From NCBI GenBank assembly GCA_943357895.1, contig CALRGO010000001.1, forward strand, positions 36,724 through 100,723: a DNA stretch of 64,000 nt, in the 5' to 3' direction. Source of the stretch: Parcubacteria group bacterium. Its GTDB lineage: Bacteria > Patescibacteriota > Minisyncoccia > UBA6257 > UBA11618. The notes below the pieces were generated by a model, which was given only the letters and a program-made list of their open reading frames with translations, was not told where the DNA came from and searched no databases. The stretch's first letter is position 1. Each line of letters opens with the position of its first letter. Below, one piece after another: positions 1 to 64,000 of this stretch. The position numbers and the translations under genes were made by a program.

Positions 1-58
1 AAAGCTCGCATCGGCTTTGCCTTACGCGAGCATTGGTAGTAGATTAGGTGGATAAGTG

Positions 59-132
59 GGGCCAGTAGCTTAGAGGCCTAAAGCATCGAGCTTATACCTC
101 GAGGATCGATGGTTCGAATCCATCCTGGCCCA
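59..132 (+). tRNA. tRNA-Ile (anticodon UAU, AUA-decoding)
   Basis: Manual cloverleaf: acceptor GGGCCAG/CTGGCCC, D arm GCTT-AGAGGCCTA-AAGC, anticodon stem TCGAG/CTCGA with loop CTTATAC (U33, anticodon TAT, A37), 5-nt variable loop, T arm GATGG-TTCGAAT-CCATC, discriminator A. CCA is not encoded. Confidence 0.6.
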
Positions 133-144
133 CAAAAAAGCAAA

Positions 145-181
145 ATAAAGCCGCGGACACGAAACGCTCGTGCCGCGGACT
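145..181. terminator. Bidirectional intrinsic terminator hairpin (CCGCGG-A-CACG...CGTG-CCGCGG) with A-tract before and T-rich run after
   Basis: Self-complementary CCGCGG arms separated by aCACGaaacgctCGTG, flanked by caaaaaagcaaaataaag / acttttgctgtt. Sits between tRNA-Ile (+) and the minus-strand ORF 207-596. Confidence 0.5.
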
Positions 182-206
182 TTTGCTGTTGCGGGAAGGA
201 CACTCG

Positions 207-596
207 TTACCGCTTCCCTCCATTACTTAACGCCCCGATCCGATGCAGGAGATCATCGGTTGGATCGTCCGCATAACTGCCCACATCAGGTCCGAAAACG
301 CCAGCGAAATCGCCGTACGCGCCTGATTCTTCGAAAGGTGTTTCGGCTTCACGGTCACTGAAACCCTCCCTTCTATTTTCCAGATCCTCCAGCTCCCAAT
401 TCCGATCGGGACCGATGTAGCCAGAAAGCGAACGCACATGCCCGCCTTCCACTAGATTGTTGAGATGCTCCGGACTGACAAACACTAATGTCAATCCTCT
501 TCCATGCGGACTCATCCTTGAACGCTCCATAATCAAAACCCTATTACGATGCCTAGAACCGACAGTGAGACGGCAAACGCTATGCCGCACGCGCAC
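207..596 (-). CDS. hypothetical protein (129 aa)
   Basis: ORF with plausible composition, ending just upstream (minus sense) of the bidirectional terminator at 145-181. No recognisable motif. Confidence 0.3.
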   Translation of the reverse strand: MRVRHSVCRLTVGSRHRNRVLIMERSRMSPHGRGLTLVFVSPEHLNNLVEGGHVRSLSGYIGPDRNWELEDLENRREGFSDREAETPFEESGAYGDFAGVFGPDVGSYADDPTDDLLHRIGALSNGGKR

Positions 597-860
597 TGTC
601 TGACTAATTATTAATATATACCTTTATTTAACGATTTGTCAAGTTTTATGCAAACATCACGTACCGACAAGAAACCAAGGGAATCGCCTCTTCCTCGTAA
701 AAACTCGGTCGAGACACCCCGTTTTTATAGTCGGTTTACGGCAGATGAATCGACCTCGTCGCTGCGCTTCCCTCGGACGCTCCTTACGGAATTTTAACCT
801 CATTGCATTCGGGATAAATTCCTAAGTCGCCTCCGAGTTCGATCCCCCCTAGTGCAATCA

Positions 861-900
861 CCAATAATAAAACCCCTGAACCAGGGGTTTTATTATTGGT
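861..900. terminator. Perfect 18-bp inverted repeat hairpin (CCAATAATAAAACCCCTG / CAGGGGTTTTATTATTGG) downstream of tRNA-Val
   Basis: Inverted repeat seen directly, with A-rich and T-rich stem arms. Acts as a terminator for tRNA-Val on the minus strand. Confidence 0.6.
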
Positions 901-971
901 GGGCGCCAAGGGAATCGAACCCCCGACATCTTCTGTGTAAAAGAAGCGCTCTACCACTGAGCTAGGCGCCC
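897..971 (-). tRNA. tRNA-Val (anticodon UAC)
   Basis: Reverse complement GGGCGCCTAGCTCAGTGGTAGAGCG-CTTCT-TTTACAC-AGAAG-ATGTC-GGGGGTTCGATTCCCTT-GGCGCCC-A-CCA. Canonical cloverleaf; CCA is encoded. Confidence 0.85.
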
Positions 972-1085
972 GTTGGGGTGAATATAGCAAATAAAACACA
1001 GAGAGACAATTGACACTCCCCTACCCAACCGATATACATAACAACAGCCCTCAATAAAAATTTTCTCATCATCAGGAGCACGGAT

Positions 1086-1232
1086 ATGCCTCAATTCCAC
1101 AAATCATCTCTCGATGAAAAGCCCGTTGTAATTACTGGGTCAAACATCTGCGCAAGCCCACGTGGGCCAGACCCACGACCAACAACAGATGATGAAAAGC
1201 AAAAGAGTAACTGGAACGATCGACGATTATAA
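1086..1232 (+). CDS. small hypothetical protein (48 aa)
   Basis: ATG preceded by AGGAG 7 nt upstream. The ORF MPQFHKSSLDEKPVVITGSNICASPRGPD... is followed by a GC hairpin plus T-run at about 1265-1305. Below the ORF-track length threshold. Confidence 0.3.
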   Translation: MPQFHKSSLDEKPVVITGSNICASPRGPDPRPTTDDEKQKSNWNDRRL

Positions 1233-1456
1233 GCCGATCCGCCTAATCACCCCCCTCAACACAACCCGCCCCAGCCCCCACCTCAAGGAGCCGTGGCGGG
1301 TTTTTTGATTTTCGGTTTTGAAATTTATCCCGAATAGTATGAGGTTAAAATTTCAAAATTGTGTCGGAGCGAAACGGAGTGACGACGACAATCCTATCTG
1401 CTATACTCTCCCCCGTTAGCACCCCAATAACTAAATACTAAAAAGGAGGTTTATTC

Positions 1457-2074
1457 ATGAGCGACTTTTCCATTACTACGGAGAAACACCCCACTATTGT
1501 CTTCGTCCACGGATATGAAGTTTACGAAAACGGACGCCTTAGTCCCCTGTCGCACGCCGTATGCGAAGCCACTAAAAGACTATGGGAGATGAATAGCGAT
1601 GTACGCGTCATCATCCTTGGCGGCTGGCACCTAAAAGAAGCGGGAACATACACCATAGCCGATGCGATGATGACCTACCTCATTACTACCGGCATGAGCC
1701 CGAAGCGGATTATCACGAAATGGTGCTTCAAATCCCTCGATGAAGAGATGCCACCACGAGACACGTGGGAGGAGCTAATTCACCTCAAAGGGATACTCAC
1801 AAGACTAAATATTAGCCCGAAAGCACCCCTACAGGCCGTGGCGTGGGACTTCCATGTCCCCCGCCTTAAGAAAATGTATGCGACCTACGGACTTACCGAT
1901 GTCGAAATCATTCCTGTAACACCACCAACCTACAAAGGACTCTGTCATAGAAGATGGATTGAGCGCATGGCGCGCATAGCCCGCTTTATAGACCCCGATG
2001 GCGATGGAATCATCTGCCACGGAACGCGCCTCGGTCGGACACTGAATGAAAATCTTAAACCGATCATTCGCTAA
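1457..2074 (+). CDS. DUF218/YdcF-like (SanA/ElyC family) protein
   Basis: Strong SD AAAAGGAGG upstream. 205 aa with a VIILGGW..G motif typical of DUF218 Rossmann-like proteins. Family assignment tentative. Confidence 0.45.
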   Translation: MSDFSITTEKHPTIVFVHGYEVYENGRLSPLSHAVCEATKRLWEMNSDVRVIILGGWHLKEAGTYTIADAMMTYLITTGMSPKRIITKWCFKSLDEEMPPRDTWEELIHLKGILTRLNISPKAPLQAVAWDFHVPRLKKMYATYGLTDVEIIPVTPPTYKGLCHRRWIERMARIARFIDPDGDGIICHGTRLGRTLNENLKPIIR

Positions 2075-2099
2075 CCCCACCGCCAACCCAATAGGAACC

Positions 2100-2420
2100 G
2101 AAAGTCATTCGGTTCTTTTTCTTGTTTCATACTCCCCTGTTAAACAACATTTGTAAAAAACTTTAAGTGTTTTACAAAAGTGTTAAACATATTGTTTTAC
2201 AAAAATTTGTTTAACACTCGAAAAACATAGCAATCAATTACCCGTCCGATTGTTTTACAAAAAATATTTTTAACTTACTTTTTTTAACAGTGTGAAACAT
2301 ATTATTTTGTAAAACAATCTAATACGCTTATTGATAAAAGTTTTTACCTAAAATTATCAAAATGTATATTTAATAATTTCCATAAAAATTTGTTTACTGG
2401 TAAACAATTTGTAAAAGCCT
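2100..2420. repeat. AT-rich (~25% GC) noncoding block with reiterated TTGTTTTACAAAA and GTGTTAAACATATT motifs in direct and inverted orientation
   Basis: At least six copies of TGTTTTACAAAA-like 12-mers (near 2150, 2170, 2196, 2252, 2303 inverted, 2400) and three GTGT(T/G)AAACA motifs, including a long palindrome GATTGTTTTACAAAA...TTTTGTAAAACAATC. No ORF. Confidence 0.5.
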
Positions 2421-2588
2421 CATCACGCTTTAGCGCGAAGAATCAGGGGGCCTTTGCTCCCATAAGAGCTTGCTCCGCAAGTCATCTGTCAAAGCATCGC
2501 AACAGCTTCGCCTTATGCGAGCATGGGTAATAAAACATATTTCATGGTGTTTACCGGTAAACTCTCTACGAGTGATATAATCGATCGC

Positions 2589-2957
2589 ATGAGTATGACT
2601 CCCAAGCAAAAATGCGGAAACAGGGGAGAGGAGCTAGCCGCGGAATACCTTATCGCAAAAGGCCATACGATAATCGAGCGCCAGCACCGCAAGATGTGGG
2701 GTGAACTCGACATAATAGCGAAGGCGGGGGATGGCACGCTCGTATTCGTAGAAGTTAAGGCAATGGGGGCGGGCGGAGGCGCCTTTACACCCGAAGCTAA
2801 TATGACGGCCGCCAAAGTAATGAAAACCAAGCGCGCGGCCTTGGCATATGCGAACGCAAACCCCAGACTTTCAGCTAAGGGATGGCGGATAGACGTAATC
2901 GCGATAGACCTCGACGGGGATATGGCAACGGATATTCGGCACTACGAAAACATCTAA
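2589..2957 (+). CDS. yraN: UPF0102 YraN-family endonuclease-like protein
   Basis: GELDIIA and LVFVEVKA motifs, ~120 aa. The internal Met start is favoured over the 2523 start in the ORF track. Confidence 0.65.
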   Translation: MSMTPKQKCGNRGEELAAEYLIAKGHTIIERQHRKMWGELDIIAKAGDGTLVFVEVKAMGAGGGAFTPEANMTAAKVMKTKRAALAYANANPRLSAKGWRIDVIAIDLDGDMATDIRHYENI

Positions 2958-3073
2958 TCGAACTTGACAAGAATGGGGTAAAATAATATACTTCTTCTTA
3001 AGAGATCTGACCGATTTGGCTGCCCGTGGGGTAGCTATTTTTATTTTTAATAATGCCATCTCGTCCGACGGTC

Positions 3074-3106
3074 TACTCACTACCCACTACAAACTAACCA
3101 CTAACT
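3074..3106. repeat. heptamer tandem array (CACTANC form) upstream of nusA
   Basis: ctactcactacccactacaaactaaccactaac. Member of the dispersed AGTGGNT/CACTANC family. Confidence 0.6.
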
Positions 3107-3115
3107 AAAAAGAAT

Positions 3116-4378
3116 ATGTTCGACCTGAAAGTAATCGCGCGCGCCATCGAGCAGCTCGCGGAAGAAAAGCACATAGAAACCGGCAAAGTTGTCGAGGCTG
3201 TTGAAGCCGCGCTCGCCGCCGCATACAAAAAAGAATACGAAAAGAGGGGAGAAGTCGTGCGCGCAAAATTTGATTTGAAAACCGGCAACGTCACCTTCGC
3301 TCAAATTAAAACGGTAGCCGACGAAACGACGGTAGACATGACCCCGCCCTCGGCGGATGAAATTGCGGCCGCTGCTGCACCCGTGGAACAGGACTATCGC
3401 ACCTCGCGGTACGAAGCGCCGGAGCCCGTACTCGAAGAGGGTAAGCTGCCGCGCTACAACCCTGACCGCTACATCCTCATTAACGAAGCGCAGAAGATTA
3501 AAGCGGACGTACTACTCGGCGAAGAGTTAGAATTCCCCCTCGAAACTAAAATAGATTTCGGCCGTATTGCGTCGCAAACCGCCAAGCAAAATATCTTACA
3601 AAAACTCCGCGAAGCAGAGCGCGACTCGATCATGTCCGAGTTTAAAAATAAGGAAGGTGAAATAGTGAACGGCGTCATACAGCGCTTTGAGCGGGGGACG
3701 ACGTACGTCGACATCGGCCGCGCGACGGGCATTATGTTCTACAACGAATCTATCCCCGGCGAGCACTACCGCATCGGCGACCGCATGAAATTTTACGTGA
3801 CGGCGATCCAGAACGACACGAAGGGTCCCGGTATAATTCTTTCACGCGCGCACCCGCGCCTTGTCATAAAACTCTTCGCGCTTGAGTCGCCTGAAATCGC
3901 CGACGGCTCGGTAGAAATCCGAGCAATTGCTCGCGAAGCCGGCAACCGCACGAAGATCGCCGTAGTATCCCACATGAAGGGCGTTGACCCCGTGGGCTGC
4001 TGCGTTGGCCAGCGTGGCACACGCGTAATGGCAGTATCGGGCGAGCTCGGCCAAGAGAAAATAGACATCATAGAATTTTCGGAAGACCCCGCGGACTTCA
4101 TCGCGCACGCCTTGTCACCCGCGAAGGTTGCTCGCGTGGAAATCCTACCGCGTCGCGAAGCCCGCGCCTTTATCCCTGACGACCAGCTTTCGCTCGCTAT
4201 CGGTAAGGGCGGCCAGAACGTGCGCTTGGCGCACCGGCTGACCGGCTGGAAGATAGATATCCGCGCCGAGTCCTCACCCGAAACTGCGGTATTAAAAGAC
4301 GAAGAAGCACCGCAGGCGGAAGGCGCAGAACCAGCAATCGAAACGCCTACCGAAACGAAAACGGAGTCGGAGTCGTAA
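3116..4378 (+). CDS. nusA: transcription termination/antitermination factor NusA
   Basis: 420 aa. N-terminal NusA domain, S1 and tandem KH regions (GQRGTRV, IGKGGQNVRLA). Confidence 0.9.
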   Translation: MFDLKVIARAIEQLAEEKHIETGKVVEAVEAALAAAYKKEYEKRGEVVRAKFDLKTGNVTFAQIKTVADETTVDMTPPSADEIAAAAAPVEQDYRTSRYEAPEPVLEEGKLPRYNPDRYILINEAQKIKADVLLGEELEFPLETKIDFGRIASQTAKQNILQKLREAERDSIMSEFKNKEGEIVNGVIQRFERGTTYVDIGRATGIMFYNESIPGEHYRIGDRMKFYVTAIQNDTKGPGIILSRAHPRLVIKLFALESPEIADGSVEIRAIAREAGNRTKIAVVSHMKGVDPVGCCVGQRGTRVMAVSGELGQEKIDIIEFSEDPADFIAHALSPAKVARVEILPRREARAFIPDDQLSLAIGKGGQNVRLAHRLTGWKIDIRAESSPETAVLKDEEAPQAEGAEPAIETPTETKTESES

Positions 4379-4381
4379 TCT

Positions 4382-4412
4382 ATTCACTACCCACTAACCA
4401 CTTTTCACTAAT
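4382..4412. repeat. heptamer tandem array downstream of nusA
   Basis: attcactacccactaaccacttttcactaat. Confidence 0.55.
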
Positions 4413-4418
4413 AAAAAT

Positions 4419-4931
4419 ATGGACATGATGAAATTAACCGCAGGGGATAACGCGCCGGAAGAAATAAACGTCTTCGTGGAGATTCCGCAGGGGTCATCCA
4501 TCAAGTACGAAGTCGATAAAGACTCGGGATTTTTATTCGTCGACCGCTTCCTCCACACCGCGATGAGCTACCCCTTTAACTACGGCTTCGTGCCACAGAC
4601 GCACGCTGACGACGGCGACGCCGTCGACGTACTTTTAATATCGTCGTTACCCGTGACCCCCGGCTCGGTCGTGCGCGCACGGCCCATCGGCATGCTCGAG
4701 ATGGAAGACGAGGCCGGCATGGACAATAAAATCCTCGCTGTTCCGGTCATAAAAACGGATGCGCACTATGCGGATGTAAACGATATCGCGGATGTAAGCG
4801 AACATACGAAAAATAAAATCAAGCATTTCTTTGAAACCTACAAAAACTTGGAAAAAGGAAAATGGGTCAAAGTAAAAAACTTCTTAGGTAAGGATGCCGC
4901 CATCGAGGAAATCAGGAAGGGGATGAATTAA
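4419..4931 (+). CDS. ppa: inorganic pyrophosphatase
   Basis: Family I PPase motifs ([17 protein letters not shown]). Confidence 0.9.
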
Positions 4932-4942
4932 TACGACGCATC

Positions 4943-6121
4943 ATGAAATCAACGTTTAAAAAACTACCAGCGTCTGCCGTGGAACTTACGGTCGACATAG
5001 ACCTGACGGAATTCAAGGACTACTACGCGCGCGCCTTCCAAGCGGCGAAGGCGGGTATTGAAATCAAGGGCTTCCGTAAGGGTATGGCCCCGGACGACGT
5101 AGTAAACGGGGTAATCGACCCTAAACGCCTTTTCGACGACGCTGCTGAGCGCGCAATAAAAACAACACTTACGGACGAGGCAGAAAAAAATGCGTGGACT
5201 ATCATCGACCGCCCCGTTATCGAAATAAAAGATACGGATAAATCTTTCTCATATATCGCGAAGTTTTCGATTTTCCCCGAAGTAAACATAGAAGGGTTCG
5301 ACGTAATCGCAGAAAAGGAGCGTGGAACACTCGAAAAGAAAAAGGAGAAAATAACCGTGAAGGAAGATGAGGCGAAAGAGGCGCTTGCGTGGCTTCAGAA
5401 CGCCCGCGCGGAAAAAAAGGAGACCGCTGAAGGGATTCAACTCGGCCACGTAATCGAAATCACGGTAAAAAGTTCGTTCGCAAAAGAGGCGCACGACGAC
5501 CGCTTCGTCGTCGGCAAGGGTCGCTTTATGGCGGGATTCGAAGATAAATTGATAGGCAAGAAGGTAGGGGAGACGGTGGCGTTTTCCATAACAGGCCCTG
5601 CCGACTACTGGAACGAAGAACTGCGGAGTAAGGACGTTGATTTCAATGTCACTATAAATAAGGTGTACGACCAAATCCTACCGGAATTGGACGACGCGTT
5701 CGCCGAAAAAGCCGGAAAGTTTAAAACACTCGCCGAGCTGAAAGAAAGCATCATAGGTGGCATCCGCGAAGAAAAAGCCCATCACGAAGAAGAAGCTACA
5801 TGCATCGCCGCGCTCGAAGCGGCAGTAAAAAAAGCGGTAATAGATATACCGCTACCGATGATAGAAAAGATCCGCGAGCAGGACAAGGAGATGACGGAAG
5901 AAATTGCAAAGCAAAAGATTGCGATGCACCTCGTGATCTACGCTATCGCAGATAAAGTCGGTATTCGCCCAACAGAGGAAGAAATCCAAACAGAGATTGC
6001 GAAATACGGTGCGGGCGCCAGCCATCGAGAGAACGGCCCAATTGACGCAAAAAAAATGCATGGTTATATTTACGAGAGACTCCAGCAAAAGAAAGTCTAC
6101 GACTATATTCTCAAAAAATAA
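4943..6121 (+). CDS. tig: trigger factor
   Basis: GFRKGMAP motif in the N-terminal ribosome-binding domain, PPIase-like middle domain, and the classic tig-clpP arrangement. Confidence 0.8.
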
Positions 6122-6711
6122 TGAATAACTACCTCATCCCAACGGTTATCGAAAAGTCCTCGCAAGGGGAGCGTGCGTACGACATTTACTCACGCCTTCT
6201 TAAAGAACGCATTATCTTCCTTTCCGGCCCCGTAACGGACGCGTTAGCAAACACCGTAATTGCACAACTATTATTCCTTGAAAACGAGGACTCAAAGAAA
6301 GACATTACGATCTACATAAACACCCCCGGTGGATCGGTGAGCGCCGGCCTCGCGATATACGACACCATGCAATACGTGAAACCCCACGTTTCGACCGTGT
6401 GCGTGGGAATCGCCGCATCCATGGGTGCGGTACTGCTTGCAGCCGGTACCAAAGGCAAGCGCTTTTCGTTGCCCAATTCTGAAATACTCTTACACCAAGT
6501 AATGGGCGGCGCGCAGGGGCAGGCAAGCGAAATAGAAATCACCGCCCGCCAGATATTAAAGATCAAGGACCGCTTAAATAAGATTCTCGTAAAGCACACA
6601 GGGCAAACGCTATCTAAAATTGAAAAGGATACTGACCGCGACTTCTACCTATCTGCCCCGGAAGCGAAAGACTACGGAGTTATCGACGCAATAATCGAAA
6701 ACCGTAAATAA
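6121..6711 (+). CDS. clpP: ATP-dependent Clp protease proteolytic subunit
   Basis: Ser-His-Asp triad context (GIAASMGA...LLHQ). Start overlaps the tig stop (TAATG). Confidence 0.9.
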
Positions 6712-7214
6712 TGCGCTTTAACTTTTTCGAATACGCTTTCTTCGTAAGCGCCTTCGGGACGCTCGCGCTTTTTACTGCCGCGCAAAACTTTTTACCACTA
6801 CTTACGCTGCCAACATACGTCTTCATCATAGCCCTTACGGGGTTTATGGTACTTCTAGGGCTCGCAACCTACGAAAGGAATTACATACACCACACGCGTA
6901 AAAAATCATTTATACTAGCGGCGCTTGCCGGATGTGTGGCGCTCCTTATAAGTATGCTCGGGCAGGCATCTTCCGCCGCGTTTGCCCTATGGTCGCTCAA
7001 TATGGCGCTTGCCGTATTTACCTTTGGATCCATTATCGCGCGTCGCTTCTTCCGCCATATTAAGCACGACTTCCACCGCAATACGAAGCACATCCTCATT
7101 GTCGGCCTCGCTATTAATACTCTCGGGTTTTTTGCGGCGCATCTTTTTACCGCCTTCCCACCCATCATGATGGGTATTCTTACGGCGATTGTAACCCTTA
7201 TCGCGCTTTTATAA
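6711..7214 (+). CDS. hypothetical polytopic membrane protein
   Basis: 167 aa with 4-5 predicted TM helices, translationally coupled between clpP and tyrS. Confidence 0.5.
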   Translation: MRFNFFEYAFFVSAFGTLALFTAAQNFLPLLTLPTYVFIIALTGFMVLLGLATYERNYIHHTRKKSFILAALAGCVALLISMLGQASSAAFALWSLNMALAVFTFGSIIARRFFRHIKHDFHRNTKHILIVGLAINTLGFFAAHLFTAFPPIMMGILTAIVTLIALL

Positions 7215-8372
7215 ATGACTAACGTAAATATCCTCGCAAACGCCGTAGATATTGCCGATAAGGCACACCTTGAAAAGGCGCTCGCCTCCGGCGAGAAATT
7301 ACGCGTAAAATTCGGCATCGACCCCACCGCACCCGATTTACACCTAGGGCACGCAGTAATCCTACGTAAACTCCGCGCCTTTCAAGACGCAGGGCATCAG
7401 GCAGTGCTTATCATAGGGGACTTTACCGCCATGATAGGTGACCCCACGGGCAAATCAACCACCCGCCCGACACTCACTAAAGAACAAGTAAAAACTAATC
7501 TCGATACGTACCTCGCGGAAGCGGGTGCAATTCTTGATATAAAAACCGTTGAGATACGGCACAACAGCGAATGGCTGAGCGAATCCCTCCCTAAACTTAT
7601 TGAGCTCATGGGCAAGGTAAGCATTCAGCAGGTGCTGCATCGCGCGGACTTTAAAAAACGAATGGGGGAGGATATAGACATAAGCATGCTCGAAATAATG
7701 TATCCACTACTCCAAGGATATGACTCCGTTGCCGTACAAGCGGATGTAGAACTCGGGGGGACAGACCAGACGTTTAATATGCTGATGGGTAGGCGCGTAC
7801 AGCGCGCGTTCAATACACCCGAGCAAGATGTTATGACGCTTCCGCTTATCGAGGGGACTGATGGGGAACACAAAATGTCTAAGAGTCTCGGTAACTATAT
7901 AGCACTGAACGACGCGCCCGAAGACATGTTCGGGAAAATTATGTCCCTGCCGGATGGCCTTATGCCTAAGTACTTTGCGCTTTTAACTGATATTCAAATG
8001 CCCCTTCGATCCGACTCAGGGCAGGCCATGAAACCCCGCGATGCAAAGGCTCTTCTTGCCCGCACCATCGTCACGGGATATCACGGGGCGAAAGCAGGGG
8101 AGGATGCCGAACGGGAATTTATAAACGTGCACGGAAAAAAAGAAATGCCGGCAGATATGCCGGAGCTCTACATAACGGACAGCGAGATAAAAATCATCGA
8201 CCTACTCCTCTTAGCAGAAGTTAAAAGCAAGGCAGAGGCGCGGCGACTCGTCGAGCAGGGAGGCGTGAAGATCGACGGAGTAACGGTTATGCAGACAGAA
8301 GCGCCCATTACGATTAAAGACAGCGCGGTGCTACAGATAGGCAAATTGAAGTTTTTCAGGATTAAAAAATAA
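7215..8372 (+). CDS. tyrS: tyrosine--tRNA ligase
   Basis: HLGH (HIGH) and KMSKS motifs plus a C-terminal S4-like domain. Confidence 0.9.
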   Translation: MTNVNILANAVDIADKAHLEKALASGEKLRVKFGIDPTAPDLHLGHAVILRKLRAFQDAGHQAVLIIGDFTAMIGDPTGKSTTRPTLTKEQVKTNLDTYLAEAGAILDIKTVEIRHNSEWLSESLPKLIELMGKVSIQQVLHRADFKKRMGEDIDISMLEIMYPLLQGYDSVAVQADVELGGTDQTFNMLMGRRVQRAFNTPEQDVMTLPLIEGTDGEHKMSKSLGNYIALNDAPEDMFGKIMSLPDGLMPKYFALLTDIQMPLRSDSGQAMKPRDAKALLARTIVTGYHGAKAGEDAEREFINVHGKKEMPADMPELYITDSEIKIIDLLLLAEVKSKAEARRLVEQGGVKIDGVTVMQTEAPITIKDSAVLQIGKLKFFRIKK

Positions 8373-8377
8373 GAGAC

Positions 8378-8412
8378 CGCACTGGAATTGCTTCCAATGC
8401 GGTCTTTTTTTT
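8378..8412. terminator. intrinsic terminator (GACCGCACTGG...CCAATGCGGTC + T9), shared by convergent tyrS and ORF 8417-8722
   Basis: Hairpin followed by ttttttttt. Confidence 0.7.
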
Positions 8413-8416
8413 GCGC

Positions 8417-8722
8417 TTAGCGCGGCTTTGTGGGGGAGTCGGGGAATGCAGCATCCCCATCGAAGTCATACGCGAAATCCGGATCGCGATTACGCATACC
8501 CTCGAACATGCGATTCGCAAGCGTTCCAGTCATCCAAAGGGTAGCGCATATCGCGAATGCTCCGGCGAGTGATGCAAGTAAGCTCGCTTTCTGCGGCGCG
8601 ATGGACTGTGAGTCATTAACGAACCATTCGTCCACGGCATTCATACCAACTCCGCAAAAGAGGAACATGATGCAGATCGCAATAACAGCGATCCACCACA
8701 AAGCTTTTTCCAAACGATTCAT
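8417..8722 (-). CDS. small hypothetical membrane protein (101 aa)
   Basis: Two hydrophobic helices, convergent with tyrS. Confidence 0.45.
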   Translation of the reverse strand: MNRLEKALWWIAVIAICIMFLFCGVGMNAVDEWFVNDSQSIAPQKASLLASLAGAFAICATLWMTGTLANRMFEGMRNRDPDFAYDFDGDAAFPDSPTKPR

Positions 8723-8915
8723 GACCTGACTCCTTGGTTTTTAGGACTATTCCCTTGAAAATCCGCACACCGCGGATACTATTATTATAGTACTATATTA
8801 GTGTGGTTTTGTCAAGTTATTAGAAATTGACGCATAAAAAGCGATACAGCATCATATTCACTAGCCCTATGAACTCGAATAAAAGGATCTTTTTATGACA
8901 AAACGGCTTTAATAG

Positions 8916-9068
8916 CTCATCGAAGAGGCGCGCAATGCCCGACCAACGCCGGAACAAAAAGAAGAGCAACGACGTAGCTTTGCCGCCGGAAACGCCGGCT
9001 TAAGCAATGCGGCAGTTACGAGAGAACTCGTAAATCGCGCTGCCGAGAAAATGGCGAAAAGAGACTAA
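8916..9068 (+). pseudogene. start-less C-terminal gene remnant (50 codons)
   Basis: Coding-like frame LIEEARNARPTPEQKEEQRRSFAAGNAGLSNAAVTRELVNRAAEKMAKRD* opens directly after an in-frame TAG with no ATG/GTG/TTG start. A CCGCGG hairpin terminator follows at 9083-9102. Confidence 0.35.
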
Positions 9069-9112
9069 AAGCAAACCAATAGCCGCGGACACCCATCCGC
9101 GGCTATTATTTT

Positions 9113-9237
9113 GAGCGAGTAACGGGAATCGCCTCTCCCCCTAAAGGGGTCGAAACATCGGTTTTTATAATCGCTCGCTATGCGAGCTCATTAAAAACTC
9201 TCGCCCTTCGGGTTCGATTCCCGTATCCGTCCCATGC
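9113..9237 (-). other. tRNA-Gly-adjacent miniature structured element (copy C1)
   Basis: Read on the minus strand: inverted copy of the tRNA-Gly T arm (ACGGGAATCGAACCCG), a conserved core hairpin (GTTTTTAATGAGCTCGCATAGCGAGCGATTATAAAAAC), then a direct copy of the tRNA-Gly 3' end. The 22-bp direct repeat is 9110-9131 = 9282-9303. About 85% identical to copy C2 at 13467-13587. Confidence 0.55.
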
Positions 9238-9238
9238 T

Positions 9239-9279
9239 GGCAAAAAAAGACTACGCTGTTAACGTAGTCTTTTTTTGCC
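9239..9279. terminator. perfect inverted-repeat hairpin (GGCAAAAAAAGACTACG-ctgttaa-CGTAGTCTTTTTTTGCC) downstream of tRNA-Gly
   Basis: 17-bp perfect stem seen directly. Confidence 0.6.
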
Positions 9280-9285
9280 AGTTTG

Positions 9286-9356
9286 AGCGAGTAACGGGAA
9301 TCGAACCCGTGTATTTTGATTGGCAACCAAACGTACTACCATTGTACTATACTCGC
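9286..9356 (-). tRNA. tRNA-Gly (anticodon GCC)
   Basis: Reverse complement GCGAGTA-TA-GTAC-AATGGTA-GTAC-G-TTTGG-TTGCCAA-CCAAA-ATAC-ACGGG-TTCGATT-CCCGT-TACTCGC-T. CCA is not encoded. Confidence 0.85.
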
Positions 9357-9408
9357 ACTACACAAGGATTATAGTATCGTTTTTCGGCTATAAAATCAAT
9401 TCCTTTTG

Positions 9409-9480
9409 TGTCCTCATGTGGAATCGAACCACAATCGCTTCCTTCGCAGGGAAGCACTCTATCCGTTGAGCTATGAGGAC
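9409..9480 (-). tRNA. tRNA-Arg (anticodon GCG)
   Basis: Reverse complement GTCCTCA-TA-GCTC-AACGGATA-GAGT-G-CTTCC-CTGCGAA-GGAAG-CGAT-TGTGG-TTCGATT-CCACA-TGAGGAC-A. The G34 anticodon (rather than ACG) is unusual for bacteria. Confidence 0.65.
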
Positions 9481-9481
9481 T

Positions 9482-9919
9482 TTAGAAGCGGAGCCAGTGG
9501 CCTAACGCCTCTACGAACGATTCAGTATACTCCGTTTCGTGCAGAAAATCCAAGAGATGCTCGCGAATTGCGCGTTCGCGGGACGGCGGCACGATTATCT
9601 CCAAGCGGGGGCGAATAGAGCTCTTCGGCATGAAATGGAGGGAGTTATCAGATAAAGCAAAGCTCGTAAACTCGCGGTAGCGGTGCATTGTGCCGTCTAT
9701 CACGAGCCCCGTATCGTTAATCTCAAACTCGAAGTGGCGCGGTTTGCGCGTGCCCCACGTAATAACGAGCCCCGTGGCGATAAGGGTGAAAACGAAGAAT
9801 AAAAAGTTATTCTGCCATAAGGCGTATGCGGCGATTACGGCCCCTGCGAGCGCCACAAATAGCGGCCACGCTTCATCCTTTTCGTGATAATGGAATTCCG
9901 GCGACATCCAGCTGATCAT
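9482..9919 (-). CDS. hypothetical membrane protein (145 aa)
   Basis: Two TM helices near the N-terminus; no motif recognised. Confidence 0.45.
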   Translation of the reverse strand: MISWMSPEFHYHEKDEAWPLFVALAGAVIAAYALWQNNFLFFVFTLIATGLVITWGTRKPRHFEFEINDTGLVIDGTMHRYREFTSFALSDNSLHFMPKSSIRPRLEIIVPPSRERAIREHLLDFLHETEYTESFVEALGHWLRF

Positions 9920-9925
9920 ATACAG

Positions 9926-9955
9926 AGTGGTTAGTGGATAGTGGTTAGTGGATAG
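9926..9955. repeat. heptamer tandem array (AGTGGTT/AGTGGAT x4) overlapping the 3' end of the ddl-like CDS
   Basis: gagtggttagtggatagtggttagtggatag. Encodes the C-terminal ...YPLTTIH of the minus-strand protein. Confidence 0.6.
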
Positions 9956-10536
9956 AACGAGCCGACAGACTCGTTAATTTCATCAAGGGTTAAACCGGCA
10001 AGTAATGCGCTGCGCATAAAAAGGCTCGTGTGCGCGAGCGAGGGATTAATATCCACGCCCGTAACGTAGGGAGTGGAACCGTCGACCACCATCCGCACGC
10101 ACGAATGTCCTTTGGCGCCTATGGCACTATACGCCGCATTAGCTAACGCCTGCACCGCGTCCTGCGTAGCTATCGGCATATACCACGCACCGCTTTCATG
10201 AAGCGGGCGGGGGATAGCGTCCACCGGCACAAGCGGGAGAATTTTTCGGCCGCTCCGTATTACTCCGCAAGCGACCTCGTGCCCTGTAATGTGCTTCTGC
10301 ATAAAAAACCTTCCGGCACGCACAGCAACCGCAATTGCCGGCACCACGTCGCCATATTTCGCGACCATCGTGCGCACGGCAGGTACGCCCGCGTTACGGA
10401 CAACGACGACTGCGGGGATTCCGAGAGCACCCACATCTTCGAGCGCAGTTGCAAACGGGGCAACGGCAACACCCTTAGCGCGCAAGGTTTCAAAAAACGC
10501 GTATTCATCCATTCCCCACAGTATACAACAATACAA
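9931..10536 (-). CDS. ddl: D-alanine--D-alanine ligase-like ATP-grasp protein, N-terminally truncated (central + C-terminal domains only)
   Basis: The GIPAVVV...GHEVACGVI...RMVVDG..VTGVDINPSLAHTSLF block matches the Ddl central/C-terminal ATP-grasp domains. The ~100-aa N-terminal domain is absent, and only 50 nt separate the start from argS. The C-terminal tail is built from heptamer repeats. Confidence 0.55.
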   Translation of the reverse strand: MYCCILWGMDEYAFFETLRAKGVAVAPFATALEDVGALGIPAVVVVRNAGVPAVRTMVAKYGDVVPAIAVAVRAGRFFMQKHITGHEVACGVIRSGRKILPLVPVDAIPRPLHESGAWYMPIATQDAVQALANAAYSAIGAKGHSCVRMVVDGSTPYVTGVDINPSLAHTSLFMRSALLAGLTLDEINESVGSFYPLTTIH

Positions 10537-10587
10537 AAGAATCCTCCTTCGCTAAAGCTTCGGAGGATGAAAAGTCCGTAGGACTTT

Positions 10588-12240
10588 TCACATCCGCTCC
10601 GGCACCTCAATACCCAAAAGCCACAGGCCGTTCTTGATCACTTGGGCGGAGGCGACAACAAGCGCTAGGCGAAGGGCGCGAGCCTCGCCAACTTCCAGCA
10701 CCGGCACGGCGTCGTAAAACCGGCTGAACTCCTGCGCGAACTCGTTTAAGAATGTCGCTATGATATGCGGCGCATCGAGCGAATATGCCTGCCGTACCGC
10801 CTGCGGAAACTCCGCAATGCGCTTTAATAAACGCGCTTCGTGAGACGACGGAGTGATTAGTGGGTAGTGATTAGTGGGTAGTGACGCCGAAACGTCGCCC
10901 GCCTTTTCCAAAATAGCCTTGGCGCGCACGTATGCGTACTGGATGTAGGGCGCGCTATTACCTTGGATAGAGAGCGCCGCGTCCCACGAAAAGGCTATGT
11001 CGTGCTCACGGCCCATAGAAAGCATGTTGTATAAAATAGCGCCCACGCCCACTTCCTTAATACCCTTGGTTTTTACCACCGCCTCCTTTAGACCGTCTTC
11101 TAAAAAGACTATCCCGCCTTCACGCGTAGAAATTTTCTTGCCGTTAATCGTAACTACGCCGTAACTTACGTGCTTAAACTTTTCCTCCGGATAACCCATA
11201 AGCCCCAAGGTTTTAAAAATCTGCCGTAAATATAATTCCTGCTCGTGGCCAACCACATAAATTATTTTTTCCGCCTGCGGATATTCCTTAAGCCGCCAGC
11301 GGCCAACCGCGATGTCGCGCGCGCTGTAGAGCGACGCGCCATCTGACTTCACGAGCAAGAAAGAGGGGAGGCCAAACTTATCAAGATTGACTACTACCGG
11401 CCGGCCCTGCCCCGACGAAGCCATGGTTGTTAAGGGGCCCGCCCCGCGAAGCCCAGAGGGCGAAGTGGGGTCGCCGTATGCCGCCGCGCCCTTTACGAGC
11501 GCTTCGTCCACCGCTTCTTTTATAAAGGTCTCATAAAAACTCTCACCGTGCCATAAGTCAAAGTTAATGCCGAATAGGGCATAGACCCGCTCAAAATTCT
11601 TTACGCTTATATCGCGGAACTCCTGCCACAGGGCGCGTAGCTCCACATCACCCCCCTCGAGCTTGCGGAAAAGCTCCCGCGCCTCGTCTTCCAATTCTGG
11701 CGATGACTTTATCTCTTTCGTCATCCGCACGTATAAATCGAGCAAGGTGCGTATTGGGTCTTTTTTAAAGGCTTTCCTATCACCCCACTTTTGGAATGCA
11801 AGCATAATCTTCGCTAAAGACATGCCCCAGTCGCCAAAGTGGTTCGTAGTAATTACCGTATAGCCATTTGCCTTATAGATATTTGCGAGTGCGTGACCAA
11901 TAGCATTGTTGCGCGCATGGCCCATGTGCATAGGCTTCGCAATGTTGGGGGCGGAATATTCGAGCATGACGGTCTTACCCGCGCCCGATGCATTCCATCC
12001 GTACGACTCTTTCTTCGTCATGACCTCGTGGAGTACATGCTCCGTAAGCGCGTTTAAATTAAACGATATGTTTACGTACCGGCCGGTAACGACGACACTA
12101 CCGAATAACGGGTTATTCAACCCGCGAATTTTTTCCGCCACATCTTCCGGCTTTTCGCGGAAGCAGGGGATAGCCAAATCCGCCCCCACGCCCTCGGGTG
12201 GGATCTCTATCTTTGATGCGATCTTCTCTAAGCCGAACAT
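10588..12240 (-). CDS. argS: arginine--tRNA ligase
   Basis: 550 aa with class I HMGH motif (KPMHMGHARN), N-terminal Arg_tRNA_synt_N-like region and DALR-type C-terminus. Two in-frame repeat insertions: heptamer array at 10852-10884 and GC-rich element at 11434-11472. Confidence 0.9.
   Translation of the reverse strand: MFGLEKIASKIEIPPEGVGADLAIPCFREKPEDVAEKIRGLNNPLFGSVVVTGRYVNISFNLNALTEHVLHEVMTKKESYGWNASGAGKTVMLEYSAPNIAKPMHMGHARNNAIGHALANIYKANGYTVITTNHFGDWGMSLAKIMLAFQKWGDRKAFKKDPIRTLLDLYVRMTKEIKSSPELEDEARELFRKLEGGDVELRALWQEFRDISVKNFERVYALFGINFDLWHGESFYETFIKEAVDEALVKGAAAYGDPTSPSGLRGAGPLTTMASSGQGRPVVVNLDKFGLPSFLLVKSDGASLYSARDIAVGRWRLKEYPQAEKIIYVVGHEQELYLRQIFKTLGLMGYPEEKFKHVSYGVVTINGKKISTREGGIVFLEDGLKEAVVKTKGIKEVGVGAILYNMLSMGREHDIAFSWDAALSIQGNSAPYIQYAYVRAKAILEKAGDVSASLPTNHYPLITPSSHEARLLKRIAEFPQAVRQAYSLDAPHIIATFLNEFAQEFSRFYDAVPVLEVGEARALRLALVVASAQVIKNGLWLLGIEVPERM
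10852..10884. repeat. heptamer tandem array inside argS (encodes SLPTNHYPLITPS)
   Basis: agtgattagtgggtagtgattagtgggtagtgacg, which is in frame on the minus strand. Confidence 0.65.
11434..11472. repeat. GC-rich ~38-bp repeat element, copy 1, in-frame in argS (encodes DPTSPSGLRGAGP)
   Basis: ggggcccgccccgcgaagcccagagggcgaagtggggtc is the reverse complement of the element at 39597-39635. Confidence 0.7.
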
Positions 12241-12244
12241 GACG

Positions 12245-12276
12245 AAGTGGATAGTGAGTAGTGGTTAGTGGATAGA
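12245..12276. repeat. heptamer tandem array in the argS / trmL-like spacer
   Basis: agtggatagtgagtagtggttagtggatagat. Confidence 0.6.
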
Positions 12277-12286
12277 TACTACGATA

Positions 12287-12772
12287 CTAGCGTAGTTTAT
12301 TTTTAGCTATTTCGAAAGCGATTATACCAAAGGCGACGGCGACGTTAAGCGACTCCTTTGCGCCATGCATGGGAATACTAATAACGGCGTCGCACTTATT
12401 AATAATCACCCTCGGCAGGCCATCTACTTCATGCCCCACAATGAACGCGAGCTTGTGCATATTGTTTTTTAAGCAATCAGCCTCGTAATAGGGGGCGGCA
12501 TCCGGCGTAAGCTCAACGGCGCATATAAAATATCCCGCAGCTTTTAACTTGCGAATGCAATCAGCCGTGCGGGCGTACTTTTCCCACGGCACGGTTTTTT
12601 CCGCCCCCAGCGCCGTCTTTTCTAACATCTTCCGCGCACTGCCGAGCATGTCCGCCGGAGACGGCGTTATGCCGCACAAATACAGCCGCTCGATACCCGC
12701 GGCGTCCGCCGTACGAAACATAGACCCCACGTTATGCGCGCTTCGTATATTAGATAAAATACCTATTGCCAT
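12287..12772 (-). CDS. SpoU/TrmH-family RNA 2'-O-methyltransferase (TrmL-like)
   Basis: SpoU motif 1 NVGSMFRTADAAG; size ~160 aa. Start placed at MAIGILSN instead of the upstream Met in the ORF track. Confidence 0.7.
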   Translation of the reverse strand: MAIGILSNIRSAHNVGSMFRTADAAGIERLYLCGITPSPADMLGSARKMLEKTALGAEKTVPWEKYARTADCIRKLKAAGYFICAVELTPDAAPYYEADCLKNNMHKLAFIVGHEVDGLPRVIINKCDAVISIPMHGAKESLNVAVAFGIIAFEIAKNKLR

Positions 12773-12888
12773 AGACGCTTGACAGTATATAGCAAAAAGC
12801 GCATTGTGCAATTAGCAGTGCGCCGACGTAGGCGCACATCATAATCATCCTGAAACGAAGGAGCGACACCAAGAAACGAGGAGGTGCC

Positions 12889-13209
12889 ATGTCAAGCATT
12901 CATGAGACAATCCGTATTTATTCCGAAGTACGGAATCTGGCTATTACAGCTCAGATCGACCCCGAGAAAATCGGAAAGGCTAATCTCGTCTACGCCAACC
13001 TGCACGTCCTAATTGTCCGCGCAAAATCCGACGCGGACGCAATCCCCGCCCTACAGGACGCAATCATGAACCTACCCATGGAGCTTATCTCTGAATTGAA
13101 TGTCGCAACCGGATACGACGAATTAAGGAATGCGATCTTTGATTTACCTATGTCGCTTATGGACGCCTTAAGCGTCGTCATCAAATTCCAACTTGCGGAA
13201 GCTGAGTAA
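12889..13209 (+). CDS. hypothetical protein (106 aa)
   Basis: Strong SD GAGGAGG 6 nt upstream, followed by a terminator. Confidence 0.5.
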   Translation: MSSIHETIRIYSEVRNLAITAQIDPEKIGKANLVYANLHVLIVRAKSDADAIPALQDAIMNLPMELISELNVATGYDELRNAIFDLPMSLMDALSVVIKFQLAEAE

Positions 13210-13235
13210 AGAAATAACGTAGCACGATGCCGCGT

Positions 13236-13290
13236 TTACGGCGGGGGAGAGTCAAACGAGCCACGACTCTCCTCCCGCCGTATTATTTTT
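13236..13290 (+). terminator. intrinsic terminator (CGGCGGGGGAGAGTC...GACTCTCCTCCCGCCG + T-run)
   Basis: Long GC hairpin followed by tattattttt. Confidence 0.65.
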
Positions 13291-13337
13291 CAGATTGAAA
13301 ACGCCGCCGAAAAAGCATATGATACCGATACCGCAAA

Positions 13338-13421
13338 GGAGGGATAGCCTAGCGGTTAAGGCAAGGGATTGCTAATCCCTGACTCGCAAGGGTCTCGTGG
13401 GTTCGAATCCCACTCCCTCCG
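13338..13421 (+). tRNA. tRNA-Ser (anticodon GCU)
   Basis: GGAGGGA-TA-GCCT-AGCGGTTAA-GGCA-A-AGGGA-TTGCTAA-TCCCT-long variable arm GACTCGCAAGGGTCTC-GTGGG-TTCGAAT-CCCAC-TCCCTCC-G. Confidence 0.85.
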
Positions 13422-13424
13422 CAG

Positions 13425-13466
13425 TACCAATAAAAATACCCCACGGACGGGGTATTTTTATTGGTA
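13425..13466. terminator. perfect inverted-repeat hairpin (TACCAATAAAAATACCCCG / CGGGGTATTTTTATTGGTA) downstream of tRNA-Ser
   Basis: Seen directly. Confidence 0.6.
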
Positions 13467-13587
13467 TCGTGAAGAGTGGGATTCGAACCGAAGGTCGAAG
13501 TTTTTAATGAGTTCGCAAAGCGAACGATTATAAAAACGAAGATTTCGACTGAGCTTTAGCGAAGGAGGGGCGAATCCTACCCCTCAT
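13467..13587 (+). other. tRNA-Ser-adjacent miniature structured element (copy C2)
   Basis: Inverted copy of the tRNA-Ser T arm (GTGGGATTCGAACC), then the conserved core hairpin GTTTTTAATGAGTTCGCAAAGCGAACGATTATAAAAAC (compensatory C/T and G/A changes relative to C1), then a degenerate direct copy of the tRNA-Ser 3' end (GGCGAATCCTACCCCTC). Confidence 0.55.
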
Positions 13588-13673
13588 TAATTAACTTGCC
13601 AAAACCATCTAAAATAGGTTATATATCTATCGTCGTTACCCGTCCGCACACCTCCAACTGAAAGGATTTTTCG

Positions 13674-14105
13674 ATGCCGCACGAACTGATACTTAACGGC
13701 CTTTTACAGCCGCCCTTGGTGCGCGCAACACTCCACCACGTAGGCAAACTAACATCAGAAGACCATCCGGATAGTCGCTACATAAGAGGAACATTCCGCG
13801 CTTTCAACGCAAGGACGTTCACGATCGAAACAGGAGAATGGGAAGCCGGCGCATACCCCGTAAACACCGTATACCGATTCGAACCCATTATTATCATCCC
13901 GCAAACGGGAGAAGGGGAAGTCTTTATGAGCGAAAAACTCGAAGCGGAGGATTTCAACAAATCCTTTCTCAGGAGCATCGCTACGTTCATCCTCGAATGT
14001 CTCATCGAGCTCGTAGCGAGAGAAAAAGAACTAATCGATAACGACATGCGCGCCGAGGAAAGCAGGGTTACTAGGGAACAAACGGCGCTATTCGGCAGAC
14101 CGTAA
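13674..14105 (+). CDS. hypothetical protein (143 aa)
   Basis: ORF with weak SD, followed by a terminator at 14130-14165. Confidence 0.45.
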   Translation: MPHELILNGLLQPPLVRATLHHVGKLTSEDHPDSRYIRGTFRAFNARTFTIETGEWEAGAYPVNTVYRFEPIIIIPQTGEGEVFMSEKLEAEDFNKSFLRSIATFILECLIELVAREKELIDNDMRAEESRVTREQTALFGRP

Positions 14106-14129
14106 TCCCAAACACCTTCTAAACGCAAA

Positions 14130-14165
14130 CCCGAAGCGGCACGGAATTCCCCGTGCCGCTTTTTT
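14130..14165 (+). terminator. intrinsic terminator (GAAGCGGCACGG...CCGTGCCGCTTTTTTC)
   Basis: Hairpin plus T-run upstream of eno. Confidence 0.65.
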
Positions 14166-14210
14166 CTTTCTTCACAAATCAAGGCGGTAGGAGTACTATT
14201 TCCGATACCT

Positions 14211-15488
14211 ATGAAAATAACTTCCATTAAAGGCAGGCAGATACTGGACTCGCGCGGCAACCCTACGGTTGAGGCCGACGTTATTTTAGAAAACGGCGCG
14301 ATCGGCCGCGCGGCGGTACCGAGTGGCGCCTCGACTGGCAGCCACGAAGCGATAGAATTACGCGACGGCGATAAAAAAATATACGGCGGCAAGGGCGTAC
14401 TTAAAGCCGTCAGCCATATCAATACTGAAATCGCAAACGCCCTTCGTGGTATGAACGGCTTCGACCAAAAGGGAATCGACACGGCGCTTATTGCACTTGA
14501 CGGCACGGCTAATAAATCACGGCTCGGCGCAAACGCCATCTTAGCTGTATCACTCGCCACGGCGAAAGCCGCGGCCGCAGCAAAAGGCGTTTCGCTCTTT
14601 CGCTATGTAGGTGCACTCGTTGGCATTACCGACCCACGCCTTTTGCCGATGCCGATGATGAATATTATTAACGGCGGTAAACACGCGGCGGGCGGGGCGG
14701 ACATTCAAGAGTTTATGGTGGTGCCAATAGGCGCGAAGTCCTTCTCCGAAGCGCTCCATATGGGCACAACCATCTTCCACGCGCTCGGCAAAATCCTTAA
14801 CGAAAAAGGGTATAGCACAACAGTGGGGGACGAAGGTGGCTACGCACCGGCCGTAAAGAACGGTAATGAAGAGGCGCTCACGCTTGTGGGTGAAGCCGCC
14901 CTAAAAGCTGGCTACGAACTAGGTAAAGATATCGGCCTTGCGCTCGACGTAGCGGCATCCGAATTATATAAAGACGGTAAGTACCAACTCGCCACCGAAA
15001 ACAAAACCTTATCCTCCGGCGAAATGATCGCGTGGTATAAAGGCTTAATTGAACGCCATCATATCATCTCGATAGAAGATGGCCTCGCCGAAGACGACTG
15101 GGCAGGGTGGATAGAAATGACGAAAGCGCTTCCCATCCAGCTCGTAGGCGACGACCTCTTAGTCACTAATCCGGCGTTTGTTAAAAAAGGCATCGAACAA
15201 AAGGCGGCGAACGCCGTGCTCGTGAAGGTCAACCAAATCGGCACACTGACGGAAACCATAGAAACGGTCTGCATGGCGAAAGCCGCCGGCTGGCGCACCA
15301 TTATTTCGCACCGCTCGGGCGAAACCGAAGACACAACTATTGCGCACTTGGCAGTCGCCTTGGGCGCCGGCCAAATAAAAACGGGGTCGCTCTGCCGCAC
15401 CGACCGCGTGGCAAAATACAACGAGCTTCTGCGCATCGAAGAAGAATTAGACGGGCGCGCGCAATATCCTTCCGCGCTTTTTTCCTAA
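14211..15488 (+). CDS. eno: enolase
   Basis: [12 protein letters not shown]-terminus and enolase signature. 425 aa. Confidence 0.95.
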
Positions 15489-15489
15489 C

Positions 15490-16098
15490 ATGACCGCGCA
15501 TCTCTTTTTCGTACGCCACGGTGAATCCCTTTGGAACAGCACGGGGCAGTGGACCGGCTGGACCGACATATCCCTTTCGATTAAAGGCATGGAGGAAGCG
15601 AAGGCGACGGGAGCAAAACTTACCGGGCACGAAATACATTCCGCACACACCTCGCTTTTAAAGCGCACGCACGAAACGCTCGCGGGCATAGAAGAGGCGT
15701 ACGGCAAAAAAATCCCCGCGCGACAGTCACGCGAATTAAACGAACGCCACTACGGCGTTTACACCGGCAAAAACAAGTGGCAGATACAGGAGGAGATAGG
15801 CGACGAAGCTTTTACGGCAATCCGTCGTGGCTGGGACGTACCGATCCCTGACGGCGAAACGCTGAAAGCCGTACATGACCGCGCAGTGCCCTACTATAAG
15901 CGCGAAATCCTTCCGGAGCTTGCGGCAGGCAAGAACGTGCTCGTCGTCGGGCACGGCAACACTATCCGCGCCCTTATGAAGCATATCGAGAATATCCACG
16001 AAAACGACGTAGCGAGCGTAGAAGTAGCGACGGGCGAAATTATAACGTACAAAATGGAGCCGCACGGTATGGTGCGCATGCACAAGAAAAAAGAGTAA
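15490..16098 (+). CDS. gpmA: 2,3-bisphosphoglycerate-dependent phosphoglycerate mutase (histidine phosphatase family)
   Basis: RHGESLWN catalytic His motif and SxLKRT. Confidence 0.8.
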   Translation: MTAHLFFVRHGESLWNSTGQWTGWTDISLSIKGMEEAKATGAKLTGHEIHSAHTSLLKRTHETLAGIEEAYGKKIPARQSRELNERHYGVYTGKNKWQIQEEIGDEAFTAIRRGWDVPIPDGETLKAVHDRAVPYYKREILPELAAGKNVLVVGHGNTIRALMKHIENIHENDVASVEVATGEIITYKMEPHGMVRMHKKKE

Positions 16099-16149
16099 TC
16101 CTCCGGCATATTGACGCATGAAAAATAGCGGGGATGTTTTTATTTGACA

Positions 16150-16172
16150 CGCTGAAAACCCTACCCTATGGT
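16150..16172. promoter_or_regulatory. GC-rich inverted repeat CCCTACC-ctat-GGTAGGG (CsoR-operator-like) just upstream of csoR
   Basis: Palindrome seen directly at the csoR 5' end. CsoR-family repressors bind TACCC/GGGTA-type GC palindromes. Confidence 0.45.
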
Positions 16173-16188
16173 AGGGGTATATACCACC

Positions 16189-16455
16189 ATGAAAGCAATA
16201 CCAACGAACAAAATAAAATCCCTTAAATGCGCGAAGCAGGCACAGGGAACGCTTGCAAAAGTCATGACGATGATTGAGGAAGACCGCTACTGCCCCCTCA
16301 TAATCCAACAGGCTGATAGCGTGATCGGCCTTTTAAAAACTGCGAAGCGCGAACTACTCGCCGGCCACCTCGACACCTGCGTCACGGCGCGCATGAAGGA
16401 AAACAAGAAAGCGGCAATCGACGAGCTTATAAAAATATATAACCTTTCCGCATAA
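16189..16455 (+). CDS. csoR: CsoR/RcnR-family metal-sensing transcriptional repressor
   Basis: DUF156-like helical protein with the C-x...H-x3-C arrangement (YCPLIIQQADSVIGLLKTAKRELLAGHLDTC). An alternative start lies at 16168. Confidence 0.65.
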   Translation: MKAIPTNKIKSLKCAKQAQGTLAKVMTMIEEDRYCPLIIQQADSVIGLLKTAKRELLAGHLDTCVTARMKENKKAAIDELIKIYNLSA

Positions 16456-16457
16456 CT

Positions 16458-18761
16458 ATGGAACAGAAAGCTGTATTCACCGTAAAAGGTATGCATTGCG
16501 CCTCGTGCTCGGCAATCATCGAAAAGACGCTCAAAAAAATCGATGGCGTAGCGTCAGCGGAAGTCAGCTATGCCACCGAAACGGCACGAGTATCTTTTGA
16601 TGGAATGAAGACGGATGGCGCCACACTCTCAAAGGCAATCGAACACCTTGGTTATTCGCTTACAAGTCAGCAGACCGAAACGGCAGAGTCTATGGGTATG
16701 TCCGTGGACGAACACGCATCACACACAGGGCTCGGCCAATCGAAACAAGAAAAGCTCGCGGAACTTACAGGCATGAGGCGCATGGTTATTGCGTCTATTC
16801 CACTCACCCTCTTTAGTATTTTCGTCATGGGGTGGGACGCACTCGCCGCATTCGGCCTTGTCGCCCCGCCCACGGAAATCACGAAAGAGCTTTTTCACCA
16901 CCTCTTACCCCTGATGGCGACCTACATGCTCTTCGTCGTCGGTACGCCCTACCTTTTAGGCGTGTGGCGCTTCATGCGCTACGGGGCGGCGAACATGGAT
17001 ACGCTTATCGGCATCGGCACGTCCGTCGCGTACTTCTACAGCTTTATTATCTCTGCATTCGAAGAGCCACTTAAAGGCCTTATCGATACGGACCATACCT
17101 ACTACGACGTCACCATCGTCGTCATCGCGTTCATAACTCTTGGCAAATATCTCGAAGCACGCGCGAAATTAAAAACCGGCGCAGCACTCGAAAAATTACT
17201 TAACCTCCAAGCAAAAACCGCGCTCGTAATCCGCAACGGCAAAGAAATGGAACTACCCGTAGGCGAAGTCGTCCATGGCGACATGATAATCGTAAAACCA
17301 GGAGCGCGTATTCCTGTAGACGGTACGGTTACGGAAGGGGCTTCATTCGTAGACGAATCCATGGTGACCGGCGAACCAATGCCCGTAAAAAAGAAAATGG
17401 GCAACGCGGTCGTTGCCGGCACTATTAACACCACCGGGTCATTTATATTCACAGCAACGAAAGTCGGCAAGGAAACCCTGCTCGCGCGTATCGTCCAAAT
17501 GGTACAAGAGGCGCAAGGGAGCCGCGCGCCCATTCAGGCACTTGCGGATAAAATCTCCAGCGTCTTTGTGCCGATAGTCCTCGGCATATCCTTCGTATCG
17601 CTCGCCGCATGGATAATTATCGGGACGCCCATACTCGGCGCAGCGCTCGCACTTTCGTACGGCCTCGCATCGTTTGTTGGTGTTCTCGTTATTGCCTGCC
17701 CCTGTGCCTTAGGGCTCGCAACGCCAACCGCGATAATCGTGGGTGTGGGTAAGGGCGCCGAAGAAGGCATCTTAATAAAAGACGCGGCGACGCTCGAGAT
17801 GCTCCACAAGGCAAACACCGTCGTCATGGATAAGACCGGCACCATCACGAAAGGCAAGCCAGAGCTCACGGATATCCGCACCTACGGGAACGTTGAAAAA
17901 AATGAATTAATCGCTATCCTCGCATCGCTCGAAGCGAAGTCCGAACACCCGATAGCCCACGCCATAACGGAATACGCGAAAACGAACGGTATCCAGCTAC
18001 GAGACGTTACGAATTTCGAAGCCTTAAAAGGCAAAGGACTTACGGGAAGTAGTAATGGCACGCGCTACTTTGCCGGCAATACCGCTCTCATGAACGAGCT
18101 GGCAATTTCTTTCGACGTGAGCCATATCGAAACGGAAACACAAAAAGGATCAACGCCACTACTACTCGCAAACGAAAAAGAGGTACTCGCAATTATAATG
18201 ATTGCGGATAGCGTAAAAGCAGAAGCAGTTGAGGCAGTGCAGAGCCTCCACGAGATGGGCATAAAAACCATCATGCTTACCGGCGATAACAAAAATACTG
18301 CCGCGGCGATCGCACGCGCGGTCGGCATAGACGAAGTAATTGCCGAAGTCCTTCCGGATGAAAAACTTAAAAAAATAAAAGAGTTGCAAAATGCAGGGCG
18401 CGTTGTCGCAATGGTAGGGGACGGCGTAAACGACGCACCAGCGCTCGCGCAGGCGAACGTCGGCATCGCCATGGGAACGGGCACGGACGTGGCAATCGAG
18501 ACGGCCGGCATCACCCTCCTGCATGGTGATATCAGCAAACTCGTAAAGGCAATTAGTCTTTCGCGGCTCACGATGCGCGGTATCCGCCAAAATCTTTTTT
18601 GGGCGTTCGCGTACAACGTAGTAGGTATTCCGCTTGCCGCGGGCGCCTTGTACCCCGCTTTCGGGTTAACGCTCTCACCGGTATTCGCTGGCGCGGCCAT
18701 GGCGCTTTCCTCCGTCTCTGTGGTCGCTAACTCACTTCGATTAAAAGCCAAAAAAATATAA
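16458..18761 (+). CDS. copA: copper-translocating P1B-type ATPase
   Basis: N-terminal HMA GMHCASC, CPC motif, DKTGT phosphorylation site and GDGVNDAP hinge. Confidence 0.9.
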   Translation: MEQKAVFTVKGMHCASCSAIIEKTLKKIDGVASAEVSYATETARVSFDGMKTDGATLSKAIEHLGYSLTSQQTETAESMGMSVDEHASHTGLGQSKQEKLAELTGMRRMVIASIPLTLFSIFVMGWDALAAFGLVAPPTEITKELFHHLLPLMATYMLFVVGTPYLLGVWRFMRYGAANMDTLIGIGTSVAYFYSFIISAFEEPLKGLIDTDHTYYDVTIVVIAFITLGKYLEARAKLKTGAALEKLLNLQAKTALVIRNGKEMELPVGEVVHGDMIIVKPGARIPVDGTVTEGASFVDESMVTGEPMPVKKKMGNAVVAGTINTTGSFIFTATKVGKETLLARIVQMVQEAQGSRAPIQALADKISSVFVPIVLGISFVSLAAWIIIGTPILGAALALSYGLASFVGVLVIACPCALGLATPTAIIVGVGKGAEEGILIKDAATLEMLHKANTVVMDKTGTITKGKPELTDIRTYGNVEKNELIAILASLEAKSEHPIAHAITEYAKTNGIQLRDVTNFEALKGKGLTGSSNGTRYFAGNTALMNELAISFDVSHIETETQKGSTPLLLANEKEVLAIIMIADSVKAEAVEAVQSLHEMGIKTIMLTGDNKNTAAAIARAVGIDEVIAEVLPDEKLKKIKELQNAGRVVAMVGDGVNDAPALAQANVGIAMGTGTDVAIETAGITLLHGDISKLVKAISLSRLTMRGIRQNLFWAFAYNVVGIPLAAGALYPAFGLTLSPVFAGAAMALSSVSVVANSLRLKAKKI

Positions 18762-18765
18762 ACCC

Positions 18766-19785
18766 ATGAAAACATACCTATTCCATATAAGCGGTATGCA
18801 CTGCGCCTCGTGCGTTCTTGTAACCGAAAGCGAACTCACGGGCGTACGGGGGATACTAAAAGCACGGGCATCACTCGCCACGCACACCCTCGAAGTTACG
18901 GGTGACTTTGGGGATGCAAAACCCACAGAGCTCGCGCACGAACTTACCACCATGCTCGCGCCCCACGGCTATTCAGTTTCGATAGAACGGCAAAAGCACG
19001 GTGCGCGGTGGCACGACTTTATAATTGCCGCACCCGCCGCCGGCGCCTTTATCGCGCTCTTCATCGTTCTCCAAAAGCTCGGTATCGTGAACCTCGTGAC
19101 GGCGACACAGGTAACATACGGCACGGCGTTCGCAATTGGACTTACTGCATCCGTCTCCACCTGCATGGCGGTCGTGGGCGGGCTCACGCTTTCTATCAGC
19201 GCCAACTTCGCGAAGGCGGGGGACCGTATCCGGCCACAAATTCTCTTCCACACGGCACGCCTTATTTCATTCTTCGTCTTAGGCGGCATAATCGGCACGC
19301 TCGGTGCAACGTTCCAAATGGGCGCAACCGGCGCATTCGCCATGGGAATCGCCATCGCAATCGTTTTATTAATTCTCGGTATCAATCTGCTCGATATCTT
19401 CCCGTGGATAAAAAAATTTCAACTTGTCACGCCACGTTTTATAAGTAGGCGCGCCCATGCCTTGAAAGACATTAATCACTCATTAACACCCGCACTCCTC
19501 GGCGTCGTCACGTTTTTCTTACCCTGCGGGTTCACGCAATCGATGCAACTCTATTCGCTCACAACCGGCAGCTTTTCTACGGGCTCACTCACCATGCTAT
19601 CGTTCGCCCTCGGCACGCTACCCGTGCTCGCACTTCTCTCTTTTAGCGCACTTGGACTACACACAAAAGCGCAATCGGGAATATTCTTTAAAACTGCGGG
19701 GCTTGTTGTTATATTCTTCGCCATCTTCAACCTAGTAACCGCCCTCGTTGCATTCGGCGTAATTCCGCCTATTCTTATTATATGA
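18766..19785 (+). CDS. HMA-domain fused polytopic permease (TauE/SafE- or CcdA-like)
   Basis: N-terminal GMHCASC HMA domain followed by ~8 TM helices with Gly-rich motifs. Permease family uncertain. Confidence 0.45.
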   Translation: MKTYLFHISGMHCASCVLVTESELTGVRGILKARASLATHTLEVTGDFGDAKPTELAHELTTMLAPHGYSVSIERQKHGARWHDFIIAAPAAGAFIALFIVLQKLGIVNLVTATQVTYGTAFAIGLTASVSTCMAVVGGLTLSISANFAKAGDRIRPQILFHTARLISFFVLGGIIGTLGATFQMGATGAFAMGIAIAIVLLILGINLLDIFPWIKKFQLVTPRFISRRAHALKDINHSLTPALLGVVTFFLPCGFTQSMQLYSLTTGSFSTGSLTMLSFALGTLPVLALLSFSALGLHTKAQSGIFFKTAGLVVIFFAIFNLVTALVAFGVIPPILII

Positions 19786-20174
19786 AAACCATTCTCCTTT
19801 CTATCGGCATCGCTATTGTCCTTATCGTAGGTACCATTCTTTTCGCACGCAGGGCAATTAATCCAAACGACCTTTTAGCGGGATTAAATAATGTAAGCGT
19901 CGTAGACGGCACACAAATAATCGAAATCAGCGCGAAGGGCGGTTACGCACCACAAACGACACGAGCCAAAGCCGGCGTGCCAACAATCATCCGCGTGAGC
20001 ACTAAAGGCACGTTCGACTGCTCGTCGTCACTTGTAATCCCTGCTATCGGCTACCGCGGGAGCCTCCCAATGACGGGTACAATAGACATTCCCGTACCGC
20101 CACAAACCGCAGGAGCGGAACTCCAAGGCCTCTGCGGTATGGGCATGTATAATTTCACGATTCAATTCAACTAG
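19782..20174 (+). CDS. signal-anchored cupredoxin-like domain protein (copper operon accessory)
   Basis: N-terminal TM, then a beta-rich domain with the conserved FDCSSSLVIP motif resembling Cupredoxin_1 proteins often found next to copA. Confidence 0.4.
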   Translation: MKTILLSIGIAIVLIVGTILFARRAINPNDLLAGLNNVSVVDGTQIIEISAKGGYAPQTTRAKAGVPTIIRVSTKGTFDCSSSLVIPAIGYRGSLPMTGTIDIPVPPQTAGAELQGLCGMGMYNFTIQFN

Positions 20175-20175
20175 A

Positions 20176-21027
20176 GTGTCAATTTACTACACCGCCCGTC
20201 GCACGAAAAATCTATACGAACCGAATTCGCACGAAGCGTTTAAGTTATCGCGCTCAAAGATAGATTTATTCATGCAGTGCCCGCGGTGCTTCTACCTTGA
20301 TAGGCGTATCGGCATTGGCCGCCCCCCGGGATTTCCGTTCGCGCTCAACTCCGCCGTGGACCACCTACTCAAAAAAGAGTTCGATATTCATCGTGCAGCG
20401 GGTAATAAGCATCCACTTATGGAAAAGTACGGAATCGATGCTGTGCCAGCGAAGCACGATAAGCTCGACGAGTGGCGCCATAACTTCACGGGCGTCGGCA
20501 CGCTTCACGCACCGACGAATTTTTACGTCTTCGGCGCGATAGACGATTTATGGCTTAATGCCGCAGGGGAGTACATGGTCGTCGACTATAAGGCGACGGC
20601 GAAAGAAGAAGAAATCAACGCATTGGATAAAGATTGGCACGACGGCTACAAGCGCCAAATGGAAATATACCAATGGCTCCTGCGCCAGAACGGATTCACG
20701 GTATCAAGTACTGGCTACTTTGTGTACTGTAACGGGAAGACCGATAGAAAGGCCTTCGACGGCAAACTCGACTTCGACATAACGCTCATCACCTACACGG
20801 GAAATTCCGAATGGGTTGATAAGGCGCTCATAGACGCCAAAGCCTGCCTCGACCACAACGAAATCCCAAAACAAAATGCTGCGTGTGATTACTGCGATTA
20901 TGTCGCGGCAGTGCAATCAAGCACTAAGTCGCCCACAGACGCCGTCTCGCGCGTAACTGTAAACGAGTCACCATACTGGCCCACCCCCACCCCAAAAAAG
21001 AAAATCACCCCCCCGACCCTATTTTAA
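20176..21027 (+). CDS. PD-(D/E)XK nuclease, Cas4/RecB-like with four-Cys cluster
   Basis: GTG start. N-terminal CPRCF plus C-terminal C...CDYCDY cysteines, and a D...VDYK nuclease core. Last gene of the cop operon. Confidence 0.5.
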   Translation: MSIYYTARRTKNLYEPNSHEAFKLSRSKIDLFMQCPRCFYLDRRIGIGRPPGFPFALNSAVDHLLKKEFDIHRAAGNKHPLMEKYGIDAVPAKHDKLDEWRHNFTGVGTLHAPTNFYVFGAIDDLWLNAAGEYMVVDYKATAKEEEINALDKDWHDGYKRQMEIYQWLLRQNGFTVSSTGYFVYCNGKTDRKAFDGKLDFDITLITYTGNSEWVDKALIDAKACLDHNEIPKQNAACDYCDYVAAVQSSTKSPTDAVSRVTVNESPYWPTPTPKKKITPPTLF

Positions 21028-21143
21028 AAACTTTACCATCCTAATTCTCTTCCTCGTCTAGAGTTAACCTTGTCAATTTTTAAAAACTCTGCTATTATAT
21101 AGGGGTCTTAGTCGTAAAAGGTACATATAATTAACCAACACTT

Positions 21144-22238
21144 ATGCCGCATATCGTAAAAGCCAATTCGCCGCTCACGGCCCTTTTCAAGGAACCGGGG
21201 GCATTTGCACCCTTGAAAAACGGGGAACTTATCAACGTCGTCTATATCGGCAAGACCCAGCACGCGCACTTCTTTGACCTCGGCCGCGCGGGCACGGGTA
21301 TCGTGTACGGCTTGGAGCTGATGAACGCGTACGACGTTATCAAGGTCATAAAGCCAGGCGACACTATCCTCGCAAAGATCGTGGACGCCGAAAACGAAGA
21401 GGGGTATGCCGAGCTTTCAATCAACGAAACATCCAAGCATAAGGCATGGCAGGAGATCCAAGACATGCAGGACACTGGAACGCCGGTTAAGCTTATGATC
21501 ACAAGCGCAAATACCGGCGGCCTCGTCGGCATGATGCACGACATCAAGGCGTTCTTGCCAGTCTCACAACTCACGCCAGATCACTATCCGCGCGTGACGG
21601 ATGGCGACCGCCTAAAGATTTTGGACGAGCTTAAGAAATTTGTGGGGCAGGAAATTACCGTCAAGGTTATCGACTTCAGCGCCCGTACCGGCAAGCTCAT
21701 TGTCTCCGAGCGCGGCGTGCTCGACGAAAACATGAAGGAGCAGCTCGATAAGTATAAAGCGGGTGAGACGGTCAAGGTAGTCGTCTCGGGTGTCGCGGAC
21801 TTCGGCGTATTCGTTAAGTTCGAGGACAATATGAACGTCGAGGGCCTAATCCACATCTCGGAGCTCGACCACCGCCTCATCGAAGACCCACGCGAAGCGG
21901 TTGCGACGGGCGACGTGCTTTCGGCGCAGATTGTGGAGATTAAGGACGGCCGCGTATCCCTTTCACTCAAGGCACTTAAAGCCAACCCATGGGACACCGT
22001 AGAAGAAAAATATAAGGAAGGGCAAGAAGTGCAGGGGACGGTACACCGCTTCAACCAGCTGGGCGCGGTTGTAAAGATCGATGCCGACTTCCAAGGACTC
22101 ATCCGCGCAATCGACTTCGGCGGAACGGACGAAATGGAAAAGGCGGTGACCGTAGGCCAAAGCGGCACCTTTATCATTGAAGCAATCAAGCCCGCAGAAA
22201 AACGCATCATGCTTACAATGCCGGAATTAAAAAAATAA
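21144..22238 (+). CDS. rpsA: 30S ribosomal protein S1 (short, 4 S1-domain form)
   Basis: Repeated S1 OB-fold motifs (GxV.GxVxxIxxFGxFV...). Confidence 0.75.
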
Positions 22239-22245
22239 CAAACAT

Positions 22246-22473
22246 ATGCTTACAGTCAGACAGAAAAAAACCGTAGTAAACACGACAAAGAAGCACGAAA
22301 CGGACACCGGCTCGACCAAAGTCCAGATAGCGCTTCTTACGAAACAGATCGAAGAACTTACATCGCACTTAAAAAAGCACGCGAAGGATCACCACTCGCG
22401 CCGCGGCCTCTTACAGATGGTCGGCAAACGCCGCCGCCTTATAAAGTACGCAGCACGCCATGACGCGCAATAA
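22246..22473 (+). CDS. rpsO: 30S ribosomal protein S15
   Basis: [13 protein letters not shown]...[16 protein letters not shown]. Confidence 0.9.
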
Positions 22474-23074
22474 AGAACACCGCGTCGGTATTTTTATAGA
22501 CGTACAGAACCTGTACCACTCCGCTAAGAACCTCTTCCAGTCTCGCGTTAACTACAAAGAACTCGTAAAGGAGGTAACGGCTGGCCGTAAGCTCATCCGC
22601 GTAATCGGCTACGTGGTGAAAACAGAAACCACCGAAGGGGAGGCAGCATTTTTCGACGCGCTTATAAAGGCGGGTGTAGAGCTTCGCGTAAAAGATATTC
22701 AGATATTTCAAGGCGGCGCAAAGAAAGCGGACTGGGATGTTGGCATGGCAGTAGACGCTATCCGCATGGCGGATTCGTTCGACGCTATTGTACTCGTGAC
22801 AGGCGACGGCGATTTTTGCCCGCTCGTAGAGTACTTGAAGTGGGGATTGGGAAAGACAGTAGAAGTAGCGGCGTTCTCGCGCAGCACCTCAAGTAAACTT
22901 AAAGAAGTAGCAGACACATTCGTGACACTCGACGAATTCCCCGCGGTACTACTTGGCGCTGGCCGCGTGCGCCGCACAACAGCACGCACGTCCGCAAAGC
23001 GTGCAGGTACGCCGATGCCGGAAGCGCCTACTACGCCCACCTCGCCCGAAGACCGCGAAACCTACGGAGAATAA
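22460..23074 (+). CDS. NYN-domain (LabA/DUF88-like, PIN-related) protein
   Basis: [10 protein letters not shown]...[10 protein letters not shown] motifs. Overlaps the rpsO stop by 14 nt and lies between rpsO and pnp. Confidence 0.65.
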
Positions 23075-23092
23075 TATTTACATAAAAATCAT

Positions 23093-25147
23093 ATGGATCT
23101 GAACCGGAAAAAATTCGAAACAGAAGTTGACGGGAAAAAACTCGCCATCGAAACCTCGCGCCTCGCCGAGCAGGCGAACGCGGCGGTAATCGGCACATGG
23201 GGCGGCACCACCGTGCTCGCAACGGCGGTAATGACGGGCGTTGACTCGCCGCGCGACTACTTGCCGCTCTCCGTAGAATTCGAGGAGCGTTTTTACGCTG
23301 CGGGTAAAATACTCGGCGGCCGCTACATGCGCCGCGAGGGGAGAGCGAGCGAGAACGCAATTCTTTCCGCCCGCATTATCGACCGCACGATACGCCCGCT
23401 TTTCGACCAGCGCGTACGCCGCGACATACAGATAGTTATCACCGTACTTTCGTACGAAGAGGATTCCAGCCCCGTAACGCTCGGACTCGTAGCCGCCTCC
23501 GCGGCGCTCGCCATGTCTGACATTCCGTGGAACGGGCCGGTTGCGGGCGTTTCGATACGCAAAGACAACTGGACGGCATTCGTTGCCGGTACCGCGGATA
23601 AGATAAACATGATCGAGCTCGAAGGGCTCGACGTACCCGAAGCAGAAATCGTCGGTGACTTCACTGCCGCGATGGCGGAGATCAAGAAGCTCGTCGAATT
23701 CCAAAAAACGATCGTAGCCCAAATCGGTAAGCCAAAGGCGGAGGTAATGTTAAAAACTCCGTCACCGGAACTCGTAGCAAAAGTACGCGGTTTTCTTGCA
23801 GATAAGTTAGAACCTGCAATGTACGTAGTCTCCAAAATAGACCGCGTGGCGAACGTGTCGCATATCCAAAAAGACCTGATGGCGTTTTTGAAAGAAAACG
23901 AGACGACGCAAAGCGACTTAGATGACGCGGGTCGCGTATTCGAAGACTATGTAGACGAAATCGTGCATAAAAATATTTGTAGTGCTAAAGACGGCGAAGA
24001 AAAGCGCCCCGACCACCGCAAGTTGGGCGATGTACGCGACCTGCACGCCGAAGTAGGCGTCTTAGAGCGTATTCACGGCTCGGCATTATTCATCCGCGGC
24101 AACACGCAGGCGCTCGCAACCGTAACACTCGCCCCGCCGGACACAAACCAGCTCGTCGAAAATATCTTCTTCACGGGCGAAAAGAATTTCATGCTCCATT
24201 ACAACTTCCCGCCGTACTGCACGGGGGAGACGGGGAGCTTCCGCGGGCCGGGCAGGCGCGAAATCGGCCACGGCAGTTTGGCGGAAAAGGCTTTGGCGCG
24301 CTTAATCCCTACGCAAGACGAATTCCCGTACACCGTGCGTATCGTTTCCGAAATTTTATCTTCTAACGGATCATCCTCTATGGCATCCGTTTGTGGCGGC
24401 TGCTTAGCGCTTATGGACGCGGGCGTGCCGATAAAGAAAATGGCGGCTGGTATCGCCATGGGTATGATGAGCGACGAAAAGAATGGTATTTATAAAATTT
24501 TGACAGACATCCAAGGGCCGGAAGATCACTACGGCGACATGGACTTTAAGGTGGCTGGTACGAAAGACGGCGTAAACGCCGTGCAGATGGACGTTAAGGT
24601 AGATGGCGTAACGCCCGATATTATTAGCCGCACGCTCGAGCAAGCAAAGCGCGCCCGCTTACACATCATGACCGCCATGGAAAAGGCAATCACTACCCCG
24701 CGCGCTGACATTTCGAAATATGCGCCCGTCGTGATGAAAGTCATGATTAACCCCGAACAGATTGGCGACATCATCGGCCCCGGCGGCAAGATCATCAAGG
24801 GCATTATCGAGGCCACGGGGATTATCAACATGGATATCCGCCAGACGGGCGACGTATTCATCTACGCGCACGATAAAGATTCGGCGCTTGCGGCAAAGAA
24901 CTGCGTCGACGACATTGCCCACGAGTATAAGGTGGGGGACATAATCGAAGGCACGGTTGAACGCATCTTGGAATTCGGCGCGATTGTCGAATGGGGCAAC
25001 GGCAGGAGCGGCATGATCCATGTCTCGGAATTAAAGAACGGTTATGTAAAGAGCGTAGAAGAAGTCGTCCACTTGGGCGACGTCGTGCAAGCGAAAATCA
25101 TCCGCCTCGAAGACGGCAAGGTGGGGTTGAGCTTGAAAGGGCTTTAA
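23093..25147 (+). CDS. pnp: polyribonucleotide nucleotidyltransferase (PNPase)
   Basis: Two RNase PH domains plus KH and S1 domains. 684 aa. Confidence 0.95.
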   Translation: MDLNRKKFETEVDGKKLAIETSRLAEQANAAVIGTWGGTTVLATAVMTGVDSPRDYLPLSVEFEERFYAAGKILGGRYMRREGRASENAILSARIIDRTIRPLFDQRVRRDIQIVITVLSYEEDSSPVTLGLVAASAALAMSDIPWNGPVAGVSIRKDNWTAFVAGTADKINMIELEGLDVPEAEIVGDFTAAMAEIKKLVEFQKTIVAQIGKPKAEVMLKTPSPELVAKVRGFLADKLEPAMYVVSKIDRVANVSHIQKDLMAFLKENETTQSDLDDAGRVFEDYVDEIVHKNICSAKDGEEKRPDHRKLGDVRDLHAEVGVLERIHGSALFIRGNTQALATVTLAPPDTNQLVENIFFTGEKNFMLHYNFPPYCTGETGSFRGPGRREIGHGSLAEKALARLIPTQDEFPYTVRIVSEILSSNGSSSMASVCGGCLALMDAGVPIKKMAAGIAMGMMSDEKNGIYKILTDIQGPEDHYGDMDFKVAGTKDGVNAVQMDVKVDGVTPDIISRTLEQAKRARLHIMTAMEKAITTPRADISKYAPVVMKVMINPEQIGDIIGPGGKIIKGIIEATGIINMDIRQTGDVFIYAHDKDSALAAKNCVDDIAHEYKVGDIIEGTVERILEFGAIVEWGNGRSGMIHVSELKNGYVKSVEEVVHLGDVVQAKIIRLEDGKVGLSLKGL

Positions 25148-25149
25148 AG

Positions 25150-25305
25150 CCGGCGCGCACGCGCTTTTCGGAAACAGGGTAACTTTTTTCCTGCGAAAAA
25201 GTTCCCTTCGCTCTCGGCCTGATAAATCCATCTGCGGATGGATTACCCAGAGCTATCAGGCCTCCGAGATGTTCCTTAAAGCACGTCCACGCCGGCTTTT
25301 TTTGC
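25150..25305 (+). ncRNA. highly structured ~150-nt region immediately 3' of pnp, ending in a GC clamp plus T7 (terminator / possible sRNA)
   Basis: Outer pairing GCCGGCG...CGCCGGC followed by ttttttt; internal hairpins GGG-T-AACTTTTTT...AAAAAGTT-CCC and GGCCTGATA[AATCCATC-tgcg-GATGGATT]...TATCAGGCC. Confidence 0.4.
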
Positions 25306-25325
25306 GTGTCATGATTTTTCTAAAA

Positions 25326-25357
25326 AAATATGGCCTTCCGCTGGGGGATGGCCATAT
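25326..25357 (-). terminator. intrinsic terminator for the minus-strand small gene (ATATGGCC...GGCCATAT with T-run on the minus strand)
   Basis: aaaaaaatatggccttccgctgggggatggccatat seen on the plus strand. Confidence 0.55.
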
Positions 25358-25410
25358 GTCAGCTCGCTCTTGTTGCACGGCGAGTTATTCGTGCGTTCTT
25401 TATTATCAGG

Positions 25411-25608
25411 TTAGGGCAATGGTCCGCGATCACCAAGATGATGAACGCGATCAGGTGCTTGCTCGAGAGGATCGAGATCATTCACATAAATCTCTCGAAG
25501 CGTCGGCGGTTTCTGCTCGTCTTTTTTCAATTGACGAAAGATATCGCCTTTCATTTCAAGTGGGGCTAAAATCAGCCCAAGAAGACTACCGCGTTGTTCC
25601 GGGGTCAT
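25411..25608 (-). CDS. small hypothetical protein (65 aa)
   Basis: Perfect SD AAGGAG 6 nt upstream of ATG on the minus strand, coding-like composition and its own terminator. Favoured over the overlapping plus-strand ORF 25269-25631. Confidence 0.5.
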   Translation of the reverse strand: MTPEQRGSLLGLILAPLEMKGDIFRQLKKDEQKPPTLREIYVNDLDPLEQAPDRVHHLGDRGPLP

Positions 25609-25737
25609 GCATCACTCCTTACCCTCATTAACCCGTGGGAGCGGGTCGGCAATTAAGCCGAAAGATATTGGAAGAACTATCTCTATTGCACGATATTATA
25701 ATACCACCTTAACTATATAAATGTCAAGTATAGCGCT

Positions 25738-25766
25738 AAAAAGCCTCGTAAATATAGGCTTTTTGC
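25738..25766. terminator. bidirectional terminator hairpin (AAAAAGCCT-cgtaaatat-AGGCTTTTT)
   Basis: Seen directly. Confidence 0.55.
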
Positions 25767-25785
25767 GTTTTCGTGGGCGAGCGGA

Positions 25786-25977
25786 CCCTTCGTGCCAAGG
25801 CAACCTGAGTGGAGGCGGATAGCAAATCCCCGAAGAAGGAGATAAAAGCCGAGGAAAAATTGCTGTCTGAGTTCCGCAGCGCTTGCGCGGAGGGCGAGTT
25901 CGATTTTTCCTGTCGGCTTTTACGACGAGAGAGGTTGGATTTGCATACGCCGTAACGGGTTGCCGCGGCACGAAGGG
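25786..25977. ncRNA. candidate structured RNA, paralog 1 (~190 nt)
   Basis: ~93% identical to the reverse complement of 58579-58769. The terminal 11-bp helix CCCTTCGTGCC/GGCACGAAGGG is replaced in the paralog by CCCGTAGCGCC/GGTGCTACGGG, which is compensatory. There are inner helices GGCAACC/GGTTGCC and TAAAAGCCGAGGAAAAA/TTTTTCCTGTCGGCTTTTA. No conserved ORF. Confidence 0.5.
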
Positions 25978-26032
25978 TTTGTGAGCAATTTAGTTATCCA
26001 CAGGAGGCTATAATGCTATACTTTTAAAAACT

Positions 26033-27112
26033 ATGGATGAATTAAACCAAGCCTCGCAAAACAGCAGCCTGCCGCAGGTACCACCACCACAAACTAATAT
26101 CGTGCCGCCGCCGCCCACGACACCAGAAGTGCTCGTGCGCACGATGGAGAGCGATATACAATCCGTACGCGCAACCGGCGAACCGGTGGCGCAACCTGTG
26201 ACCCCACTTCGCCCTTCGGGCTTCGCGGGGCAAGCGCCCATCACCCCACAAATAACACCAGTCGCACCTGTAGCCGCGCCCGTACAATTCCCCACACAAA
26301 CGGCGCCAGCGCCCGCCCCAATGCCCGCAACCGAAACAAAATCCGGTAGACTCCTCCTGTGGTTTTTCATACTCACTCTTATCGTCGGTATCGGTTGGGC
26401 GACGTATAAATACGGCCTACCTGCGTACCGCGCGATGGTGCCAAGTAAACCAACAGCCGAAGCGCCTGCGCAGGGAGTAGCGCTAGAGCCGAGCGCAGCA
26501 GGACTCGCCGTACCGCCTGAACCAGCACCCGTAGCGCCCGCAATAACGCCGCTCGGCGCAACGCAAGATGCATTACCTAAGATAGAAACCGACGGTACGC
26601 TGCCCTCGATTACTGCGGCGCTCGTAGCTGAAGCCAAAAAGACAAAGTCAGCAAGCGGAACCATCCAGGAAGTCTCCCTACTTAATGCCGGCGCGCCGAT
26701 GAGTTTCGCTACCGTACTAGGGGTACTCTTACCGGAAGCGAAGACAAACGGCTTGGATGGTATTCTTACCGCCGCCTTCGACCCTATCTTTTCCGCATAC
26801 CTCTTTTACGACGACCGCGGCGCATGGCCCGGCTACATAGCCAAAATTAACCCCGCTTCCCAAATAGACGCCGCAACTCTCGCGAGCCGTTTGCAAGCTG
26901 TCGAGACAAGCTCATACAAAAACCTCTTCCTCGTAGATGCCGGCGCACCCACCACATTCCGCACCGGCCAAGCGCGCGATAAGTACATCGACCGCTTTGT
27001 ACCCTTAGCAACCGACGGTGCGCTTTTCAGCTACGGTATCTTCGGCGACTACGTGATCATTAATACCTCCAATAACGGATTAGTGAAGGCTCTGGATCTG
27101 TTAAAGCTGTAA
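26033..27112 (+). CDS. proline-rich single-pass membrane protein (hypothetical)
   Basis: 359 aa: Pro-rich N-terminus, one TM (LLLWFFILTLIVGIGW), and a C-terminal globular domain. Contains the in-frame GC-rich repeat at 26201-26238. Confidence 0.55.
   Translation: MDELNQASQNSSLPQVPPPQTNIVPPPPTTPEVLVRTMESDIQSVRATGEPVAQPVTPLRPSGFAGQAPITPQITPVAPVAAPVQFPTQTAPAPAPMPATETKSGRLLLWFFILTLIVGIGWATYKYGLPAYRAMVPSKPTAEAPAQGVALEPSAAGLAVPPEPAPVAPAITPLGATQDALPKIETDGTLPSITAALVAEAKKTKSASGTIQEVSLLNAGAPMSFATVLGVLLPEAKTNGLDGILTAAFDPIFSAYLFYDDRGAWPGYIAKINPASQIDAATLASRLQAVETSSYKNLFLVDAGAPTTFRTGQARDKYIDRFVPLATDGALFSYGIFGDYVIINTSNNGLVKALDLLKL
26201..26238. repeat. GC-rich repeat element, copy 2 (encodes TPLRPSGFAGQAP)
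   Basis: accccacttcgcccttcgggcttcgcggggcaagcgcc. Confidence 0.7.
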
Positions 27113-27116
27113 CGAC

Positions 27117-27228
27117 GAAGTGGATAGTGAGTAGTGGGTAGGGGCTAGAAACGACGACGTAAAAAACCGGCTTTCGCCGGTTTTTTAATCTACTCACTAC
27201 TCACTACTCACTAACCACTACTCACTCG
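27117..27228. repeat. inverted pair of heptamer arrays flanking an intrinsic terminator (27141-27178)
   Basis: gaagtggatagtgagtagtgggtagg ... aaaaaaccggctttcgccggtttttt ... ctactcactactcactactcactaaccactactcact. Confidence 0.65.
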
Positions 27229-27230
27229 CC

Positions 27231-28775
27231 CTACTTTTCTCGCAGGCGGTATGCAAAGGCTTCGGCGACATGAGCTTCGGCAACAGCGGGCACACCCTCG
27301 ATGTCAGCAATCGTGCGCGCCACTTTAAGTAGGCGGTAATAGCCGCGCGCGGAGAGCGTGGCGGACTTCCAGACCTTGCCGAAAAACGCCTGCGCTGACA
27401 CCGAAAGCACAACACTCTCCGAAACCTGCTTTGACGAAAGCGTACTATTTAGCACACCCTGCCGTACAACCTGCACTGCACGCACGCGTGTCACAACCTC
27501 ACGCATACTTTTTGTATCCGTCCCTCCTCCGTCGCCCTGCGGGCTATGGAGGACAGGCGCACGCGAAAGATCCGCTAATTCTACATGCGGTACCTGCACT
27601 TGCAGGTCGATACGGTCGAGTATCGGCCCCGAAACTTTCTTTTTGTACCGCAGAATCTCATGCGCGCCGCACGCACAATCGCGACGGCTGTCGCCATAAT
27701 AACCACACGGGCAGGGGTTCATAGCAGCAATAAGAATAAATCGAGCAGGGAGCGAGAGCGAACCATTCGACCGCGCGATAGTTACATGCCCACCCTCTAA
27801 GGGCTCGCGTAACGACTCCAAAACATCACGGCGGAATTCCGGCAATTCATCAAGAAACAAAACGCCTTTATGCGCGAGACTAATTTCACCGGGACGGGGG
27901 TATGAGCCACCACCAACCACTGCGGCGGCAGATGCCGTATGGTGCGGCGCGCGGAATGGCCGCTCCGTCACCGCGTGGCGTGCGTTAAGCGCACCAGAAG
28001 CCGAATAAATACGTGTCACTTCAATTACCTCGTCGCGCGTAAGCGCGGGCAAGAGGCCAGCGAACGCCTGTGCGAGCATCGTCTTACCACTCCCTGGTGA
28101 GCCGGACATAAGCACATGATGACCGCCGCACGCAGCGATAAGAAGTGCGCGCTTCGCCGCCGCCTGCCCACGCACGTCCGCAATATCGACTGGATTAGTA
28201 AACGGCTCAAACACAGCCTCATCTACGTGGGTGGGGGAGATCGGTGCGCGCCCTTCGAGATGCGCAATTAACTCCATAAGAGTGCGCACGGGAAATACGG
28301 CAACACTCCCGGCAAGCGCCGCCTCCGCGGCATTTACCGCAGGCACATAGAGCTCGGTAAAACCTTTTTCGCGCGCCATGCACGCAACATTCAAAACACC
28401 CATGACTGACCGCACACCGCCATCAAGCGCGAGCTCGCCCAAAAACATCCTACCCTTCGTTTCGAACTTTCTAATTTGCTCCGTCGCTACCAAATAACCC
28501 ACCGCAATAGCGAGATCATATTGCGACCCCGTCTTTTTAATATCCGCAGGCGCTAGGTTTACCACGATCTTGCGATTCTCTTGCGACGGTGGCTTTACAC
28601 CACTATTTTTCAAGGCAGCTGAAACGCGCTCACGCGCCTCACTTAACGCCTTATCTGCTAAACCAACTATAGAAAAAGAATGGAGGCCGACATGCAAGTC
28701 GACCTCCACCTCCACACACCGCGCGTCAATCCCCGAAAGCTCCCCCGAATATACACGGGAAAAGCGAGTATTCAT
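27231..28775 (-). CDS. comM: Mg-chelatase-like AAA+ competence protein ComM/YifB
   Basis: Lon-like N-terminal domain, Walker A GSPGSGKT, and a zinc-ribbon insert CPCGYYGDSRRDCAC. Confidence 0.85.
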   Translation of the reverse strand: MNTRFSRVYSGELSGIDARCVEVEVDLHVGLHSFSIVGLADKALSEARERVSAALKNSGVKPPSQENRKIVVNLAPADIKKTGSQYDLAIAVGYLVATEQIRKFETKGRMFLGELALDGGVRSVMGVLNVACMAREKGFTELYVPAVNAAEAALAGSVAVFPVRTLMELIAHLEGRAPISPTHVDEAVFEPFTNPVDIADVRGQAAAKRALLIAACGGHHVLMSGSPGSGKTMLAQAFAGLLPALTRDEVIEVTRIYSASGALNARHAVTERPFRAPHHTASAAAVVGGGSYPRPGEISLAHKGVLFLDELPEFRRDVLESLREPLEGGHVTIARSNGSLSLPARFILIAAMNPCPCGYYGDSRRDCACGAHEILRYKKKVSGPILDRIDLQVQVPHVELADLSRAPVLHSPQGDGGGTDTKSMREVVTRVRAVQVVRQGVLNSTLSSKQVSESVVLSVSAQAFFGKVWKSATLSARGYYRLLKVARTIADIEGVPAVAEAHVAEAFAYRLREK

Positions 28776-29098
28776 TATTTACACCCCGCGCAATATAAGG
28801 ACTCTGGCGCGGCATCAAGTACGTCCGTACTAATCACCCCACGGCACTCCAGGCACGTGCCGTACGCCCCCGTTTTTACGCGCTCTAAAGCGTCGAGTAC
28901 CGCGTGCAAACGCCCCTTTAAGGTGATCTGTTCCGCATGCGCTATACCCGACTCTTCCGTTTCATCTGCCTCTTCGTCGCGATTACCTATTTCACCCATG
29001 TCATTTCCGCCACGAATCACGTCCTTTATTTCTTTTGATAAATTTACCTGCAGTCCAAGTAAAGTCGCTTCGTATTTTTTTAATTCTTCTTCTTTCAT
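28775..29098 (-). CDS. DksA/TraR-family C4 zinc-finger protein
   Basis: Coiled-coil N-terminus and CLECRG-x17-CAGC zinc finger. Confidence 0.65.
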   Translation of the reverse strand: MKEEELKKYEATLLGLQVNLSKEIKDVIRGGNDMGEIGNRDEEADETEESGIAHAEQITLKGRLHAVLDALERVKTGAYGTCLECRGVISTDVLDAAPESLYCAGCK

Positions 29099-29249
29099 AG
29101 GTTAAGCTTATCACGCATCCGAGCACTTCTCAATCATAATCGGGGTAATAGAATTACCCTCTCCCCATAAATAGCCGAGCGAGAACGAAAGAAGTATAAG
29201 AAGAATTATTGCAAGGTAAGCAGCGCGAGAAACACCAGAGCTAGGCATA

Positions 29250-29861
29250 TTATCTTGCGAAAGGATTCACCACTACCGCAGAACCAAGCACCTCAAAGTG
29301 TACGTGGCATCCGGTAGAATTACCCGTATTACCCATGCGCGCGATAACGTCGCCACCGGCAACCATTTGCCCAACTTTCACGAGAATTTTTTCCGCGTGC
29401 GCGTAACGCGTAATAACGCCATTACCGTGGTCGATGTCTACATAGTTACCGTAACCACTCTCCCAACCATTACGAACATCTACCACTTGTCCTGCGGCCG
29501 CGGCATATACGCCACTACCGCATGCACCCGCGACATCCACCGCATTATACTCATGGATCACTCCCCAGTTAATACCACGCGCCGGAAGCGAAAAACGCCG
29601 CACAAAATCACGCACGCCATCTGTGGCAGCGGTATACACCGATTGACCAGAACTCTCCGCCAATGCATCATGCATTACGGACAAGGTGGGTAAAGGAATA
29701 TCATTATAAAAAACGGCGCCCGACTCCATGAACGCACCCGAAAGAGGTGATTCGGAAGACGATCCGCCAACCGAAAATGGCCGCGCAAATGACAATCCGG
29801 CAGCGTAAGGCATAAAGGCATTCACAAGCGTCACGCCACACAAGAAAAGAACCGTTATCAC
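29250..29861 (-). CDS. M23-family (LytM-like) peptidoglycan metalloendopeptidase
   Basis: HxxxD...HxH core (HEYNAVDVA...GCHVHFEV) and signal/TM N-terminus. Confidence 0.8.
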   Translation of the reverse strand: MITVLFLCGVTLVNAFMPYAAGLSFARPFSVGGSSSESPLSGAFMESGAVFYNDIPLPTLSVMHDALAESSGQSVYTAATDGVRDFVRRFSLPARGINWGVIHEYNAVDVAGACGSGVYAAAAGQVVDVRNGWESGYGNYVDIDHGNGVITRYAHAEKILVKVGQMVAGGDVIARMGNTGNSTGCHVHFEVLGSAVVVNPFAR

Positions 29862-29908
29862 GGTCTTATTTCTTAAAAATCCGAGTTGTCCGCGTAAGCT
29901 ATTAATAT

Positions 29909-31708
29909 ATGAATACTAGCAAAAATATGAACGACCGGCAAGCAGAAGCGGCCTACCACAAGGGAGGGCCGCTCCTTATTGCCGCGGGTGCCGGAAGCGG
30001 CAAAACACACACCCTTACGCAACGCCTGCATTATCTTTTAAATGAACTAAAGGTGCCACCGGCGCGCATTCTCGCCATCACTTTTACGAACAAGGCGGCA
30101 GAAGAAATGAAGAAGCGCGCCGGCGCCCCCAAAGAACTTTTCATCGGCACATTCCACTCCTTCGGCGCACGTCTCCTCCGCGCCGAAGCGCGCCGGCTCG
30201 GCCGGAGTGTCGGCTTTACCATCTTCGACGAAGACGATACCGGCTCACTCCTTAAAAAAATTGGTAAGAACCGCAACCTACCAAAAGAGACGTGCGGCCC
30301 CGCCGTATTGTCGCGACTCATGGGTAAAGTAAAAAGCGAATTCATAGCACCCGAAATGGCGGCTAAAGGGACGCGCGACTTAGACCCCGATACCGCCCGC
30401 GCCTGCTACGAGGACTACGAAAACCTCCTTAAGGAAAACAACGCGTTCGACTTCGACGACCTCATCGAAAAGCCCGTGCAATTGTTCCGCAATTACCCCG
30501 AAGTACTTGAACTCTATCGTGGCAAGTACGACCACGTACTGATAGACGAATACCAAGATATCAACGCCGCGCAGTACGAACTCGTACGCTGTCTCGCAGG
30601 TGGCCACGGCAACCTGAGCGTAGTGGGGGACGACGCGCAGTCCATCTACGCCTTCCGCGGCGCTGACTTCCGCAACTTTTTAAACTTCGAACGCGACTGG
30701 CCGGCCGCAAAGATCGTCATGCTGGAAGAAAATTACCGCTCGACCCCGTTAATACTCGAAGCAGCGAACGACGTTATCGGCCACAATAAAACTCAGCGCA
30801 AGAAAAACCTGTGGACGAAAAATGAGCAGGGCGAAAAGATTAAAGTCTTCGCGGCGGAAAACGAATATATGGAAGCCGAATGGATTGTGAAGACCGCCAT
30901 TACCAATTGGCGTAAGGGAAAGCCACTCGAATCCATGGCTGTAATCTATCGTACCAACGCGCAGTCACGGCCAATAGAACAAGCGCTTATTTCCGCGGGC
31001 GTGCCATACCGTATGTTCGGCGGTATCCGCTTTTACGAACGTAAAGAAATAAAAGATATTGTGGCTGGTCTGCGCTTGGCGGCAAATCCGTTAGATAGCG
31101 TGAGCGCCGACAGGCTCGACAAGAATTTTTCCAAAGGCAAAAGCCGCCTCCTTATAGACGCCCTACCGAAGATGGGCAGCGCATCACCCAGTGAAATCAT
31201 CGACTACTTCGTTTCAAATACTAACTACCTCGACTACTTAAAGAATAACTATAAGAACTCGCAGGAGCGTATCGAAAACGTACGAGGACTTTTAACCTTT
31301 GCGCGCGACTTTGCAAAAGACGGTTTAGCCGCGTTTTTAGAACAAGCAACCCTAGCGCAGAGCCATGACAACCCGAGTGGGAAGACAGGCGTAAACCTCA
31401 TGAGTATTCACATGTCGAAGGGGCTCGAATTCGAAAGCGTATTCGTCGCCGGCGTAGGCGAGGGCACCTTGCCGCACCACCGCGCGCTTTCCTCCGGCGG
31501 CGAAATGGAAGAGGAGCGGCGCTTAATGTACGTGGCGATTACCCGCGCGGCGAAGCATTTACATATGTCCTTCTCAAACGTCCCCTCAAGATTCCTCTAC
31601 GAGATATCCGGCGACTTGGTCGAATTCATAAATAATAAAGTTTCGTCTAATCGAGCTAACCGTCAAGGCATGCCCGACGAAGAAGAAATGTGGCTGGATT
31701 ACGATTAA
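29909..31708 (+). CDS. UvrD/PcrA/Rep-family SF1 DNA helicase (short, 599 aa)
   Basis: Walker A AGAGSGKTHTL, motifs II DEYQD and VGDDAQSIY. Confidence 0.85.
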   Translation: MNTSKNMNDRQAEAAYHKGGPLLIAAGAGSGKTHTLTQRLHYLLNELKVPPARILAITFTNKAAEEMKKRAGAPKELFIGTFHSFGARLLRAEARRLGRSVGFTIFDEDDTGSLLKKIGKNRNLPKETCGPAVLSRLMGKVKSEFIAPEMAAKGTRDLDPDTARACYEDYENLLKENNAFDFDDLIEKPVQLFRNYPEVLELYRGKYDHVLIDEYQDINAAQYELVRCLAGGHGNLSVVGDDAQSIYAFRGADFRNFLNFERDWPAAKIVMLEENYRSTPLILEAANDVIGHNKTQRKKNLWTKNEQGEKIKVFAAENEYMEAEWIVKTAITNWRKGKPLESMAVIYRTNAQSRPIEQALISAGVPYRMFGGIRFYERKEIKDIVAGLRLAANPLDSVSADRLDKNFSKGKSRLLIDALPKMGSASPSEIIDYFVSNTNYLDYLKNNYKNSQERIENVRGLLTFARDFAKDGLAAFLEQATLAQSHDNPSGKTGVNLMSIHMSKGLEFESVFVAGVGEGTLPHHRALSSGGEMEEERRLMYVAITRAAKHLHMSFSNVPSRFLYEISGDLVEFINNKVSSNRANRQGMPDEEEMWLDYD

Positions 31709-31724
31709 TATTGATTCAGGATTT

Positions 31725-32558
31725 ATGATTCAGGATTCAGGAATAACCGAAGTACCGAAAGCCAAGAAGTCCCTTGGGCAGCATTTTTTGATAAACAAGA
31801 AGGCGCTCTTAACAGTTGCCGAATCACTAAAGATTACCGAGGAAGACACCGTCATCGAAGTAGGTCCGGGTCACGGAGAACTTACGGACTTGCTTATTGC
31901 CTCGCCCGCTAAAAAAATTATCGTTATCGAAAAAGATCACGAGCTCGTGGAATTACTTAAAGAAAAATACCGCAGTGTCGGAACGACCCAGGGACTAGCT
32001 GACCGTCTTACCGTCACGGAAGGGGACGCACTCAAAGACCTCGCGCCCATCATCGCGGATCTTAAAACGCCCTACGTCCTCGCCGGCAACATCCCGTACT
32101 ACATCACGGGTTACTTGCTCCGCATAGTAGGCGACATGGAACGCAAGCCCCTCCGCACCGTTTTCACTATCCAAAAAGAAGTGGCTCTACGTATCTGCGC
32201 CGTAGCTCCCGACATGAACCGCCTCGCCGCCTGCGTGCAAATTTGGGGCACGCCGCACATCGCAATGAAATTAAAACCAACGGACTTCAACCCACCGCCC
32301 TCGATCGACTCCGCAATTATCGCAATCGAAACCAAAGCCGACACGCTTACCGGCACGAGTCTCGCAAACTACTACGAAACGGTGGGTATTCTCTTCCAAC
32401 AACCCCGCAAAACAATTTTAAATAACTTATCTAGCGGTTTTAACATCCCTAAAGAAAAAGCCCTCAGCCTCTTAACCCAAGTTGGTCTCACCGGCACTGA
32501 ACGCCCCGAAAATCTTTCTACCCTAACCATTCAAAAAATTGCCGAATCAACCCACTAA
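31725..32558 (+). CDS. rsmA: 16S rRNA (adenine1518/1519-N6)-dimethyltransferase RsmA/KsgA
   Basis: LGQHFL and VIEVGPGHGELT SAM-binding motifs. Confidence 0.85.
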   Translation: MIQDSGITEVPKAKKSLGQHFLINKKALLTVAESLKITEEDTVIEVGPGHGELTDLLIASPAKKIIVIEKDHELVELLKEKYRSVGTTQGLADRLTVTEGDALKDLAPIIADLKTPYVLAGNIPYYITGYLLRIVGDMERKPLRTVFTIQKEVALRICAVAPDMNRLAACVQIWGTPHIAMKLKPTDFNPPPSIDSAIIAIETKADTLTGTSLANYYETVGILFQQPRKTILNNLSSGFNIPKEKALSLLTQVGLTGTERPENLSTLTIQKIAESTH

Positions 32559-32610
32559 ATTAAGGATTTTAGACTAAGCGAGGCGAACTTACGACACTAA
32601 GGCATCCTAA

Positions 32611-33414
32611 GTGGAAGCGCATAGCAGTTATCCACTAACTTCTCCGTCATTTCTACGGTATCCTAAAGAGGTGTTAGGGCTCAAAGCAAAAGCAGGCCTG
32701 TTGTTTTTCGTATGCGCTGGCGTTTTCGTCGGCCTTGTCGTGTTCGGCAACACTGTTGCCCGTAATGAAATGAATACCGACTCTGAAAAAAAGGCTGACT
32801 CTACCGCCCCACAAGCAATCGACTCGCTCCAAAACGCCATCGGCGAATCGGTGCCGATTACAACCGAAGCGCAACCTGAAATTACGCCTATAGGCACGCT
32901 AACAGCGAATAGCGATACCAACCTCACGCGTAATCTCGCCGCACTTATTGGTAAAAACATCGTGGATAAAAATCCCGAAGGGCCAGCGGGGGATAACCTT
33001 ACCGTTATGGGTGCAGACGGCATGGCGGATATCGCGGTTACAGAATCACTTAAAAACTTTAACCCTGCATATTTCTCTCCCGAGATCCTCCAGAGCGAAC
33101 TTATAACCCTCAGCACGCAAACAGCCGCGGCATACCGCGCAGAAGCCGAAAGAATAATAGCCGAAACGGAAATGCAAACCCCGCCGCCGATAGGCGACCT
33201 CATCGCAAGCCAAATGGCGGAATTTGCACGGCGCTATAAGACGCAAGGCGCCGCCCTCCGCGCACTCCCCGTACCATCCGCACTTACAACAGAACACATG
33301 AAAGCCATCCGCATAGCGCTCGGTAAACAGCGCATATTCGAAGCTGTTGCGGATTACGAAAATGATCCGATATACGCCATGCTCGCGCTTAAGTTATTAG
33401 ACACTCTCAAATGA
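32611..33414 (+). CDS. hypothetical single-pass membrane protein, first gene of the T4SS-like operon
   Basis: TM near the N-terminus (LLFFVCAGVFVGLVVF), periplasmic remainder. True start uncertain (possibly GTG near 32670). Confidence 0.45.
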   Translation: MEAHSSYPLTSPSFLRYPKEVLGLKAKAGLLFFVCAGVFVGLVVFGNTVARNEMNTDSEKKADSTAPQAIDSLQNAIGESVPITTEAQPEITPIGTLTANSDTNLTRNLAALIGKNIVDKNPEGPAGDNLTVMGADGMADIAVTESLKNFNPAYFSPEILQSELITLSTQTAAAYRAEAERIIAETEMQTPPPIGDLIASQMAEFARRYKTQGAALRALPVPSALTTEHMKAIRIALGKQRIFEAVADYENDPIYAMLALKLLDTLK

Positions 33415-34787
33415 AACGTATTCTCGCATCACTTGCCATATCGTTCCTTGTACTCGGTGTTTTACCTGCGCTCCCCAAAGAGCGCGCGCACGCCCAGTTC
33501 GGGATAGATGCCGCCGTCACCTTAGCGGCAGAAGCTGTACAAGAAACCATAAAAAAACGTTTCTTCGACATGATCGTCGACCAAATGGTGAACTGGATCC
33601 AAGGTGGTGGCAAGCCCTTATTTATACAAAACTGGAACGCCTTCCTCGCCCAGTACGGCAACATCGTGACCGGCGACCTTTTAGCCGAAATGAAAATAGC
33701 GGGCATCTGCCGGCCGTTCGGCATGCAGTTGCAACTCGCCGTGCTCCAACCCCCGCGCTTTTCGGGTCAAATACGGTGCACGTTAGACCAAGTCGTGCGC
33801 AACATGGTCGGCTTTTATAACAACTTTTCGACCGGCGGTTTCGTGGCATACCGCGAGCAATGGCAACCGCAAAACAATTTCTACGGCGCACTGCTCCTTG
33901 CAATAAATGAAAAAGAAACCCGTATTGCGGACAAACGCTTTGCTGGACTGCAAGAAGCGCAAACAGGAGGTGGCTTTTTGGGTCAGAAAAAATGCGATGA
34001 GAACGGGCGAAATTGCCGTATCGTGACACCCGGTATGCAGATAGGTGCTGCGGCCGCGAAAGTAATCGGCGCCGACCTCGACTACATTGTTAACTCTAAA
34101 AGCATGGCGGCATATATCGCCGCGATTTCAGACGCACTCATCAACCGCGTCGTCCGCGAAGGCGTGAGCGGGTTCCAAGGCGTGGTATCCGCGAACGCTC
34201 CGCAAATCGGCTACATCCCCACCCAACCCGTAAACGCCGCACCCTGCTCCGGCCTCACGGGCGATGCCTTAAATGCATGCCGCGCACTCGAAGGATATAA
34301 AACGGGCAACGCGACGCTTATTAAAACAAGTCACATGACGCAAATAAGCGACACCTTAACCCCACTCCTCGCTGGGCTTACGGACTTACTCGCCATACAA
34401 TCCGCACAGCAAGTACTTGTAAACCGCACAAGCGAACTAAATAACTGCCAAATTGGCAGGGGGGTAAGTGGTAGGGAAATAACGATAACGGCGCTCGCCG
34501 TGGAGCAAAAAGCGCTCGAAGACGTGACGGTGGCGATTACGCAACTCCAGCAAATAACGACCCCACTTACAAACGCGAAAAATACGCTCATGAACGAAAC
34601 GAGTACCGACTTCGACGTGCTTTCGAGCTATATGACGGGGCAAGCCGGCGTGGGTCGCCTCCTAAACAAGTCGCAAGCCGAGGCGTACGCCGCAAAAACT
34701 AAGGCGGATCGCGACGCCCTTACGGCACGCTCGGCTACGCGCCTACCCGAACTGCAAATATTACTGCAAAAATGCATAAGCTCATAA
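33411..34787 (+). CDS. secreted hypothetical protein (458 aa) with signal peptide
   Basis: Cleavable signal (..LPALPKERAHA); overlaps neighbours by 4 and 16 nt. Confidence 0.55.
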   Translation: MKRILASLAISFLVLGVLPALPKERAHAQFGIDAAVTLAAEAVQETIKKRFFDMIVDQMVNWIQGGGKPLFIQNWNAFLAQYGNIVTGDLLAEMKIAGICRPFGMQLQLAVLQPPRFSGQIRCTLDQVVRNMVGFYNNFSTGGFVAYREQWQPQNNFYGALLLAINEKETRIADKRFAGLQEAQTGGGFLGQKKCDENGRNCRIVTPGMQIGAAAAKVIGADLDYIVNSKSMAAYIAAISDALINRVVREGVSGFQGVVSANAPQIGYIPTQPVNAAPCSGLTGDALNACRALEGYKTGNATLIKTSHMTQISDTLTPLLAGLTDLLAIQSAQQVLVNRTSELNNCQIGRGVSGREITITALAVEQKALEDVTVAITQLQQITTPLTNAKNTLMNETSTDFDVLSSYMTGQAGVGRLLNKSQAEAYAAKTKADRDALTARSATRLPELQILLQKCISS

Positions 34788-37700
34788 GAACTATCGCAAT
34801 AATTGTCACCCTCACAACGCTTTTCGGTGCAGTTATTTTTACACACGCGCAAATGGCAATGCCTAATATCCCCGGGCAAGACATGCCAATAAAAGTCCAA
34901 GAGACGGCAAAAAATAATCCCGGAGCGCAGACCGTCAGCCCAAGTTTCAATCCTATTCCCACCGTTGCCGACATAGTAAGCGGCATAGGCGGATCCTTCT
35001 TGGGTTGGATCAGCTTAAAGGCCATCGGCTACGTCTCATTCACGCTAAGCTATATCGCCGGACTTATCGGCTCGACGGCGTTTACGCTCGCGGGAATCTT
35101 AGTAGAATTAGGTCTCTATTTCAACACCACAATCCTCAACAGTCCGATAGTCCAGCTCGGCTGGCGCTTCTGCCGCGACCTCGCGAACTTAGGCTTCACG
35201 ATTGGTATTGTAGTCATCGCATACGCCACTATGCTCGGCATCGAAAGCTATGGCATGAAGAAGATTCTTATAAACTTCGCCTTCGCGGCTATTATCGTAA
35301 ACTTCAGCTTCTCTATAGCGGGGTTCGCGATAGACATATCGAACATGCTCACGCACTTTTTCGTGAACGCCTCAATCGGGGGCGGTGGCGTGTCGGGGTC
35401 AGGGGCAAACATCCATAAATTTGCCGAAACTCTTGCATCCGCCTTCAGCCCGCAAAAACTACTTATAACGGACTCTCTCAATCTAAAGGCATACGAGTCG
35501 CTTGCGGACGACGGCATGATTGCCGCAGTAATATCTATATTCTTCGTCGCGCTCTTCACCGCCCTCGCCGCGCTCGGCATGCTTATGGTAGGACTTACCA
35601 CTATTTCGCGATTTATACGTCTTTCAGGGCTTGTAATTGTCATGCCAATTGCAATCCTTTGTGCCGCATTCCCCAACACAAGAAAGTGGTGGGGGAAATG
35701 GTACGATGATTTTTTTAGCCAACTTACCTACCTGCCCATAGCGACATTCTCTATGTATCTCGTCATTATGTTCGTGCAAATTAAGGCGGATGTGGGATTC
35801 GAAACAAAAGGGATAGATATGAAAAATCTCATAAATTCCTTTGAACAGGCAAAAACTGCGGGGAGCGGAATTACCGCAACCAAGACCCTTGAGCTGATGG
35901 CTGCGCCGCTTCAAACGATTACGGATATGGTACTCGTACTTGCCATGTTATTCATCGGCATCACCAAGTCGGCTAAATTGAGCGGCGCGGGAGGGGATAT
36001 CGCTCTCAAGTGGACGACGGGGTTGAAAGACTGGGCAGTAGGCGCGCCAAAAGGAGCTGCCGGATGGGCGGGCCGTAAATACTTGAGCGGCGGCGGAGAC
36101 GGAACAAAAGAAGGTAATCGTGGCACGCGGCTCGCAAGCTTTTTACAACGAATCCCTCTCATTAGTCGTTTTGCGCCCCAAGTAAATAAATTCGCCGCAG
36201 GGACGAGTAAAAATCTCGGCAATCTCGAAACTGAATACAAAGGTATGGGCGACGTACAGCTACGAAACGCCCTCTACAACCCCGACATTAAGCTTAACCC
36301 CGAGCGCATGGCGGCGGCGGCAAAAGAAGCCGTTGCGCGCGGACTACTGAACAACACCGATCAAGAAAAAAATATATCACAGGAAAAATTAAACGAATTT
36401 ATCCCCGCCCTCAAACGCTACGGCTTCGACACAGAAATATTAAAGAAGGCGCCGCATCTCTATGGTAAATTCGGCTTAAATATTGAGAAAAACAACGAAG
36501 GGGAATATATAAATAAGGAAGATGGTAAAAAGCTTGACGACGCCATAAAAGCCTTTAAGCCCGAAGATGGGGAAGATCTGCCCGTGGAGGCGCTTGAGGA
36601 CATTGAAGTGGTTCGGCGGCTTTCCGGCGACCAACTAGCAAAACTACCGAAGAACAAAGAACATCGCGCGGCATTCTCAGACACCATCATCCGCCTACGA
36701 GAAAAAATAGGGTCTACGGAATTCGATAAGTATATGAAAAAAGCGTTTGCCAAAAAAGAAGCGGCGGCAGCACTCACCCCACAACTTCTCGGTAATAAAG
36801 ATGTAGTCCGTAATCTCACAAACGATCATTTAAAGTATCTCAGTGACACTGGAAAGGAAAAACAACGAGATGCATTCCTTGCGACTATCAACGAAAAAGA
36901 TACCACCACTGGAGAATACAAGTTATCAGAAAAAGAATTCACCGAATTCATGGGGAGTAATTTTGCAAAGGCTAAAGACATCAACGAAATTAATCCGGAT
37001 ATCATCCGCAACGATCGCATATTCGGCAAGCTGCAGGGGATGCATATCAGCCAACTCCAAAAAGAACCGGAAACGGCGCAACATATTGCCGTGCTCGAAA
37101 AATTACGCGACGAATACCGAAACGCTTTTGCTGACCCAAAAACCCTTACCCGCCTTGATAGCCTCGCAAAAGTTATCGTAGATAACAAAGATAATTCAAC
37201 TTGGAGCGCAATCGATACAGCTGAAGGAAAAGCCCCGTTCAACGAAATCGAAATGGATTACCGTAGGCGCCACCCCGACGAAGAAAAACAGCAAAAGAAA
37301 GAAAAAATAAAAGTAGAGATAAAAGAAGAAAAGCAGAAAGAAAAAGGGTGGTGGGAAGATGATAATAAGGGGGGTAATCCGCCGAGCGCAGGCCCGCAGA
37401 AGCCCCCTCAAAATCCGCCCGCACCACCCTCCTCACCAACAGGAGGATCGGCTTCAGTAGCACCGACATATACGTTAGCACCACAAAAACCAACACAGCC
37501 GGTAACACCACCTCCGCAGCCAGCGCCCGCAACCACTCCGCAGCCGAAGCCGACACCTAATAAACCTCAGCGCACGGAACCCAAAGAAACGGAACCAACG
37601 AACTCAAAGGGCCCTGATATCGGAAGAATGATAGACGCCGTACTGGAGAGCGAATCAAGAACGAATAACCCCGAATACGTCCTGCAGGAAGAATTCCCAG

Positions 37701-37930
37701 AACCACCCCCACTCCTCGTACCTATGACACCAAAGACGACGCCGATTGCGCCGCCTGACCTCAACAAGCTCGCAAGGATTGAAGAAAATCCAATACAAGA
37801 GGGAAGTAAGACTGCATCCGTTACGGCAACGCCCCCACCCACCCCGATTCTACCCGAACCGATACGTACCACCTTGCAGAAAGAAAAGGATGAGAAGGAT
37901 AATCAAGAAAGGGGAAATAACACCATATGA
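34772..37930 (+). CDS. large polytopic membrane protein, VirB6/TrbL-like, with long K/E- and Pro-rich C-terminal extension
   Basis: 1052 aa: signal peptide, ~6-8 TM helices in residues ~70-330, then a coiled/charged region and PPSAGPQKPPQNPPAPP... tail. Confidence 0.5.
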   Translation: MHKLIRTIAIIVTLTTLFGAVIFTHAQMAMPNIPGQDMPIKVQETAKNNPGAQTVSPSFNPIPTVADIVSGIGGSFLGWISLKAIGYVSFTLSYIAGLIGSTAFTLAGILVELGLYFNTTILNSPIVQLGWRFCRDLANLGFTIGIVVIAYATMLGIESYGMKKILINFAFAAIIVNFSFSIAGFAIDISNMLTHFFVNASIGGGGVSGSGANIHKFAETLASAFSPQKLLITDSLNLKAYESLADDGMIAAVISIFFVALFTALAALGMLMVGLTTISRFIRLSGLVIVMPIAILCAAFPNTRKWWGKWYDDFFSQLTYLPIATFSMYLVIMFVQIKADVGFETKGIDMKNLINSFEQAKTAGSGITATKTLELMAAPLQTITDMVLVLAMLFIGITKSAKLSGAGGDIALKWTTGLKDWAVGAPKGAAGWAGRKYLSGGGDGTKEGNRGTRLASFLQRIPLISRFAPQVNKFAAGTSKNLGNLETEYKGMGDVQLRNALYNPDIKLNPERMAAAAKEAVARGLLNNTDQEKNISQEKLNEFIPALKRYGFDTEILKKAPHLYGKFGLNIEKNNEGEYINKEDGKKLDDAIKAFKPEDGEDLPVEALEDIEVVRRLSGDQLAKLPKNKEHRAAFSDTIIRLREKIGSTEFDKYMKKAFAKKEAAAALTPQLLGNKDVVRNLTNDHLKYLSDTGKEKQRDAFLATINEKDTTTGEYKLSEKEFTEFMGSNFAKAKDINEINPDIIRNDRIFGKLQGMHISQLQKEPETAQHIAVLEKLRDEYRNAFADPKTLTRLDSLAKVIVDNKDNSTWSAIDTAEGKAPFNEIEMDYRRRHPDEEKQQKKEKIKVEIKEEKQKEKGWWEDDNKGGNPPSAGPQKPPQNPPAPPSSPTGGSASVAPTYTLAPQKPTQPVTPPPQPAPATTPQPKPTPNKPQRTEPKETEPTNSKGPDIGRMIDAVLESESRTNNPEYVLQEEFPEPPPLLVPMTPKTTPIAPPDLNKLARIEENPIQEGSKTASVTATPPPTPILPEPIRTTLQKEKDEKDNQERGNNTI

Positions 37931-38649
37931 CACTCGAACAAATTGCCCGCCTCTACGTAATCTTTAAGACGCTCCAACCGGAAATTAAAGAATGGATCGC
38001 GTCCGACGACACGAGCGCCATCGTGAAGTCTATTGCCGCGCGGTTTATCTTGTCTGACGAACAGGAGCGCAAGCTCCCACTACTCGTCCTCCGTCTTGTC
38101 ACGCAAGATTTACCACCAGAAAGCTTTAAAGCAGAGCTTGCGAAAGAAACGGGTGTGGACGCAGATCTCGCTAAAAGCATTACTGAGGCGATAGCAAAAG
38201 AGGTGATAGAGCCCATCGGAGCGGCCCTCCGCTATGGCGGGATAAACACGAACCTCTTAGGGTTCAACGCTCCGGCTCCCACTTCCCCACTTCGCCCTGC
38301 GGGCTTCGAGGGGCAGGCGCCTACGCATTCCGAACCAGCGCCACAAGCGCAAACTACAACTGAAGCGCCTACGGAAACCGTCACCACGCCAGCACCGACA
38401 CCTCTACAACCGTTCATCCTCCACGAAGAGCCGCGCGCAGCAGCCGCACAAAGCGGTACGAGGTCCTTCAGTTACTCCCCACAGGCGGATACGGGCGTGG
38501 AAAGCACCGCTTCTCCGCGCGTCGTAATCGAGCGCGTCGTGCATTACAGCCAACTCCGCACCCCGCTTAATATTGCGAGCACAAATAAAAATATACCAAG
38601 CGGAGATCAGCCAAAACCCAAGCTGCCACAATCTAAGTGGTTCGTATAA
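37927..38649 (+). CDS. hypothetical protein (240 aa) with in-frame GC-rich repeat
   Basis: Overlaps upstream gene by 4 nt. Repeat at 38285-38321 encodes PTSPLRPAGFEGQAP. Confidence 0.5.
   Translation: MTLEQIARLYVIFKTLQPEIKEWIASDDTSAIVKSIAARFILSDEQERKLPLLVLRLVTQDLPPESFKAELAKETGVDADLAKSITEAIAKEVIEPIGAALRYGGINTNLLGFNAPAPTSPLRPAGFEGQAPTHSEPAPQAQTTTEAPTETVTTPAPTPLQPFILHEEPRAAAAQSGTRSFSYSPQADTGVESTASPRVVIERVVHYSQLRTPLNIASTNKNIPSGDQPKPKLPQSKWFV
38285..38321. repeat. GC-rich repeat element, copy 3
   Basis: ccccacttcgccctgcgggcttcgaggggcaggcgcc. Confidence 0.7.
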
Positions 38650-39131
38650 AACCCATGCAATTCCAAGTACCACAATACATCGATGTCGAGGATAAGATTG
38701 TAGGACCCTTAACCCTTAAGCAGTTTTTCTATATCGCGACGGGATTTCTTACGATATTCGTTTCATTCTTTATTCTTACGACATGGCTCTGGCTTATAAC
38801 GTCCGTAGTTGTCGGCTCCACATCACTCGCCTTTGCGCTTATAAAATATAATGGCAGACCGCTCATGACCGTGACCATCGCCGCCCTGCACTACTATATG
38901 GGCGGGCGCACCTATACGTGGCAAAAAATAGATATAACGAAGAGACAGGCTCCGGCAGGATTACTCGCAAAACTCGGACTCACTATGACAGCAGGCACGC
39001 GGCCAGTTGCGGGGCGTGAAACATCCGTAAACGGATTCTTTAGCCGCAGCCTGCCGGCACAAGATAGGGCGGAAATAATCCGCCGCACAGATGGCGACAG
39101 AAGCGTCGCCAAACGAATAGACTATAGGTAA
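38637..39131 (+). CDS. PrgI/VirB3-like small two-TM T4SS protein
   Basis: 164 aa with a GPLTLKQFFYIATGF motif followed by two TM helices, positioned directly upstream of the VirB4-like ATPase as VirB3/PrgI homologs typically are. Confidence 0.5.
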   Translation: MVRIKPMQFQVPQYIDVEDKIVGPLTLKQFFYIATGFLTIFVSFFILTTWLWLITSVVVGSTSLAFALIKYNGRPLMTVTIAALHYYMGGRTYTWQKIDITKRQAPAGLLAKLGLTMTAGTRPVAGRETSVNGFFSRSLPAQDRAEIIRRTDGDRSVAKRIDYR

Positions 39132-39140
39132 AATCTAAAT

Positions 39141-39842
39141 ATGGCTCAAGAACCTCTCGCAACCCAAAACCTCCTCGAAGTCGAACGCATCGAGCGCAAC
39201 TGCATCGTGCTGAAAGACGGCGGCCTGCGCTCGGTGATTCTCGTATCGGGCATGAACTTCGAACTGCGCTCGGAAGACGAGCAAAATGCAGCACTAGGGA
39301 GCTACCAAAATTTCCTAAACGGACTCGATTTTTCCGTACAGATTTTTATACATTCACGAAAAATTAACATCGACGGATACATACAGGAACTTTCGGGTAT
39401 CGAGCGGCAGGAGGTGAATGATTTATTAAAAGGGCTTATCGGGGGGTACAAAGACTTCGTGGCTTCCCTTGTTGCCGACAACCCGATTATGGAAAAAACA
39501 TTTTTCGTAATCGTGCCGTACGACTCCGTACTACCCGCAAACCAACGCGCGATATTCGACGCTATTGCCGGATTCTTCAAGCGGAAAAAAGTAGATGACC
39601 CCACTTCGCCCTCTGGGCTTCGAGGGGCGGGCCCCACCCCCGACTCGCAAAATGAAAGCGCACGCACCGGCGTAGGGGACAGTGCTTTTGCCGCACTCGC
39701 CCAGCGCACCGAGCAGGTAGTAAGTGGCCTTTCGCAAATCGGCCTGCGCGCCGTACCACTCGAAGAAGACGAGCTCGCGGAACTCTTATACAACCTCTAT
39801 AACCCCGAAACAGTGGAACGCCACGTCATCCCACAAGAATAA
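39141..39842 (+). CDS. hypothetical T4SS-associated protein (233 aa), weakly reminiscent of a VirB4 N-terminal region
   Basis: IVLKDGGLRSVILVSGMNFEL...FSVQIFIHSRKINIDGY block. Carries the in-frame GC-rich repeat at 39597-39635 (DDPTSPSGLRGAGPTP). Confidence 0.45.
   Translation: MAQEPLATQNLLEVERIERNCIVLKDGGLRSVILVSGMNFELRSEDEQNAALGSYQNFLNGLDFSVQIFIHSRKINIDGYIQELSGIERQEVNDLLKGLIGGYKDFVASLVADNPIMEKTFFVIVPYDSVLPANQRAIFDAIAGFFKRKKVDDPTSPSGLRGAGPTPDSQNESARTGVGDSAFAALAQRTEQVVSGLSQIGLRAVPLEEDELAELLYNLYNPETVERHVIPQE
39597..39635. repeat. GC-rich repeat element, copy 4
   Basis: gaccccacttcgccctctgggcttcgaggggcgggcccc. Confidence 0.7.
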
Positions 39843-39846
39843 ACCC

Positions 39847-41541
39847 ATGAAAAAAGATCTCGCAGATATCATTGCCCCGCCGGAAATAACTATTGCCCCA
39901 ACCCATATGAAAGTGGGGAAGAAGTTTGCGCGCACGGTTTTCGTTTCTAACTACCCCCGTTACCTTTCTACCGGCTGGATGAGCCCCATTATTAACGCGC
40001 CCGAGCTTATGGACATAAGCATCTTCATGCATCCGGCCGATACCGCAGACACCCTAAAGAAGCTCAAGCGGAAAACGGCGCAAATAGAAGCCCAGCTCAT
40101 GGACCAAGAAGAAAAGGGGTTGGTACGCAACCCACAACTTGAAACCGCATACCAAGATGTGGAAGGTCTGCGCGACTCACTCCAACAAGCGCGCGAACAC
40201 CTCTTTATGGTGGCGCTCTATATCACATTCTATGCCGACACATTAAAAGATCTCGACGTACTCGAAGGTCGCGTCGTGAACATGCTCGAAACAAGATTAG
40301 TGTACGCAAAACAAGCAACATTCGAGCAAATGGAAGGCTGGAATTCCACGCTCCCTATAGCCGCAGACCGGCTCGCAGTACACACACCCATGAATTCCGG
40401 CCCCGCGTCGTCCTTATTCCCATTTGTCGCAACTGACCTTACGGGAGACACAGGCATTTTGTACGGCGTTAACCGCACGGACAACACGCTCGTAATCTTC
40501 GACCGGTTTAGCCTTGAAAACGCGAACATGGTCATCTTCTCCAAGTCTGGTGGTGGTAAGTCATACGCAGCTAAACTCGAAGCAATTCGCCTTATGATGA
40601 CCGGTGTCGACGTGATAATCATCGACCCTGAACACGAATACAAAGCGCTTGCGGAGGCCGTGGGTGGTAGCTTTATAAACGTTTCGCTTGCTTCCACTGA
40701 ACATATTAATCCTTTTGATATACCATCCGTCCCCGAAGACGAAAGTGATGATGATGCATTAAAGTCCCACGTGGTAACCGTTGCCGGCCTCATAAAGATG
40801 ATGGTGGGCGCAATCACTCCCGAAGAAGAGGCAGTACTCGACCGCGCGATTACCGAAACCTACGCGATGAAAGATATTATCGCAGGAAAAGACTTCTCTA
40901 AAAAAACCGCCCCTGTTCTTTCCGACTTAAAGACCGTCTTAGAAAGCCTCGAAGGGGGTAAATCAGTTGCCGAGCGTCTCTATCGGTTTACGGACGGCAG
41001 CTATTCGGGGTTTACGAACTTCCCTACCAATGTCGACCTCGGCAACCGCCTCATTGTCTTCTCTCTTCGCGACCTCGAAGAGGGTCTACGCCCCATCGCT
41101 ATGTATCTCGTGCTTAATTTCATCTGGAACGTCGTCCGTGGAAAAATAAAAAAACGCGTTATGATTGTGGACGAAGCGTGGTGGCTTATGCGCTACCCCG
41201 AAGGCGCACTATTCCTTTTTGGGCTCGTAAAGCGCGCGCGTAAATATTATTTAGGTGTCACAACCATTACGCAGGACGTCGAGGACTTTCTTTTATCACC
41301 TTACGGTCGCCCTATTATCACCAACTCATCACTCCAGCTACTGCTTAAGCAGTCGCCTGCAATGATGGACGTACTCCAAAAAACGTTCAACCTATCAGAG
41401 GGGGAGAAGAGCCTCCTTCTTGAAACGCCCGTCGGCCAAGGACTCTTTTTCGCGGGGACGAAGCACGCCGTCATCCAAGTACTCGCCTCATCACCCGAAG
41501 ATAAGGTGATTACCACCACCCCGCATGAACGAGGAAAATAA
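39847..41541 (+). CDS. VirB4/TrbE/CagE-family type IV secretion ATPase (Gram-positive PrgJ/TraE-like)
   Basis: N-terminal YPRYLSTGW...MDISIFMHPADT region, Walker A FSKSGGGKS, Walker B VMIVDEAW. The ATG lies 5 nt after the upstream stop; the ORF-track start 39724 is a read-through extension. Confidence 0.8.
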   Translation: MKKDLADIIAPPEITIAPTHMKVGKKFARTVFVSNYPRYLSTGWMSPIINAPELMDISIFMHPADTADTLKKLKRKTAQIEAQLMDQEEKGLVRNPQLETAYQDVEGLRDSLQQAREHLFMVALYITFYADTLKDLDVLEGRVVNMLETRLVYAKQATFEQMEGWNSTLPIAADRLAVHTPMNSGPASSLFPFVATDLTGDTGILYGVNRTDNTLVIFDRFSLENANMVIFSKSGGGKSYAAKLEAIRLMMTGVDVIIIDPEHEYKALAEAVGGSFINVSLASTEHINPFDIPSVPEDESDDDALKSHVVTVAGLIKMMVGAITPEEEAVLDRAITETYAMKDIIAGKDFSKKTAPVLSDLKTVLESLEGGKSVAERLYRFTDGSYSGFTNFPTNVDLGNRLIVFSLRDLEEGLRPIAMYLVLNFIWNVVRGKIKKRVMIVDEAWWLMRYPEGALFLFGLVKRARKYYLGVTTITQDVEDFLLSPYGRPIITNSSLQLLLKQSPAMMDVLQKTFNLSEGEKSLLLETPVGQGLFFAGTKHAVIQVLASSPEDKVITTTPHERGK

Positions 41542-41947
41542 GCCGGAGCCTAAAATAGGCGGCATCGAAGCTTTAGTCATGGTCGGGCTCGCAGCTCTCT
41601 TTGATATTGCAGATCTTCTTGCCACATTTCTCGACGCTTTTTTCGGTATGGGGGAGCTTATTAAGTTTTTTATCAACATTGTCGCTTCCGTAACGCTCTG
41701 GCTGTGGGTTATTATGAAGGATGTGGGGCCGACGCGGATACTTGCAGGGTCGATTTTGGAATTAGTGCCGATTATAAACGTCCTGCCGATGCGCACTGTA
41801 GCGATGGCTGCGACTATATGGCTCGACTGGCACCCGAAAGAAGCAGAGATCGCGGAAGATTTTATGCCGAAAATTAAAAACCCTAAGCGCATGCTCGGAA
41901 AAAAAGCTCTTGCCGCAAAGGCAGCTAAAACAACGCAAGCCCTATGA
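41525..41947 (+). CDS. hypothetical membrane protein (140 aa)
   Basis: 3-4 TM helices; overlaps the VirB4-like gene by 17 nt. Confidence 0.45.
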   Translation: MNEENKPEPKIGGIEALVMVGLAALFDIADLLATFLDAFFGMGELIKFFINIVASVTLWLWVIMKDVGPTRILAGSILELVPIINVLPMRTVAMAATIWLDWHPKEAEIAEDFMPKIKNPKRMLGKKALAAKAAKTTQAL

Positions 41948-42501
41948 AGAATTCGATTCTAATCCTCTTATTATTTTTACCGGTTATTTCGTATGCCGCG
42001 CCGGAAGCTATTCTTACATGGAAGGCAGCTTCGTACGTTCCAGAAAATTACAAGGGTAAGATATTACCTGTTGCGGGTACGCCAATCGATGTATCGGTGA
42101 TTCTTATTGATGGGGGTAAAGTAATAAGCCTCGCCCCCTATGATATCAATTGGTACGCTGGCGAAGACCGCATAGCGGGGGGTAAGGGCATAATAAAGGT
42201 ACGCACCGTAGCACCCATCACCGGACAAGACTCTCTTGAGTTGCGGGTAAACGTGAGCAAATACAAAGATCAACCGCTCGACGAATTTATAACTATACCC
42301 GTAGTGCGTCCCGAGATTTTAATACTAAAAAAGCCTAACGCACAAAAACAAGATTTTTCCATTATTCCCTATTTTTGGAACATTATGAAGCCGAGCGAGC
42401 TCACGATAGCATGGGAGGACGGGGGAGATACTATTACCGCCCGCGCAATAAATAAAAAGAACGAAATGGAATTTGCCCAACTAACTACTCCAAAACAATG
42501 A
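41944..42501 (+). CDS. secreted hypothetical protein (185 aa)
   Basis: Signal peptide MKNSILILLLFLPVISYAA; 4-nt overlaps with both neighbours. Confidence 0.5.
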   Translation: MKNSILILLLFLPVISYAAPEAILTWKAASYVPENYKGKILPVAGTPIDVSVILIDGGKVISLAPYDINWYAGEDRIAGGKGIIKVRTVAPITGQDSLELRVNVSKYKDQPLDEFITIPVVRPEILILKKPNAQKQDFSIIPYFWNIMKPSELTIAWEDGGDTITARAINKKNEMEFAQLTTPKQ

Positions 42502-43328
42502 AACGAATCCTCGTACTATCATTACTATGCTATAGCCTCCTTATTGGGGGGGTGGTACAGGCTCAATCACAATATGACTTTGATTTCGTAGGCCCTAAAC
42601 AGGATCCTCTTGCACGGTACGGCGCAGTGGCAGGCGGCGACCGATGCGGACCGCAATTCAACGGCGACTATATTCTCTGTCAATCAACAGGCGGGATCAT
42701 AAGCCAAACGCAAACGAACTTCGCCGCATTCTTGCGCGAGATGTACAACCTCGCCTTTATTCTTGCTGGTACTGTCGCCTTTATACGTATCGTCTACGGC
42801 GGAATACTCTATAGCTGGAGCGGTGTAGTAGACCGCAAAAAAGAAGCAATTAACATATTCAAAAACGTCGCTTACGGTATAGCACTCCTTATGGGGTCGT
42901 ACGTCGTCTTAAATACCATCAACCCCGCACTCACTATTCTCGCGTTGCCAAACGTCACTATGGGGACGCCGCGAAGTTCGCGCAACGACGTGCCAACTCT
43001 ACCGCTTTCATCGTTAAACGAAATGCCCTCCGAGCTCGATCTTCTTGATACATCCATAGAATCTATACGGCAGGAAAACGTAAACCGAATTAACGCGCTC
43101 GATATATATAACAGTGGTACGAGAGAACAGCAGGCGACCATCGATCTTATCAATAATGAGATAAATCAAATCGGCGTTCCTGACACACCAGAACAAGACA
43201 GGCGTCTTGCTGAATTACAGGGAATGCTTATCCAAATAAATCAAAGCGAAGCGCAGATAGAAGCCGACGTTAAATCTGTTACAGATACGCCACCCAAGCA
43301 ATTCCAACGCACTAAGACCGCGCCATGA
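42498..43328 (+). CDS. signal-peptide protein with two hydrophobic helices (possible VirB2/TrbC pilin-like) and coiled C-terminus
   Basis: Signal MKRILVLSLLCYSLLIGGVVQA, and hydrophobic pair FILAGTVAFIRIVYGGILY / VAYGIALLMGSYVVL. Pilin assignment is speculative. Confidence 0.4.
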   Translation: MKRILVLSLLCYSLLIGGVVQAQSQYDFDFVGPKQDPLARYGAVAGGDRCGPQFNGDYILCQSTGGIISQTQTNFAAFLREMYNLAFILAGTVAFIRIVYGGILYSWSGVVDRKKEAINIFKNVAYGIALLMGSYVVLNTINPALTILALPNVTMGTPRSSRNDVPTLPLSSLNEMPSELDLLDTSIESIRQENVNRINALDIYNSGTREQQATIDLINNEINQIGVPDTPEQDRRLAELQGMLIQINQSEAQIEADVKSVTDTPPKQFQRTKTAP

Positions 43329-44188
43329 ACAAGGTACTCTTTATAGCAGTCACCATAGTACTCGTGGCGCTTTTCGGCACTGTTATTTATTACGGTATGC
43401 AGGCACTTGAACCACATACATATATCCCACCGGAAGAAGAAATTAATGAAATAACGAAAAGTGCGCCCGAAGCAACCGTTATATTACCGGTACTCCCCGG
43501 ACTCCCTACAAAAAAAATCCCTAGTGATGACGCTGTAACATTAAATTCATTTGAGCCCGTGAAAGTTCTATCTACAGAAGAACAGGTTACCTACCTTGCG
43601 ACGTCAACCATCCGCGAAGTGAACGCCCAAAAACTCTTTTTCGCCCCGTACGACAGCAATGCATTCCCGTACAGCAAGAATGATATTTTTATCATCGAAA
43701 AGCCGTCGAGTCTCGTACGCACGTCTTTATGGACGATAAACACTGCAACTAAAACAATGGTGCGTGTAGCCGGCCCGAGCTTCGGATTAATGGCGCGCTG
43801 GTCAAAGAACGGCCGGTATGTTTTTACCATGAGCACGGATACGGCAGGCGCATTATCGCTTTCGTTTATCGACATGAAACTAAAAACAACCACACCACTC
43901 CGCATAGCCACACTCCCATCTAAATGTTTCATCATGGACGCTAGCCCTATAATGTACTGCGGCGTTCCACAGGGCGCGCCCGAGGGAGCAGTATTACCAG
44001 ACGACTATTTGAAAGGAAAATTCATATCAAGGGATCGCATTGTAAAAATAGATTTTAAAACTCCCAAGGTGACGGAGCTGTGGAATGGCGAATCAGAATC
44101 CCTCGACATCCAAAACCCCGCCGTCATCGGCACAGAATTATTCTTCGTGAACAAAACCGACGACTCCGTCTGGAAGTTGGCGCTGTAA
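43325..44188 (+). CDS. N-terminally anchored beta-rich hypothetical protein (287 aa), last gene of operon
   Basis: TM MNKVLFIAVTIVLVALFGTVIYY followed by a beta-strand-rich domain. Confidence 0.45.
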   Translation: MNKVLFIAVTIVLVALFGTVIYYGMQALEPHTYIPPEEEINEITKSAPEATVILPVLPGLPTKKIPSDDAVTLNSFEPVKVLSTEEQVTYLATSTIREVNAQKLFFAPYDSNAFPYSKNDIFIIEKPSSLVRTSLWTINTATKTMVRVAGPSFGLMARWSKNGRYVFTMSTDTAGALSLSFIDMKLKTTTPLRIATLPSKCFIMDASPIMYCGVPQGAPEGAVLPDDYLKGKFISRDRIVKIDFKTPKVTELWNGESESLDIQNPAVIGTELFFVNKTDDSVWKLAL

Positions 44189-44191
44189 CGA

Positions 44192-44221
44192 AGTGGGTAA
44201 TGATTAGTGGATAGTGAGTAG
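44192..44221. repeat. heptamer tandem array (AGTGGNT form)
   Basis: agtgggtaatgattagtggatagtgagtag. Confidence 0.6.
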
Positions 44222-44279
44222 AAATGACGACGTTAAAAATATCCTTATTTTAGGTGCGACCGCTCCAAAAATAAGGATA

Positions 44280-44437
44280 TTCGGTTATATCTAGTAAGCC
44301 GGCGTGGACGTGTTTTGAGGAACATCTCGGAGCCCTAATGGCTTAGTCAGACGCCCGCAGGCGGATGCATTGGGGTGAGAGCGAGCATGTTTCCGAAAAG
44401 CGCGTGCGTGCCGGCTTATTAAGCACTGCATGAGTAA
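44280..44437. ncRNA. candidate structured RNA (~160 nt) between the T4SS-like operon and jag, ending in a bidirectional terminator at 44438-44468
   Basis: Closing helix AAGCCGGC...GCCGGCTT, a CCGGCUUAUU tract, no ORF. Flanked by inverted heptamer arrays. Identity not assignable from sequence alone. Confidence 0.25.
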
Positions 44438-44468
44438 AATAAAAAACGACGCACGTCGTTTTTTTATC
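44438..44468. terminator. bidirectional terminator (AAAAAACGACG-cac-GTCGTTTTTTT)
   Basis: Seen directly. Confidence 0.6.
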
Positions 44469-44491
44469 TACCCACTAATCACTATCCACTC
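44468..44491. repeat. heptamer tandem array (CACTANC form)
   Basis: ctacccactaatcactatccactc. Confidence 0.55.
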
Positions 44492-44493
44492 TG

Positions 44494-44928
44494 CTAGAGA
44501 AGTGGTTTCACGATTACGCGCCTATCGCGCTTATCGCCGAAGCTTTCGGTCTTTACGTCTGGCCTTGTTGCGAGCTCGGTGTGCACTAAGCGGCGCTCGT
44601 AGGCGTTCATCGGGGGGAGCTGCACATCCGTCTTCGTTATTAAAACTTTACGCGCTGCGGCTTTGGCAATCTCCACAATCAGGCGCTCGCGCTCCTTGCG
44701 GTAATTATTAACATCCACATATACCATGCCGTGCACGCCCACCTTACGGCCGATAGTGCGCGCAAGAAAACCGAGGTCGGCAACAAGGCGGGGAATCCAC
44801 TCCTTAATCCACTCACCCTCTTCAATTAGTATTGAAAACCGCGCACCTTCCGTATCAAGCTCAACAACCGGACTTACAAATCCGGCTATGCCTAACAGCT
44901 CTTGAAGCGCTTTTTTAATGTGTTCCAT
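44494..44928 (-). CDS. jag: Jag/KhpB-like RNA-binding protein (KH + R3H)
   Basis: 144 aa, R3H-like C-terminus, adjacent to yidC. Confidence 0.75.
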   Translation of the reverse strand: MEHIKKALQELLGIAGFVSPVVELDTEGARFSILIEEGEWIKEWIPRLVADLGFLARTIGRKVGVHGMVYVDVNNYRKERERLIVEIAKAAARKVLITKTDVQLPPMNAYERRLVHTELATRPDVKTESFGDKRDRRVIVKPLL

Positions 44929-45571
44929 GGGAGAATTTACGCTCTACGTGCAACTGCTGGAGTATCGAAAAAAGCGTGGTAGTGACCCAGTACAAACCAA
45001 CTGCGGCAGGGAGCGACCACAAAACCGCAATAGTAATCACGGGGCCGATCATTACCATATTCCGTGCAGTTTGCGCCGCAGGACTCTTATCCGCGGCGTG
45101 CCCCGTCATACTCATTACACCTAAAAGGTACTGTAAGAGCGCTGCCACAAAAACCAAAAGAATACTCCGCTCGTTAAGCATTAAGAGCCCTAAAAAAGAC
45201 CGCCCAAGATCCGGCGGCGGCGTAATAAAAACTTGGTATAAGGCAATAAGTATGGGTAACTGTACGAAAATTAAACCCAAACTCATTAGAGGGTTTACGC
45301 CGTGCTCCTTATAGAGCGCCATCAAGGCCTTACCCTGCTCTGCGCGATCATCCTTATGCTTTGCCTGTATGGCGTGAATATGCGGTTGGATTTTTTTCAG
45401 TACGTGCTGTTGTTTAAGGCTCTTATAAAACAAAGGATAGAGCACTAAGCGCACAATAACAGTCAAAAGGATAATCGCGACCCCAAGGTCGTTAAACGTA
45501 ACATTCTCATATAAAAATATAAGAAGCTTAAGAAGCGGATCGAGTAATAGAAGATGGAATAAGTTCTTCAT
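44915..45571 (-). CDS. yidC: membrane protein insertase YidC (short Gram-positive-type)
   Basis: Five TM helices and conserved GVAIILLTVIVRLVLYPL. Confidence 0.85.
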   Translation of the reverse strand: MKNLFHLLLLDPLLKLLIFLYENVTFNDLGVAIILLTVIVRLVLYPLFYKSLKQQHVLKKIQPHIHAIQAKHKDDRAEQGKALMALYKEHGVNPLMSLGLIFVQLPILIALYQVFITPPPDLGRSFLGLLMLNERSILLVFVAALLQYLLGVMSMTGHAADKSPAAQTARNMVMIGPVITIAVLWSLPAAVGLYWVTTTLFSILQQLHVERKFSHGTH

Positions 45572-45854
45572 GCCATTGATGCGCTGTGTAAGCCGCAGCA
45601 GCCGGATGGGTTATTATGAGGTAATCGGCTACCGGCCACTCAGACTTTCTTGCCCGTATCGCGTTAAACGCCCTACGGCGTATTACGTTTCTTAGAACGG
45701 CGGTTTTACCAACCCGCCGACCCACCACCACCCCAAACCTACTATAGGTAAGAGGACTCATAAAAATTTTTACGGTAAACGCGGGTTTACGTACGGTACG
45801 TCCCGTGCGCGTAAGCGCCTCCTGCACTAGCAGGCGGTCTTTTTTAGCGAGCAT
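45528..45854 (-). CDS. rnpA: ribonuclease P protein component
   Basis: RNR-type motif (VGRRVGKTAVLRNVIRRR); rpmH-rnpA-yidC order. Confidence 0.85.
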   Translation of the reverse strand: MLAKKDRLLVQEALTRTGRTVRKPAFTVKIFMSPLTYSRFGVVVGRRVGKTAVLRNVIRRRAFNAIRARKSEWPVADYLIITHPAAAAYTAHQWHEELIPSSITRSAS

Positions 45855-45993
45855 GTACCGCGGTAACCGCGAGACTCTTCCTGCCCTTGCGGCGGCGCTT
45901 CGTTATGACGCGCGCACCCATAGAAGAGGACATTCTCTTCAAAAAACCGTGCGTCCTGCGGCGCTTTTTCTTGTGCGGATTATAGGTTTGACT
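45844..45993 (-). CDS. rpmH: 50S ribosomal protein L34
   Basis: MSQTYNPHKKKRRRTHGFLKRMSSSMGARVITKRRRKGRKSLAVTA. The internal Met of ORF 45844-46140 is the real start. Confidence 0.85.
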   Translation of the reverse strand, partial: SQTYNPHKKKRRRTHGFLKRMSSSMGARVITKRRRKGRKSLAVTAVHAR

Positions 45994-46080
45994 CATACCG
46001 CTATAATAACAGATTTTACGGCGCTTATCAACACGTTTTTTTATTCTGTCATTATTGACAGGTAACGGCCCAACCCTACA

Positions 46081-47466
46081 ATGAGTACCATGGATTGCAA
46101 CGAGCTTTGGCAGAAAGTACTCGGCGAAGTCGAGTTGCAAATATCACGTCCTAATTTCATCACGTGGTTTAAAAATAGTTCCATTTTAGAAAAGAAAGAT
46201 GGTACGGTCACCATCGGACTGCCTAATAATTTTGCCCGCGAGTGGGTTGAAAATAAATATCACAACACTATCTTCGGCACGCTCCGCACTATCGACAGCG
46301 GTATACGTAAAGTCGAATATATTTTAACGAAAGATTCCGCAAAGCTCTCGTCCAACACGAAAAAAACATCCAGCACTCAACCGTACGGCGACTCGTCGAG
46401 CCAGATGATGTTTAACGAGATCATCATCGACCCGAACACCAACCTTAATCCGCACCACACGATGAATTCGTTCATCGTAGGGTCTTCAAACGAGATGGCA
46501 TACGCCGCGGCGACGGGGATACTTAAAGAAATCGGTACAAAATATAACCCGCTCTTTATCTACGGTGGCGTCGGCGTAGGGAAAACACACTTAATGCAGG
46601 CCTTAGGTAACGAAATTGTGAAGCTGTACCACGGGAAGGTCCGCGCACGGTACATCACATCGGAAAAATTCATGAACGAAGTCATCTGGGGGATGAAAAA
46701 TAAGCGCATGGAATCCGTGAAAGAAAAATACCGTGCGATCGACGTTTTAATTATCGATGATATTCAATTTATCGCCGGTAAAGCGCGCACCGAAGAAGAA
46801 TTCTTCCACACGTTCAATGCCCTCTACGAGGAACGGAAACAAATTATTATATCCTCGGACCGTTCGCCAAAATTCATCCCCGTACTCGAAGAGCGCCTTC
46901 GATCGCGATTCGAAGGGGGGATGATCGTGGATATCGGCTACCCTGATTTTGAGCTTAAGGCAGCAGTGCTGCGCGCTAAACTTGCGGAGAAAAAAGCAGA
47001 TCTTTCGGATGAAGTGATAGCGGAAATTGTAAATAAAGTTAAAAAAGGATTCCGTGAACTCGAAGGCATATTAAACCGCATACTCTTTTATCAGCAGGTT
47101 AAAAACCTTATAATAACGCCCAAGCTCGCCGAACAAATAATCGCCGAAGTAATAAAGACGCCGCAAAAAAACATTCATCCGGATGTCATAATACAAACTG
47201 TTTCTGATTTTTTCGAAGTACCGACTGCAGACATTATGAGCCATTCACGCAAACAACAAGTTGTAGAGCCGCGGCAAATCGCCATTTATCTACTACGCGA
47301 CATTTTAGACTTATCCTATCCATTTATCGGCGAAAAATTAGGGAAACGCGACCACACAACAGTCCTTTATGCGTATGAAAAAATTTCGCAGGAAATGACG
47401 CGTAATCAGACACTCAACCAAAAAATACTTTCCATTAAAGAAATACTTAATAAGGCGTATGTATAA
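46081..47466 (+). CDS. dnaA: chromosomal replication initiator DnaA
   Basis: AAA+ Walker A GGVGVGKTHL and C-terminal DnaA-box-binding HTH. Confidence 0.95.
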   Translation: MSTMDCNELWQKVLGEVELQISRPNFITWFKNSSILEKKDGTVTIGLPNNFAREWVENKYHNTIFGTLRTIDSGIRKVEYILTKDSAKLSSNTKKTSSTQPYGDSSSQMMFNEIIIDPNTNLNPHHTMNSFIVGSSNEMAYAAATGILKEIGTKYNPLFIYGGVGVGKTHLMQALGNEIVKLYHGKVRARYITSEKFMNEVIWGMKNKRMESVKEKYRAIDVLIIDDIQFIAGKARTEEEFFHTFNALYEERKQIIISSDRSPKFIPVLEERLRSRFEGGMIVDIGYPDFELKAAVLRAKLAEKKADLSDEVIAEIVNKVKKGFRELEGILNRILFYQQVKNLIITPKLAEQIIAEVIKTPQKNIHPDVIIQTVSDFFEVPTADIMSHSRKQQVVEPRQIAIYLLRDILDLSYPFIGEKLGKRDHTTVLYAYEKISQEMTRNQTLNQKILSIKEILNKAYV

Positions 47467-47671
47467 CCAGTGGATAACATCCGTATAACATGTTGCCAAA
47501 GCGCCACACACCTTACATGATTACCAGAGCACCTGAAAGTTATCCCCTTAGAAACGCCGTAACTATCCACAGGAAGACGCTGTCAAAAAAGGGCTTTCTA
47601 AAGGGGAAAAGAGAGTTATCCACCTATCCGCTATACCTACTATTACTACTAACTATATATAGAAAGAATAT
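47467..47671. promoter_or_regulatory. oriC: at least four DnaA boxes plus AT-rich unwinding element between dnaA and dnaN
   Basis: TGGATAACA (47471), GTTATCCCC (~47539), CTATCCACA (~47564), GTTATCCACC (~47614); AT-rich ctactattactactaactatatatagaaagaatat. Confidence 0.7.
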
Positions 47672-48784
47672 ATGAAACTAATTGTATTCCGTGACAACCT
47701 AAAAAACGGACTATTAGCTGCCGAACGGGCGGTAGCCGATTCGTCTAACTTACCGATATTAAAGAACGTCTTATTGAAAACGGTAGGGAATAAAATTCAA
47801 CTTACGACAACAAACCTCGAGCTTGCTATCACAAAACTTATATCGGGAAAGATTGTAGAAGAAGGTGCGTTATCGGTTCCTTTCAGCACGTTTTACAGTA
47901 TTGTGAATAATACGACGCACGACCGTATTAATCTTGAGCGCAGCGAATCGAGCTTTATGGTGAAGACAGATAATTACGAAGCGAAGATGCAGGGGTCTTC
48001 CGCGGAGGATTTTCCTCTTGTTCCACGTATGGAGAGCATGGATCATTATATGGAAATAGATCCGGTTTTTTTCCAAGACGCATTACAGCAGGTGATAAGC
48101 GCGGCGCATATATCAGATATCCGTCCAGAAATCAGCGGCGTATTATTCGACTTTCAAATGACGTCGTTAAAGCTTGTCGCCACGGATAGTTTTCGTTTAG
48201 CAGAAAAGGTAATCGATGGAGGGAGATTTAAACACACGTTCGAGGCCGGGTTTAAGGCTATAGTGCCACTTCGCACGGCGCAGGAGCTCTTACGGGTTAT
48301 TTCGCGTACAACGCCCCTCCTCGTTCATTGTGACGGCAATCAGATGCTCTTTACGTCCGACGACGTGGAGTTAATGTCACGGCTTATTGATGGTACGTAC
48401 CCTGACTACGAGCAGATCATCCCGAAAGACGCGGAGACGGAGATTGCGCTCGATAAGGCGCATCTTATGAACGCTGTAAAACTTGTAAGTAATTTCAGCG
48501 GTAAGACGAACGACGTACGTCTTTCAACAGATATAGAAGGAAAGACGGTGACGGTTCATTCGGTTAATCAATTCCTCGGCGAAAATAAATATCTTATCCC
48601 TGCACGCGTAACGGGTGCGCAAATTACGGATATTCCATTTAATTGGCGGTATCTTTTAGACGGACTGAAATCTATACAAGGGGATTCAGTTGTGTTGCGG
48701 CTTAATGGTAATAACAGACCAGCCTTAATGCGTCCCGAGAGTGATATATCGTTCCTCTATGTCGTAATGCCTATTCGGGTCTAG
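47672..48784 (+). CDS. dnaN: DNA polymerase III beta sliding clamp
   Basis: 370 aa with three-domain beta-clamp architecture, immediately after dnaA and oriC. Confidence 0.9.
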   Translation: MKLIVFRDNLKNGLLAAERAVADSSNLPILKNVLLKTVGNKIQLTTTNLELAITKLISGKIVEEGALSVPFSTFYSIVNNTTHDRINLERSESSFMVKTDNYEAKMQGSSAEDFPLVPRMESMDHYMEIDPVFFQDALQQVISAAHISDIRPEISGVLFDFQMTSLKLVATDSFRLAEKVIDGGRFKHTFEAGFKAIVPLRTAQELLRVISRTTPLLVHCDGNQMLFTSDDVELMSRLIDGTYPDYEQIIPKDAETEIALDKAHLMNAVKLVSNFSGKTNDVRLSTDIEGKTVTVHSVNQFLGENKYLIPARVTGAQITDIPFNWRYLLDGLKSIQGDSVVLRLNGNNRPALMRPESDISFLYVVMPIRV

Positions 48785-48793
48785 TGGTTCGGT

Positions 48794-51184
48794 TTACCTC
48801 CTAAAAACTATTATTTCTTTCGTGTCTATTATTCCTTGCATCCCTACTGTTTTTATCGTGAGTTTATTTTGTGCTTCGAGAGGGGTCTGTATCGTCACTG
48901 AGTAGTCGTAGTCCCTACTTGGTAGGATAGTATCGTTTTTAACGAGTACATCGTTCACGTATATTTCAATTCCCGTAACGTCCGTCATACTCCTAATGTG
49001 TGCGTTCACCATAAAGGGGGATGATGTTATAAAGTCACCATTTTTAATATTCGTAAGCTCGATGGGGGATATAGATGATGAATTAGCGTTTCCATGATTC
49101 ATAATAAAGTTAGGGTTTTCGCCGATCCACGCGATTATCGCATCTTCCCAATTCTTGAATTGTGAGTCCGTCTGCGGGTTTTGTAGTGGTGGACCCAACG
49201 GATCCTTTTTATTTACGTAGTAGAGAATTGTATGTACTTCGTTGTTTACGACATACTCACCGTTTAATACTGGTTTATCGGTTAGTATTGCATTCGGCCG
49301 CGGGAATGGTTCAAAGGGCGCATTCTTAAGGGCTTCTTTCATGAATGCGCTCCAAATAGGGACAGCCGCTAAAATACTGCCGCCCTTTTTTTGCATCGGC
49401 TTATTATCGTTATTACCCGCCCAAACACCGACTACGAGGGATGGTGTGTAGCCGAATGTCCACGCATCACGGTAATCGTTCGTAGTACCGGTTTTAAGCG
49501 CTACTTCTTGGTTGGGAAATACCGTGAGTCCTATACTATTTTGGAAAAGCGGGGAGCGTGCGGCAGTGTCCGATAAAATATCATTCACCATACGCACATG
49601 TTCGCTATCCGTCACTTGTTCCTTTTTATCCTTATATAACTCAAGTATTTTTCCATTTTTATCTTGAACGGAAAGTATCATCGCTTGGTTATGTAAGACG
49701 CCGTCTTGGCTTAAGACGGAATACGCCTTAATCATATCGATAAGTTTTATTTCGCCACCTCCTAAGGCGAGTGTGAGGCCATACCGGTTACGTTCGTTTA
49801 ATGTCGATATACCCATTACGTGCAGAAGCGTAAGTACGTTATCGATACCCGAAAGATAGAGTGTTTTTACGGATGGAACGTTTATTGATTGTGCTAAAGC
49901 ATTTCGCATTGTGATTGGACCGCGGAATTCTCCGTCGAAGTTATGGGGTTTATAACTGCGCTCGGGATCACCCGTTGTATCGAATTCCGTTTCCACGTCA
50001 AAGAGGATGGTGTCAGGTGTGAATCCTTTTTTAAAAGCGGAAAGATATGCGAACGGTTTTATAGACGAGCCGGGCTGGCGAAGGCCCTGGGAAGCGACGT
50101 CGAAGTTGCCGTCTATCGTTTCGTCGAAGTAATCGCGCGAACCCACGAGCGCGAGTATATTACCAGTATTCGAATCCTGCGCCACAAGTGCAGCGTTCGT
50201 TCCTTGATAGAGCTCGGTGTTTCGTTTTGCGCCATCAGCTACAACCTTTTCTGCAACTTGCTGTAAGTTCCAGTCGAGCGTAGTTGTGACCTTAAGTCCA
50301 CCCGTGCGCATAAAGTCGTCGCCGTAGGCATTTGCGAGATATTCCTGCACAAACATTACAAAATGTGGCGCTTTAATATTCGTGAATTGAGGGATAAATT
50401 CCAGTTTTTCGGCGAGCGTCTTTTTCTTTTCATCTTCATTTATAAACCCCGCGTCTTTCATTTGGTTTATTGTGCGGTCCTTACGTTCTATGAGTTCCGT
50501 AACGTGTATTCCCCATGGGGAATAATAACTAGGCGCTTTAGGTAAGCTCGCGAGAAGTGCGGCTTCCGCTACGGTGAGGTCTATAGCGCTCTTAGCAAAG
50601 TATGTTTTTGCTGCTGCCTCGATGCCATAGGCATTCGCACCGTAGGGGATTTGGTTTAAATATAAGTTTAATATTTCGTCTTTCGAATAACGCTTTTCGA
50701 GGTTGTACGATATAACAAGTTCCTTTAGCTTGCGCGAAAGTGTGCGGTCGTCCGTAAGGAAGGCCTTTTTCGCGAGTTGTTGGGTAATAGTTGATCCGCC
50801 TTGGACGACGCTAACGTTTTGGATGTTCGCGAGCATCGCGCGCGCGATTGATTTCCAGTCGACGGCGGCGTGGTCGTAAAAATTACGGTCTTCGACCGCG
50901 AGTGTCGCCTTACGTACGATATCGGGTATCTGCTCGGGGGAGACGACTGTTCGCCGTTGCTCGCCATAGAGCTCATATAAAAGTACTTTACCGGTACGGT
51001 CATAAATCTTCGTCGATTCAGCGACGCGGTTTTGCGAAAGGAGGTTCACGTCGGGCACAGACCGAAGTACGGCAAAAGCGTATAACGCACTCGCAAAAAT
51101 AACGACCGTTATACTTATAGTAATAGGTCCGTAGGATTTCTTAAGAAATTTTTTAAATAGAAGTTTTTTGAATTGCAATTTCAT
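48794..51184 (-). CDS. class A penicillin-binding protein (transglycosylase/transpeptidase)
   Basis: GT51 motifs EDxxFxxHxG and GGSTITQQ; transpeptidase SxxK and KTG. Confidence 0.9.
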   Translation of the reverse strand: MKLQFKKLLFKKFLKKSYGPITISITVVIFASALYAFAVLRSVPDVNLLSQNRVAESTKIYDRTGKVLLYELYGEQRRTVVSPEQIPDIVRKATLAVEDRNFYDHAAVDWKSIARAMLANIQNVSVVQGGSTITQQLAKKAFLTDDRTLSRKLKELVISYNLEKRYSKDEILNLYLNQIPYGANAYGIEAAAKTYFAKSAIDLTVAEAALLASLPKAPSYYSPWGIHVTELIERKDRTINQMKDAGFINEDEKKKTLAEKLEFIPQFTNIKAPHFVMFVQEYLANAYGDDFMRTGGLKVTTTLDWNLQQVAEKVVADGAKRNTELYQGTNAALVAQDSNTGNILALVGSRDYFDETIDGNFDVASQGLRQPGSSIKPFAYLSAFKKGFTPDTILFDVETEFDTTGDPERSYKPHNFDGEFRGPITMRNALAQSINVPSVKTLYLSGIDNVLTLLHVMGISTLNERNRYGLTLALGGGEIKLIDMIKAYSVLSQDGVLHNQAMILSVQDKNGKILELYKDKKEQVTDSEHVRMVNDILSDTAARSPLFQNSIGLTVFPNQEVALKTGTTNDYRDAWTFGYTPSLVVGVWAGNNDNKPMQKKGGSILAAVPIWSAFMKEALKNAPFEPFPRPNAILTDKPVLNGEYVVNNEVHTILYYVNKKDPLGPPLQNPQTDSQFKNWEDAIIAWIGENPNFIMNHGNANSSSISPIELTNIKNGDFITSSPFMVNAHIRSMTDVTGIEIYVNDVLVKNDTILPSRDYDYSVTIQTPLEAQNKLTIKTVGMQGIIDTKEIIVFRR

Positions 51185-51242
51185 ATTTAATACACGAACA
51201 AAACGTCCCGCATATCAGTATACCGTATGCAGGACGCTATTA

Positions 51243-51281
51243 GACTCCATCTTAAAAATAGTTTTTAAGATGGAGTCTTAT
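51243..51281. terminator. perfect IR hairpin (AGACTCCATCTTAAAAA-tag-TTTTTAAGATGGAGTCT)
   Basis: Seen directly between the acidic small ORF and the PBP promoter region. Confidence 0.6.
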
Positions 51282-51304
51282 TGTGTTCGGTTAGTAGGTA
51301 CTAT

Positions 51305-51553
51305 CTATACCTCTTCGTCATCGTCGTCATCCTCTTCGTCATCGTCCGTCGCAAATTCGTCATCGTCTTCCGCGTCCGCATCGTCGTCGTTTTCCAAGTC
51401 GTCTTCTAATCCGTCAACGTCGTCTAATCCATCTATATTTATGAATCGATCTACGGGGAGGATGGGGGTGCTGATTTCAGTAATAAATTCCATAAAAAAA
51501 CACGCAATAACGACCTTTTGGGGGAAGTATATACGAGTACTCCAGAGTGTCAA
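51305..51553 (-). CDS. small protein with poly-acidic (D/E) tail (82 aa)
   Basis: Starts 3 nt after the ruvC stop and is followed by a terminator. The antisense poly-Ser ORF is rejected. Low complexity, so weak. Confidence 0.3.
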   Translation of the reverse strand: MTLWSTRIYFPQKVVIACFFMEFITEISTPILPVDRFINIDGLDDVDGLEDDLENDDDADAEDDDEFATDDDEEDDDDDEEV

Positions 51554-52044
51554 GAACTTCTTAATGCTTGGTGGATGCCCGCCGTAGCGATGGCAACGGC
51601 GAGGGCGTCCGTTGCATCGTCTAAGATGCGGAGCGGTGGGACTTTTAATATCATCGCAACCATACGCGCGACAGCTTTTTTATCTGCGCCACCATAATTA
51701 GTCGTCGCAACTTTTACTTGTTGGGGCGTGAATTCGTAAACAGGAGCAGCGCCGCTTGCGAGGTGAAGTAGGAGTCCGCGCGCCTGCGCGACTTCGATAC
51801 CCGTCTTTACGTTCTTGGAGAAGAATAGCTTTTCGATACCGATAGCATCGGGCTTGGATTCCGCAATAAGTTTTTTGAATTCGGTTGCGAGCGCGTTCAA
51901 TTTTTCCGCCGCATCTCCTTTCGGGATTTCGATGACCCCCGTTTTAATAAGGGAGAGAATCGATCCCTTTTTTTCTATCAAGCCGAAACCGATGCGCGAA
52001 CTACCGGGGTCGATGCCGAGGATACGGAGCTCGACTGCAGTCAT
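51550..52044 (-). CDS. ruvC: Holliday junction resolvase RuvC
   Basis: ILGIDPGS N-terminus; RNase H-like fold catalytic Asp/Glu. Confidence 0.9.
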   Translation of the reverse strand: MTAVELRILGIDPGSSRIGFGLIEKKGSILSLIKTGVIEIPKGDAAEKLNALATEFKKLIAESKPDAIGIEKLFFSKNVKTGIEVAQARGLLLHLASGAAPVYEFTPQQVKVATTNYGGADKKAVARMVAMILKVPPLRILDDATDALAVAIATAGIHQALRSS

Positions 52045-52565
52045 TAGGCTTTAGGCGCTAGGTTGGTAAAAACAGATTGCACATCGTCGCGGTCATCGAG
52101 AAGGTCTTCCAGTTTTTCCATTACTACGCGGTCTTCATCACTTCCCTCGAGAGGAAACTTCGCTTCTGTTCCTTCGAACGCCCAGCGTACACTGCCTATT
52201 TCGCCGAGCTTGCCACCGTTCTTTTCGAGGAGGTGGCGCACTTCGTTAACCGTGCGGGTAGTGCTGTCAGTGATTGTATTAATAAGGATTGCGATGCCGT
52301 TCGGACCGTATGCTTCGAGTGTCATTTCTTCTAGTGCGTCGGCATCCTGTGTTTTCTGTATTGCACGTTCGATATTTTCGTTAGGTACGGCGTTCGCCTT
52401 CGCGTCGTCCATAAGGCTCCGCAGGCGGGGATTAAAGCCAGGGTTCGGTTCGCTCCGCGCCGCTATCGTAATAGCCTTTAAAATCTTCGAGAAAACAATA
52501 CTCCGCTTTTTGTCGGTGGCGCCCTTTTGGTGCTTTATCTGGGACCACTTGTTATGTCCGGACAT
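52044..52565 (-). CDS. yebC: YebC/PmpR-family transcriptional regulator (short form)
   Basis: MSGHNKWSQIKHQKG...; 173 aa versus a typical ~240. Confidence 0.8.
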   Translation of the reverse strand: MSGHNKWSQIKHQKGATDKKRSIVFSKILKAITIAARSEPNPGFNPRLRSLMDDAKANAVPNENIERAIQKTQDADALEEMTLEAYGPNGIAILINTITDSTTRTVNEVRHLLEKNGGKLGEIGSVRWAFEGTEAKFPLEGSDEDRVVMEKLEDLLDDRDDVQSVFTNLAPKA

Positions 52566-52593
52566 ATATACGGAGGGTAGAGGATTTAGACTT

Positions 52594-52767
52594 TAGAGTC
52601 TATCCCGAAAATAGCTTTTGAAAAATATCTGCGCCCCTTCCGGTTATTTCCGACTGCGAACCACGATTTTCTTCTCGGAATACATCGGTATTCCTTGTCG
52701 AAATATCGCGTCTCTCGCTCGGAAATCCCTTGGAATTGGCTGCAGCCTATTTTCGGGATAGACTCTA
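52594..52767. repeat. 174-bp segment bounded by 21/22-bp inverted repeats (TAGAGTCTATCCCGAAAATAGC / GCTATTTTCGGGATAGACTCTA), MITE-like, in the yebC / pilB-like divergent region
   Basis: Terminal inverted repeats seen directly; no ORF inside. Confidence 0.5.
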
Positions 52768-52806
52768 GGCGCTAGGCTTTAGGAAATGCTACCGTAATGC
52801 ATATAT

Positions 52807-54210
52807 ATGTCCCTTATAGACGAACAGTTGGCACGGCTTGCGCGCGAGCATGAAGAACGCGGGGAAAAGCGTGAGGCGGAGCGCCGCGTGGCATCCGCAC
52901 CCGCGGCCGAAATCGCGGGCATTATCGAAATCGCGCCTGAGCGCGAGCGGGAGCTTGCATCTCGCATAGGGACGCTTGCGGAGGCTCAGTCGGCATTTGC
53001 CGCATTCGACTTTGAAAATGGCGCCACTGCATCGCTTATCGAACTCCTATTACTTGCGGGTGTGCGCTTACGCGCCTCAGATATTCATATCGAACCGCAG
53101 GAGGTTGCGGTTTCCCTACGTATGCGTATAGACGGCATCATGCAGGACGCGGGGACTATACCAATTCCGTACCATAAGCTTTTCTCTTCGCGCCTTAAAC
53201 TACTTGCGCGCATGAAGTTGAACGCAGATAAGCCGCAAGACGGCCGTTTTTCGGTGCGTCTGCCAGAATCTCAAATAGAGGTGCGTGTATCTTCGGTGCC
53301 GTCGCAGTACGGAGAGACGGTTGTTATGCGTATCTTAGACCCGCGGGCGCTAGAGACGGATATCGGTTCTCTAGGGTTGCGGCAAGACGACTTTGCAATT
53401 GTAATGCGCGAATTATCTGTGCCGAACGGTATGATCTTAAACACCGGCCCTACAGGCTCAGGTAAAACGACGACACTCTACTCTTTCTTAAAGAAGGTTG
53501 CGCGGCCGGAGAAAAAAGCGATCACCATCGAAGATCCTATTGAGTACGCTATTTCTGGTATTGAGCAGACGCAGGTGAGTGAAGATAAGGGGTATTCCTT
53601 TGCGACAGGGCTTAAAGCTATCGTGCGGCAGGATCCGGATATTATCCTCGTGGGTGAAATTCGCGACGCGGAGACGGCGGAAATCGGCATGCAAGCCGCG
53701 CTTACGGGGCATCAAGTTTTTTCTACGGTACACGCAAACGACGCGGCGGGCGCGATACCGCGATTGCTCGATATGGGTGTACAAAAAGAAACCATAGGCC
53801 CTGCGATAAACCTCATTATGGGTCAGCGGCTCGTGCGTCGCTTGTGCGAAAAATGTAAAAAGCCCGCAGGGGCGGATGCGGTAATGCATGAAAAAATTAA
53901 AAAGTATTTAGAAATGCTTCCTGCGCGCGCCTCGCGCGAAGGGCTTTCGGTTGAGGGTATGCGTGACTCTGTTGGATGCATCGCGTGCGATAACACGGGT
54001 TATCGTGGACGTATCGCCTTATTTGAGTTGTTTCCTATAAACGCTGATGCAGAAAAAATAATAGCCGCTAATACGGGCTATGCCGACCTCTATGCGTTCG
54101 CCATTGCGCGCGGAATGGTGACAATGCAGCAGGATGGCATGTTAAAAGTCCTTCATGGTATAACGACGGTAGCGGAAATTGAGGCTGCGACGGGACCGAT
54201 TTCGTTTTAG
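52807..54210 (+). CDS. GspE/PilB-family secretion ATPase (type II secretion / type IV pilus assembly)
   Basis: Walker A GPTGSGKTTT, Asp and His boxes, and a tetracysteine CEKC...CIAC zinc motif. Confidence 0.85.
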   Translation: MSLIDEQLARLAREHEERGEKREAERRVASAPAAEIAGIIEIAPERERELASRIGTLAEAQSAFAAFDFENGATASLIELLLLAGVRLRASDIHIEPQEVAVSLRMRIDGIMQDAGTIPIPYHKLFSSRLKLLARMKLNADKPQDGRFSVRLPESQIEVRVSSVPSQYGETVVMRILDPRALETDIGSLGLRQDDFAIVMRELSVPNGMILNTGPTGSGKTTTLYSFLKKVARPEKKAITIEDPIEYAISGIEQTQVSEDKGYSFATGLKAIVRQDPDIILVGEIRDAETAEIGMQAALTGHQVFSTVHANDAAGAIPRLLDMGVQKETIGPAINLIMGQRLVRRLCEKCKKPAGADAVMHEKIKKYLEMLPARASREGLSVEGMRDSVGCIACDNTGYRGRIALFELFPINADAEKIIAANTGYADLYAFAIARGMVTMQQDGMLKVLHGITTVAEIEAATGPISF

Positions 54211-54220
54211 TGAAAAATAA

Positions 54221-54380
54221 TGATCTGCGGGCGTTGTCTCGTTGAGCCGAGAACTATAGAAATCTTTTTCACGAGGGAAAAAGGTTAGAACGATTTCGAG
54301 GAGAGATCCAGCCGGAGCCAGACCATCCGTATACTAAAAATTGTTCTTTCCGAACTTGCGTCCGGGTCGCCCGCAGATCA
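54221..54380. repeat. 160-bp segment bounded by 13-bp inverted repeats (TGATCTGCGGGCG / CGCCCGCAGATCA), upstream of ruvB
   Basis: Inverted repeat seen directly; interior could fold as an RNA. Confidence 0.4.
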
Positions 54381-54425
54381 CTAACCTCCACTAACAGGCA
54401 TCAGTATAGCACAGTCATTTTCAAT

Positions 54426-55430
54426 TTGTCAAGCACTACCGTGGATAACCAAAAAGAGCATCTCACCGTCGATTCAGCCTTACGCCCCTCGGGATGGGGC
54501 GATTATGTCGGCCAAGATAAGATCAAGGAAAACTTGCGCGTTATTTTAGCGGCTGCAAAAGCCCGCAACGAAGCGTGCGATCATCTGCTTTTTTACGGTC
54601 AAGCGGGCTTAGGAAAGACTACTTTGGCGCACTTGGTGACCAACGAACTCGGGTGCGGGTTAAAGGTTACCTCCGGCCCTGCACTCGAAAAGATGGGGGA
54701 CTTGGCGGCAGTGCTCTCCAACCTTGAAGAGCGCGACGTGTTATTTATAGACGAGGCGCACCGTATTAATAAAAACATCGAGGAGGTGCTCTATCCTGCT
54801 ATGGAGAGCCGCAAGCTCAATTTGATAATCGGCAAGGGGCCGGGCGCGCGCACGGTGTCCTTAGACCTTCCGGCGTTTACGGTAATTGCGGCGACGACGC
54901 GCGTGCATTTGATATCCGGTCCGCTTCGGTCGCGGTTCGGCGCTTCGTTTAAGCTCGACTATTACGATAATCCGGCAATCGAGCAGATCGTGCGCCGGTC
55001 GGCAGGTATTTTGAATATGAATTTAGATGATGCGGCTATTGCGCGCGTTGCCCTTGCTTCACGCTTTACTCCCCGCGCCGCAAACCGCTTATTAAAGCGC
55101 GTGCGCGATTATGCCGAGGTGCATAATGTAACGACCGTCAGCGATGATGTGGTGAAAAAGACGTTCGATATGCTCGATATCGATCCCTTAGGTTTAGAAT
55201 TGCTCGACCGGCGGTACATGGAGCTTATTATTAAAAAATTCAACGGCGGTCCGGTTGGTATTAATTCCGTGGCGGCCGCAATGAACGACAACGCGGAAAA
55301 TATCGAGGAGGTAGTCGAGCCGTTCCTTATCATGCTCGGGTTCTTGCACCGCACATCTGCCGGCCGCGTGGTAACACCCGAGGGATATGCACATCTCGCT
55401 ATGCCTGTGCCGCAAAGCCGCCTTATATAA
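54426..55430 (+). CDS. ruvB: Holliday junction branch migration ATPase RuvB
   Basis: TTG start; Walker A GQAGLGKTTLA, sensor motifs and winged-helix C-terminus. Confidence 0.9.
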   Translation: MSSTTVDNQKEHLTVDSALRPSGWGDYVGQDKIKENLRVILAAAKARNEACDHLLFYGQAGLGKTTLAHLVTNELGCGLKVTSGPALEKMGDLAAVLSNLEERDVLFIDEAHRINKNIEEVLYPAMESRKLNLIIGKGPGARTVSLDLPAFTVIAATTRVHLISGPLRSRFGASFKLDYYDNPAIEQIVRRSAGILNMNLDDAAIARVALASRFTPRAANRLLKRVRDYAEVHNVTTVSDDVVKKTFDMLDIDPLGLELLDRRYMELIIKKFNGGPVGINSVAAAMNDNAENIEEVVEPFLIMLGFLHRTSAGRVVTPEGYAHLAMPVPQSRLI

Positions 55431-55431
55431 G

Positions 55432-55857
55432 ATGACTATAGAAGAAACGAAAAACTATGCAGAACAATTAGCAGCGTCCGTAGGGGCATATCGGCGCATA
55501 TTCGCGCTTGTGGGGGATTTGGGCGCGGGCAAAACAACGTTCTCTGTATTTTTTCTGCGCGCCTTAGGCGTTACGGAGCCGGTGACGAGCCCAACCTTCG
55601 TTATTATGAAACACTACTCACTACCCACTACTCACTACCCACTTTCGTCGGCGTACCATATGGATTGCTATCGCCTTAAAAATACCGAAGAGCTCGCGCC
55701 TTTGGGTCTTACGGAAATCCTTGCGGACAAAAAAAATATTGTCCTTATCGAGTGGGCAGACCGCATCGCGGATGCGCTTCCGGCAGATACCGTGTGGATT
55801 GATTTCGCACATGCAGACGAAACTAACCGGCATATCATCTCGCGCACCGAAAAATAA
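55432..55857 (+). CDS. tsaE: tRNA threonylcarbamoyladenosine biosynthesis protein TsaE
   Basis: P-loop GDLGAGKTTF, SPTF and HxDxYRL motifs. Contains an in-frame heptamer array (HYSLPTTHYPLSS) at 55603-55632. Confidence 0.8.
   Translation: MTIEETKNYAEQLAASVGAYRRIFALVGDLGAGKTTFSVFFLRALGVTEPVTSPTFVIMKHYSLPTTHYPLSSAYHMDCYRLKNTEELAPLGLTEILADKKNIVLIEWADRIADALPADTVWIDFAHADETNRHIISRTEK
55603..55632. repeat. heptamer tandem array inside tsaE
   Basis: cactactcactacccactactcactaccca. Confidence 0.65.
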
Positions 55858-55860
55858 AAT

Positions 55861-56724
55861 ATGAAACAGTTTCTTTTAATAGATTCGCATGCGTTGATAC
55901 ACCGGTTTTTCCACGCGCTGCCACCCCTCACTACTCCCGCAGGGGATCCGGTGGGTGTGGTATATGGTATGGCCAATGTCATGCTGAAGCTCCACCGCGA
56001 GTCGAAGCCGGATTACATCGCGGCCGTGTTTGATAGACCAGAGAAAACCTTCCGCGAGGAAATTTTTACGGATTATAAGGCGAATCGTCCGCCCGCACCG
56101 GATGATCTTATTAGTCAGTTCAAGCGTGTGCGCGAGCTCTTCGACCGGTTTTCGGTAAGGACGGTGGAGTTTCCGGGCTACGAGGCAGACGACCTTATCG
56201 GGAGCCTCGTGGAGCGGTTTAAGGACGAGCCGGATATTACACTTACTATTCTTACGGGTGATTTAGATTTACTTCAGCTTGTTAGTGGCGACCGCGTCGT
56301 CGTAAAGTTTTTACAAAAGGGTATGAGCGACACAAAGATGTATAACGAAGCGGCGGTGCTCGAGCGCTACGGCGTCATGCCGAAAATCCTACCAGACTTA
56401 AAGGGGCTTTTAGGCGACCAGTCAGATAATATTCCGGGGGTCGCGGGCGTAGGGCCGAAGACGGCGACGCCCTTAATACAAAAATACGGCACGCTCGAAA
56501 ACCTAATAGACCACTTATGGGAAGTGCCGGATAAGGTCGGTATGAAGATAGACGCAGCGCGTGAAACGGCGCTCTTCTCGAAGCGGCTCGCGACAATAGC
56601 GCGCAACGCCCCGCTTGCGGTCGAAGGTATCCACGACTTTATATTGAAGCCGCTCGATTCCGCGCATGTCCGACCCTACTTCGAATCCCTTGGTTTTAAG
56701 AGTCTCGCGGAGCGCCTACCCTAA
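55861..56724 (+). CDS. 5'-3' exonuclease (Pol I N-terminal FEN-like domain homolog)
   Basis: LLIDSHALIHR...GYEADDLIGS...GDxDLLQLV plus an H3TH region. Confidence 0.8.
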   Translation: MKQFLLIDSHALIHRFFHALPPLTTPAGDPVGVVYGMANVMLKLHRESKPDYIAAVFDRPEKTFREEIFTDYKANRPPAPDDLISQFKRVRELFDRFSVRTVEFPGYEADDLIGSLVERFKDEPDITLTILTGDLDLLQLVSGDRVVVKFLQKGMSDTKMYNEAAVLERYGVMPKILPDLKGLLGDQSDNIPGVAGVGPKTATPLIQKYGTLENLIDHLWEVPDKVGMKIDAARETALFSKRLATIARNAPLAVEGIHDFILKPLDSAHVRPYFESLGFKSLAERLP

Positions 56725-56739
56725 TGGCGTGGTAGAGTA

Positions 56740-57795
56740 TTGTGTATGGAGGATAGCCTTTTAGTGGCGCTTGCGGCGGATATCGACGAGGCGTTTATGG
56801 CGTACGATGCGGACTTTACCGTGCGTATGGTAAATAAGCGCGCTGAGGACATGCTTGGTATTTCGGCAGCTCTACTTATCGGCAAGCAATTCTCGCTCGA
56901 GCTCGCGAAGGATCCGGCGTATGCAGTTTTTGCGGGTATTATGTACCCGTCCTTAGCGCCCACCCTCGTACGCTTGTCTGATGCGGGTGCTGAGCCTCAG
57001 CAGGTCAAGGTTATTTTCGAAAATCCCCACCGGGAGTTTTTCGCTTCCACGCGGCGCGTGCCAGCGGGCTTCATGAAGGTTGTGCGCGAGGTCACGCGCG
57101 AGGGGTCTTTAATGCAATCAAAGAGTGATTTTATAACCGTCGCCGCACATCAGTTGCGCACACCCGCAACCGCTATCAACTGGGCATTCGAAAATTTAGT
57201 GAAAGAGAGCGGCTTGCCGGACTCGGCGCGGGAGGTGATTGTAACGGGTCATGCGGCGGCAAAGAACTTGCTCGATGTTATAACGCATCTACTTGACGCC
57301 GCCCAGATTGAGGATGGCCGCTTTGGGTATTCCTTCGAGCCGACGGACCTCGTAGCGTTTTTGGATACGATGCTCGGTAAAGCCCTGCCCGTGGGTAAGC
57401 TCTACGGCGTAAATATTTATTTTGATCGCCCGCAGGGGTCTGTTATGGTTGCGGTGGATACCTCAAAGCTCGGCATAGCGATAGCGAACTTGGTTGATAA
57501 TGGCATTAAGTACAACGCCGCAGGTGGGAGTGTTACCGTGACGCTTACGTCCGTAGGCGGTAATGCGGAAATAAAGATCGCGGATACGGGCGCGGGTATA
57601 GCCGAGGCTGATATGCCGAAGCTCTTTCAGAAGTTTTACCGCGGGGAGGGGACGATGAAAAAAGTTACCGAGGGGACCGGACTTGGTCTCTATTTGGCGA
57701 AAAATATTATCGAGGGGCATAAGGGTACGATACGGGTTGAGTCTGCGGAGGGGCGTGGCACTACTTTTTTTATAACTATCCCGCTCGCATCATGA
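56740..57795 (+). CDS. cytoplasmic sensor histidine kinase (PAS-like + HisKA + HATPase)
   Basis: H-box HQLRTPATAI and G2 GTGLGLYLAK. No adjacent response regulator. Confidence 0.8.
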   Translation: MCMEDSLLVALAADIDEAFMAYDADFTVRMVNKRAEDMLGISAALLIGKQFSLELAKDPAYAVFAGIMYPSLAPTLVRLSDAGAEPQQVKVIFENPHREFFASTRRVPAGFMKVVREVTREGSLMQSKSDFITVAAHQLRTPATAINWAFENLVKESGLPDSAREVIVTGHAAAKNLLDVITHLLDAAQIEDGRFGYSFEPTDLVAFLDTMLGKALPVGKLYGVNIYFDRPQGSVMVAVDTSKLGIAIANLVDNGIKYNAAGGSVTVTLTSVGGNAEIKIADTGAGIAEADMPKLFQKFYRGEGTMKKVTEGTGLGLYLAKNIIEGHKGTIRVESAEGRGTTFFITIPLAS

Positions 57796-58556
57796 TCGTC
57801 TTTTTATATGGGCCGGACGCGTATAGGCGCAGCCGTAAGGAAAAGCAGCTGGTTGCCGAATACCGTAAAAAACATTCGGCGCTTTCGGTGGATTTTTTCG
57901 ACGCAGCGGAGGGCGCTACGTGGGACGACGTGCGAGGCGCCGTGAAGAACCGCTCGCTTTTCGACGATAAAAAACTCGCCATAATGAACGTGCGCGACGG
58001 CGCGGTTTTTGTGAAAGAAGAAATCAAATGGCTTAAGGCGCTTGCGGCGAACCCAGATGAGACTATTTTTATAACCGCGGACGGAGCACCCCTGAAGCCG
58101 TTTGCATTCCTGCTCGCGGCCCCCGTGCATGCGCAGGAGTTCGCGGAGCTTTCTGGTAAAGCGCTCCAGATATTCGTGGAGGTGGAGGCGGGGCAGAGGG
58201 GATTAAAGATAAGTGGGCAGGGCTTAGCCCAGCTCGCCGCGGAATACCGCGGCGATATGTGGGGGTTAATGACGGAGATTGATCGGCTCGCGCTTTCGTC
58301 CGTAAAGGATTTCGTTTCGGAGAAATCTAGTCCGGAAGATTTTATAAGCGCGATAAAGAAGTTGGCGTACGGTGGTGGTGCGGGCTCGCTTGCCACGCTC
58401 GAACGGGCGCTCGCGCACGAAGACCCCGCAAAGATATTCAACGTACTTGCCGCCTTTACCTCGGGCGAAAAAAAGCGGCGCATGGCCGACTACGACGCCG
58501 CCATAAAATTCGGCACCCTCGACTACGAGTCCGCGCTTACGGATTTTGTTCTGTAG
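57792..58556 (+). CDS. holA: DNA polymerase III delta subunit-like (short HolA)
   Basis: IVFLYGPDAY N-terminus typical of HolA. 254 aa, so assignment is tentative. Confidence 0.5.
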   Translation: MIVFLYGPDAYRRSRKEKQLVAEYRKKHSALSVDFFDAAEGATWDDVRGAVKNRSLFDDKKLAIMNVRDGAVFVKEEIKWLKALAANPDETIFITADGAPLKPFAFLLAAPVHAQEFAELSGKALQIFVEVEAGQRGLKISGQGLAQLAAEYRGDMWGLMTEIDRLALSSVKDFVSEKSSPEDFISAIKKLAYGGGAGSLATLERALAHEDPAKIFNVLAAFTSGEKKRRMADYDAAIKFGTLDYESALTDFVL

Positions 58557-58578
58557 TTTTTAAAGAATACTCCCCGAG

Positions 58579-58769
58579 CCCGTAGCACCCGGCAACCCGT
58601 TGCGGCGTATGCAAATCCAACCTCTCTCGTCGTAAAAGCCGACAGTAAAAATCGAACTCGCCCTCCGCGCAAGCGCTGCGGAACTCACACAGCGATTTTT
58701 CCTCGGCTTTTATCTCCTCTTTCGGGGATTTGCTATCCACCTCCACTTAGGTTGCCTTGGCGCTACGGG
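58579..58769. ncRNA. candidate structured RNA, paralog 2 (inverted relative to paralog 1)
   Basis: Reverse complement is ~93% identical to 25786-25977, with compensatory terminal-helix changes. Lies directly after holA with no intervening terminator. Confidence 0.5.
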
Positions 58770-58950
58770 TTCGACTCACATCCGGCAGAAATCCATACTT
58801 TGCTAGTATTTTAAGCTATTTCTACGAAAGCGCTTGACGGATGTATAAATAACATGGTATTATATATCCGTAGTTACGACAGCAACTTTCCACATCTTTC
58901 GGCGTTTATCGTCGACCCGCATCTCTGGGTTAATGAGAAAGGAGGGAATT

Positions 58951-59316
58951 ATGAGTATTCCATGGTCACCCGGAGTTGAATACAAGATTTCTCCTGCTAC
59001 GGCTTACGATTCGGGCATCTTGATTGGTTTTGATCCTAGTAGCTACGATCGTCAGCGTTTTTTGGAAGAAAAGCCAGATATGGATCCGGATTCTCAGGGT
59101 GTGCGGTTGTTTTTTACGGCTATTTGTGTAGCTCAACTCTCTCATTGTAAGTGGTCGGAAGAGATAATTGAGGATGTCAACTCTGACTTTCCAAAAGATC
59201 AAATTGCGGTTTTCGTTGGGCAAGTAGCTGGGGGGATGAAGTCTAAAAATTGGCGTTTGTTTATAGTTACGCCTAATCAGCAAGAGGGAAGTACTTTAAC
59301 TCCAGTCAATCCTTAA
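58951..59316 (+). CDS. hypothetical protein (121 aa)
   Basis: SD AAGGAGGG 5 nt upstream of the second ATG; sigma70-like promoter TTGACG-18-TATTAT at ~58838-58868. Lower local GC. Confidence 0.5.
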   Translation: MSIPWSPGVEYKISPATAYDSGILIGFDPSSYDRQRFLEEKPDMDPDSQGVRLFFTAICVAQLSHCKWSEEIIEDVNSDFPKDQIAVFVGQVAGGMKSKNWRLFIVTPNQQEGSTLTPVNP

Positions 59317-59381
59317 AAGCACGTGTTTGATTTATGCGTGCGGTGAGCAGTGCCCCTTAGCTAATTTGGCGGGGGTATTTT

Positions 59382-59627
59382 TTATACAGCTGCTTTCGCG
59401 AGACGCTTTGCTAGGCGGGATTTTAATCGGGATGCACGGTTCTTGTGGATTGTGTGCTTTTTTGCCGCTTTGTCGATTCCCTTGTAGGCGGTTGCGAGTA
59501 AGTCCTTCGCGGGGGCTTTCTTAAAGATTTTTACGGCCTCCTTCATGGTTTTCTTGCGCGCGTCATTAACCGCTTTCTTGCGCACGTTCTGCCTGAGGGC
59601 TTTTTTGGCTGATTTCGTTATCGGCAT
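59382..59627 (-). CDS. rpsT: 30S ribosomal protein S20
   Basis: MPITKSAKKALRQ...DKAAKKHTIHKNRASRLKSRLAKRL. Confidence 0.85.
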   Translation of the reverse strand: MPITKSAKKALRQNVRKKAVNDARKKTMKEAVKIFKKAPAKDLLATAYKGIDKAAKKHTIHKNRASRLKSRLAKRLAKAAV

Positions 59628-59731
59628 AGTAGTCCACATAGTATGCCTTTTTCATTGATTTTTTGCAAGTGAGGTGGCAGGATTGCCGGTAGGTCATTTA
59701 ATCCAATCGTCTTATCCACGGAGGGGTTGTC

Positions 59732-60043
59732 ATGAGTAGGTATGCTATTTCTGCTTTTATGATCGTCCTCGGCGCATTGCTTCTTGTTGCCCCGTCGTTC
59801 GTTTTCGAGCGTCGATGTGTTGCACCTAAGGAGGCTTTTAATCCGCATCCTAGTCGATTGCTGTCGAATGGATATGAGGTGGTTGCGTTCCATGAACTTA
59901 CGATGAACGATAGCGACGAATTCCGTTATTGCGAGATCACGGTGCGGGAGTGTGATGGCTCTTTGCAAAAAGTGACACTCAAGGCAAAAAAGTCATTAAT
60001 TGTAGACTCCATTAAGTGCTCAATTAAAGACCTCTTGTGGTGA
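59732..60043 (+). CDS. small hypothetical secreted/membrane-anchored protein (103 aa)
   Basis: SD GGAGG; N-terminal hydrophobic segment and four Cys. Confidence 0.45.
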   Translation: MSRYAISAFMIVLGALLLVAPSFVFERRCVAPKEAFNPHPSRLLSNGYEVVAFHELTMNDSDEFRYCEITVRECDGSLQKVTLKAKKSLIVDSIKCSIKDLLW

Positions 60044-60114
60044 ATCATTGAGGGTATCGGAAGACGGGTGGCGCATTGCGTCCCCGTCTTTTTCTTCGTA
60101 TACATAATGTAATG

Positions 60115-60687
60115 ATATATTCGATTTCCGGCACGGTTTCGCATAAACGGCAATCGTTTTTAGTGATCGACGTCCACGGCGTCGGCTATAAGGTGTCTGT
60201 GCCGGCGCGCGTGTATGAGGTATTGCCGGAGGTCGGTGAATCAGTTTTTTTATATTGCCATTTTACGGTGCGCGAGGACGCACAGGATTTATACGGTTTT
60301 TTACGCGAGCACGACCTTATGTTTTTTGAGAAGTTACTCACAGTGAATGGCGTGGGCCCGAAGTCAGGGCTCGCCATTATGGGGCTTTCGGAGCCAGAGG
60401 AATTAGCAGCCGCGATTACCGAGGGTAGGGCAGACGTCTTTATGCGCGCAGCGGGCGTGGGTAAAAAAACTGCCGAGCGCGTGGTACTCGAATTGCGCGG
60501 CAAGTTGCCGACGATACAGTCCGAGGCGGCGGTTGCGCGCATGGAGCACGATATGGATGTTGAGGAAGCGTTGGTTGGGTTGGGCTACGCGCGGCATGAT
60601 GCCAAGCGCGTGGTCGCGCAAGTCGACCGCGAAATTACGGATATTGAAGGGCGTCTGCGTGCGGCACTTAAAGTTCTTAAGAAATAA
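60115..60687 (+). CDS. ruvA: Holliday junction DNA helicase RuvA
   Basis: MIYSISGTV...GVGYKV N-terminal OB domain, HhH motifs (GVGPKSGLAI, GVGKKTAERV) and C-terminal RuvB-interaction domain. Internal Met start. Confidence 0.85.
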   Translation: MYSISGTVSHKRQSFLVIDVHGVGYKVSVPARVYEVLPEVGESVFLYCHFTVREDAQDLYGFLREHDLMFFEKLLTVNGVGPKSGLAIMGLSEPEELAAAITEGRADVFMRAAGVGKKTAERVVLELRGKLPTIQSEAAVARMEHDMDVEEALVGLGYARHDAKRVVAQVDREITDIEGRLRAALKVLKK

Positions 60688-61850
60688 TGAAAAAGATATA
60701 CGTTTTCCTGCGCGATACGTTTTACCACCGCATTATGGCGTTTATCGCCGCCGCATTGTACGGCTTCCCGAGCCGGCGCCTTACGGTAATTGGCGTTACG
60801 GGTACGAAGGGAAAGTCCACGACGGTAGAGCTTATTGCGCACATACTCGAATCCGCGGGTAAAAAAGTTGCGGTGAGTTCGTCCGTGCGCAACACCGTCT
60901 CTGGTATGACGATGCCTGGTTGTTTTAATTTACAGCGGCTTTTGCGCGACGCGGTTTCACGCGGGTGTGAGTACGCAGTAATGGAGGTCACGTCACAGGG
61001 CGTTGTGCAAAATCGGCATCGGTTTATACGGTGGGCAGTTGCTGTGTTCACTAATCTTGCACCGGAGCATGTGGAGGCGCATGGCAGTTTTGAAAATTAT
61101 CGTGCGGCTAAGGTTTCGTTTTTCGAATACGCGGCAAAAAATCCGAAGGCGGTGTTTGTAATAAATAAGGATGATGAAAACGCGCCCTACTTTGTACGTG
61201 CCGCACAACATCACAAGAAAATAGTATTTAGTAGAGAGCAGGCGCCGGCGACGCTCTATGGTGCGTTCAACGAATATAACGCTGGTGCGGCGCTTGCGGT
61301 TGCCTCAGCGCTAAATATATTTGAAGATGTGGCGCGTCGTGCTGTGGGTGATTTTAAAGGAGTGTATGGTCGTATGGAATTTGTTCAGCGTAATCCGTTT
61401 ACGGTGGTCGTCGATTATGCCGTAACGCCGGATTCACTGCGCGCTGCGTATAACGCGTTTGCGGGCAGCCGTATTATTGCCATCTTCGGTTGTACCGGCG
61501 GCGGGCGTGATGCGTGGAAGCGCCGCGTAATGGGTGGTATTGCAGGTGAGGCGTGCGCCGCAGTGGTTTTAACTGACGATGATTCGTACGACGAAGACAC
61601 AGAATCGATTATGGCGGAAATTGAAGCGGGCCTTGTTTCAGTAAAAGATGGGTGGCGTATAGGCGAGAATTATTGGAAGATTGTAAGCCGCCGCGCGGCG
61701 ATTGAAAAAGGATTGTCGTTGGCAGGGGAGGGTGATGTAGTGCTCGTGACGGGCAAGGGCGGGGATACGTGGTTGCGCATGAAGCGCGGTGTAAAAGTTC
61801 CGTGGAGTGATCAAGAGGTTATTCGTGATATCCTGAAAGGATTAGAATGA
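60687..61850 (+). CDS. Mur ligase family protein (MurE/MurF-like core, no N-terminal domain)
   Basis: P-loop GVTGTKGKSTT, TNLAPEHVEAHGSFENYRAAK and DDSY motifs. 387 aa is short for MurE/MurF. Confidence 0.55.
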   Translation: MKKIYVFLRDTFYHRIMAFIAAALYGFPSRRLTVIGVTGTKGKSTTVELIAHILESAGKKVAVSSSVRNTVSGMTMPGCFNLQRLLRDAVSRGCEYAVMEVTSQGVVQNRHRFIRWAVAVFTNLAPEHVEAHGSFENYRAAKVSFFEYAAKNPKAVFVINKDDENAPYFVRAAQHHKKIVFSREQAPATLYGAFNEYNAGAALAVASALNIFEDVARRAVGDFKGVYGRMEFVQRNPFTVVVDYAVTPDSLRAAYNAFAGSRIIAIFGCTGGGRDAWKRRVMGGIAGEACAAVVLTDDDSYDEDTESIMAEIEAGLVSVKDGWRIGENYWKIVSRRAAIEKGLSLAGEGDVVLVTGKGGDTWLRMKRGVKVPWSDQEVIRDILKGLE

Positions 61851-63172
61851 AAATAACTTTTTTCGGTGGCGCCTCCGAAGTTACGGGCGCTAATTATATT
61901 CTCGAGTCGGGTGCTACGCGCATTATGGTGGACTGCGGTTTGCACCAAGGCTCGAGCGCGCGCGAAGAGACGAACTGGGCGGAGTTTGCGTACGACGTAA
62001 CGAAGATTGACGCGCTTTTCGTTACGCATCCGCACATCGACCACATCGGTCGCGTACCACTCCTTATGAAGCGCGGCTTCCGCGGGAAGATTTATTCCAC
62101 GCCGCCCGCGCGGGAGGCGGCGCACGAACTCTTACTTGATTCTGAGCATCTTTTATTTGGCATTGCCGATAGGGCTGGTATAGAGCCGCTATACGGACCG
62201 GAGGATGTTATGCGCGCAATGAGCGTGTGGAAGGGTGTTGAATATTATCGCCCCGTAACCGTGGGGGATTGCACGGTGACGCTCTATAATGCGGGCCACG
62301 TGCTCGGATCGAGTTCCGTTTTGGTGCAAGGCGCTGACGGCAAGCGTATCCTTTTTTCAGGCGATTTGGGTAATAACCCTGCGCCGCTTTTAGGTGGTAA
62401 GGACATGATGCCGGACGCCGATTATTGCCTTATCGAGTCTGCCTACGGCAACCGCATCCACGAAGACCTTGCGCATCGCCGCGAACTTTTGGAAGACGCT
62501 ATCGAGGACACGGTGAAAAATGGCGGTGTGCTTATGATCCCAACCTTTGCCCTCGAACGTACGCAAGAGCTTCTTGCGGAGCTGGATGACTTAATAGAAA
62601 GCGGGCGCATACCGTCGGTTCCGGTATATATGGATAGTCCGCTCGCCATCCGCCTTACGGAGATTTATAAAAAGTATCCTGACTATTTGAAGGCGGGCAC
62701 GTTCGATTTCCATTTCAAGGAATTGCATATAACTTCCACCACCGAACAGTCGAAGGCGATTAATCGTGCGCCAGCGCCCAAAATTGTCATCGCCGGCTCC
62801 GGCATGTCGAACGGCGGTCGGATTCTCCACCACGAAAAGAATTATTTGCCGGATCCGAAGTCGATGTTCCTCGCAATCGGCTACCAAGCAGAGGGCACGC
62901 TCGGTAGGCGTATACTCGACGGTGAAAAAACCGTGAGGATTTTCAGCGAAGATATCCCCGTGCGTTGCAAGGTCCGCGCTATCGGCGGCTACTCCGCGCA
63001 TGCGGATCAGAAGCAGTTGCTCGAATGGATAGCGACGGGCCGCGATACGTTGAAGCGTGTATTCGTAGTGCAGGGCGAAAACGAAGCAAGCACGGCGCTG
63101 GCGCAAAAGATGCGCGATGAATTTGCGCTTAACGCCATCGTCCCCGAAGCAGGGAAGACTTACGAATTATAA
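61847..63172 (+). CDS. beta-CASP family metallo-beta-lactamase ribonuclease (RNase J / CPSF73-like)
   Basis: HxHxDH (THPHIDHIG) and downstream beta-CASP motifs. 441 aa. Confidence 0.75.
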   Translation: MKITFFGGASEVTGANYILESGATRIMVDCGLHQGSSAREETNWAEFAYDVTKIDALFVTHPHIDHIGRVPLLMKRGFRGKIYSTPPAREAAHELLLDSEHLLFGIADRAGIEPLYGPEDVMRAMSVWKGVEYYRPVTVGDCTVTLYNAGHVLGSSSVLVQGADGKRILFSGDLGNNPAPLLGGKDMMPDADYCLIESAYGNRIHEDLAHRRELLEDAIEDTVKNGGVLMIPTFALERTQELLAELDDLIESGRIPSVPVYMDSPLAIRLTEIYKKYPDYLKAGTFDFHFKELHITSTTEQSKAINRAPAPKIVIAGSGMSNGGRILHHEKNYLPDPKSMFLAIGYQAEGTLGRRILDGEKTVRIFSEDIPVRCKVRAIGGYSAHADQKQLLEWIATGRDTLKRVFVVQGENEASTALAQKMRDEFALNAIVPEAGKTYEL

Positions 63173-63186
63173 GGTATACTTTTTTT

Positions 63187-63780
63187 ATGTCAGAAAAATC
63201 AGCGACGTTGCACGCGAAGTACCACCGGAAGACGCGGTATAAGATTTGCGTATCGGGGGCGGCCGAGACCGGCCACTGCTCTATAGATACCCTGCAAAAG
63301 GCGGAGGAGATGGGCCGCGAGATTGCGAAGCAAAACATGGTGCTCCTTACGGGCGCTACCACCGGCACGCCCTATTGGGCGGCAAAAGGGGCGAAGTCCG
63401 CGGGCGGGCTTGTTATCGGTTTTTCTCCGGCGTCGTCCGAGATTGCACACATAAAGACGTATCGGCTCCCTATCGACTATCACGATGATATTGTTTTCAC
63501 CGGCTTCGAATATTCCGGCCGTAACTGGATTCTTACCCGCGCGGCAGATGCCGTGATTACCATTTGCGGGCGTATCGGCACCTTGAACGAATTCACCGCG
63601 GCCTTTGAGGACGGCAAGCCGACGGGCGTTTTAGAAACGACCGGCGGTACGGCGGACTATATCCGCGACATATTGGAGAAATCGCACCGGGGGTTCGGCA
63701 AGACTGTTTTTTCTTCGGATCCGAAGGAGCTCTTACGGCTCGTTATGGAGAAAGTCGAAGAGCACGAAAAGTCATTTTAG
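63187..63780 (+). CDS. LOG-family (TIGR00725-like) Rossmann-fold protein
   Basis: GGYGTxxE-like CGRIGTLNEF motif and Rossmann N-terminus. Confidence 0.65.
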   Translation: MSEKSATLHAKYHRKTRYKICVSGAAETGHCSIDTLQKAEEMGREIAKQNMVLLTGATTGTPYWAAKGAKSAGGLVIGFSPASSEIAHIKTYRLPIDYHDDIVFTGFEYSGRNWILTRAADAVITICGRIGTLNEFTAAFEDGKPTGVLETTGGTADYIRDILEKSHRGFGKTVFSSDPKELLRLVMEKVEEHEKSF

Positions 63781-63847
63781 TTTTCCGATCAAGATAGACA
63801 CGTGAGGCGTAAATCGCTATGATTGGCGTGCTGTTTGTGTTTATCTT

Positions 63848-63919
63848 GCACCCATAGTTCAACGGATAGAATATAGCCCTCCGAAGGCTGGGATTGTGGT
63901 TCGATTCCACATGGGTGCA
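63848..63919 (+). tRNA. tRNA-Arg (anticodon CCG)
   Basis: GCACCCA-TA-GTTC-AACGGATA-GAAT-A-TAGCC-CTCCGAA-GGCTG-GGAT-TGTGG-TTCGATT-CCACA-TGGGTGC-A. T arm identical to the tRNA-Arg(GCG) at 9409-9480. Confidence 0.8.
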
Positions 63920-63931
63920 CATTATATAAAA

Positions 63932-63975
63932 AAGCGCCGCGCGGATATATAGTCCGCGCGACGTTGTTTTTCTTT
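63932..63975 (+). terminator. GC hairpin (CGCGCGGA...TCCGCGCG) + T-rich run downstream of tRNA-Arg
   Basis: Seen directly. Confidence 0.5.
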
Positions 63976-64000
63976 TATTCTTCGGGGTGAATTACCACGC

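Follow-up and report, generated by a model that had tools for sequence, protein, structure and literature searches.

A multi-copy family of long, covarying hairpins coupled to ORFan cassettes in Patescibacteria

Known intergenic palindromes and the rod family

The ERIC/IRU elements of enterobacteria, the YPAL elements of yersiniae and the Correia/NEMIS elements of Neisseria are MITE-like intergenic imperfect palindromes of 100-170 bp. ERIC, YPAL and Correia elements are co-transcribed with their neighbours, their RNA hairpins affect mRNA fate in an orientation-dependent manner, and some of them carry outward promoters. REP/BIME elements can stabilise the upstream mRNA and also serve as insertion targets. 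Genomes of the Patescibacteria (CPR) are tiny and contain hardly any non-coding DNA, and we found almost nothing on CPR non-coding elements in the literature searched; queries combining CPR or Patescibacteria with 6S RNA, structured RNA, MITE or noncoding RNA returned nothing relevant.

Our study concerns a 64-kb stretch of DNA from a Parcubacteria group bacterium (hereafter the window), in which two inverted, paralogous stretches had originally been predicted to represent a candidate ncRNA family. We confirmed that both belong to a family of long conserved hairpins, which we call rods; it occurs in multiple copies and had not been described before. The conserved structure under selection that had been predicted is indeed present, but the rod is a dispersed multi-copy repeat rather than a pair of RNA genes. 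The two copies in the window are as follows.

25780 to 25984, plus strand: rod copy 1, an irregular hairpin of about 205 nt (covariance-model score 235 bits; MFE -106 kcal/mol, z = -8.4; covariation across 19 copies).
58572 to 58775, minus strand (functional strand): rod copy 2 (covariance-model score 226.6 bits; MFE -97.7 kcal/mol, versus -84.5 kcal/mol for the other strand).

The PNPase gene that adjoins copy 1 assigns the window to the Patescibacteria, and the relatives of this gene form a graded series. Four genomes have a rod directly downstream of pnp, and the relatives' contigs carry more copies at other loci (L numbers below denote these related loci). As had been proposed with the original prediction, a covariance model was built, from eight copies, and run on related genomes; it recovered more divergent rods in L008 and L006, and the pairing covariation holds in the resulting family alignment of 19 copies, i.e. 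the two window copies and 17 found in genomes and metagenomes of related Patescibacteria. Pattern scans, one through the species-representative genomes and one through a metagenome collection, identified at least five rod copies in GCA_964436175.1, at least one rod in a 'Candidatus Harrisonbacteria' MAG and several in groundwater metagenomes. The family thus appears to belong to a narrow Patescibacteria clade of Parcubacteria/'Harrisonbacteria'-like groundwater bacteria, the observed range being a lower bound since the scans were pattern-based.

Comparison with described families gave no counterpart. In an Rfam 15 scan of the window and of nine related loci with 12 rods, an experiment suggested together with the original prediction, only tRNAs (six in the window) reached the gathering score, and at E<=10 only chance-level matches overlapped the rods (copies 1 and 2 and two divergent rods of L013). 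Neither a blastn search of phage and plasmid records nor pattern scans of viral contigs yielded a match. Like ERIC, YPAL and Correia elements, rods are long, dispersed, intergenic imperfect palindromes that are present or absent among close relatives. They differ from these elements in having no sequence or model similarity to them, hypervariable compensatory termini instead of conserved inverted repeats, a strongly constrained GA-rich centre, a coupling to ORFan cassettes, a DnaA box in the tail, a low copy number (about 5 per genome), a CPR host lineage and no target-site duplication that we could find. Measured against MITEs, the rods show dispersed copies and presence/absence polymorphism (at least five copies, an absence between holA and rpsT in relatives, and a relic), but not sequence-conserved terminal inverted repeats, the terminal helix being their most variable part. 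They resemble REP/BIME elements as intergenic palindromic repeats at gene 3' ends; REPs, however, are units of 20-40 nt, whereas the rod is a single hairpin of ~205 nt with conserved internal loops. These genomes also contain a short motif of REP type, GGCGAAGTGGGA, distinct from the rod.

We class the rod as a structured intergenic repeat and candidate ncRNA motif outside any named family; each family that we considered disagrees with it in at least one defining feature tested. What distinguishes the rods is the depth of their covariation, their constrained core and, above all, the fact that, in a CPR genome, they are coupled to ORFan cassettes with promoters of their own.

Structure, covariation and strand of the rod

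From the outside inwards, copy 1 consists of a terminal helix, the GGCAACC helix, a GA-rich core, an A-run/U-run helix and an apical hairpin. The original prediction had quoted a terminal helix that differs between the copies (CCCTTCGTGCC/GGCACGAAGGG versus CCCGTAGCGCC/GGTGCTACGGG), the helix GGCAACC/GGTTGCC and the interrupted helix AAAAGCCGAGGAAAAA/TTTTTCC-TG-TCGGCTTTT, and we found all of them. The ~93% identity claimed for the inverted pair was likewise reproduced, a blastn alignment of 188 nt (E = 5e-77) between 25779-25965 of copy 1 and 58590-58777 in reverse complement showing 93.1% identity. The changes in the terminal helix are compensatory, as proposed: the copies differ at three positions per arm and pairing is kept. 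The terminal helix of copy 2 has one additional G·U pair, which is standard only when read on the minus strand of the window. In comparison with dinucleotide-shuffled sequences, the folds of the two copies are much more stable (z = -7 to -9), and none of 200 shuffles did as well.

In the 19-copy alignment, which was fitted to the covariance model, 95.6% of the cells are paired and 50 of the 68 base pairs show double-sided changes. None of 500 shuffles matched the observed values of pairing and covariation, and sliding the 3' partners by 1-3 columns reduced pairing to 36-46%. An independent MAFFT/RNAalifold analysis of eight copies already gave compensatory changes in 22 of the 68 pairs. The variability is concentrated in parts that stay paired, namely the terminal helix, with double-sided changes in 15/15 pairs, and the apical hairpin, which ranges from 22 to 49 nt; the central region and the adjoining A-run/U-run helix are near-invariant. 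Identity to copy 1 is 34-88% in the terminal and apical parts and 52-94% in the core.

The core is a symmetric 6x6 purine loop with three 5'-GA-3'/3'-AG-5' motifs and no open bubble. Its G·A motifs alternate with two covarying G-C pairs (columns 68-201 and 71-198 of the alignment), and the inner helix is lengthened by two more pairs that alternate between U-A and G-C among copies. The rod also carries an 11-nt loop, CUGUNUGARUY, that is held constant. A T-loop in GAGUUCGAU was ruled out, the bases concerned being paired and covarying.

The two strands of the rod are not equivalent. With copy 1 read on the plus strand and copy 2 on the minus strand, G·U/U·G cells outnumber A·C/C·A cells by 74:14 (49:14 when the columns with a G·U majority are removed), and 18 of the 19 copies fold at lower energy on this strand. 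The G·U excess and the lower MFE identify this as the folding strand and reverse the orientation originally favoured, which had copy 1 on the minus and copy 2 on the plus strand. The asymmetry is no proof of an RNA, because folded single-stranded DNA also tolerates tandem G·A pairs and G·T wobbles.

The original statement that no ORF is conserved between the copies needs a small correction, since a GTG-initiated ORF is present in both (25809-25955 on the plus strand and 58537-58746 on the minus strand). Its frame is not kept across the family: many copies have frameshifts or in-frame stops or have lost the GTG start, and the length steps of the apical hairpin are not multiples of 3. The conclusion that there is no conserved ORF therefore stands, and a small protein-coding gene was ruled out by the broken reading frame in the homologues.

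Position, insertion and gene cassettes

The eight rods that have no cassette beside them all closely follow an ORF that runs in the same direction, and they are in sense orientation to it; this ORF is a gene call in six cases and the product of an ORF scan only in L016 and L019. The upstream ORFs are pnp (L004, L005), ksgA (L004), a NUDIX gene (L013) and small genes (L015, L016, L017, L019). These solo rods begin 7-46 nt past a stop codon (7 nt after the pnp stop in L005), which leaves no room for a promoter of their own. No other canonical terminator was detected between the upstream gene and the next one in the three solo intervals scanned (L005, L004 and L013), and a canonical terminator precedes the rod in L015 and L008. 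The rod is not itself a canonical intrinsic terminator, because its closing helix is followed by UUUGUGAG, CUCGGGG or UCCGACG and not by a U-tract; terminator scans flagged internal sites only. Promoters occur on both sides of rods, and promoter scans of both window copies gave no convincing candidate for a promoter of the rod itself where a divergent gene lies upstream. In several copies the loop of the upstream A/T hairpin reads TAAAAT, with no accompanying -35 element.

Copy 2 forms part of a larger insertion:

58577 to 59369, unstranded: an insert of ~795 bp comprising the rod, an A/T region, a promoter, a UTR, an ORFan and a 3' hairpin (59319-59341).

The insert lies within the loop of an ancestral bidirectional terminator that separated holA from rpsT; the two arms of this terminator are still present at 58567-58576 and 59370-59378. 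Relatives whose HolA proteins are 94%, 91% and 84% identical have a 31-nt bidirectional terminator between holA and rpsT and lack the rod. Copy 2 makes up the extreme end of the insert and is devoid of the usual tail. We found no direct repeat indicative of target-site duplication at the holA-rpsT insert, the junction falling in the 7-nt microhomology CGGGGAG. A possible TTATTCCACA/TTATTCACA pair flanks the rod in L015 only. The end of a mobile element had been named beforehand as an outcome that would speak against an ncRNA family; copy 2 does sit at the end of an insertion-polymorphic unit of ~795 bp, and no transposase was annotated in the related loci fetched. A purely housekeeping role as an ncRNA is weakened by the fact that copy 2 ends an insert that is absent from relatives.

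The sequence shared by the two window copies goes past the rod. A second block (25624-25666 and 58894-58937, 82% identical) adjoins both copies and contains a promoter and a 5'UTR directed away from the rod. The features of the two cassettes are the following.

25738 to 25764, unstranded: A/T-rich hairpin AAAAAGCC-N11-GGCTTTTT, read directly, between rod copy 1 and the outward promoter.
25698 to 25727, minus strand: promoter of cassette 1, sigma-70-type TTGACA-18-TGgTATTAT (11/12 consensus plus a TG motif), strong and directed away from the rod.
25609 to 25697, minus strand: 5'UTR of cassette 1, with two small hairpins (UCGGC..GCCGA and CCCG..CGGG) followed by a Shine-Dalgarno sequence; 82% identical to 58894-58937.
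25411 to 25608, minus strand: cassette ORFan 1, 65 aa, no Pfam, PHROG or PADLOC match.
25320 to 25400, unstranded: 3' block of cassette 1, with the terminator hairpin ATATGGCC..GGCCATAT, a minus-strand T-run and a further hairpin, GCACG..CGTGC.
58834 to 58863, plus strand: promoter of cassette 2, TTGACG-18-TGgTATTAT (10/12 consensus plus a TG motif), directed outward.
58864 to 58950, plus strand: 5'UTR of cassette 2, with the same two-hairpin motif as in cassette 1.
58951 to 59316, plus strand: cassette ORFan 2, of 121 aa if started at the ATG that follows the Shine-Dalgarno sequence and of 127 aa if started at an upstream ATG.

The hairpin at 25738-25764 is the bidirectional terminator originally placed beside copy 1; it exists, but it is weak. 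It would be better placed as a terminator for a transcript of the opposite strand. Equivalent hairpins precede the rods at L001, L005, L010, L020 and L006, and the promoter block of the cassette 1 type adjoins rods at other loci too. A motif search of the window found the 5'UTR motif only beside the two rods; its hairpins showed no covariation in an alignment of four copies. The 3' block is ~85-91% identical to sequences at different loci (L005 18904-18977, L010 ~1755-1840, L001 ~12264-12345).

This cassette layout is common to copy 1, L001, L005, L010, L020 and the distant L006, and the cassettes are consistently on the 5' side of the rod. A conserved 5' block and a 3' block of ~80 nt with two terminator-like hairpins enclose unrelated ORFs. 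In the close relative L001, the slot of ORFan 1 is filled by a different ORF, and the ORFs at this identical locus differ despite 96% identical PNPases. Ten rod-adjacent ORFans had no matches in Pfam, PHROG and PADLOC, ORFan 2 again giving none in these family searches; a search of 5.8 billion proteins found no relative of the 121-aa ORFan 2 beyond itself, and its AlphaFold model (pLDDT 42) was unusable. The separate exception is the NUDIX gene in L013, which is flanked by two inverted rods.

Several observations show how rods behave as repeats. The locus downstream of ksgA has full rods in L001, L004, L005 and L010, with three different rod subtypes in different genomes, and a relic in the window:

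32582 to 32636, plus strand: relic rod downstream of ksgA, read directly, in which the first ~45 nt (the 5' arm) are fused to the GTTATCCACT tail.

The relic results from an internal deletion of roughly 160 nt or more and is below what the covariance model can score. The insert of copy 2 may hold a second relic at its right end (59335-59369), but this is speculative. An identical terminal helix, CCCGTAGCGCC, is found at four unrelated loci, and non-orthologues can be closer to each other than orthologues, copy 1 being 94.8% identical to the rod at the ksgA locus of L005 and 82% identical to the rod at the pnp locus of L004. The rod at the pnp locus of L008 is a fragment within a perfect 24-bp inverted repeat, and a rod in L019 is nested within another palindrome.

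Rods that stay in place are nevertheless constrained, orthologous copies having diverged far less than the four-fold sites beside them. At the pnp locus, the window rod is 90, 82 and 86% identical to those of L001, L004 and L005 (94, 87 and 92% in the core), as against 69, 57 and 53% at four-fold degenerate positions in pnp next to it. The cross-species conservation of the core could in part be due not to selection but to a recent exchange of copies among related genomes.

An (A)AGCGA motif lies just before most rods, and 13 of the 19, at six or more different loci, are followed by a 3' tail of ~25 nt, G(A/C)GAGC(A/G)-N5-8-TTATCCAC(A/T). In copy 1 it reads:

25985 to 26002, plus strand: 3' tail of rod copy 1, GAGCAATTTAG plus TTATCCACA, with a perfect DnaA-box 9-mer at 25994-26002.

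The tail is missing from copy 2 and from the divergent rod subfamily. The sequence TTATCCACA is the consensus DnaA box, and a census of 9-mers found its only perfect occurrence in the 64-kb window in the tail of copy 1. The window contains the replication origin, with rpmH-rnpA, dnaA (46081-47466) and dnaN, one-mismatch DnaA boxes clustered at 47469-47910 and the minimum of the cumulative GC skew at 46-48 kb. Copy 1 and the relic lie on the left replichore in plus orientation and copy 2 on the right replichore in minus orientation, so that all three face oriC, although these are three cases only; in all three the G·T-rich strand is the leading-strand template.

Competing explanations and their weight

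From the structure, covariation, strand asymmetry, constraint, copy number, insertion polymorphism and cassette architecture that we observed, we propose that the rod is a structure-constrained RNA hairpin repeat at transcription-unit boundaries, with an ERIC/Correia-like lifestyle and coupled to ORFan cassettes. We put the probability of this reading, the functional part of which we infer from comparative data, at about 0.4. The rod would work as an RNA, read from the plus strand for copy 1 and from the minus strand for copy 2. Its transcript, made where a transcription unit ends or between two units, would form a long irregular helix, whose outer and apical stems could change freely so long as pairing is kept, while the GA-rich core, the A-run/U-run helix and the loop would be held constant, probably as a protein-docking surface. 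Its predicted role in cis is that of a boundary or 3'-end element that stops, processes or protects transcripts and insulates adjacent units. In their lifestyle, copies spread into new intergenic hairpins, exchange between loci and decay, and the rod is the fixed partner of the small expression cassettes on its 5' side. Several observations weigh against the proposal: the closing helix lacks a U-tract, no rod promoter is evident in cases with a divergent upstream gene, a canonical terminator precedes the rod in L015 and L008, and the weak A/T hairpin beside copy 1 would suit a transcript of the opposite strand better.

About half as likely as this boundary role is that rods are genes for a trans-acting structured ncRNA, serving as a subunit or sponge of a lineage-specific protein that recognises the GA-rich core. 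Such an RNA might be released from a 3'UTR by processing or transcribed from a divergent promoter, its variable stems being scaffolding, and variable genes would gather beside it as they do beside tRNA and sRNA genes. Internal loops that do not vary, within stems that vary strongly yet stay paired, are typical of RNAs that bind proteins; the orthologous rods are under strong purifying selection, the G·U asymmetry is compatible with RNA, and the absence from Rfam would make the family a new one. This proposal is difficult to reconcile with the position of the solo rods so close to the preceding stop codon, with the absence of a conserved promoter or terminator framing the unit, and with copies that decay to a relic and whose number and location vary among close relatives, which would be unusual for a needed part of an RNP.

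We give a similar weight, again about half that of the RNA boundary element, to the idea that the rod is a site for recombination or transposition of single-stranded DNA, attC-like or resembling the targets of IS200 or IS110, at which a recombinase acting in trans captures or moves ORFan cassettes; the covariation would then reflect selection on a folded DNA substrate. Several observations fit this idea: the location of copy 2 at the extreme end of its insert, in a hairpin loop and without obvious target duplication, the NUDIX gene between two inverted rods in L013, cassettes that are always 5' of the rod with ORFs swapped between conserved flanks, and a cassette 5'UTR motif that was not found away from rods in the window. 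Rods also share with integron attC sites a structure that is kept while the sequence varies, one favoured strand, strain-variable small ORFans and the occurrence of solo and inverted copies. The stem base is often GAAC...GTTC, loosely resembling the R''/R' cores of attC. By eye, AGCGAAC...GTTCGGC agrees with the attC cores RYYYAAC...GTTRRRY at 5/7 and 6/7 positions in about half of the copies, but the remaining stem bases read CGGACC...GGTCCG, so the core consensus is partial and limited to some copies. Rods are moreover longer (~205 nt versus 57-141 nt), single and dispersed instead of arrayed, and the cassette genes beside them have their own promoter and point away from the rod, whereas attC cassettes are promoterless and end at the attC site. 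No integrase, transposase or relaxase is present in the gene tables of ~35 loci, the G·T-rich strand lies on the less exposed leading-strand template in 3/3 window copies, and orthologous copies are stable and constrained.

An extension of this idea, which we regard as less probable still, is that CPR bacteria have a dispersed, so far undescribed system of gene cassettes, in which the rod would serve as the module for anchoring or recombination. ORFan units made up of a promoter, a structured 5'UTR, an ORF and terminators might be captured, swapped and moved by a putative recombinase to a place beside a folded, single-stranded element of ~205 nt. Such a system would be integron-like in function, with neither arrays nor a known integrase.

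It is very unlikely that the rod acts as double-stranded DNA, binding DnaA or another regulator together with its tail for titration or promoter control, the palindrome being an operator or cruciform. The perfect TTATCCACA that follows most rods in fixed orientation, the match of the sole perfect 9-mer, that of copy 1, to the near-consensus boxes of the window's oriC, and the promoters on both sides of rods are all in line with such a function. One box per copy is, however, few for titration, the spacing from the tail to the downstream -10 element is variable, neither copy 2 nor the divergent subfamily has the tail, and the G·U/A·C asymmetry and the 50 compensatory pairs across 200 bp would be left unexplained.

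Least probable of all is a divergent 6S RNA (RF00013) that would mimic an open promoter and sequester RNA polymerase: the rod does share with 6S its size of ~200 nt, its shape, a closing stem, a non-canonical (non-Watson-Crick) internal region and a terminal hairpin, but the Rfam 6S covariance model gave no match even at E<=10 (copies 1 and 2 and the two divergent L013 rods), the internal region is structured, the supposed 'bubble' being the 6x6 purine loop with its tandem G·A motifs and covarying G-C pairs, and the rod is multi-copy (at least five per genome in GCA_964436175.1), insertion-polymorphic and able to decay to a relic.

Other candidates were set aside. A retron msr-msd was rejected, no reverse transcriptase gene being annotated beside the rods in loci with gene tables (the other rod loci were raw ORF scans). 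A template/variable repeat pair of a DGR was discarded because the differences between copies, judged by eye, are not adenine-specific. Type I and III toxin-antitoxin systems, IS110 bridge RNAs and the omega RNAs of TnpB/IscB were set aside by eye, with no partner gene nearby. Bridge and omega RNAs are expected to have variable loops or ends, whereas rods have variable stems and fixed loops.

About 1 kb or more per genome is spent on the rod family, and the 50 covarying pairs, together with a core that evolves far more slowly than neutral sites, indicate that the family does something. Should the rod prove to be a boundary element made of RNA, or an RNA that partners a protein, it would represent a new class of structured RNA with comparative support above that of many accepted motifs; if it is a docking site for cassettes, it would help to explain how reduced genomes gain and exchange strain-specific ORFans. 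The rod also breaks metagenome assemblies, several public assemblies of the window's own strain ending at copy 2, and its covariance model can be used to locate such hot spots.

Conserved flanks of the cassette gene

Some rods (copies of the ~205-nt irregular hairpin element) carry on their 5' side a cassette consisting of an outward promoter, a conserved 5'UTR, an ORFan gene and 3' hairpins. The 5'UTR is conserved upstream of unrelated ORFan genes in four sequences, two of them in the window and two in L001, a locus from a related genome:

window 25609-25697, minus strand, cassette 5'UTR
window 58864-58950, plus strand, cassette 5'UTR
L001 12618-12700, minus strand, cassette 5'UTR
L001 20282-20372, minus strand, cassette 5'UTR

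Each contains a small hairpin (UCGGC-loop-GCCGA), followed by a second, adjacent small hairpin (CCCG-CUCCCA-CGGG) and then by the Shine-Dalgarno sequence; the loop of the second hairpin resembles an anti-Shine-Dalgarno sequence. Covariation in these hairpins is not yet seen among the four sequences. The 5'UTR could be a translational control element.

A ~80-nt block at the 3' end is likewise conserved and is common to cassettes at different loci:

window 25320-25400, cassette 3' block
L005 18904-18977, cassette 3' block
L001 12266-12345, cassette 3' block
L010 about 1760-1840, cassette 3' block

The block contains two terminator-like hairpins placed back to back, of which ATATGGCC..GGCCATAT, with its T-run, is oriented for the cassette gene, and GCACG..CGTGC, with its T-rich tail, for the opposite direction.

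Decayed, paired and enclosed rods

A rod relic lies 3' of ksgA in the window (32576-32636), where the AAGCGA flank and the initial ~45 nt of the rod are joined to the GTTATCCACT tail, whereas four related genomes carry full rods downstream of ksgA. In L008, which comes from a more distantly related genome, the rod of the pnp locus is reduced to a fragment (12068-12224) that retains CGCUGUGUGAGUUCCGUAG and the apical hairpin inside a perfect 24-bp inverted repeat; its fold is multi-branched, with z ~ -7.3 to -7.6 on either strand.

In L013 (4031-4912), two rods inverted relative to each other flank a NUDIX hydrolase gene (4270-4686), with dnaJ on one side of the stretch and a lexA-like gene on the other. 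At the equivalent place in the related contig L017, two small membrane-protein ORFs replace the NUDIX gene and only the right-hand rod is present.

The sequence GGCGAAGTGGGA, which reads TCCCACTTCGCC as its reverse complement, is a short REP-like motif that recurs in these related genomes:

L015 about 1400-1500, REP-like motif
L008 about 17930-18010 and 18270-18300, REP-like motif
L019 about 2170-2207 and 2419-2470, REP-like motif

In L019 a longer form of this motif (CGCGAAGTGCGGACCGTGGAGTACG) is present twice, in inverted orientation, one copy on each side of a rod, as though that rod had landed inside another palindrome.

Three public contigs of the window's own strain, from independent assemblies (L031, L032 and L034), end at or immediately beside the window's second rod, and the repeat therefore fragments metagenome assemblies.

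Replication origin and tRNA-Ile

The window contains the chromosomal replication origin region:

window 45528-48784, origin region, including rnpA and rpmH on the minus strand
window 46081-47466, dnaA
window 47672-48784, dnaN

One-mismatch DnaA boxes cluster in the dnaA-dnaN spacer and beyond (47469-47477, 47563-47571, 47616-47624 and 47902-47910), and GC skew changes sign in the window, with a cumulative minimum at ~46-48 kb.

AUA decoding by a tRNA with a UAU anticodon is uncommon in bacteria, the usual reader being a lysidine-modified CAU tRNA. ARAGORN places a tRNA-Ile with anticodon TAT (UAU) at window 59-133.

Follow-up and report, generated by a model that had tools for sequence, protein, structure and literature searches.

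What is a block of type IV secretion system (T4SS)-like genes doing next to the origin of replication in a genome of Harrisonbacteria-like (CPR/Patescibacteria) type? A sequence-only reading of the surrounding 64-kb stretch of DNA (64,000 nucleotides, hereafter the window) had described an operon of VirB4, PrgI/VirB3, VirB6-like polytopic and pilin-like proteins, and profile searches bear this description out, weakly in the case of VirB6. The block, at positions 32611-44188, is compact and comprises 11 ORFs, all in one direction (Table 1); 12 genes had been counted earlier, but an independent gene caller run on the identical public contigs likewise gave 11 products. Consecutive genes from g1 to g5 overlap by 4, 16, 4 and 13 nt, the last junction becoming a 5-nt gap if g5 starts at ATG 38655, as the gene caller favours. 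Gaps of 9 and 4 nt flank g6, and the junctions from g7 to g11 overlap by 17, 4, 4 and 4 nt. Purifying selection acts on each of the 11 genes (dN/dS 0.02-0.23), with VirB4 as constrained as DnaA and the surface and membrane components evolving fastest.

Table 1. Features of the T4SS locus, with positions in the window.
Feature	Position	Strand	Length	Assignment	Basis or details
g1	32611..33414	+	267 aa	Bitopic membrane protein, lineage-specific T4SS accessory	One TM, residues 28-46; helical outer domain
g2	33411..34787	+	458 aa	Signal-peptide protein	Conserved Cys-containing N-domain; C-terminal antiparallel helical bundle
g3	34772..37930	+	1052 aa	Polytopic protein, candidate 'extended' VirB6	PF04610 (sub-threshold), hydropathy, gene position
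g4	37927..38649	+	240 aa	Protein without TM	Conserved N-terminal helical domain, variable Pro-rich linker, C-terminal motifs
g5	38637..39131	+	158 aa (from ATG 38655)	PrgI/VirB3-like, two-TM	PF12666, E 7.5e-9, above gathering score
g6	39141..39842	+	233 aa	TrsD/TraC-like, VirB4 N-terminal domain as its own gene	NF041427, N-part of NF045975, PF26593
g7	39847..41541	+	564 aa	VirB4 ATPase, middle and C-terminal P-loop domains	NF045971, PF19044
g8	41525..41947	+	140 aa	Small polytopic membrane protein	Motifs KIS..E, MKG, E.IP..N.LP.RT.
g9	41944..42501	+	185 aa	Signal-peptide protein, two predicted beta-sandwich (Ig-like) domains	AF2
g10	42498..43328	+	276 aa	VirB2-like T4SS pilin core, signal peptide, variable C-terminal extension	PF18895
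g11	43325..44188	+	287 aa	N-terminal anchor, probable beta-propeller ectodomain (TolB/WD40-like)	PDB-profile matches
Repeat in g4	38287..38314	+	28 nt	GC-rich repeat core, in-frame	Within the g4 linker
Repeat in g6	39601..39628	+		GC-rich repeat core, in-frame	Within a variable loop of g6

The product of g7 is a VirB4-family ATPase, as first proposed. It matches NF045971 (the CD1110 family) above the curated cut-off (E 1.3e-113; 380.7 bits against 325) and PF19044 (E 9.7e-24), and contains Walker A (SGGGKS) and Walker B (MIVDE) motifs. At least 8,000 VirB4 homologues were found, the closest among the matches listed being from Harrisonbacteria/Parcubacteria, all Patescibacteria; identity to monoderm plasmid VirB4s is 30-37%, and dN/dS is ~0.03. 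The Gram-positive-type N-terminus that had been attributed to this ORF does exist, but it is absent from g7 and encoded by the separate TrsD-like gene g6, which matches NF041427 (TrsD; E 5.5e-7), the N-terminal part of NF045975 (6.2e-8) and PF26593 (TraC-like). The g6 profile also matches the N-terminal part of the full-length VirB4 of pCDC3875 (E 2.2e-6), and g6 and g7 together are collinear with fused VirB4 forms. Of 78 related loci, 63 have the split VirB4 and the other 15 a VirB4 fused to the g6 domain, which demonstrates fission or fusion of one protein. A small homologue of the VirB4 N-terminus directly upstream of the ATPase is shared with TrsD-TrsE (TraD-TraE) of pGO1/pIP501 through NF041427; these differ from the present system, where the fused state occurs in the 15 related loci and the remaining pGO1 module is absent.

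Next to the ATPase are candidates for the membrane platform and the pilin. The PrgI/VirB3-like g5 is present in 74 of the 80 syntenic loci described below. Hydropathy gives g3 a signal peptide and ~7 TM segments in residues 93-404, followed by a hydrophilic, repeat- and Pro-rich tail of ~650 aa. The earlier description of a VirB6-like polytopic protein with a long Pro-rich tail holds, but the PF04610 (TrbL/VirB6) match is weak, below the gathering score (E 2.4e-4), and is found in only 3 of 30 orthologues. In addition, g3 lies upstream of PrgI and VirB4, the place of PrgH in pCF10 and CD1112 in pCDC3875, although neither protein was matched by hhalign or hmmsearch; we regard g3 as a probable extended VirB6. 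A pilin-like protein had also been suspected, and g10 gives a PF18895 (T4SS_pilin) match above the gathering score (E 1.6e-6; 27 of 28 orthologues). Its pilin core spans residues 73-137 and ends in TINPxL, and the C-terminal extension of 140 aa is hypervariable among orthologues. This gene evolves fastest in the locus, with 52-66% identity in relatives whose VirB4 is ~95% identical.

The remaining six genes are conserved, lineage-specific and without counterpart in Gram-positive conjugation systems. Six further secreted or membrane proteins of no recognisable family had been listed earlier; here five are of that kind (g1, g2, g8, g9 and g11), whereas g4 has no hydrophobic segment and is probably soluble and not secreted. 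Searches with g1 and g4 in Pfam, NCBIfam and PDB profiles, and with g8 and g11 in Pfam and NCBIfam, returned no match. The gene g1 occurs in 32 of 80 loci (dN/dS ~0.23) and in some lineages is fused to g2 (L044, L059, L060 and P0224; hhalign probability 99.7%, E 1e-25 for P0224), which belongs to a large unannotated family. The g4 product (dN/dS ~0.10) has the conserved C-terminal motifs PFxLHEE, RVVHYS and SKWF and a basic tail. The other partners are found in 32 (g8), 50 (g9) and 40 (g11) of the 80 loci. The AF2 model of g9 is all-beta (pLDDT 67), with generic Ig-like Foldseek matches only (E ~2e-3), and the g11 profile matches Aip1 WD40 (8.2e-5) and TolB (2.7e-4) in the PDB.

The chromosomal neighbourhood bears on whether these genes belong to a mobile element. 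The order uvrD-ksgA-[11 genes]-jag-yidC-rnpA-dnaA-dnaN is kept across 80 Paceibacteria-type genomes with VirB4 identities of 54-95%, per-gene divergence of the locus follows that of its housekeeping neighbours, and its GC content equals that of the flanks, with no compositional island. Profile searches of the window, with obvious housekeeping ORFs assessed by eye, found no relaxase, coupling protein (T4CP), VirB11, SLT or integrase, so the absences first noted in or beside the locus extend across 64 kb. An ATPase at 52807-54210 was considered as VirB11 and rejected as GspE/PilB-type. Fixed beside oriC and syntenic throughout a class, the locus is probably not a conjugative element. An ordinary conjugation module, with its relaxase, T4CP and integrase beyond the window, would fit the CD1110 family membership of VirB4, the core gene order of pCF10 and pCDC3875, and the VirD4-like homologues encoded apart from virB4 in many Patescibacteria (PMC12102498). 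Against the shared site, the matched divergence, the uniform composition and the 64 kb free of conjugation genes, and given that just 103 of 3,035 Patescibacteria genomes yielded a relaxase (PMC12102498), this explanation is very improbable.

The locus is instead almost certainly a Patescibacteria-clade T4SS, derived from monoderm (MPF_FATA, CD1110/PrgJ-type) conjugation machinery that lost its DNA-processing half. It thus belongs to a relaxase-less system published in 2023-2025 and is not newly found; the statement that nothing alike had been described in reduced-genome lineages is contradicted by these reports (PMC10633639, PMC12102498), and both hypotheses then offered, ComB-like uptake and host interaction, are already in the literature (PMC11665869). 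Quinonero-Coronel et al. (2025) catalogued the clade in 2,407 Patescibacteria assemblies, traced it to monoderm conjugation systems, and listed TrsD, PrgI, VirB6 and VirB2-like pilins, without relaxase, in a dnaA/dnaN/rnpA/ksgA neighbourhood (PMC12102498). Wang et al. (2023) showed that Southlakia cannot grow as an epibiont without the saccharibacterial T4SS (PMC10633639). With these systems, including SEML1_0006-0019 of Southlakia epibionticum, the present locus shares the MPF_FATA-type VirB4, adjacent TrsD-like gene, PrgI/VirB3, VirB6-like protein and VirB2-like pilin, the lack of a nearby relaxase or T4CP, and the chromosomal dnaA, dnaN, rnpA and ksgA neighbourhood. It differs in having one pilin gene where Saccharimonadia and Microgenomatia typically have arrays of 2-11, in lacking a peptidase or lysozyme gene immediately after virB4 (an M23 peptidase is encoded on the opposite strand, 2.7 kb upstream), in the Paceibacteria-wide unannotated partners (g1/g2, g4, g8, g9 and g11), and in two species-specific in-frame repeat insertions. 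The CD1110/PrgJ-type Gram-positive T4SSs (pCF10 Prg/Pcf; CTn2-like, for example Clostridium botulinum pCDC3875) have the same VirB4 family and the order VirB6-like, PrgI, VirB4, and likewise no outer-membrane core components. In contrast to them, our locus has a split VirB4 and a VirB2-like pilin, which the Gram-positive systems lack, and is devoid of T4CP (PcfC/CD1115), relaxase, PrgK/SLT hydrolase, PrgL (VirB8-like) and adhesins; no similarity was detected between its accessory genes and Prg/Pcf neighbours.

How might such a machine work? VirB4 is a pilin dislocase, and T-pilus biogenesis in Agrobacterium proceeds without VirD4. Here, a VirB4 hexamer would dock onto the PrgI and VirB6-like platform and pull the VirB2-like pilin out of the membrane to form a tube or channel across the cell envelope. 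The Sec-exported partners, namely g2 (tethered by g1), Ig-like g9 and beta-propeller g11, could be wall-spanning or tip parts, and the tube might engage the host cell that carries these ultrasmall bacteria. Its role would lie in exchanging macromolecules on contact, and not in conjugation, the cargo being either imported host nucleic acid or nutrients, or exported protein. Several observations sit uneasily with this scheme: the 140-aa extension of g10 is atypical of a polymerising VirB2, the VirB6 assignment is sub-threshold, VirB8-like and VirB1-like components were not detected in the locus, and no T4SS-specific fold emerged from the predicted structures of g2 and g9. A T4CP or relaxase may also lie beyond the 64-kb window, VirD4-like homologues being encoded at a distance from virB4 in most Patescibacteria (PMC12102498). 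The most likely function is nevertheless a pilus or channel, driven by VirB4, where the cell meets its host, held with about even confidence, and a chromosomal, vertically inherited Patescibacteria-clade T4SS forming such a structure is likely the best explanation overall.

Import of host DNA, RNA or other polymers as a nucleotide source, by a ComB- or Ced-like machine running conjugation in reverse, is a tentative alternative. Patescibacteria in general lack de novo nucleotide synthesis, a trait of the group rather than one read from this genome. The gene set parallels the inner part of Helicobacter pylori ComB (VirB2-, VirB3-, VirB4- and VirB6-like proteins without T4CP, VirB11 or relaxase), which is also chromosomal and non-mobile. 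However, the outer-membrane core of ComB consists of VirB7-10 proteins, and neither such a core nor any equivalent of ComB7-10 exists here; the VirB4 is of the monoderm clade and not MPF_T. While ComB acts with ComEC, T4SS essentiality in Southlakia is independent of ComEC, and comEC is dispensable for growth (PMC10633639, PMC12857230), which favours import through the T4SS. A 2026 preprint reports feeding on host RNA, and tubular structures that reach from a cultured relative to the host and that the authors regard as possible T4SS pili (bioRxiv 10.64898/2026.06.21.733656). A UvrD-type helicase and comM/YifB, conserved nearby in some loci, add weak support since both are housekeeping genes. 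The archaeal importer Ced (CedA/CedB) also combines a VirB4/HerA-like ATPase with polytopic membrane proteins and no relaxase, but the matches to CedB and CedD cover only part of the profile and score well under the cut-offs (24.5 against 700 bits), no CedA-like protein was identified, and Pfam and NCBIfam searches found no nuclease or nucleic-acid-binding domain in the 11 genes.

Export of effector proteins onto or into the host, with substrates recruited without a T4CP as by Bordetella Ptl and Brucella VirB, is rather doubtful. Protein-secreting T4SSs without T4CP are known (PMC12102498), and Wang et al. prefer protein export or an alternative role (PMC10633639). Several operon products carry signal peptides, g4 is apparently soluble with its conserved motifs and basic tail, and the long, probably cytoplasmic tail of g3 could recruit substrates. 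Yet searches within and beside the locus turned up no effector-like or toxin domain, and Sec-exported proteins of a monoderm are already extracellular, which leaves the need for a T4SS unclear. Between the two cargoes we lean slightly toward import, because VirB4-only machines that lack T4CP and relaxase (ComB, Ced) are importers.

Finally, VirB4 spread over two ORFs in different frames, together with GC-rich repeats inside g4 and g6, might suggest a functionless, pseudogenising remnant. This reading is hardly tenable, since both selection and synteny already speak against it: the split state is that of the majority of related loci, with clean start and stop codons, and no gene exceeds a dN/dS of 0.23. 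The two in-frame repeats reported earlier are indeed present (Table 1), but they preserve the frame and occupy variable loops. The repeat core has four exact copies in the window against none expected, and L001 and L075, the closest relatives, lack the insertion in g4.

[quoted passage not shown] A published survey places this system in a monophyletic clade of VirB4 proteins within MPF_FATA, found in 2,407 assemblies, in which TrsD is the commonest partner near virB4, PrgI/VirB3, VirB6 and VirB2-like pilins also occur, and relaxases are found in 103 genomes only (Quinonero-Coronel et al. 2025, PMC12102498). In the same survey, the virB4 neighbourhood of Paceibacteria is rich in dnaA, dnaN, rnpA, ksgA and rpmH, and the dnaA/dnaN/rnpA/ksgA context is noted for Paceibacteria and Microgenomatia. 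The window locus resembles this clade in its MPF_FATA VirB4, TrsD-like neighbour, PrgI/VirB3, VirB2-like pilin, relaxase-free window and dnaA/ksgA context. The sequence-only reading had proposed a ComB-type or host-interaction apparatus with nothing like it described in reduced-genome lineages. The latter claim is out of date because the Patescibacterial T4SS has already been published (PMC12102498; PMC10633639); overall, the observation holds in part, and the interpretation has partial support and is not novel.

The window covers a Patescibacterial (CPR) chromosome around oriC. The locus consists of 11 tightly packed plus-strand ORFs, numbered g1 to g11 in window order (see table), rather than the 12 genes first counted; a gene caller applied to identical public contigs gives the same 11 between ksgA and jag. 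Neighbouring genes overlap by 4-17 nt at eight junctions and are separated by 9 and 4 nt at the other two. A uvrD-like helicase gene and ksgA precede the locus, as first read, and the dnaA/dnaN/rnpA/ksgA neighbourhood of the published type (PMC12102498) is present and conserved in related loci: the order uvrD-ksgA-[T4SS genes]-jag-yidC-rnpA-dnaA-dnaN is kept in 80 related genome loci. When operon limits were scanned for, promoter-like sites were no commoner than in shuffled sequence, no convincing plus-strand terminator was found inside the 11-gene block, and an Rfam scan of the window returned tRNAs only. An M23 peptidase is encoded on the other strand 2.7 kb upstream of the locus, and any tie between it and the T4SS is speculative.

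Features of the window, with product sizes and the number of related loci (of 80, bounded by 10-kb flanks) in which each T4SS gene has a match
Feature	Position	Strand	Product (aa)	Loci matched	Description
uvrD	29909-31708				precedes locus
ksgA	31725-32558				precedes locus, 52 nt upstream
g1	32611-33414	+	267	32	bitopic
g2	33411-34787	+	458	43	secreted
g3	34772-37930	+	1052	57	probable VirB6
g4	37927-38649	+	240	26	probably soluble
g5	38637-39131	+	164 (158 from ATG 38655)	74	PrgI
g6	39141-39842	+	233	78	TrsD-like
g7	39847-41541	+	564	80	VirB4
g8	41525-41947	+	140	32	small polytopic membrane protein
g9	41944-42501	+	185	50	predicted beta-sandwich
g10	42498-43328	+	276	32	pilin
g11	43325-44188	+	287	40	weak propeller matches
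jag, yidC, rnpA	directly downstream of locus	-
dnaA, dnaN	downstream, after jag-yidC-rnpA
T2SSE-family ATPase	52807-54210	+			GspE/PilB-type
Pro-rich protein	26033-27112	+	359		upstream of comM
CCACTTCGCCCNNNGGGCTTCGNGGGGC	11441-11468	-
CCACTTCGCCCNNNGGGCTTCGNGGGGC	26204-26231	+
CCACTTCGCCCNNNGGGCTTCGNGGGGC	38287-38314	+			in g4
CCACTTCGCCCNNNGGGCTTCGNGGGGC	39601-39628	+			in g6
125-150-nt element	25152-25302	+			3' of pnp
125-150-nt element	44292-44417	-			3' of jag
(A)GTGGRTAGTGAKTAGTGG	9921, 10847, 12241, 27114, 44187	+
(A)GTGGRTAGTGAKTAGTGG	3072, 4379, 27189, 55613, 44468-44492	reverse complement
184-nt inverted repeat	25782-25965 and 58590-58773				intergenic

The assignment of g7 as a VirB4-family ATPase, made at first from sequence, is borne out by profile searches: it matches the CD1110-family conjugative model NF045971 (E 1.3e-113, 380.7 bits against a curated cut-off of 325) and PF19044 (E 9.7e-24), its sequence shows Walker A (SGGGKS) and Walker B (MIVDE) motifs, and the profile matches place it in the MPF_FATA type (monoderm, CD1110/PrgJ). 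Since NF045971 aligns to g7 from position 186 onward only, g7 is without the N-terminal domain of VirB4. That domain is encoded by the preceding gene, g6, which ends 4 nt before g7 and matches TrsD/TraD NF041427 (5.5e-7), the TraC-like PF26593 and the N-terminal part of a model for full-length VirB4 (6.2e-8). The two genes are separate in 63 of 78 related loci and form a single ORF of 785-803 aa, collinear with the g6-g7 pair, in the other 15; in addition, the g6 profile matches the N-part of the 797-aa VirB4 of the Clostridium botulinum plasmid pCDC3875. The split therefore reflects natural gene fission or fusion and not a frameshift error. A frameshifted VirB4 pseudogene is ruled out: the two-gene state is the commonest, starts and stops are proper, and purifying selection on both genes is strong. 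At least 8,000 VirB4 homologues were found at E<=1e-10; the closest (95% identical) and the named ones among the best 120 belong to Candidatus Harrisonbacteria, Parcubacteria or Paceibacteria. All 80 compared loci come from Patescibacterial MAGs (VirB4 identity 54-95%), and the best plasmid VirB4s reach 30-37% identity; by this similarity ranking, the window VirB4 groups with Patescibacterial rather than plasmid or ICE VirB4s.

Other recognizable parts of the machine surround this ATPase. The two-TM protein g5 matches PrgI/VirB3 PF12666 above the gathering score (E 7.5e-9). The pilin, g10, combines a signal peptide with a T4SS_pilin core, also above the gathering score (PF18895), which is detected in 27 of 28 orthologues, two of which match TrbC too. 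This core terminates in a conserved TINPxL motif and is flanked by hypervariable N- and C-terminal extensions, so that orthologues range from 145 to 541 aa. In the pilin-like orthologue of one distant relative (L073:14596-15516, plus strand), the C-terminal extension has a weak, sub-gathering match to an SLT lytic transglycosylase (E 0.0039), which hints that such extensions can be functional extracellular modules. A second pilin was considered in g8, and none of 30 orthologues matches PF18895 or TrbC. The 1052-aa g3 is probably VirB6. It occupies the place of VirB6 in pCF10 (PrgH) and pCDC3875 (CD1112), and its topology, with a signal peptide, some seven TM segments and a hydrophilic tail of about 650 aa, is compatible. 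The TrbL model PF04610 hits it at E 2.4e-4, short of the gathering score, and recognises 3 of 30 orthologues; both hhalign against CD1112 and direct profile comparisons with pCF10 and pCDC3875 proteins were negative.

The remaining partners (g1, g2, g4, g8, g9 and g11) show no similarity to any VirB4 neighbour in pCF10 or pCDC3875, and comparing g3, g4 and g8 with their positional counterparts in these plasmids gave nothing by hhalign or hmmsearch. In some lineages g1 and g2 are one polypeptide (sequence P0224, hhalign 99.7%), so the two probably act together; g2 has no Pfam or NCBIfam match and belongs to a family of 5,678 cluster representatives at E<=1e-3. For g9, for which structure prediction and Foldseek had been suggested, the prediction gives two beta-sandwich domains in tandem at moderate confidence, with Ig-like matches that are generic only. 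For g11, profile matches to WD40 and TolB propellers are weak (8e-5 to 3e-4), g4 has a conserved N-domain joined through a variable, Pro-rich linker to conserved motifs at the C-terminus, and g8 has conserved motifs of its own.

Components of a conjugative element were sought by profile searches of scanned ORFs, with clearly housekeeping ORFs judged by eye. In agreement with the sequence-only reading, no relaxase, coupling protein, VirB11, SLT lytic transglycosylase or integrase was found in the 64-kb window; no scanned ORF has a relaxase (MOB) domain, there is no type IV coupling protein (T4CP; VirD4/TcpA), and the sole other secretion ATPase is of GspE/PilB type. The gene for the latter (PF00437 E 2e-109) is flanked by ruvC and ruvB, and no further pilus genes adjoin it in the window; as a VirB11 candidate it scores 52 bits against a cut-off of 250. 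The marks of an ICE are also missing: the window has no integrase, the flanks are conserved across the 80 genomes, and the GC content of the locus (0.47-0.525) is no different from that of its surroundings. VirB8-like (PrgL/TraM/TcpC) and VirB1-like (PrgK/SLT) proteins were not found in the 11-gene block when g1, g9 and g11 profiles were compared with the PDB and all unknowns with pCF10 and pCDC3875 proteins. As VirB8 candidates, g9 has a predicted tandem beta-sandwich rather than an NTF2 fold, and g1, mostly helical by eye, matches nothing in the PDB at E up to 1. The locus shares VirB2-, VirB3-, VirB4- and possibly VirB6-like proteins with ComB, but unlike ComB, which has a VirB7-10 core complex, it has no VirB7, 8, 9 or 10 match. 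It also differs from archaeal Ced (CedB 24.5 bits against a cut-off of 700; CedD 22.4 against 600).

Selection on the locus was estimated against the two closest relatives (VirB4 ~95% identical), giving dN/dS of 0.02-0.23 across all 11 genes, rough values with dS near saturation. VirB4, at 0.03, is under the same degree of constraint as DnaA and UvrD, and the fastest-changing products are the pilin, g1, g3 and g8, at 52-70% amino-acid identity. The 11 genes are real and functional, with rapid divergence of the exposed parts.

What is shown directly is which parts the locus has, that they are conserved and that DNA-processing genes are missing nearby. As for mechanism, the split VirB4, PrgI and the VirB6-like protein would extract the VirB2-like pilin and assemble a tube or channel, Sec-exported partners would serve as envelope or tip components, and the structure would be used at the host interface, not for conjugation. 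VirB4-only systems without a T4CP are pilus assemblers or importers, such as ComB and Ced. We therefore lean slightly toward import by this T4SS and rate the rival reading, export of proteins, as a little less likely. Reviews have proposed effector delivery or nucleotide acquisition (PMC11665869; PMC12857230), and a preprint from 2026 describes feeding on host RNA together with T4SS-like tubes where the cell meets its host (bioRxiv 10.64898/2026.06.21.733656). In Southlakia, the T4SS (SEML1_0006-0019) has no recognisable coupling or relaxase proteins and is essential for epibiotic growth by Tn-seq, a requirement demonstrated in Southlakia alone (Wang et al. 2023, PMC10633639); transformation there needs ComEC and T4P, and the essentiality of the T4SS is independent of ComEC (PMC12857230). 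A more specific picture, which we consider rather unlikely as a whole, is of a VirB4-only pilus or channel, tipped or braced by g1/g2, the Ig-like g9 and the propeller g11, that penetrates the envelope of the host and pulls nucleic acids from it into the epibiont. If the importer reading were true, the system would be a feeding organelle derived from conjugation machinery, and its core would include the large g2 family with its more than 5,000 cluster representatives.

This class of system occurs almost throughout a radiation whose share of bacterial diversity has been put at roughly one-quarter, and it is essential for epibiotic growth where tested. The window brings no new kind of system. 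It adds an explicit 11-gene parts list for a Paceibacteria-type locus, evidence for TrsD as a split-off VirB4 N-domain that is fused in about one-fifth of related loci, the g1-g2 fusion link, evidence that secreted g2 is in a very large unannotated family, and a graded constraint that is strongest in VirB4, at the level of DnaA, and loosest in the fast-evolving pilin and membrane parts. All of these are useful targets for functional work and would not surprise a specialist.

Several repeats also occur in the window. A 28-nt GC-rich palindromic core (CCACTTCGCCCNNNGGGCTTCGNGGGGC) has four exact copies against zero expected, each inside a coding sequence in sense direction and read in two different frames (PLRPAGFEGQA and TSPSGLRGAG). 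Two locus genes, g4 and g6, carry it in frame, as first noticed; another copy is in a protein of 359 aa that has one TM segment, an N-terminus rich in Pro and no family match. The copies, which have no unusual fold stability, are found in same-species contigs only and are absent from relatives with 95%-identical VirB4; they are therefore insertions of recent date that keep the reading frame and recall the palindromic elements of Rickettsia. A 125-150-nt element, without an Rfam match, has two copies (78% identical) just 3' of pnp and jag in the orientation of those genes, the jag copy being found in close relatives too. With a shared closing stem, AAGCCGGC...GCCGGCTT, and 35 pairs predicted by RNAalifold, six with compensatory changes, it may be a structured RNA or 3' element. 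Another repeat, of 184 nt, forms an inverted pair with 93% complementarity and 32 kb between the copies; neither a convincing ORF nor an above-chance Rfam match was found in it. The stop-codon-rich motif (A)GTGGRTAGTGAKTAGTGG is repeated at several intergenic positions; at the sites inspected it directly follows stop codons in the orientation of the upstream gene, including both sides of the convergent g11/jag spacer.
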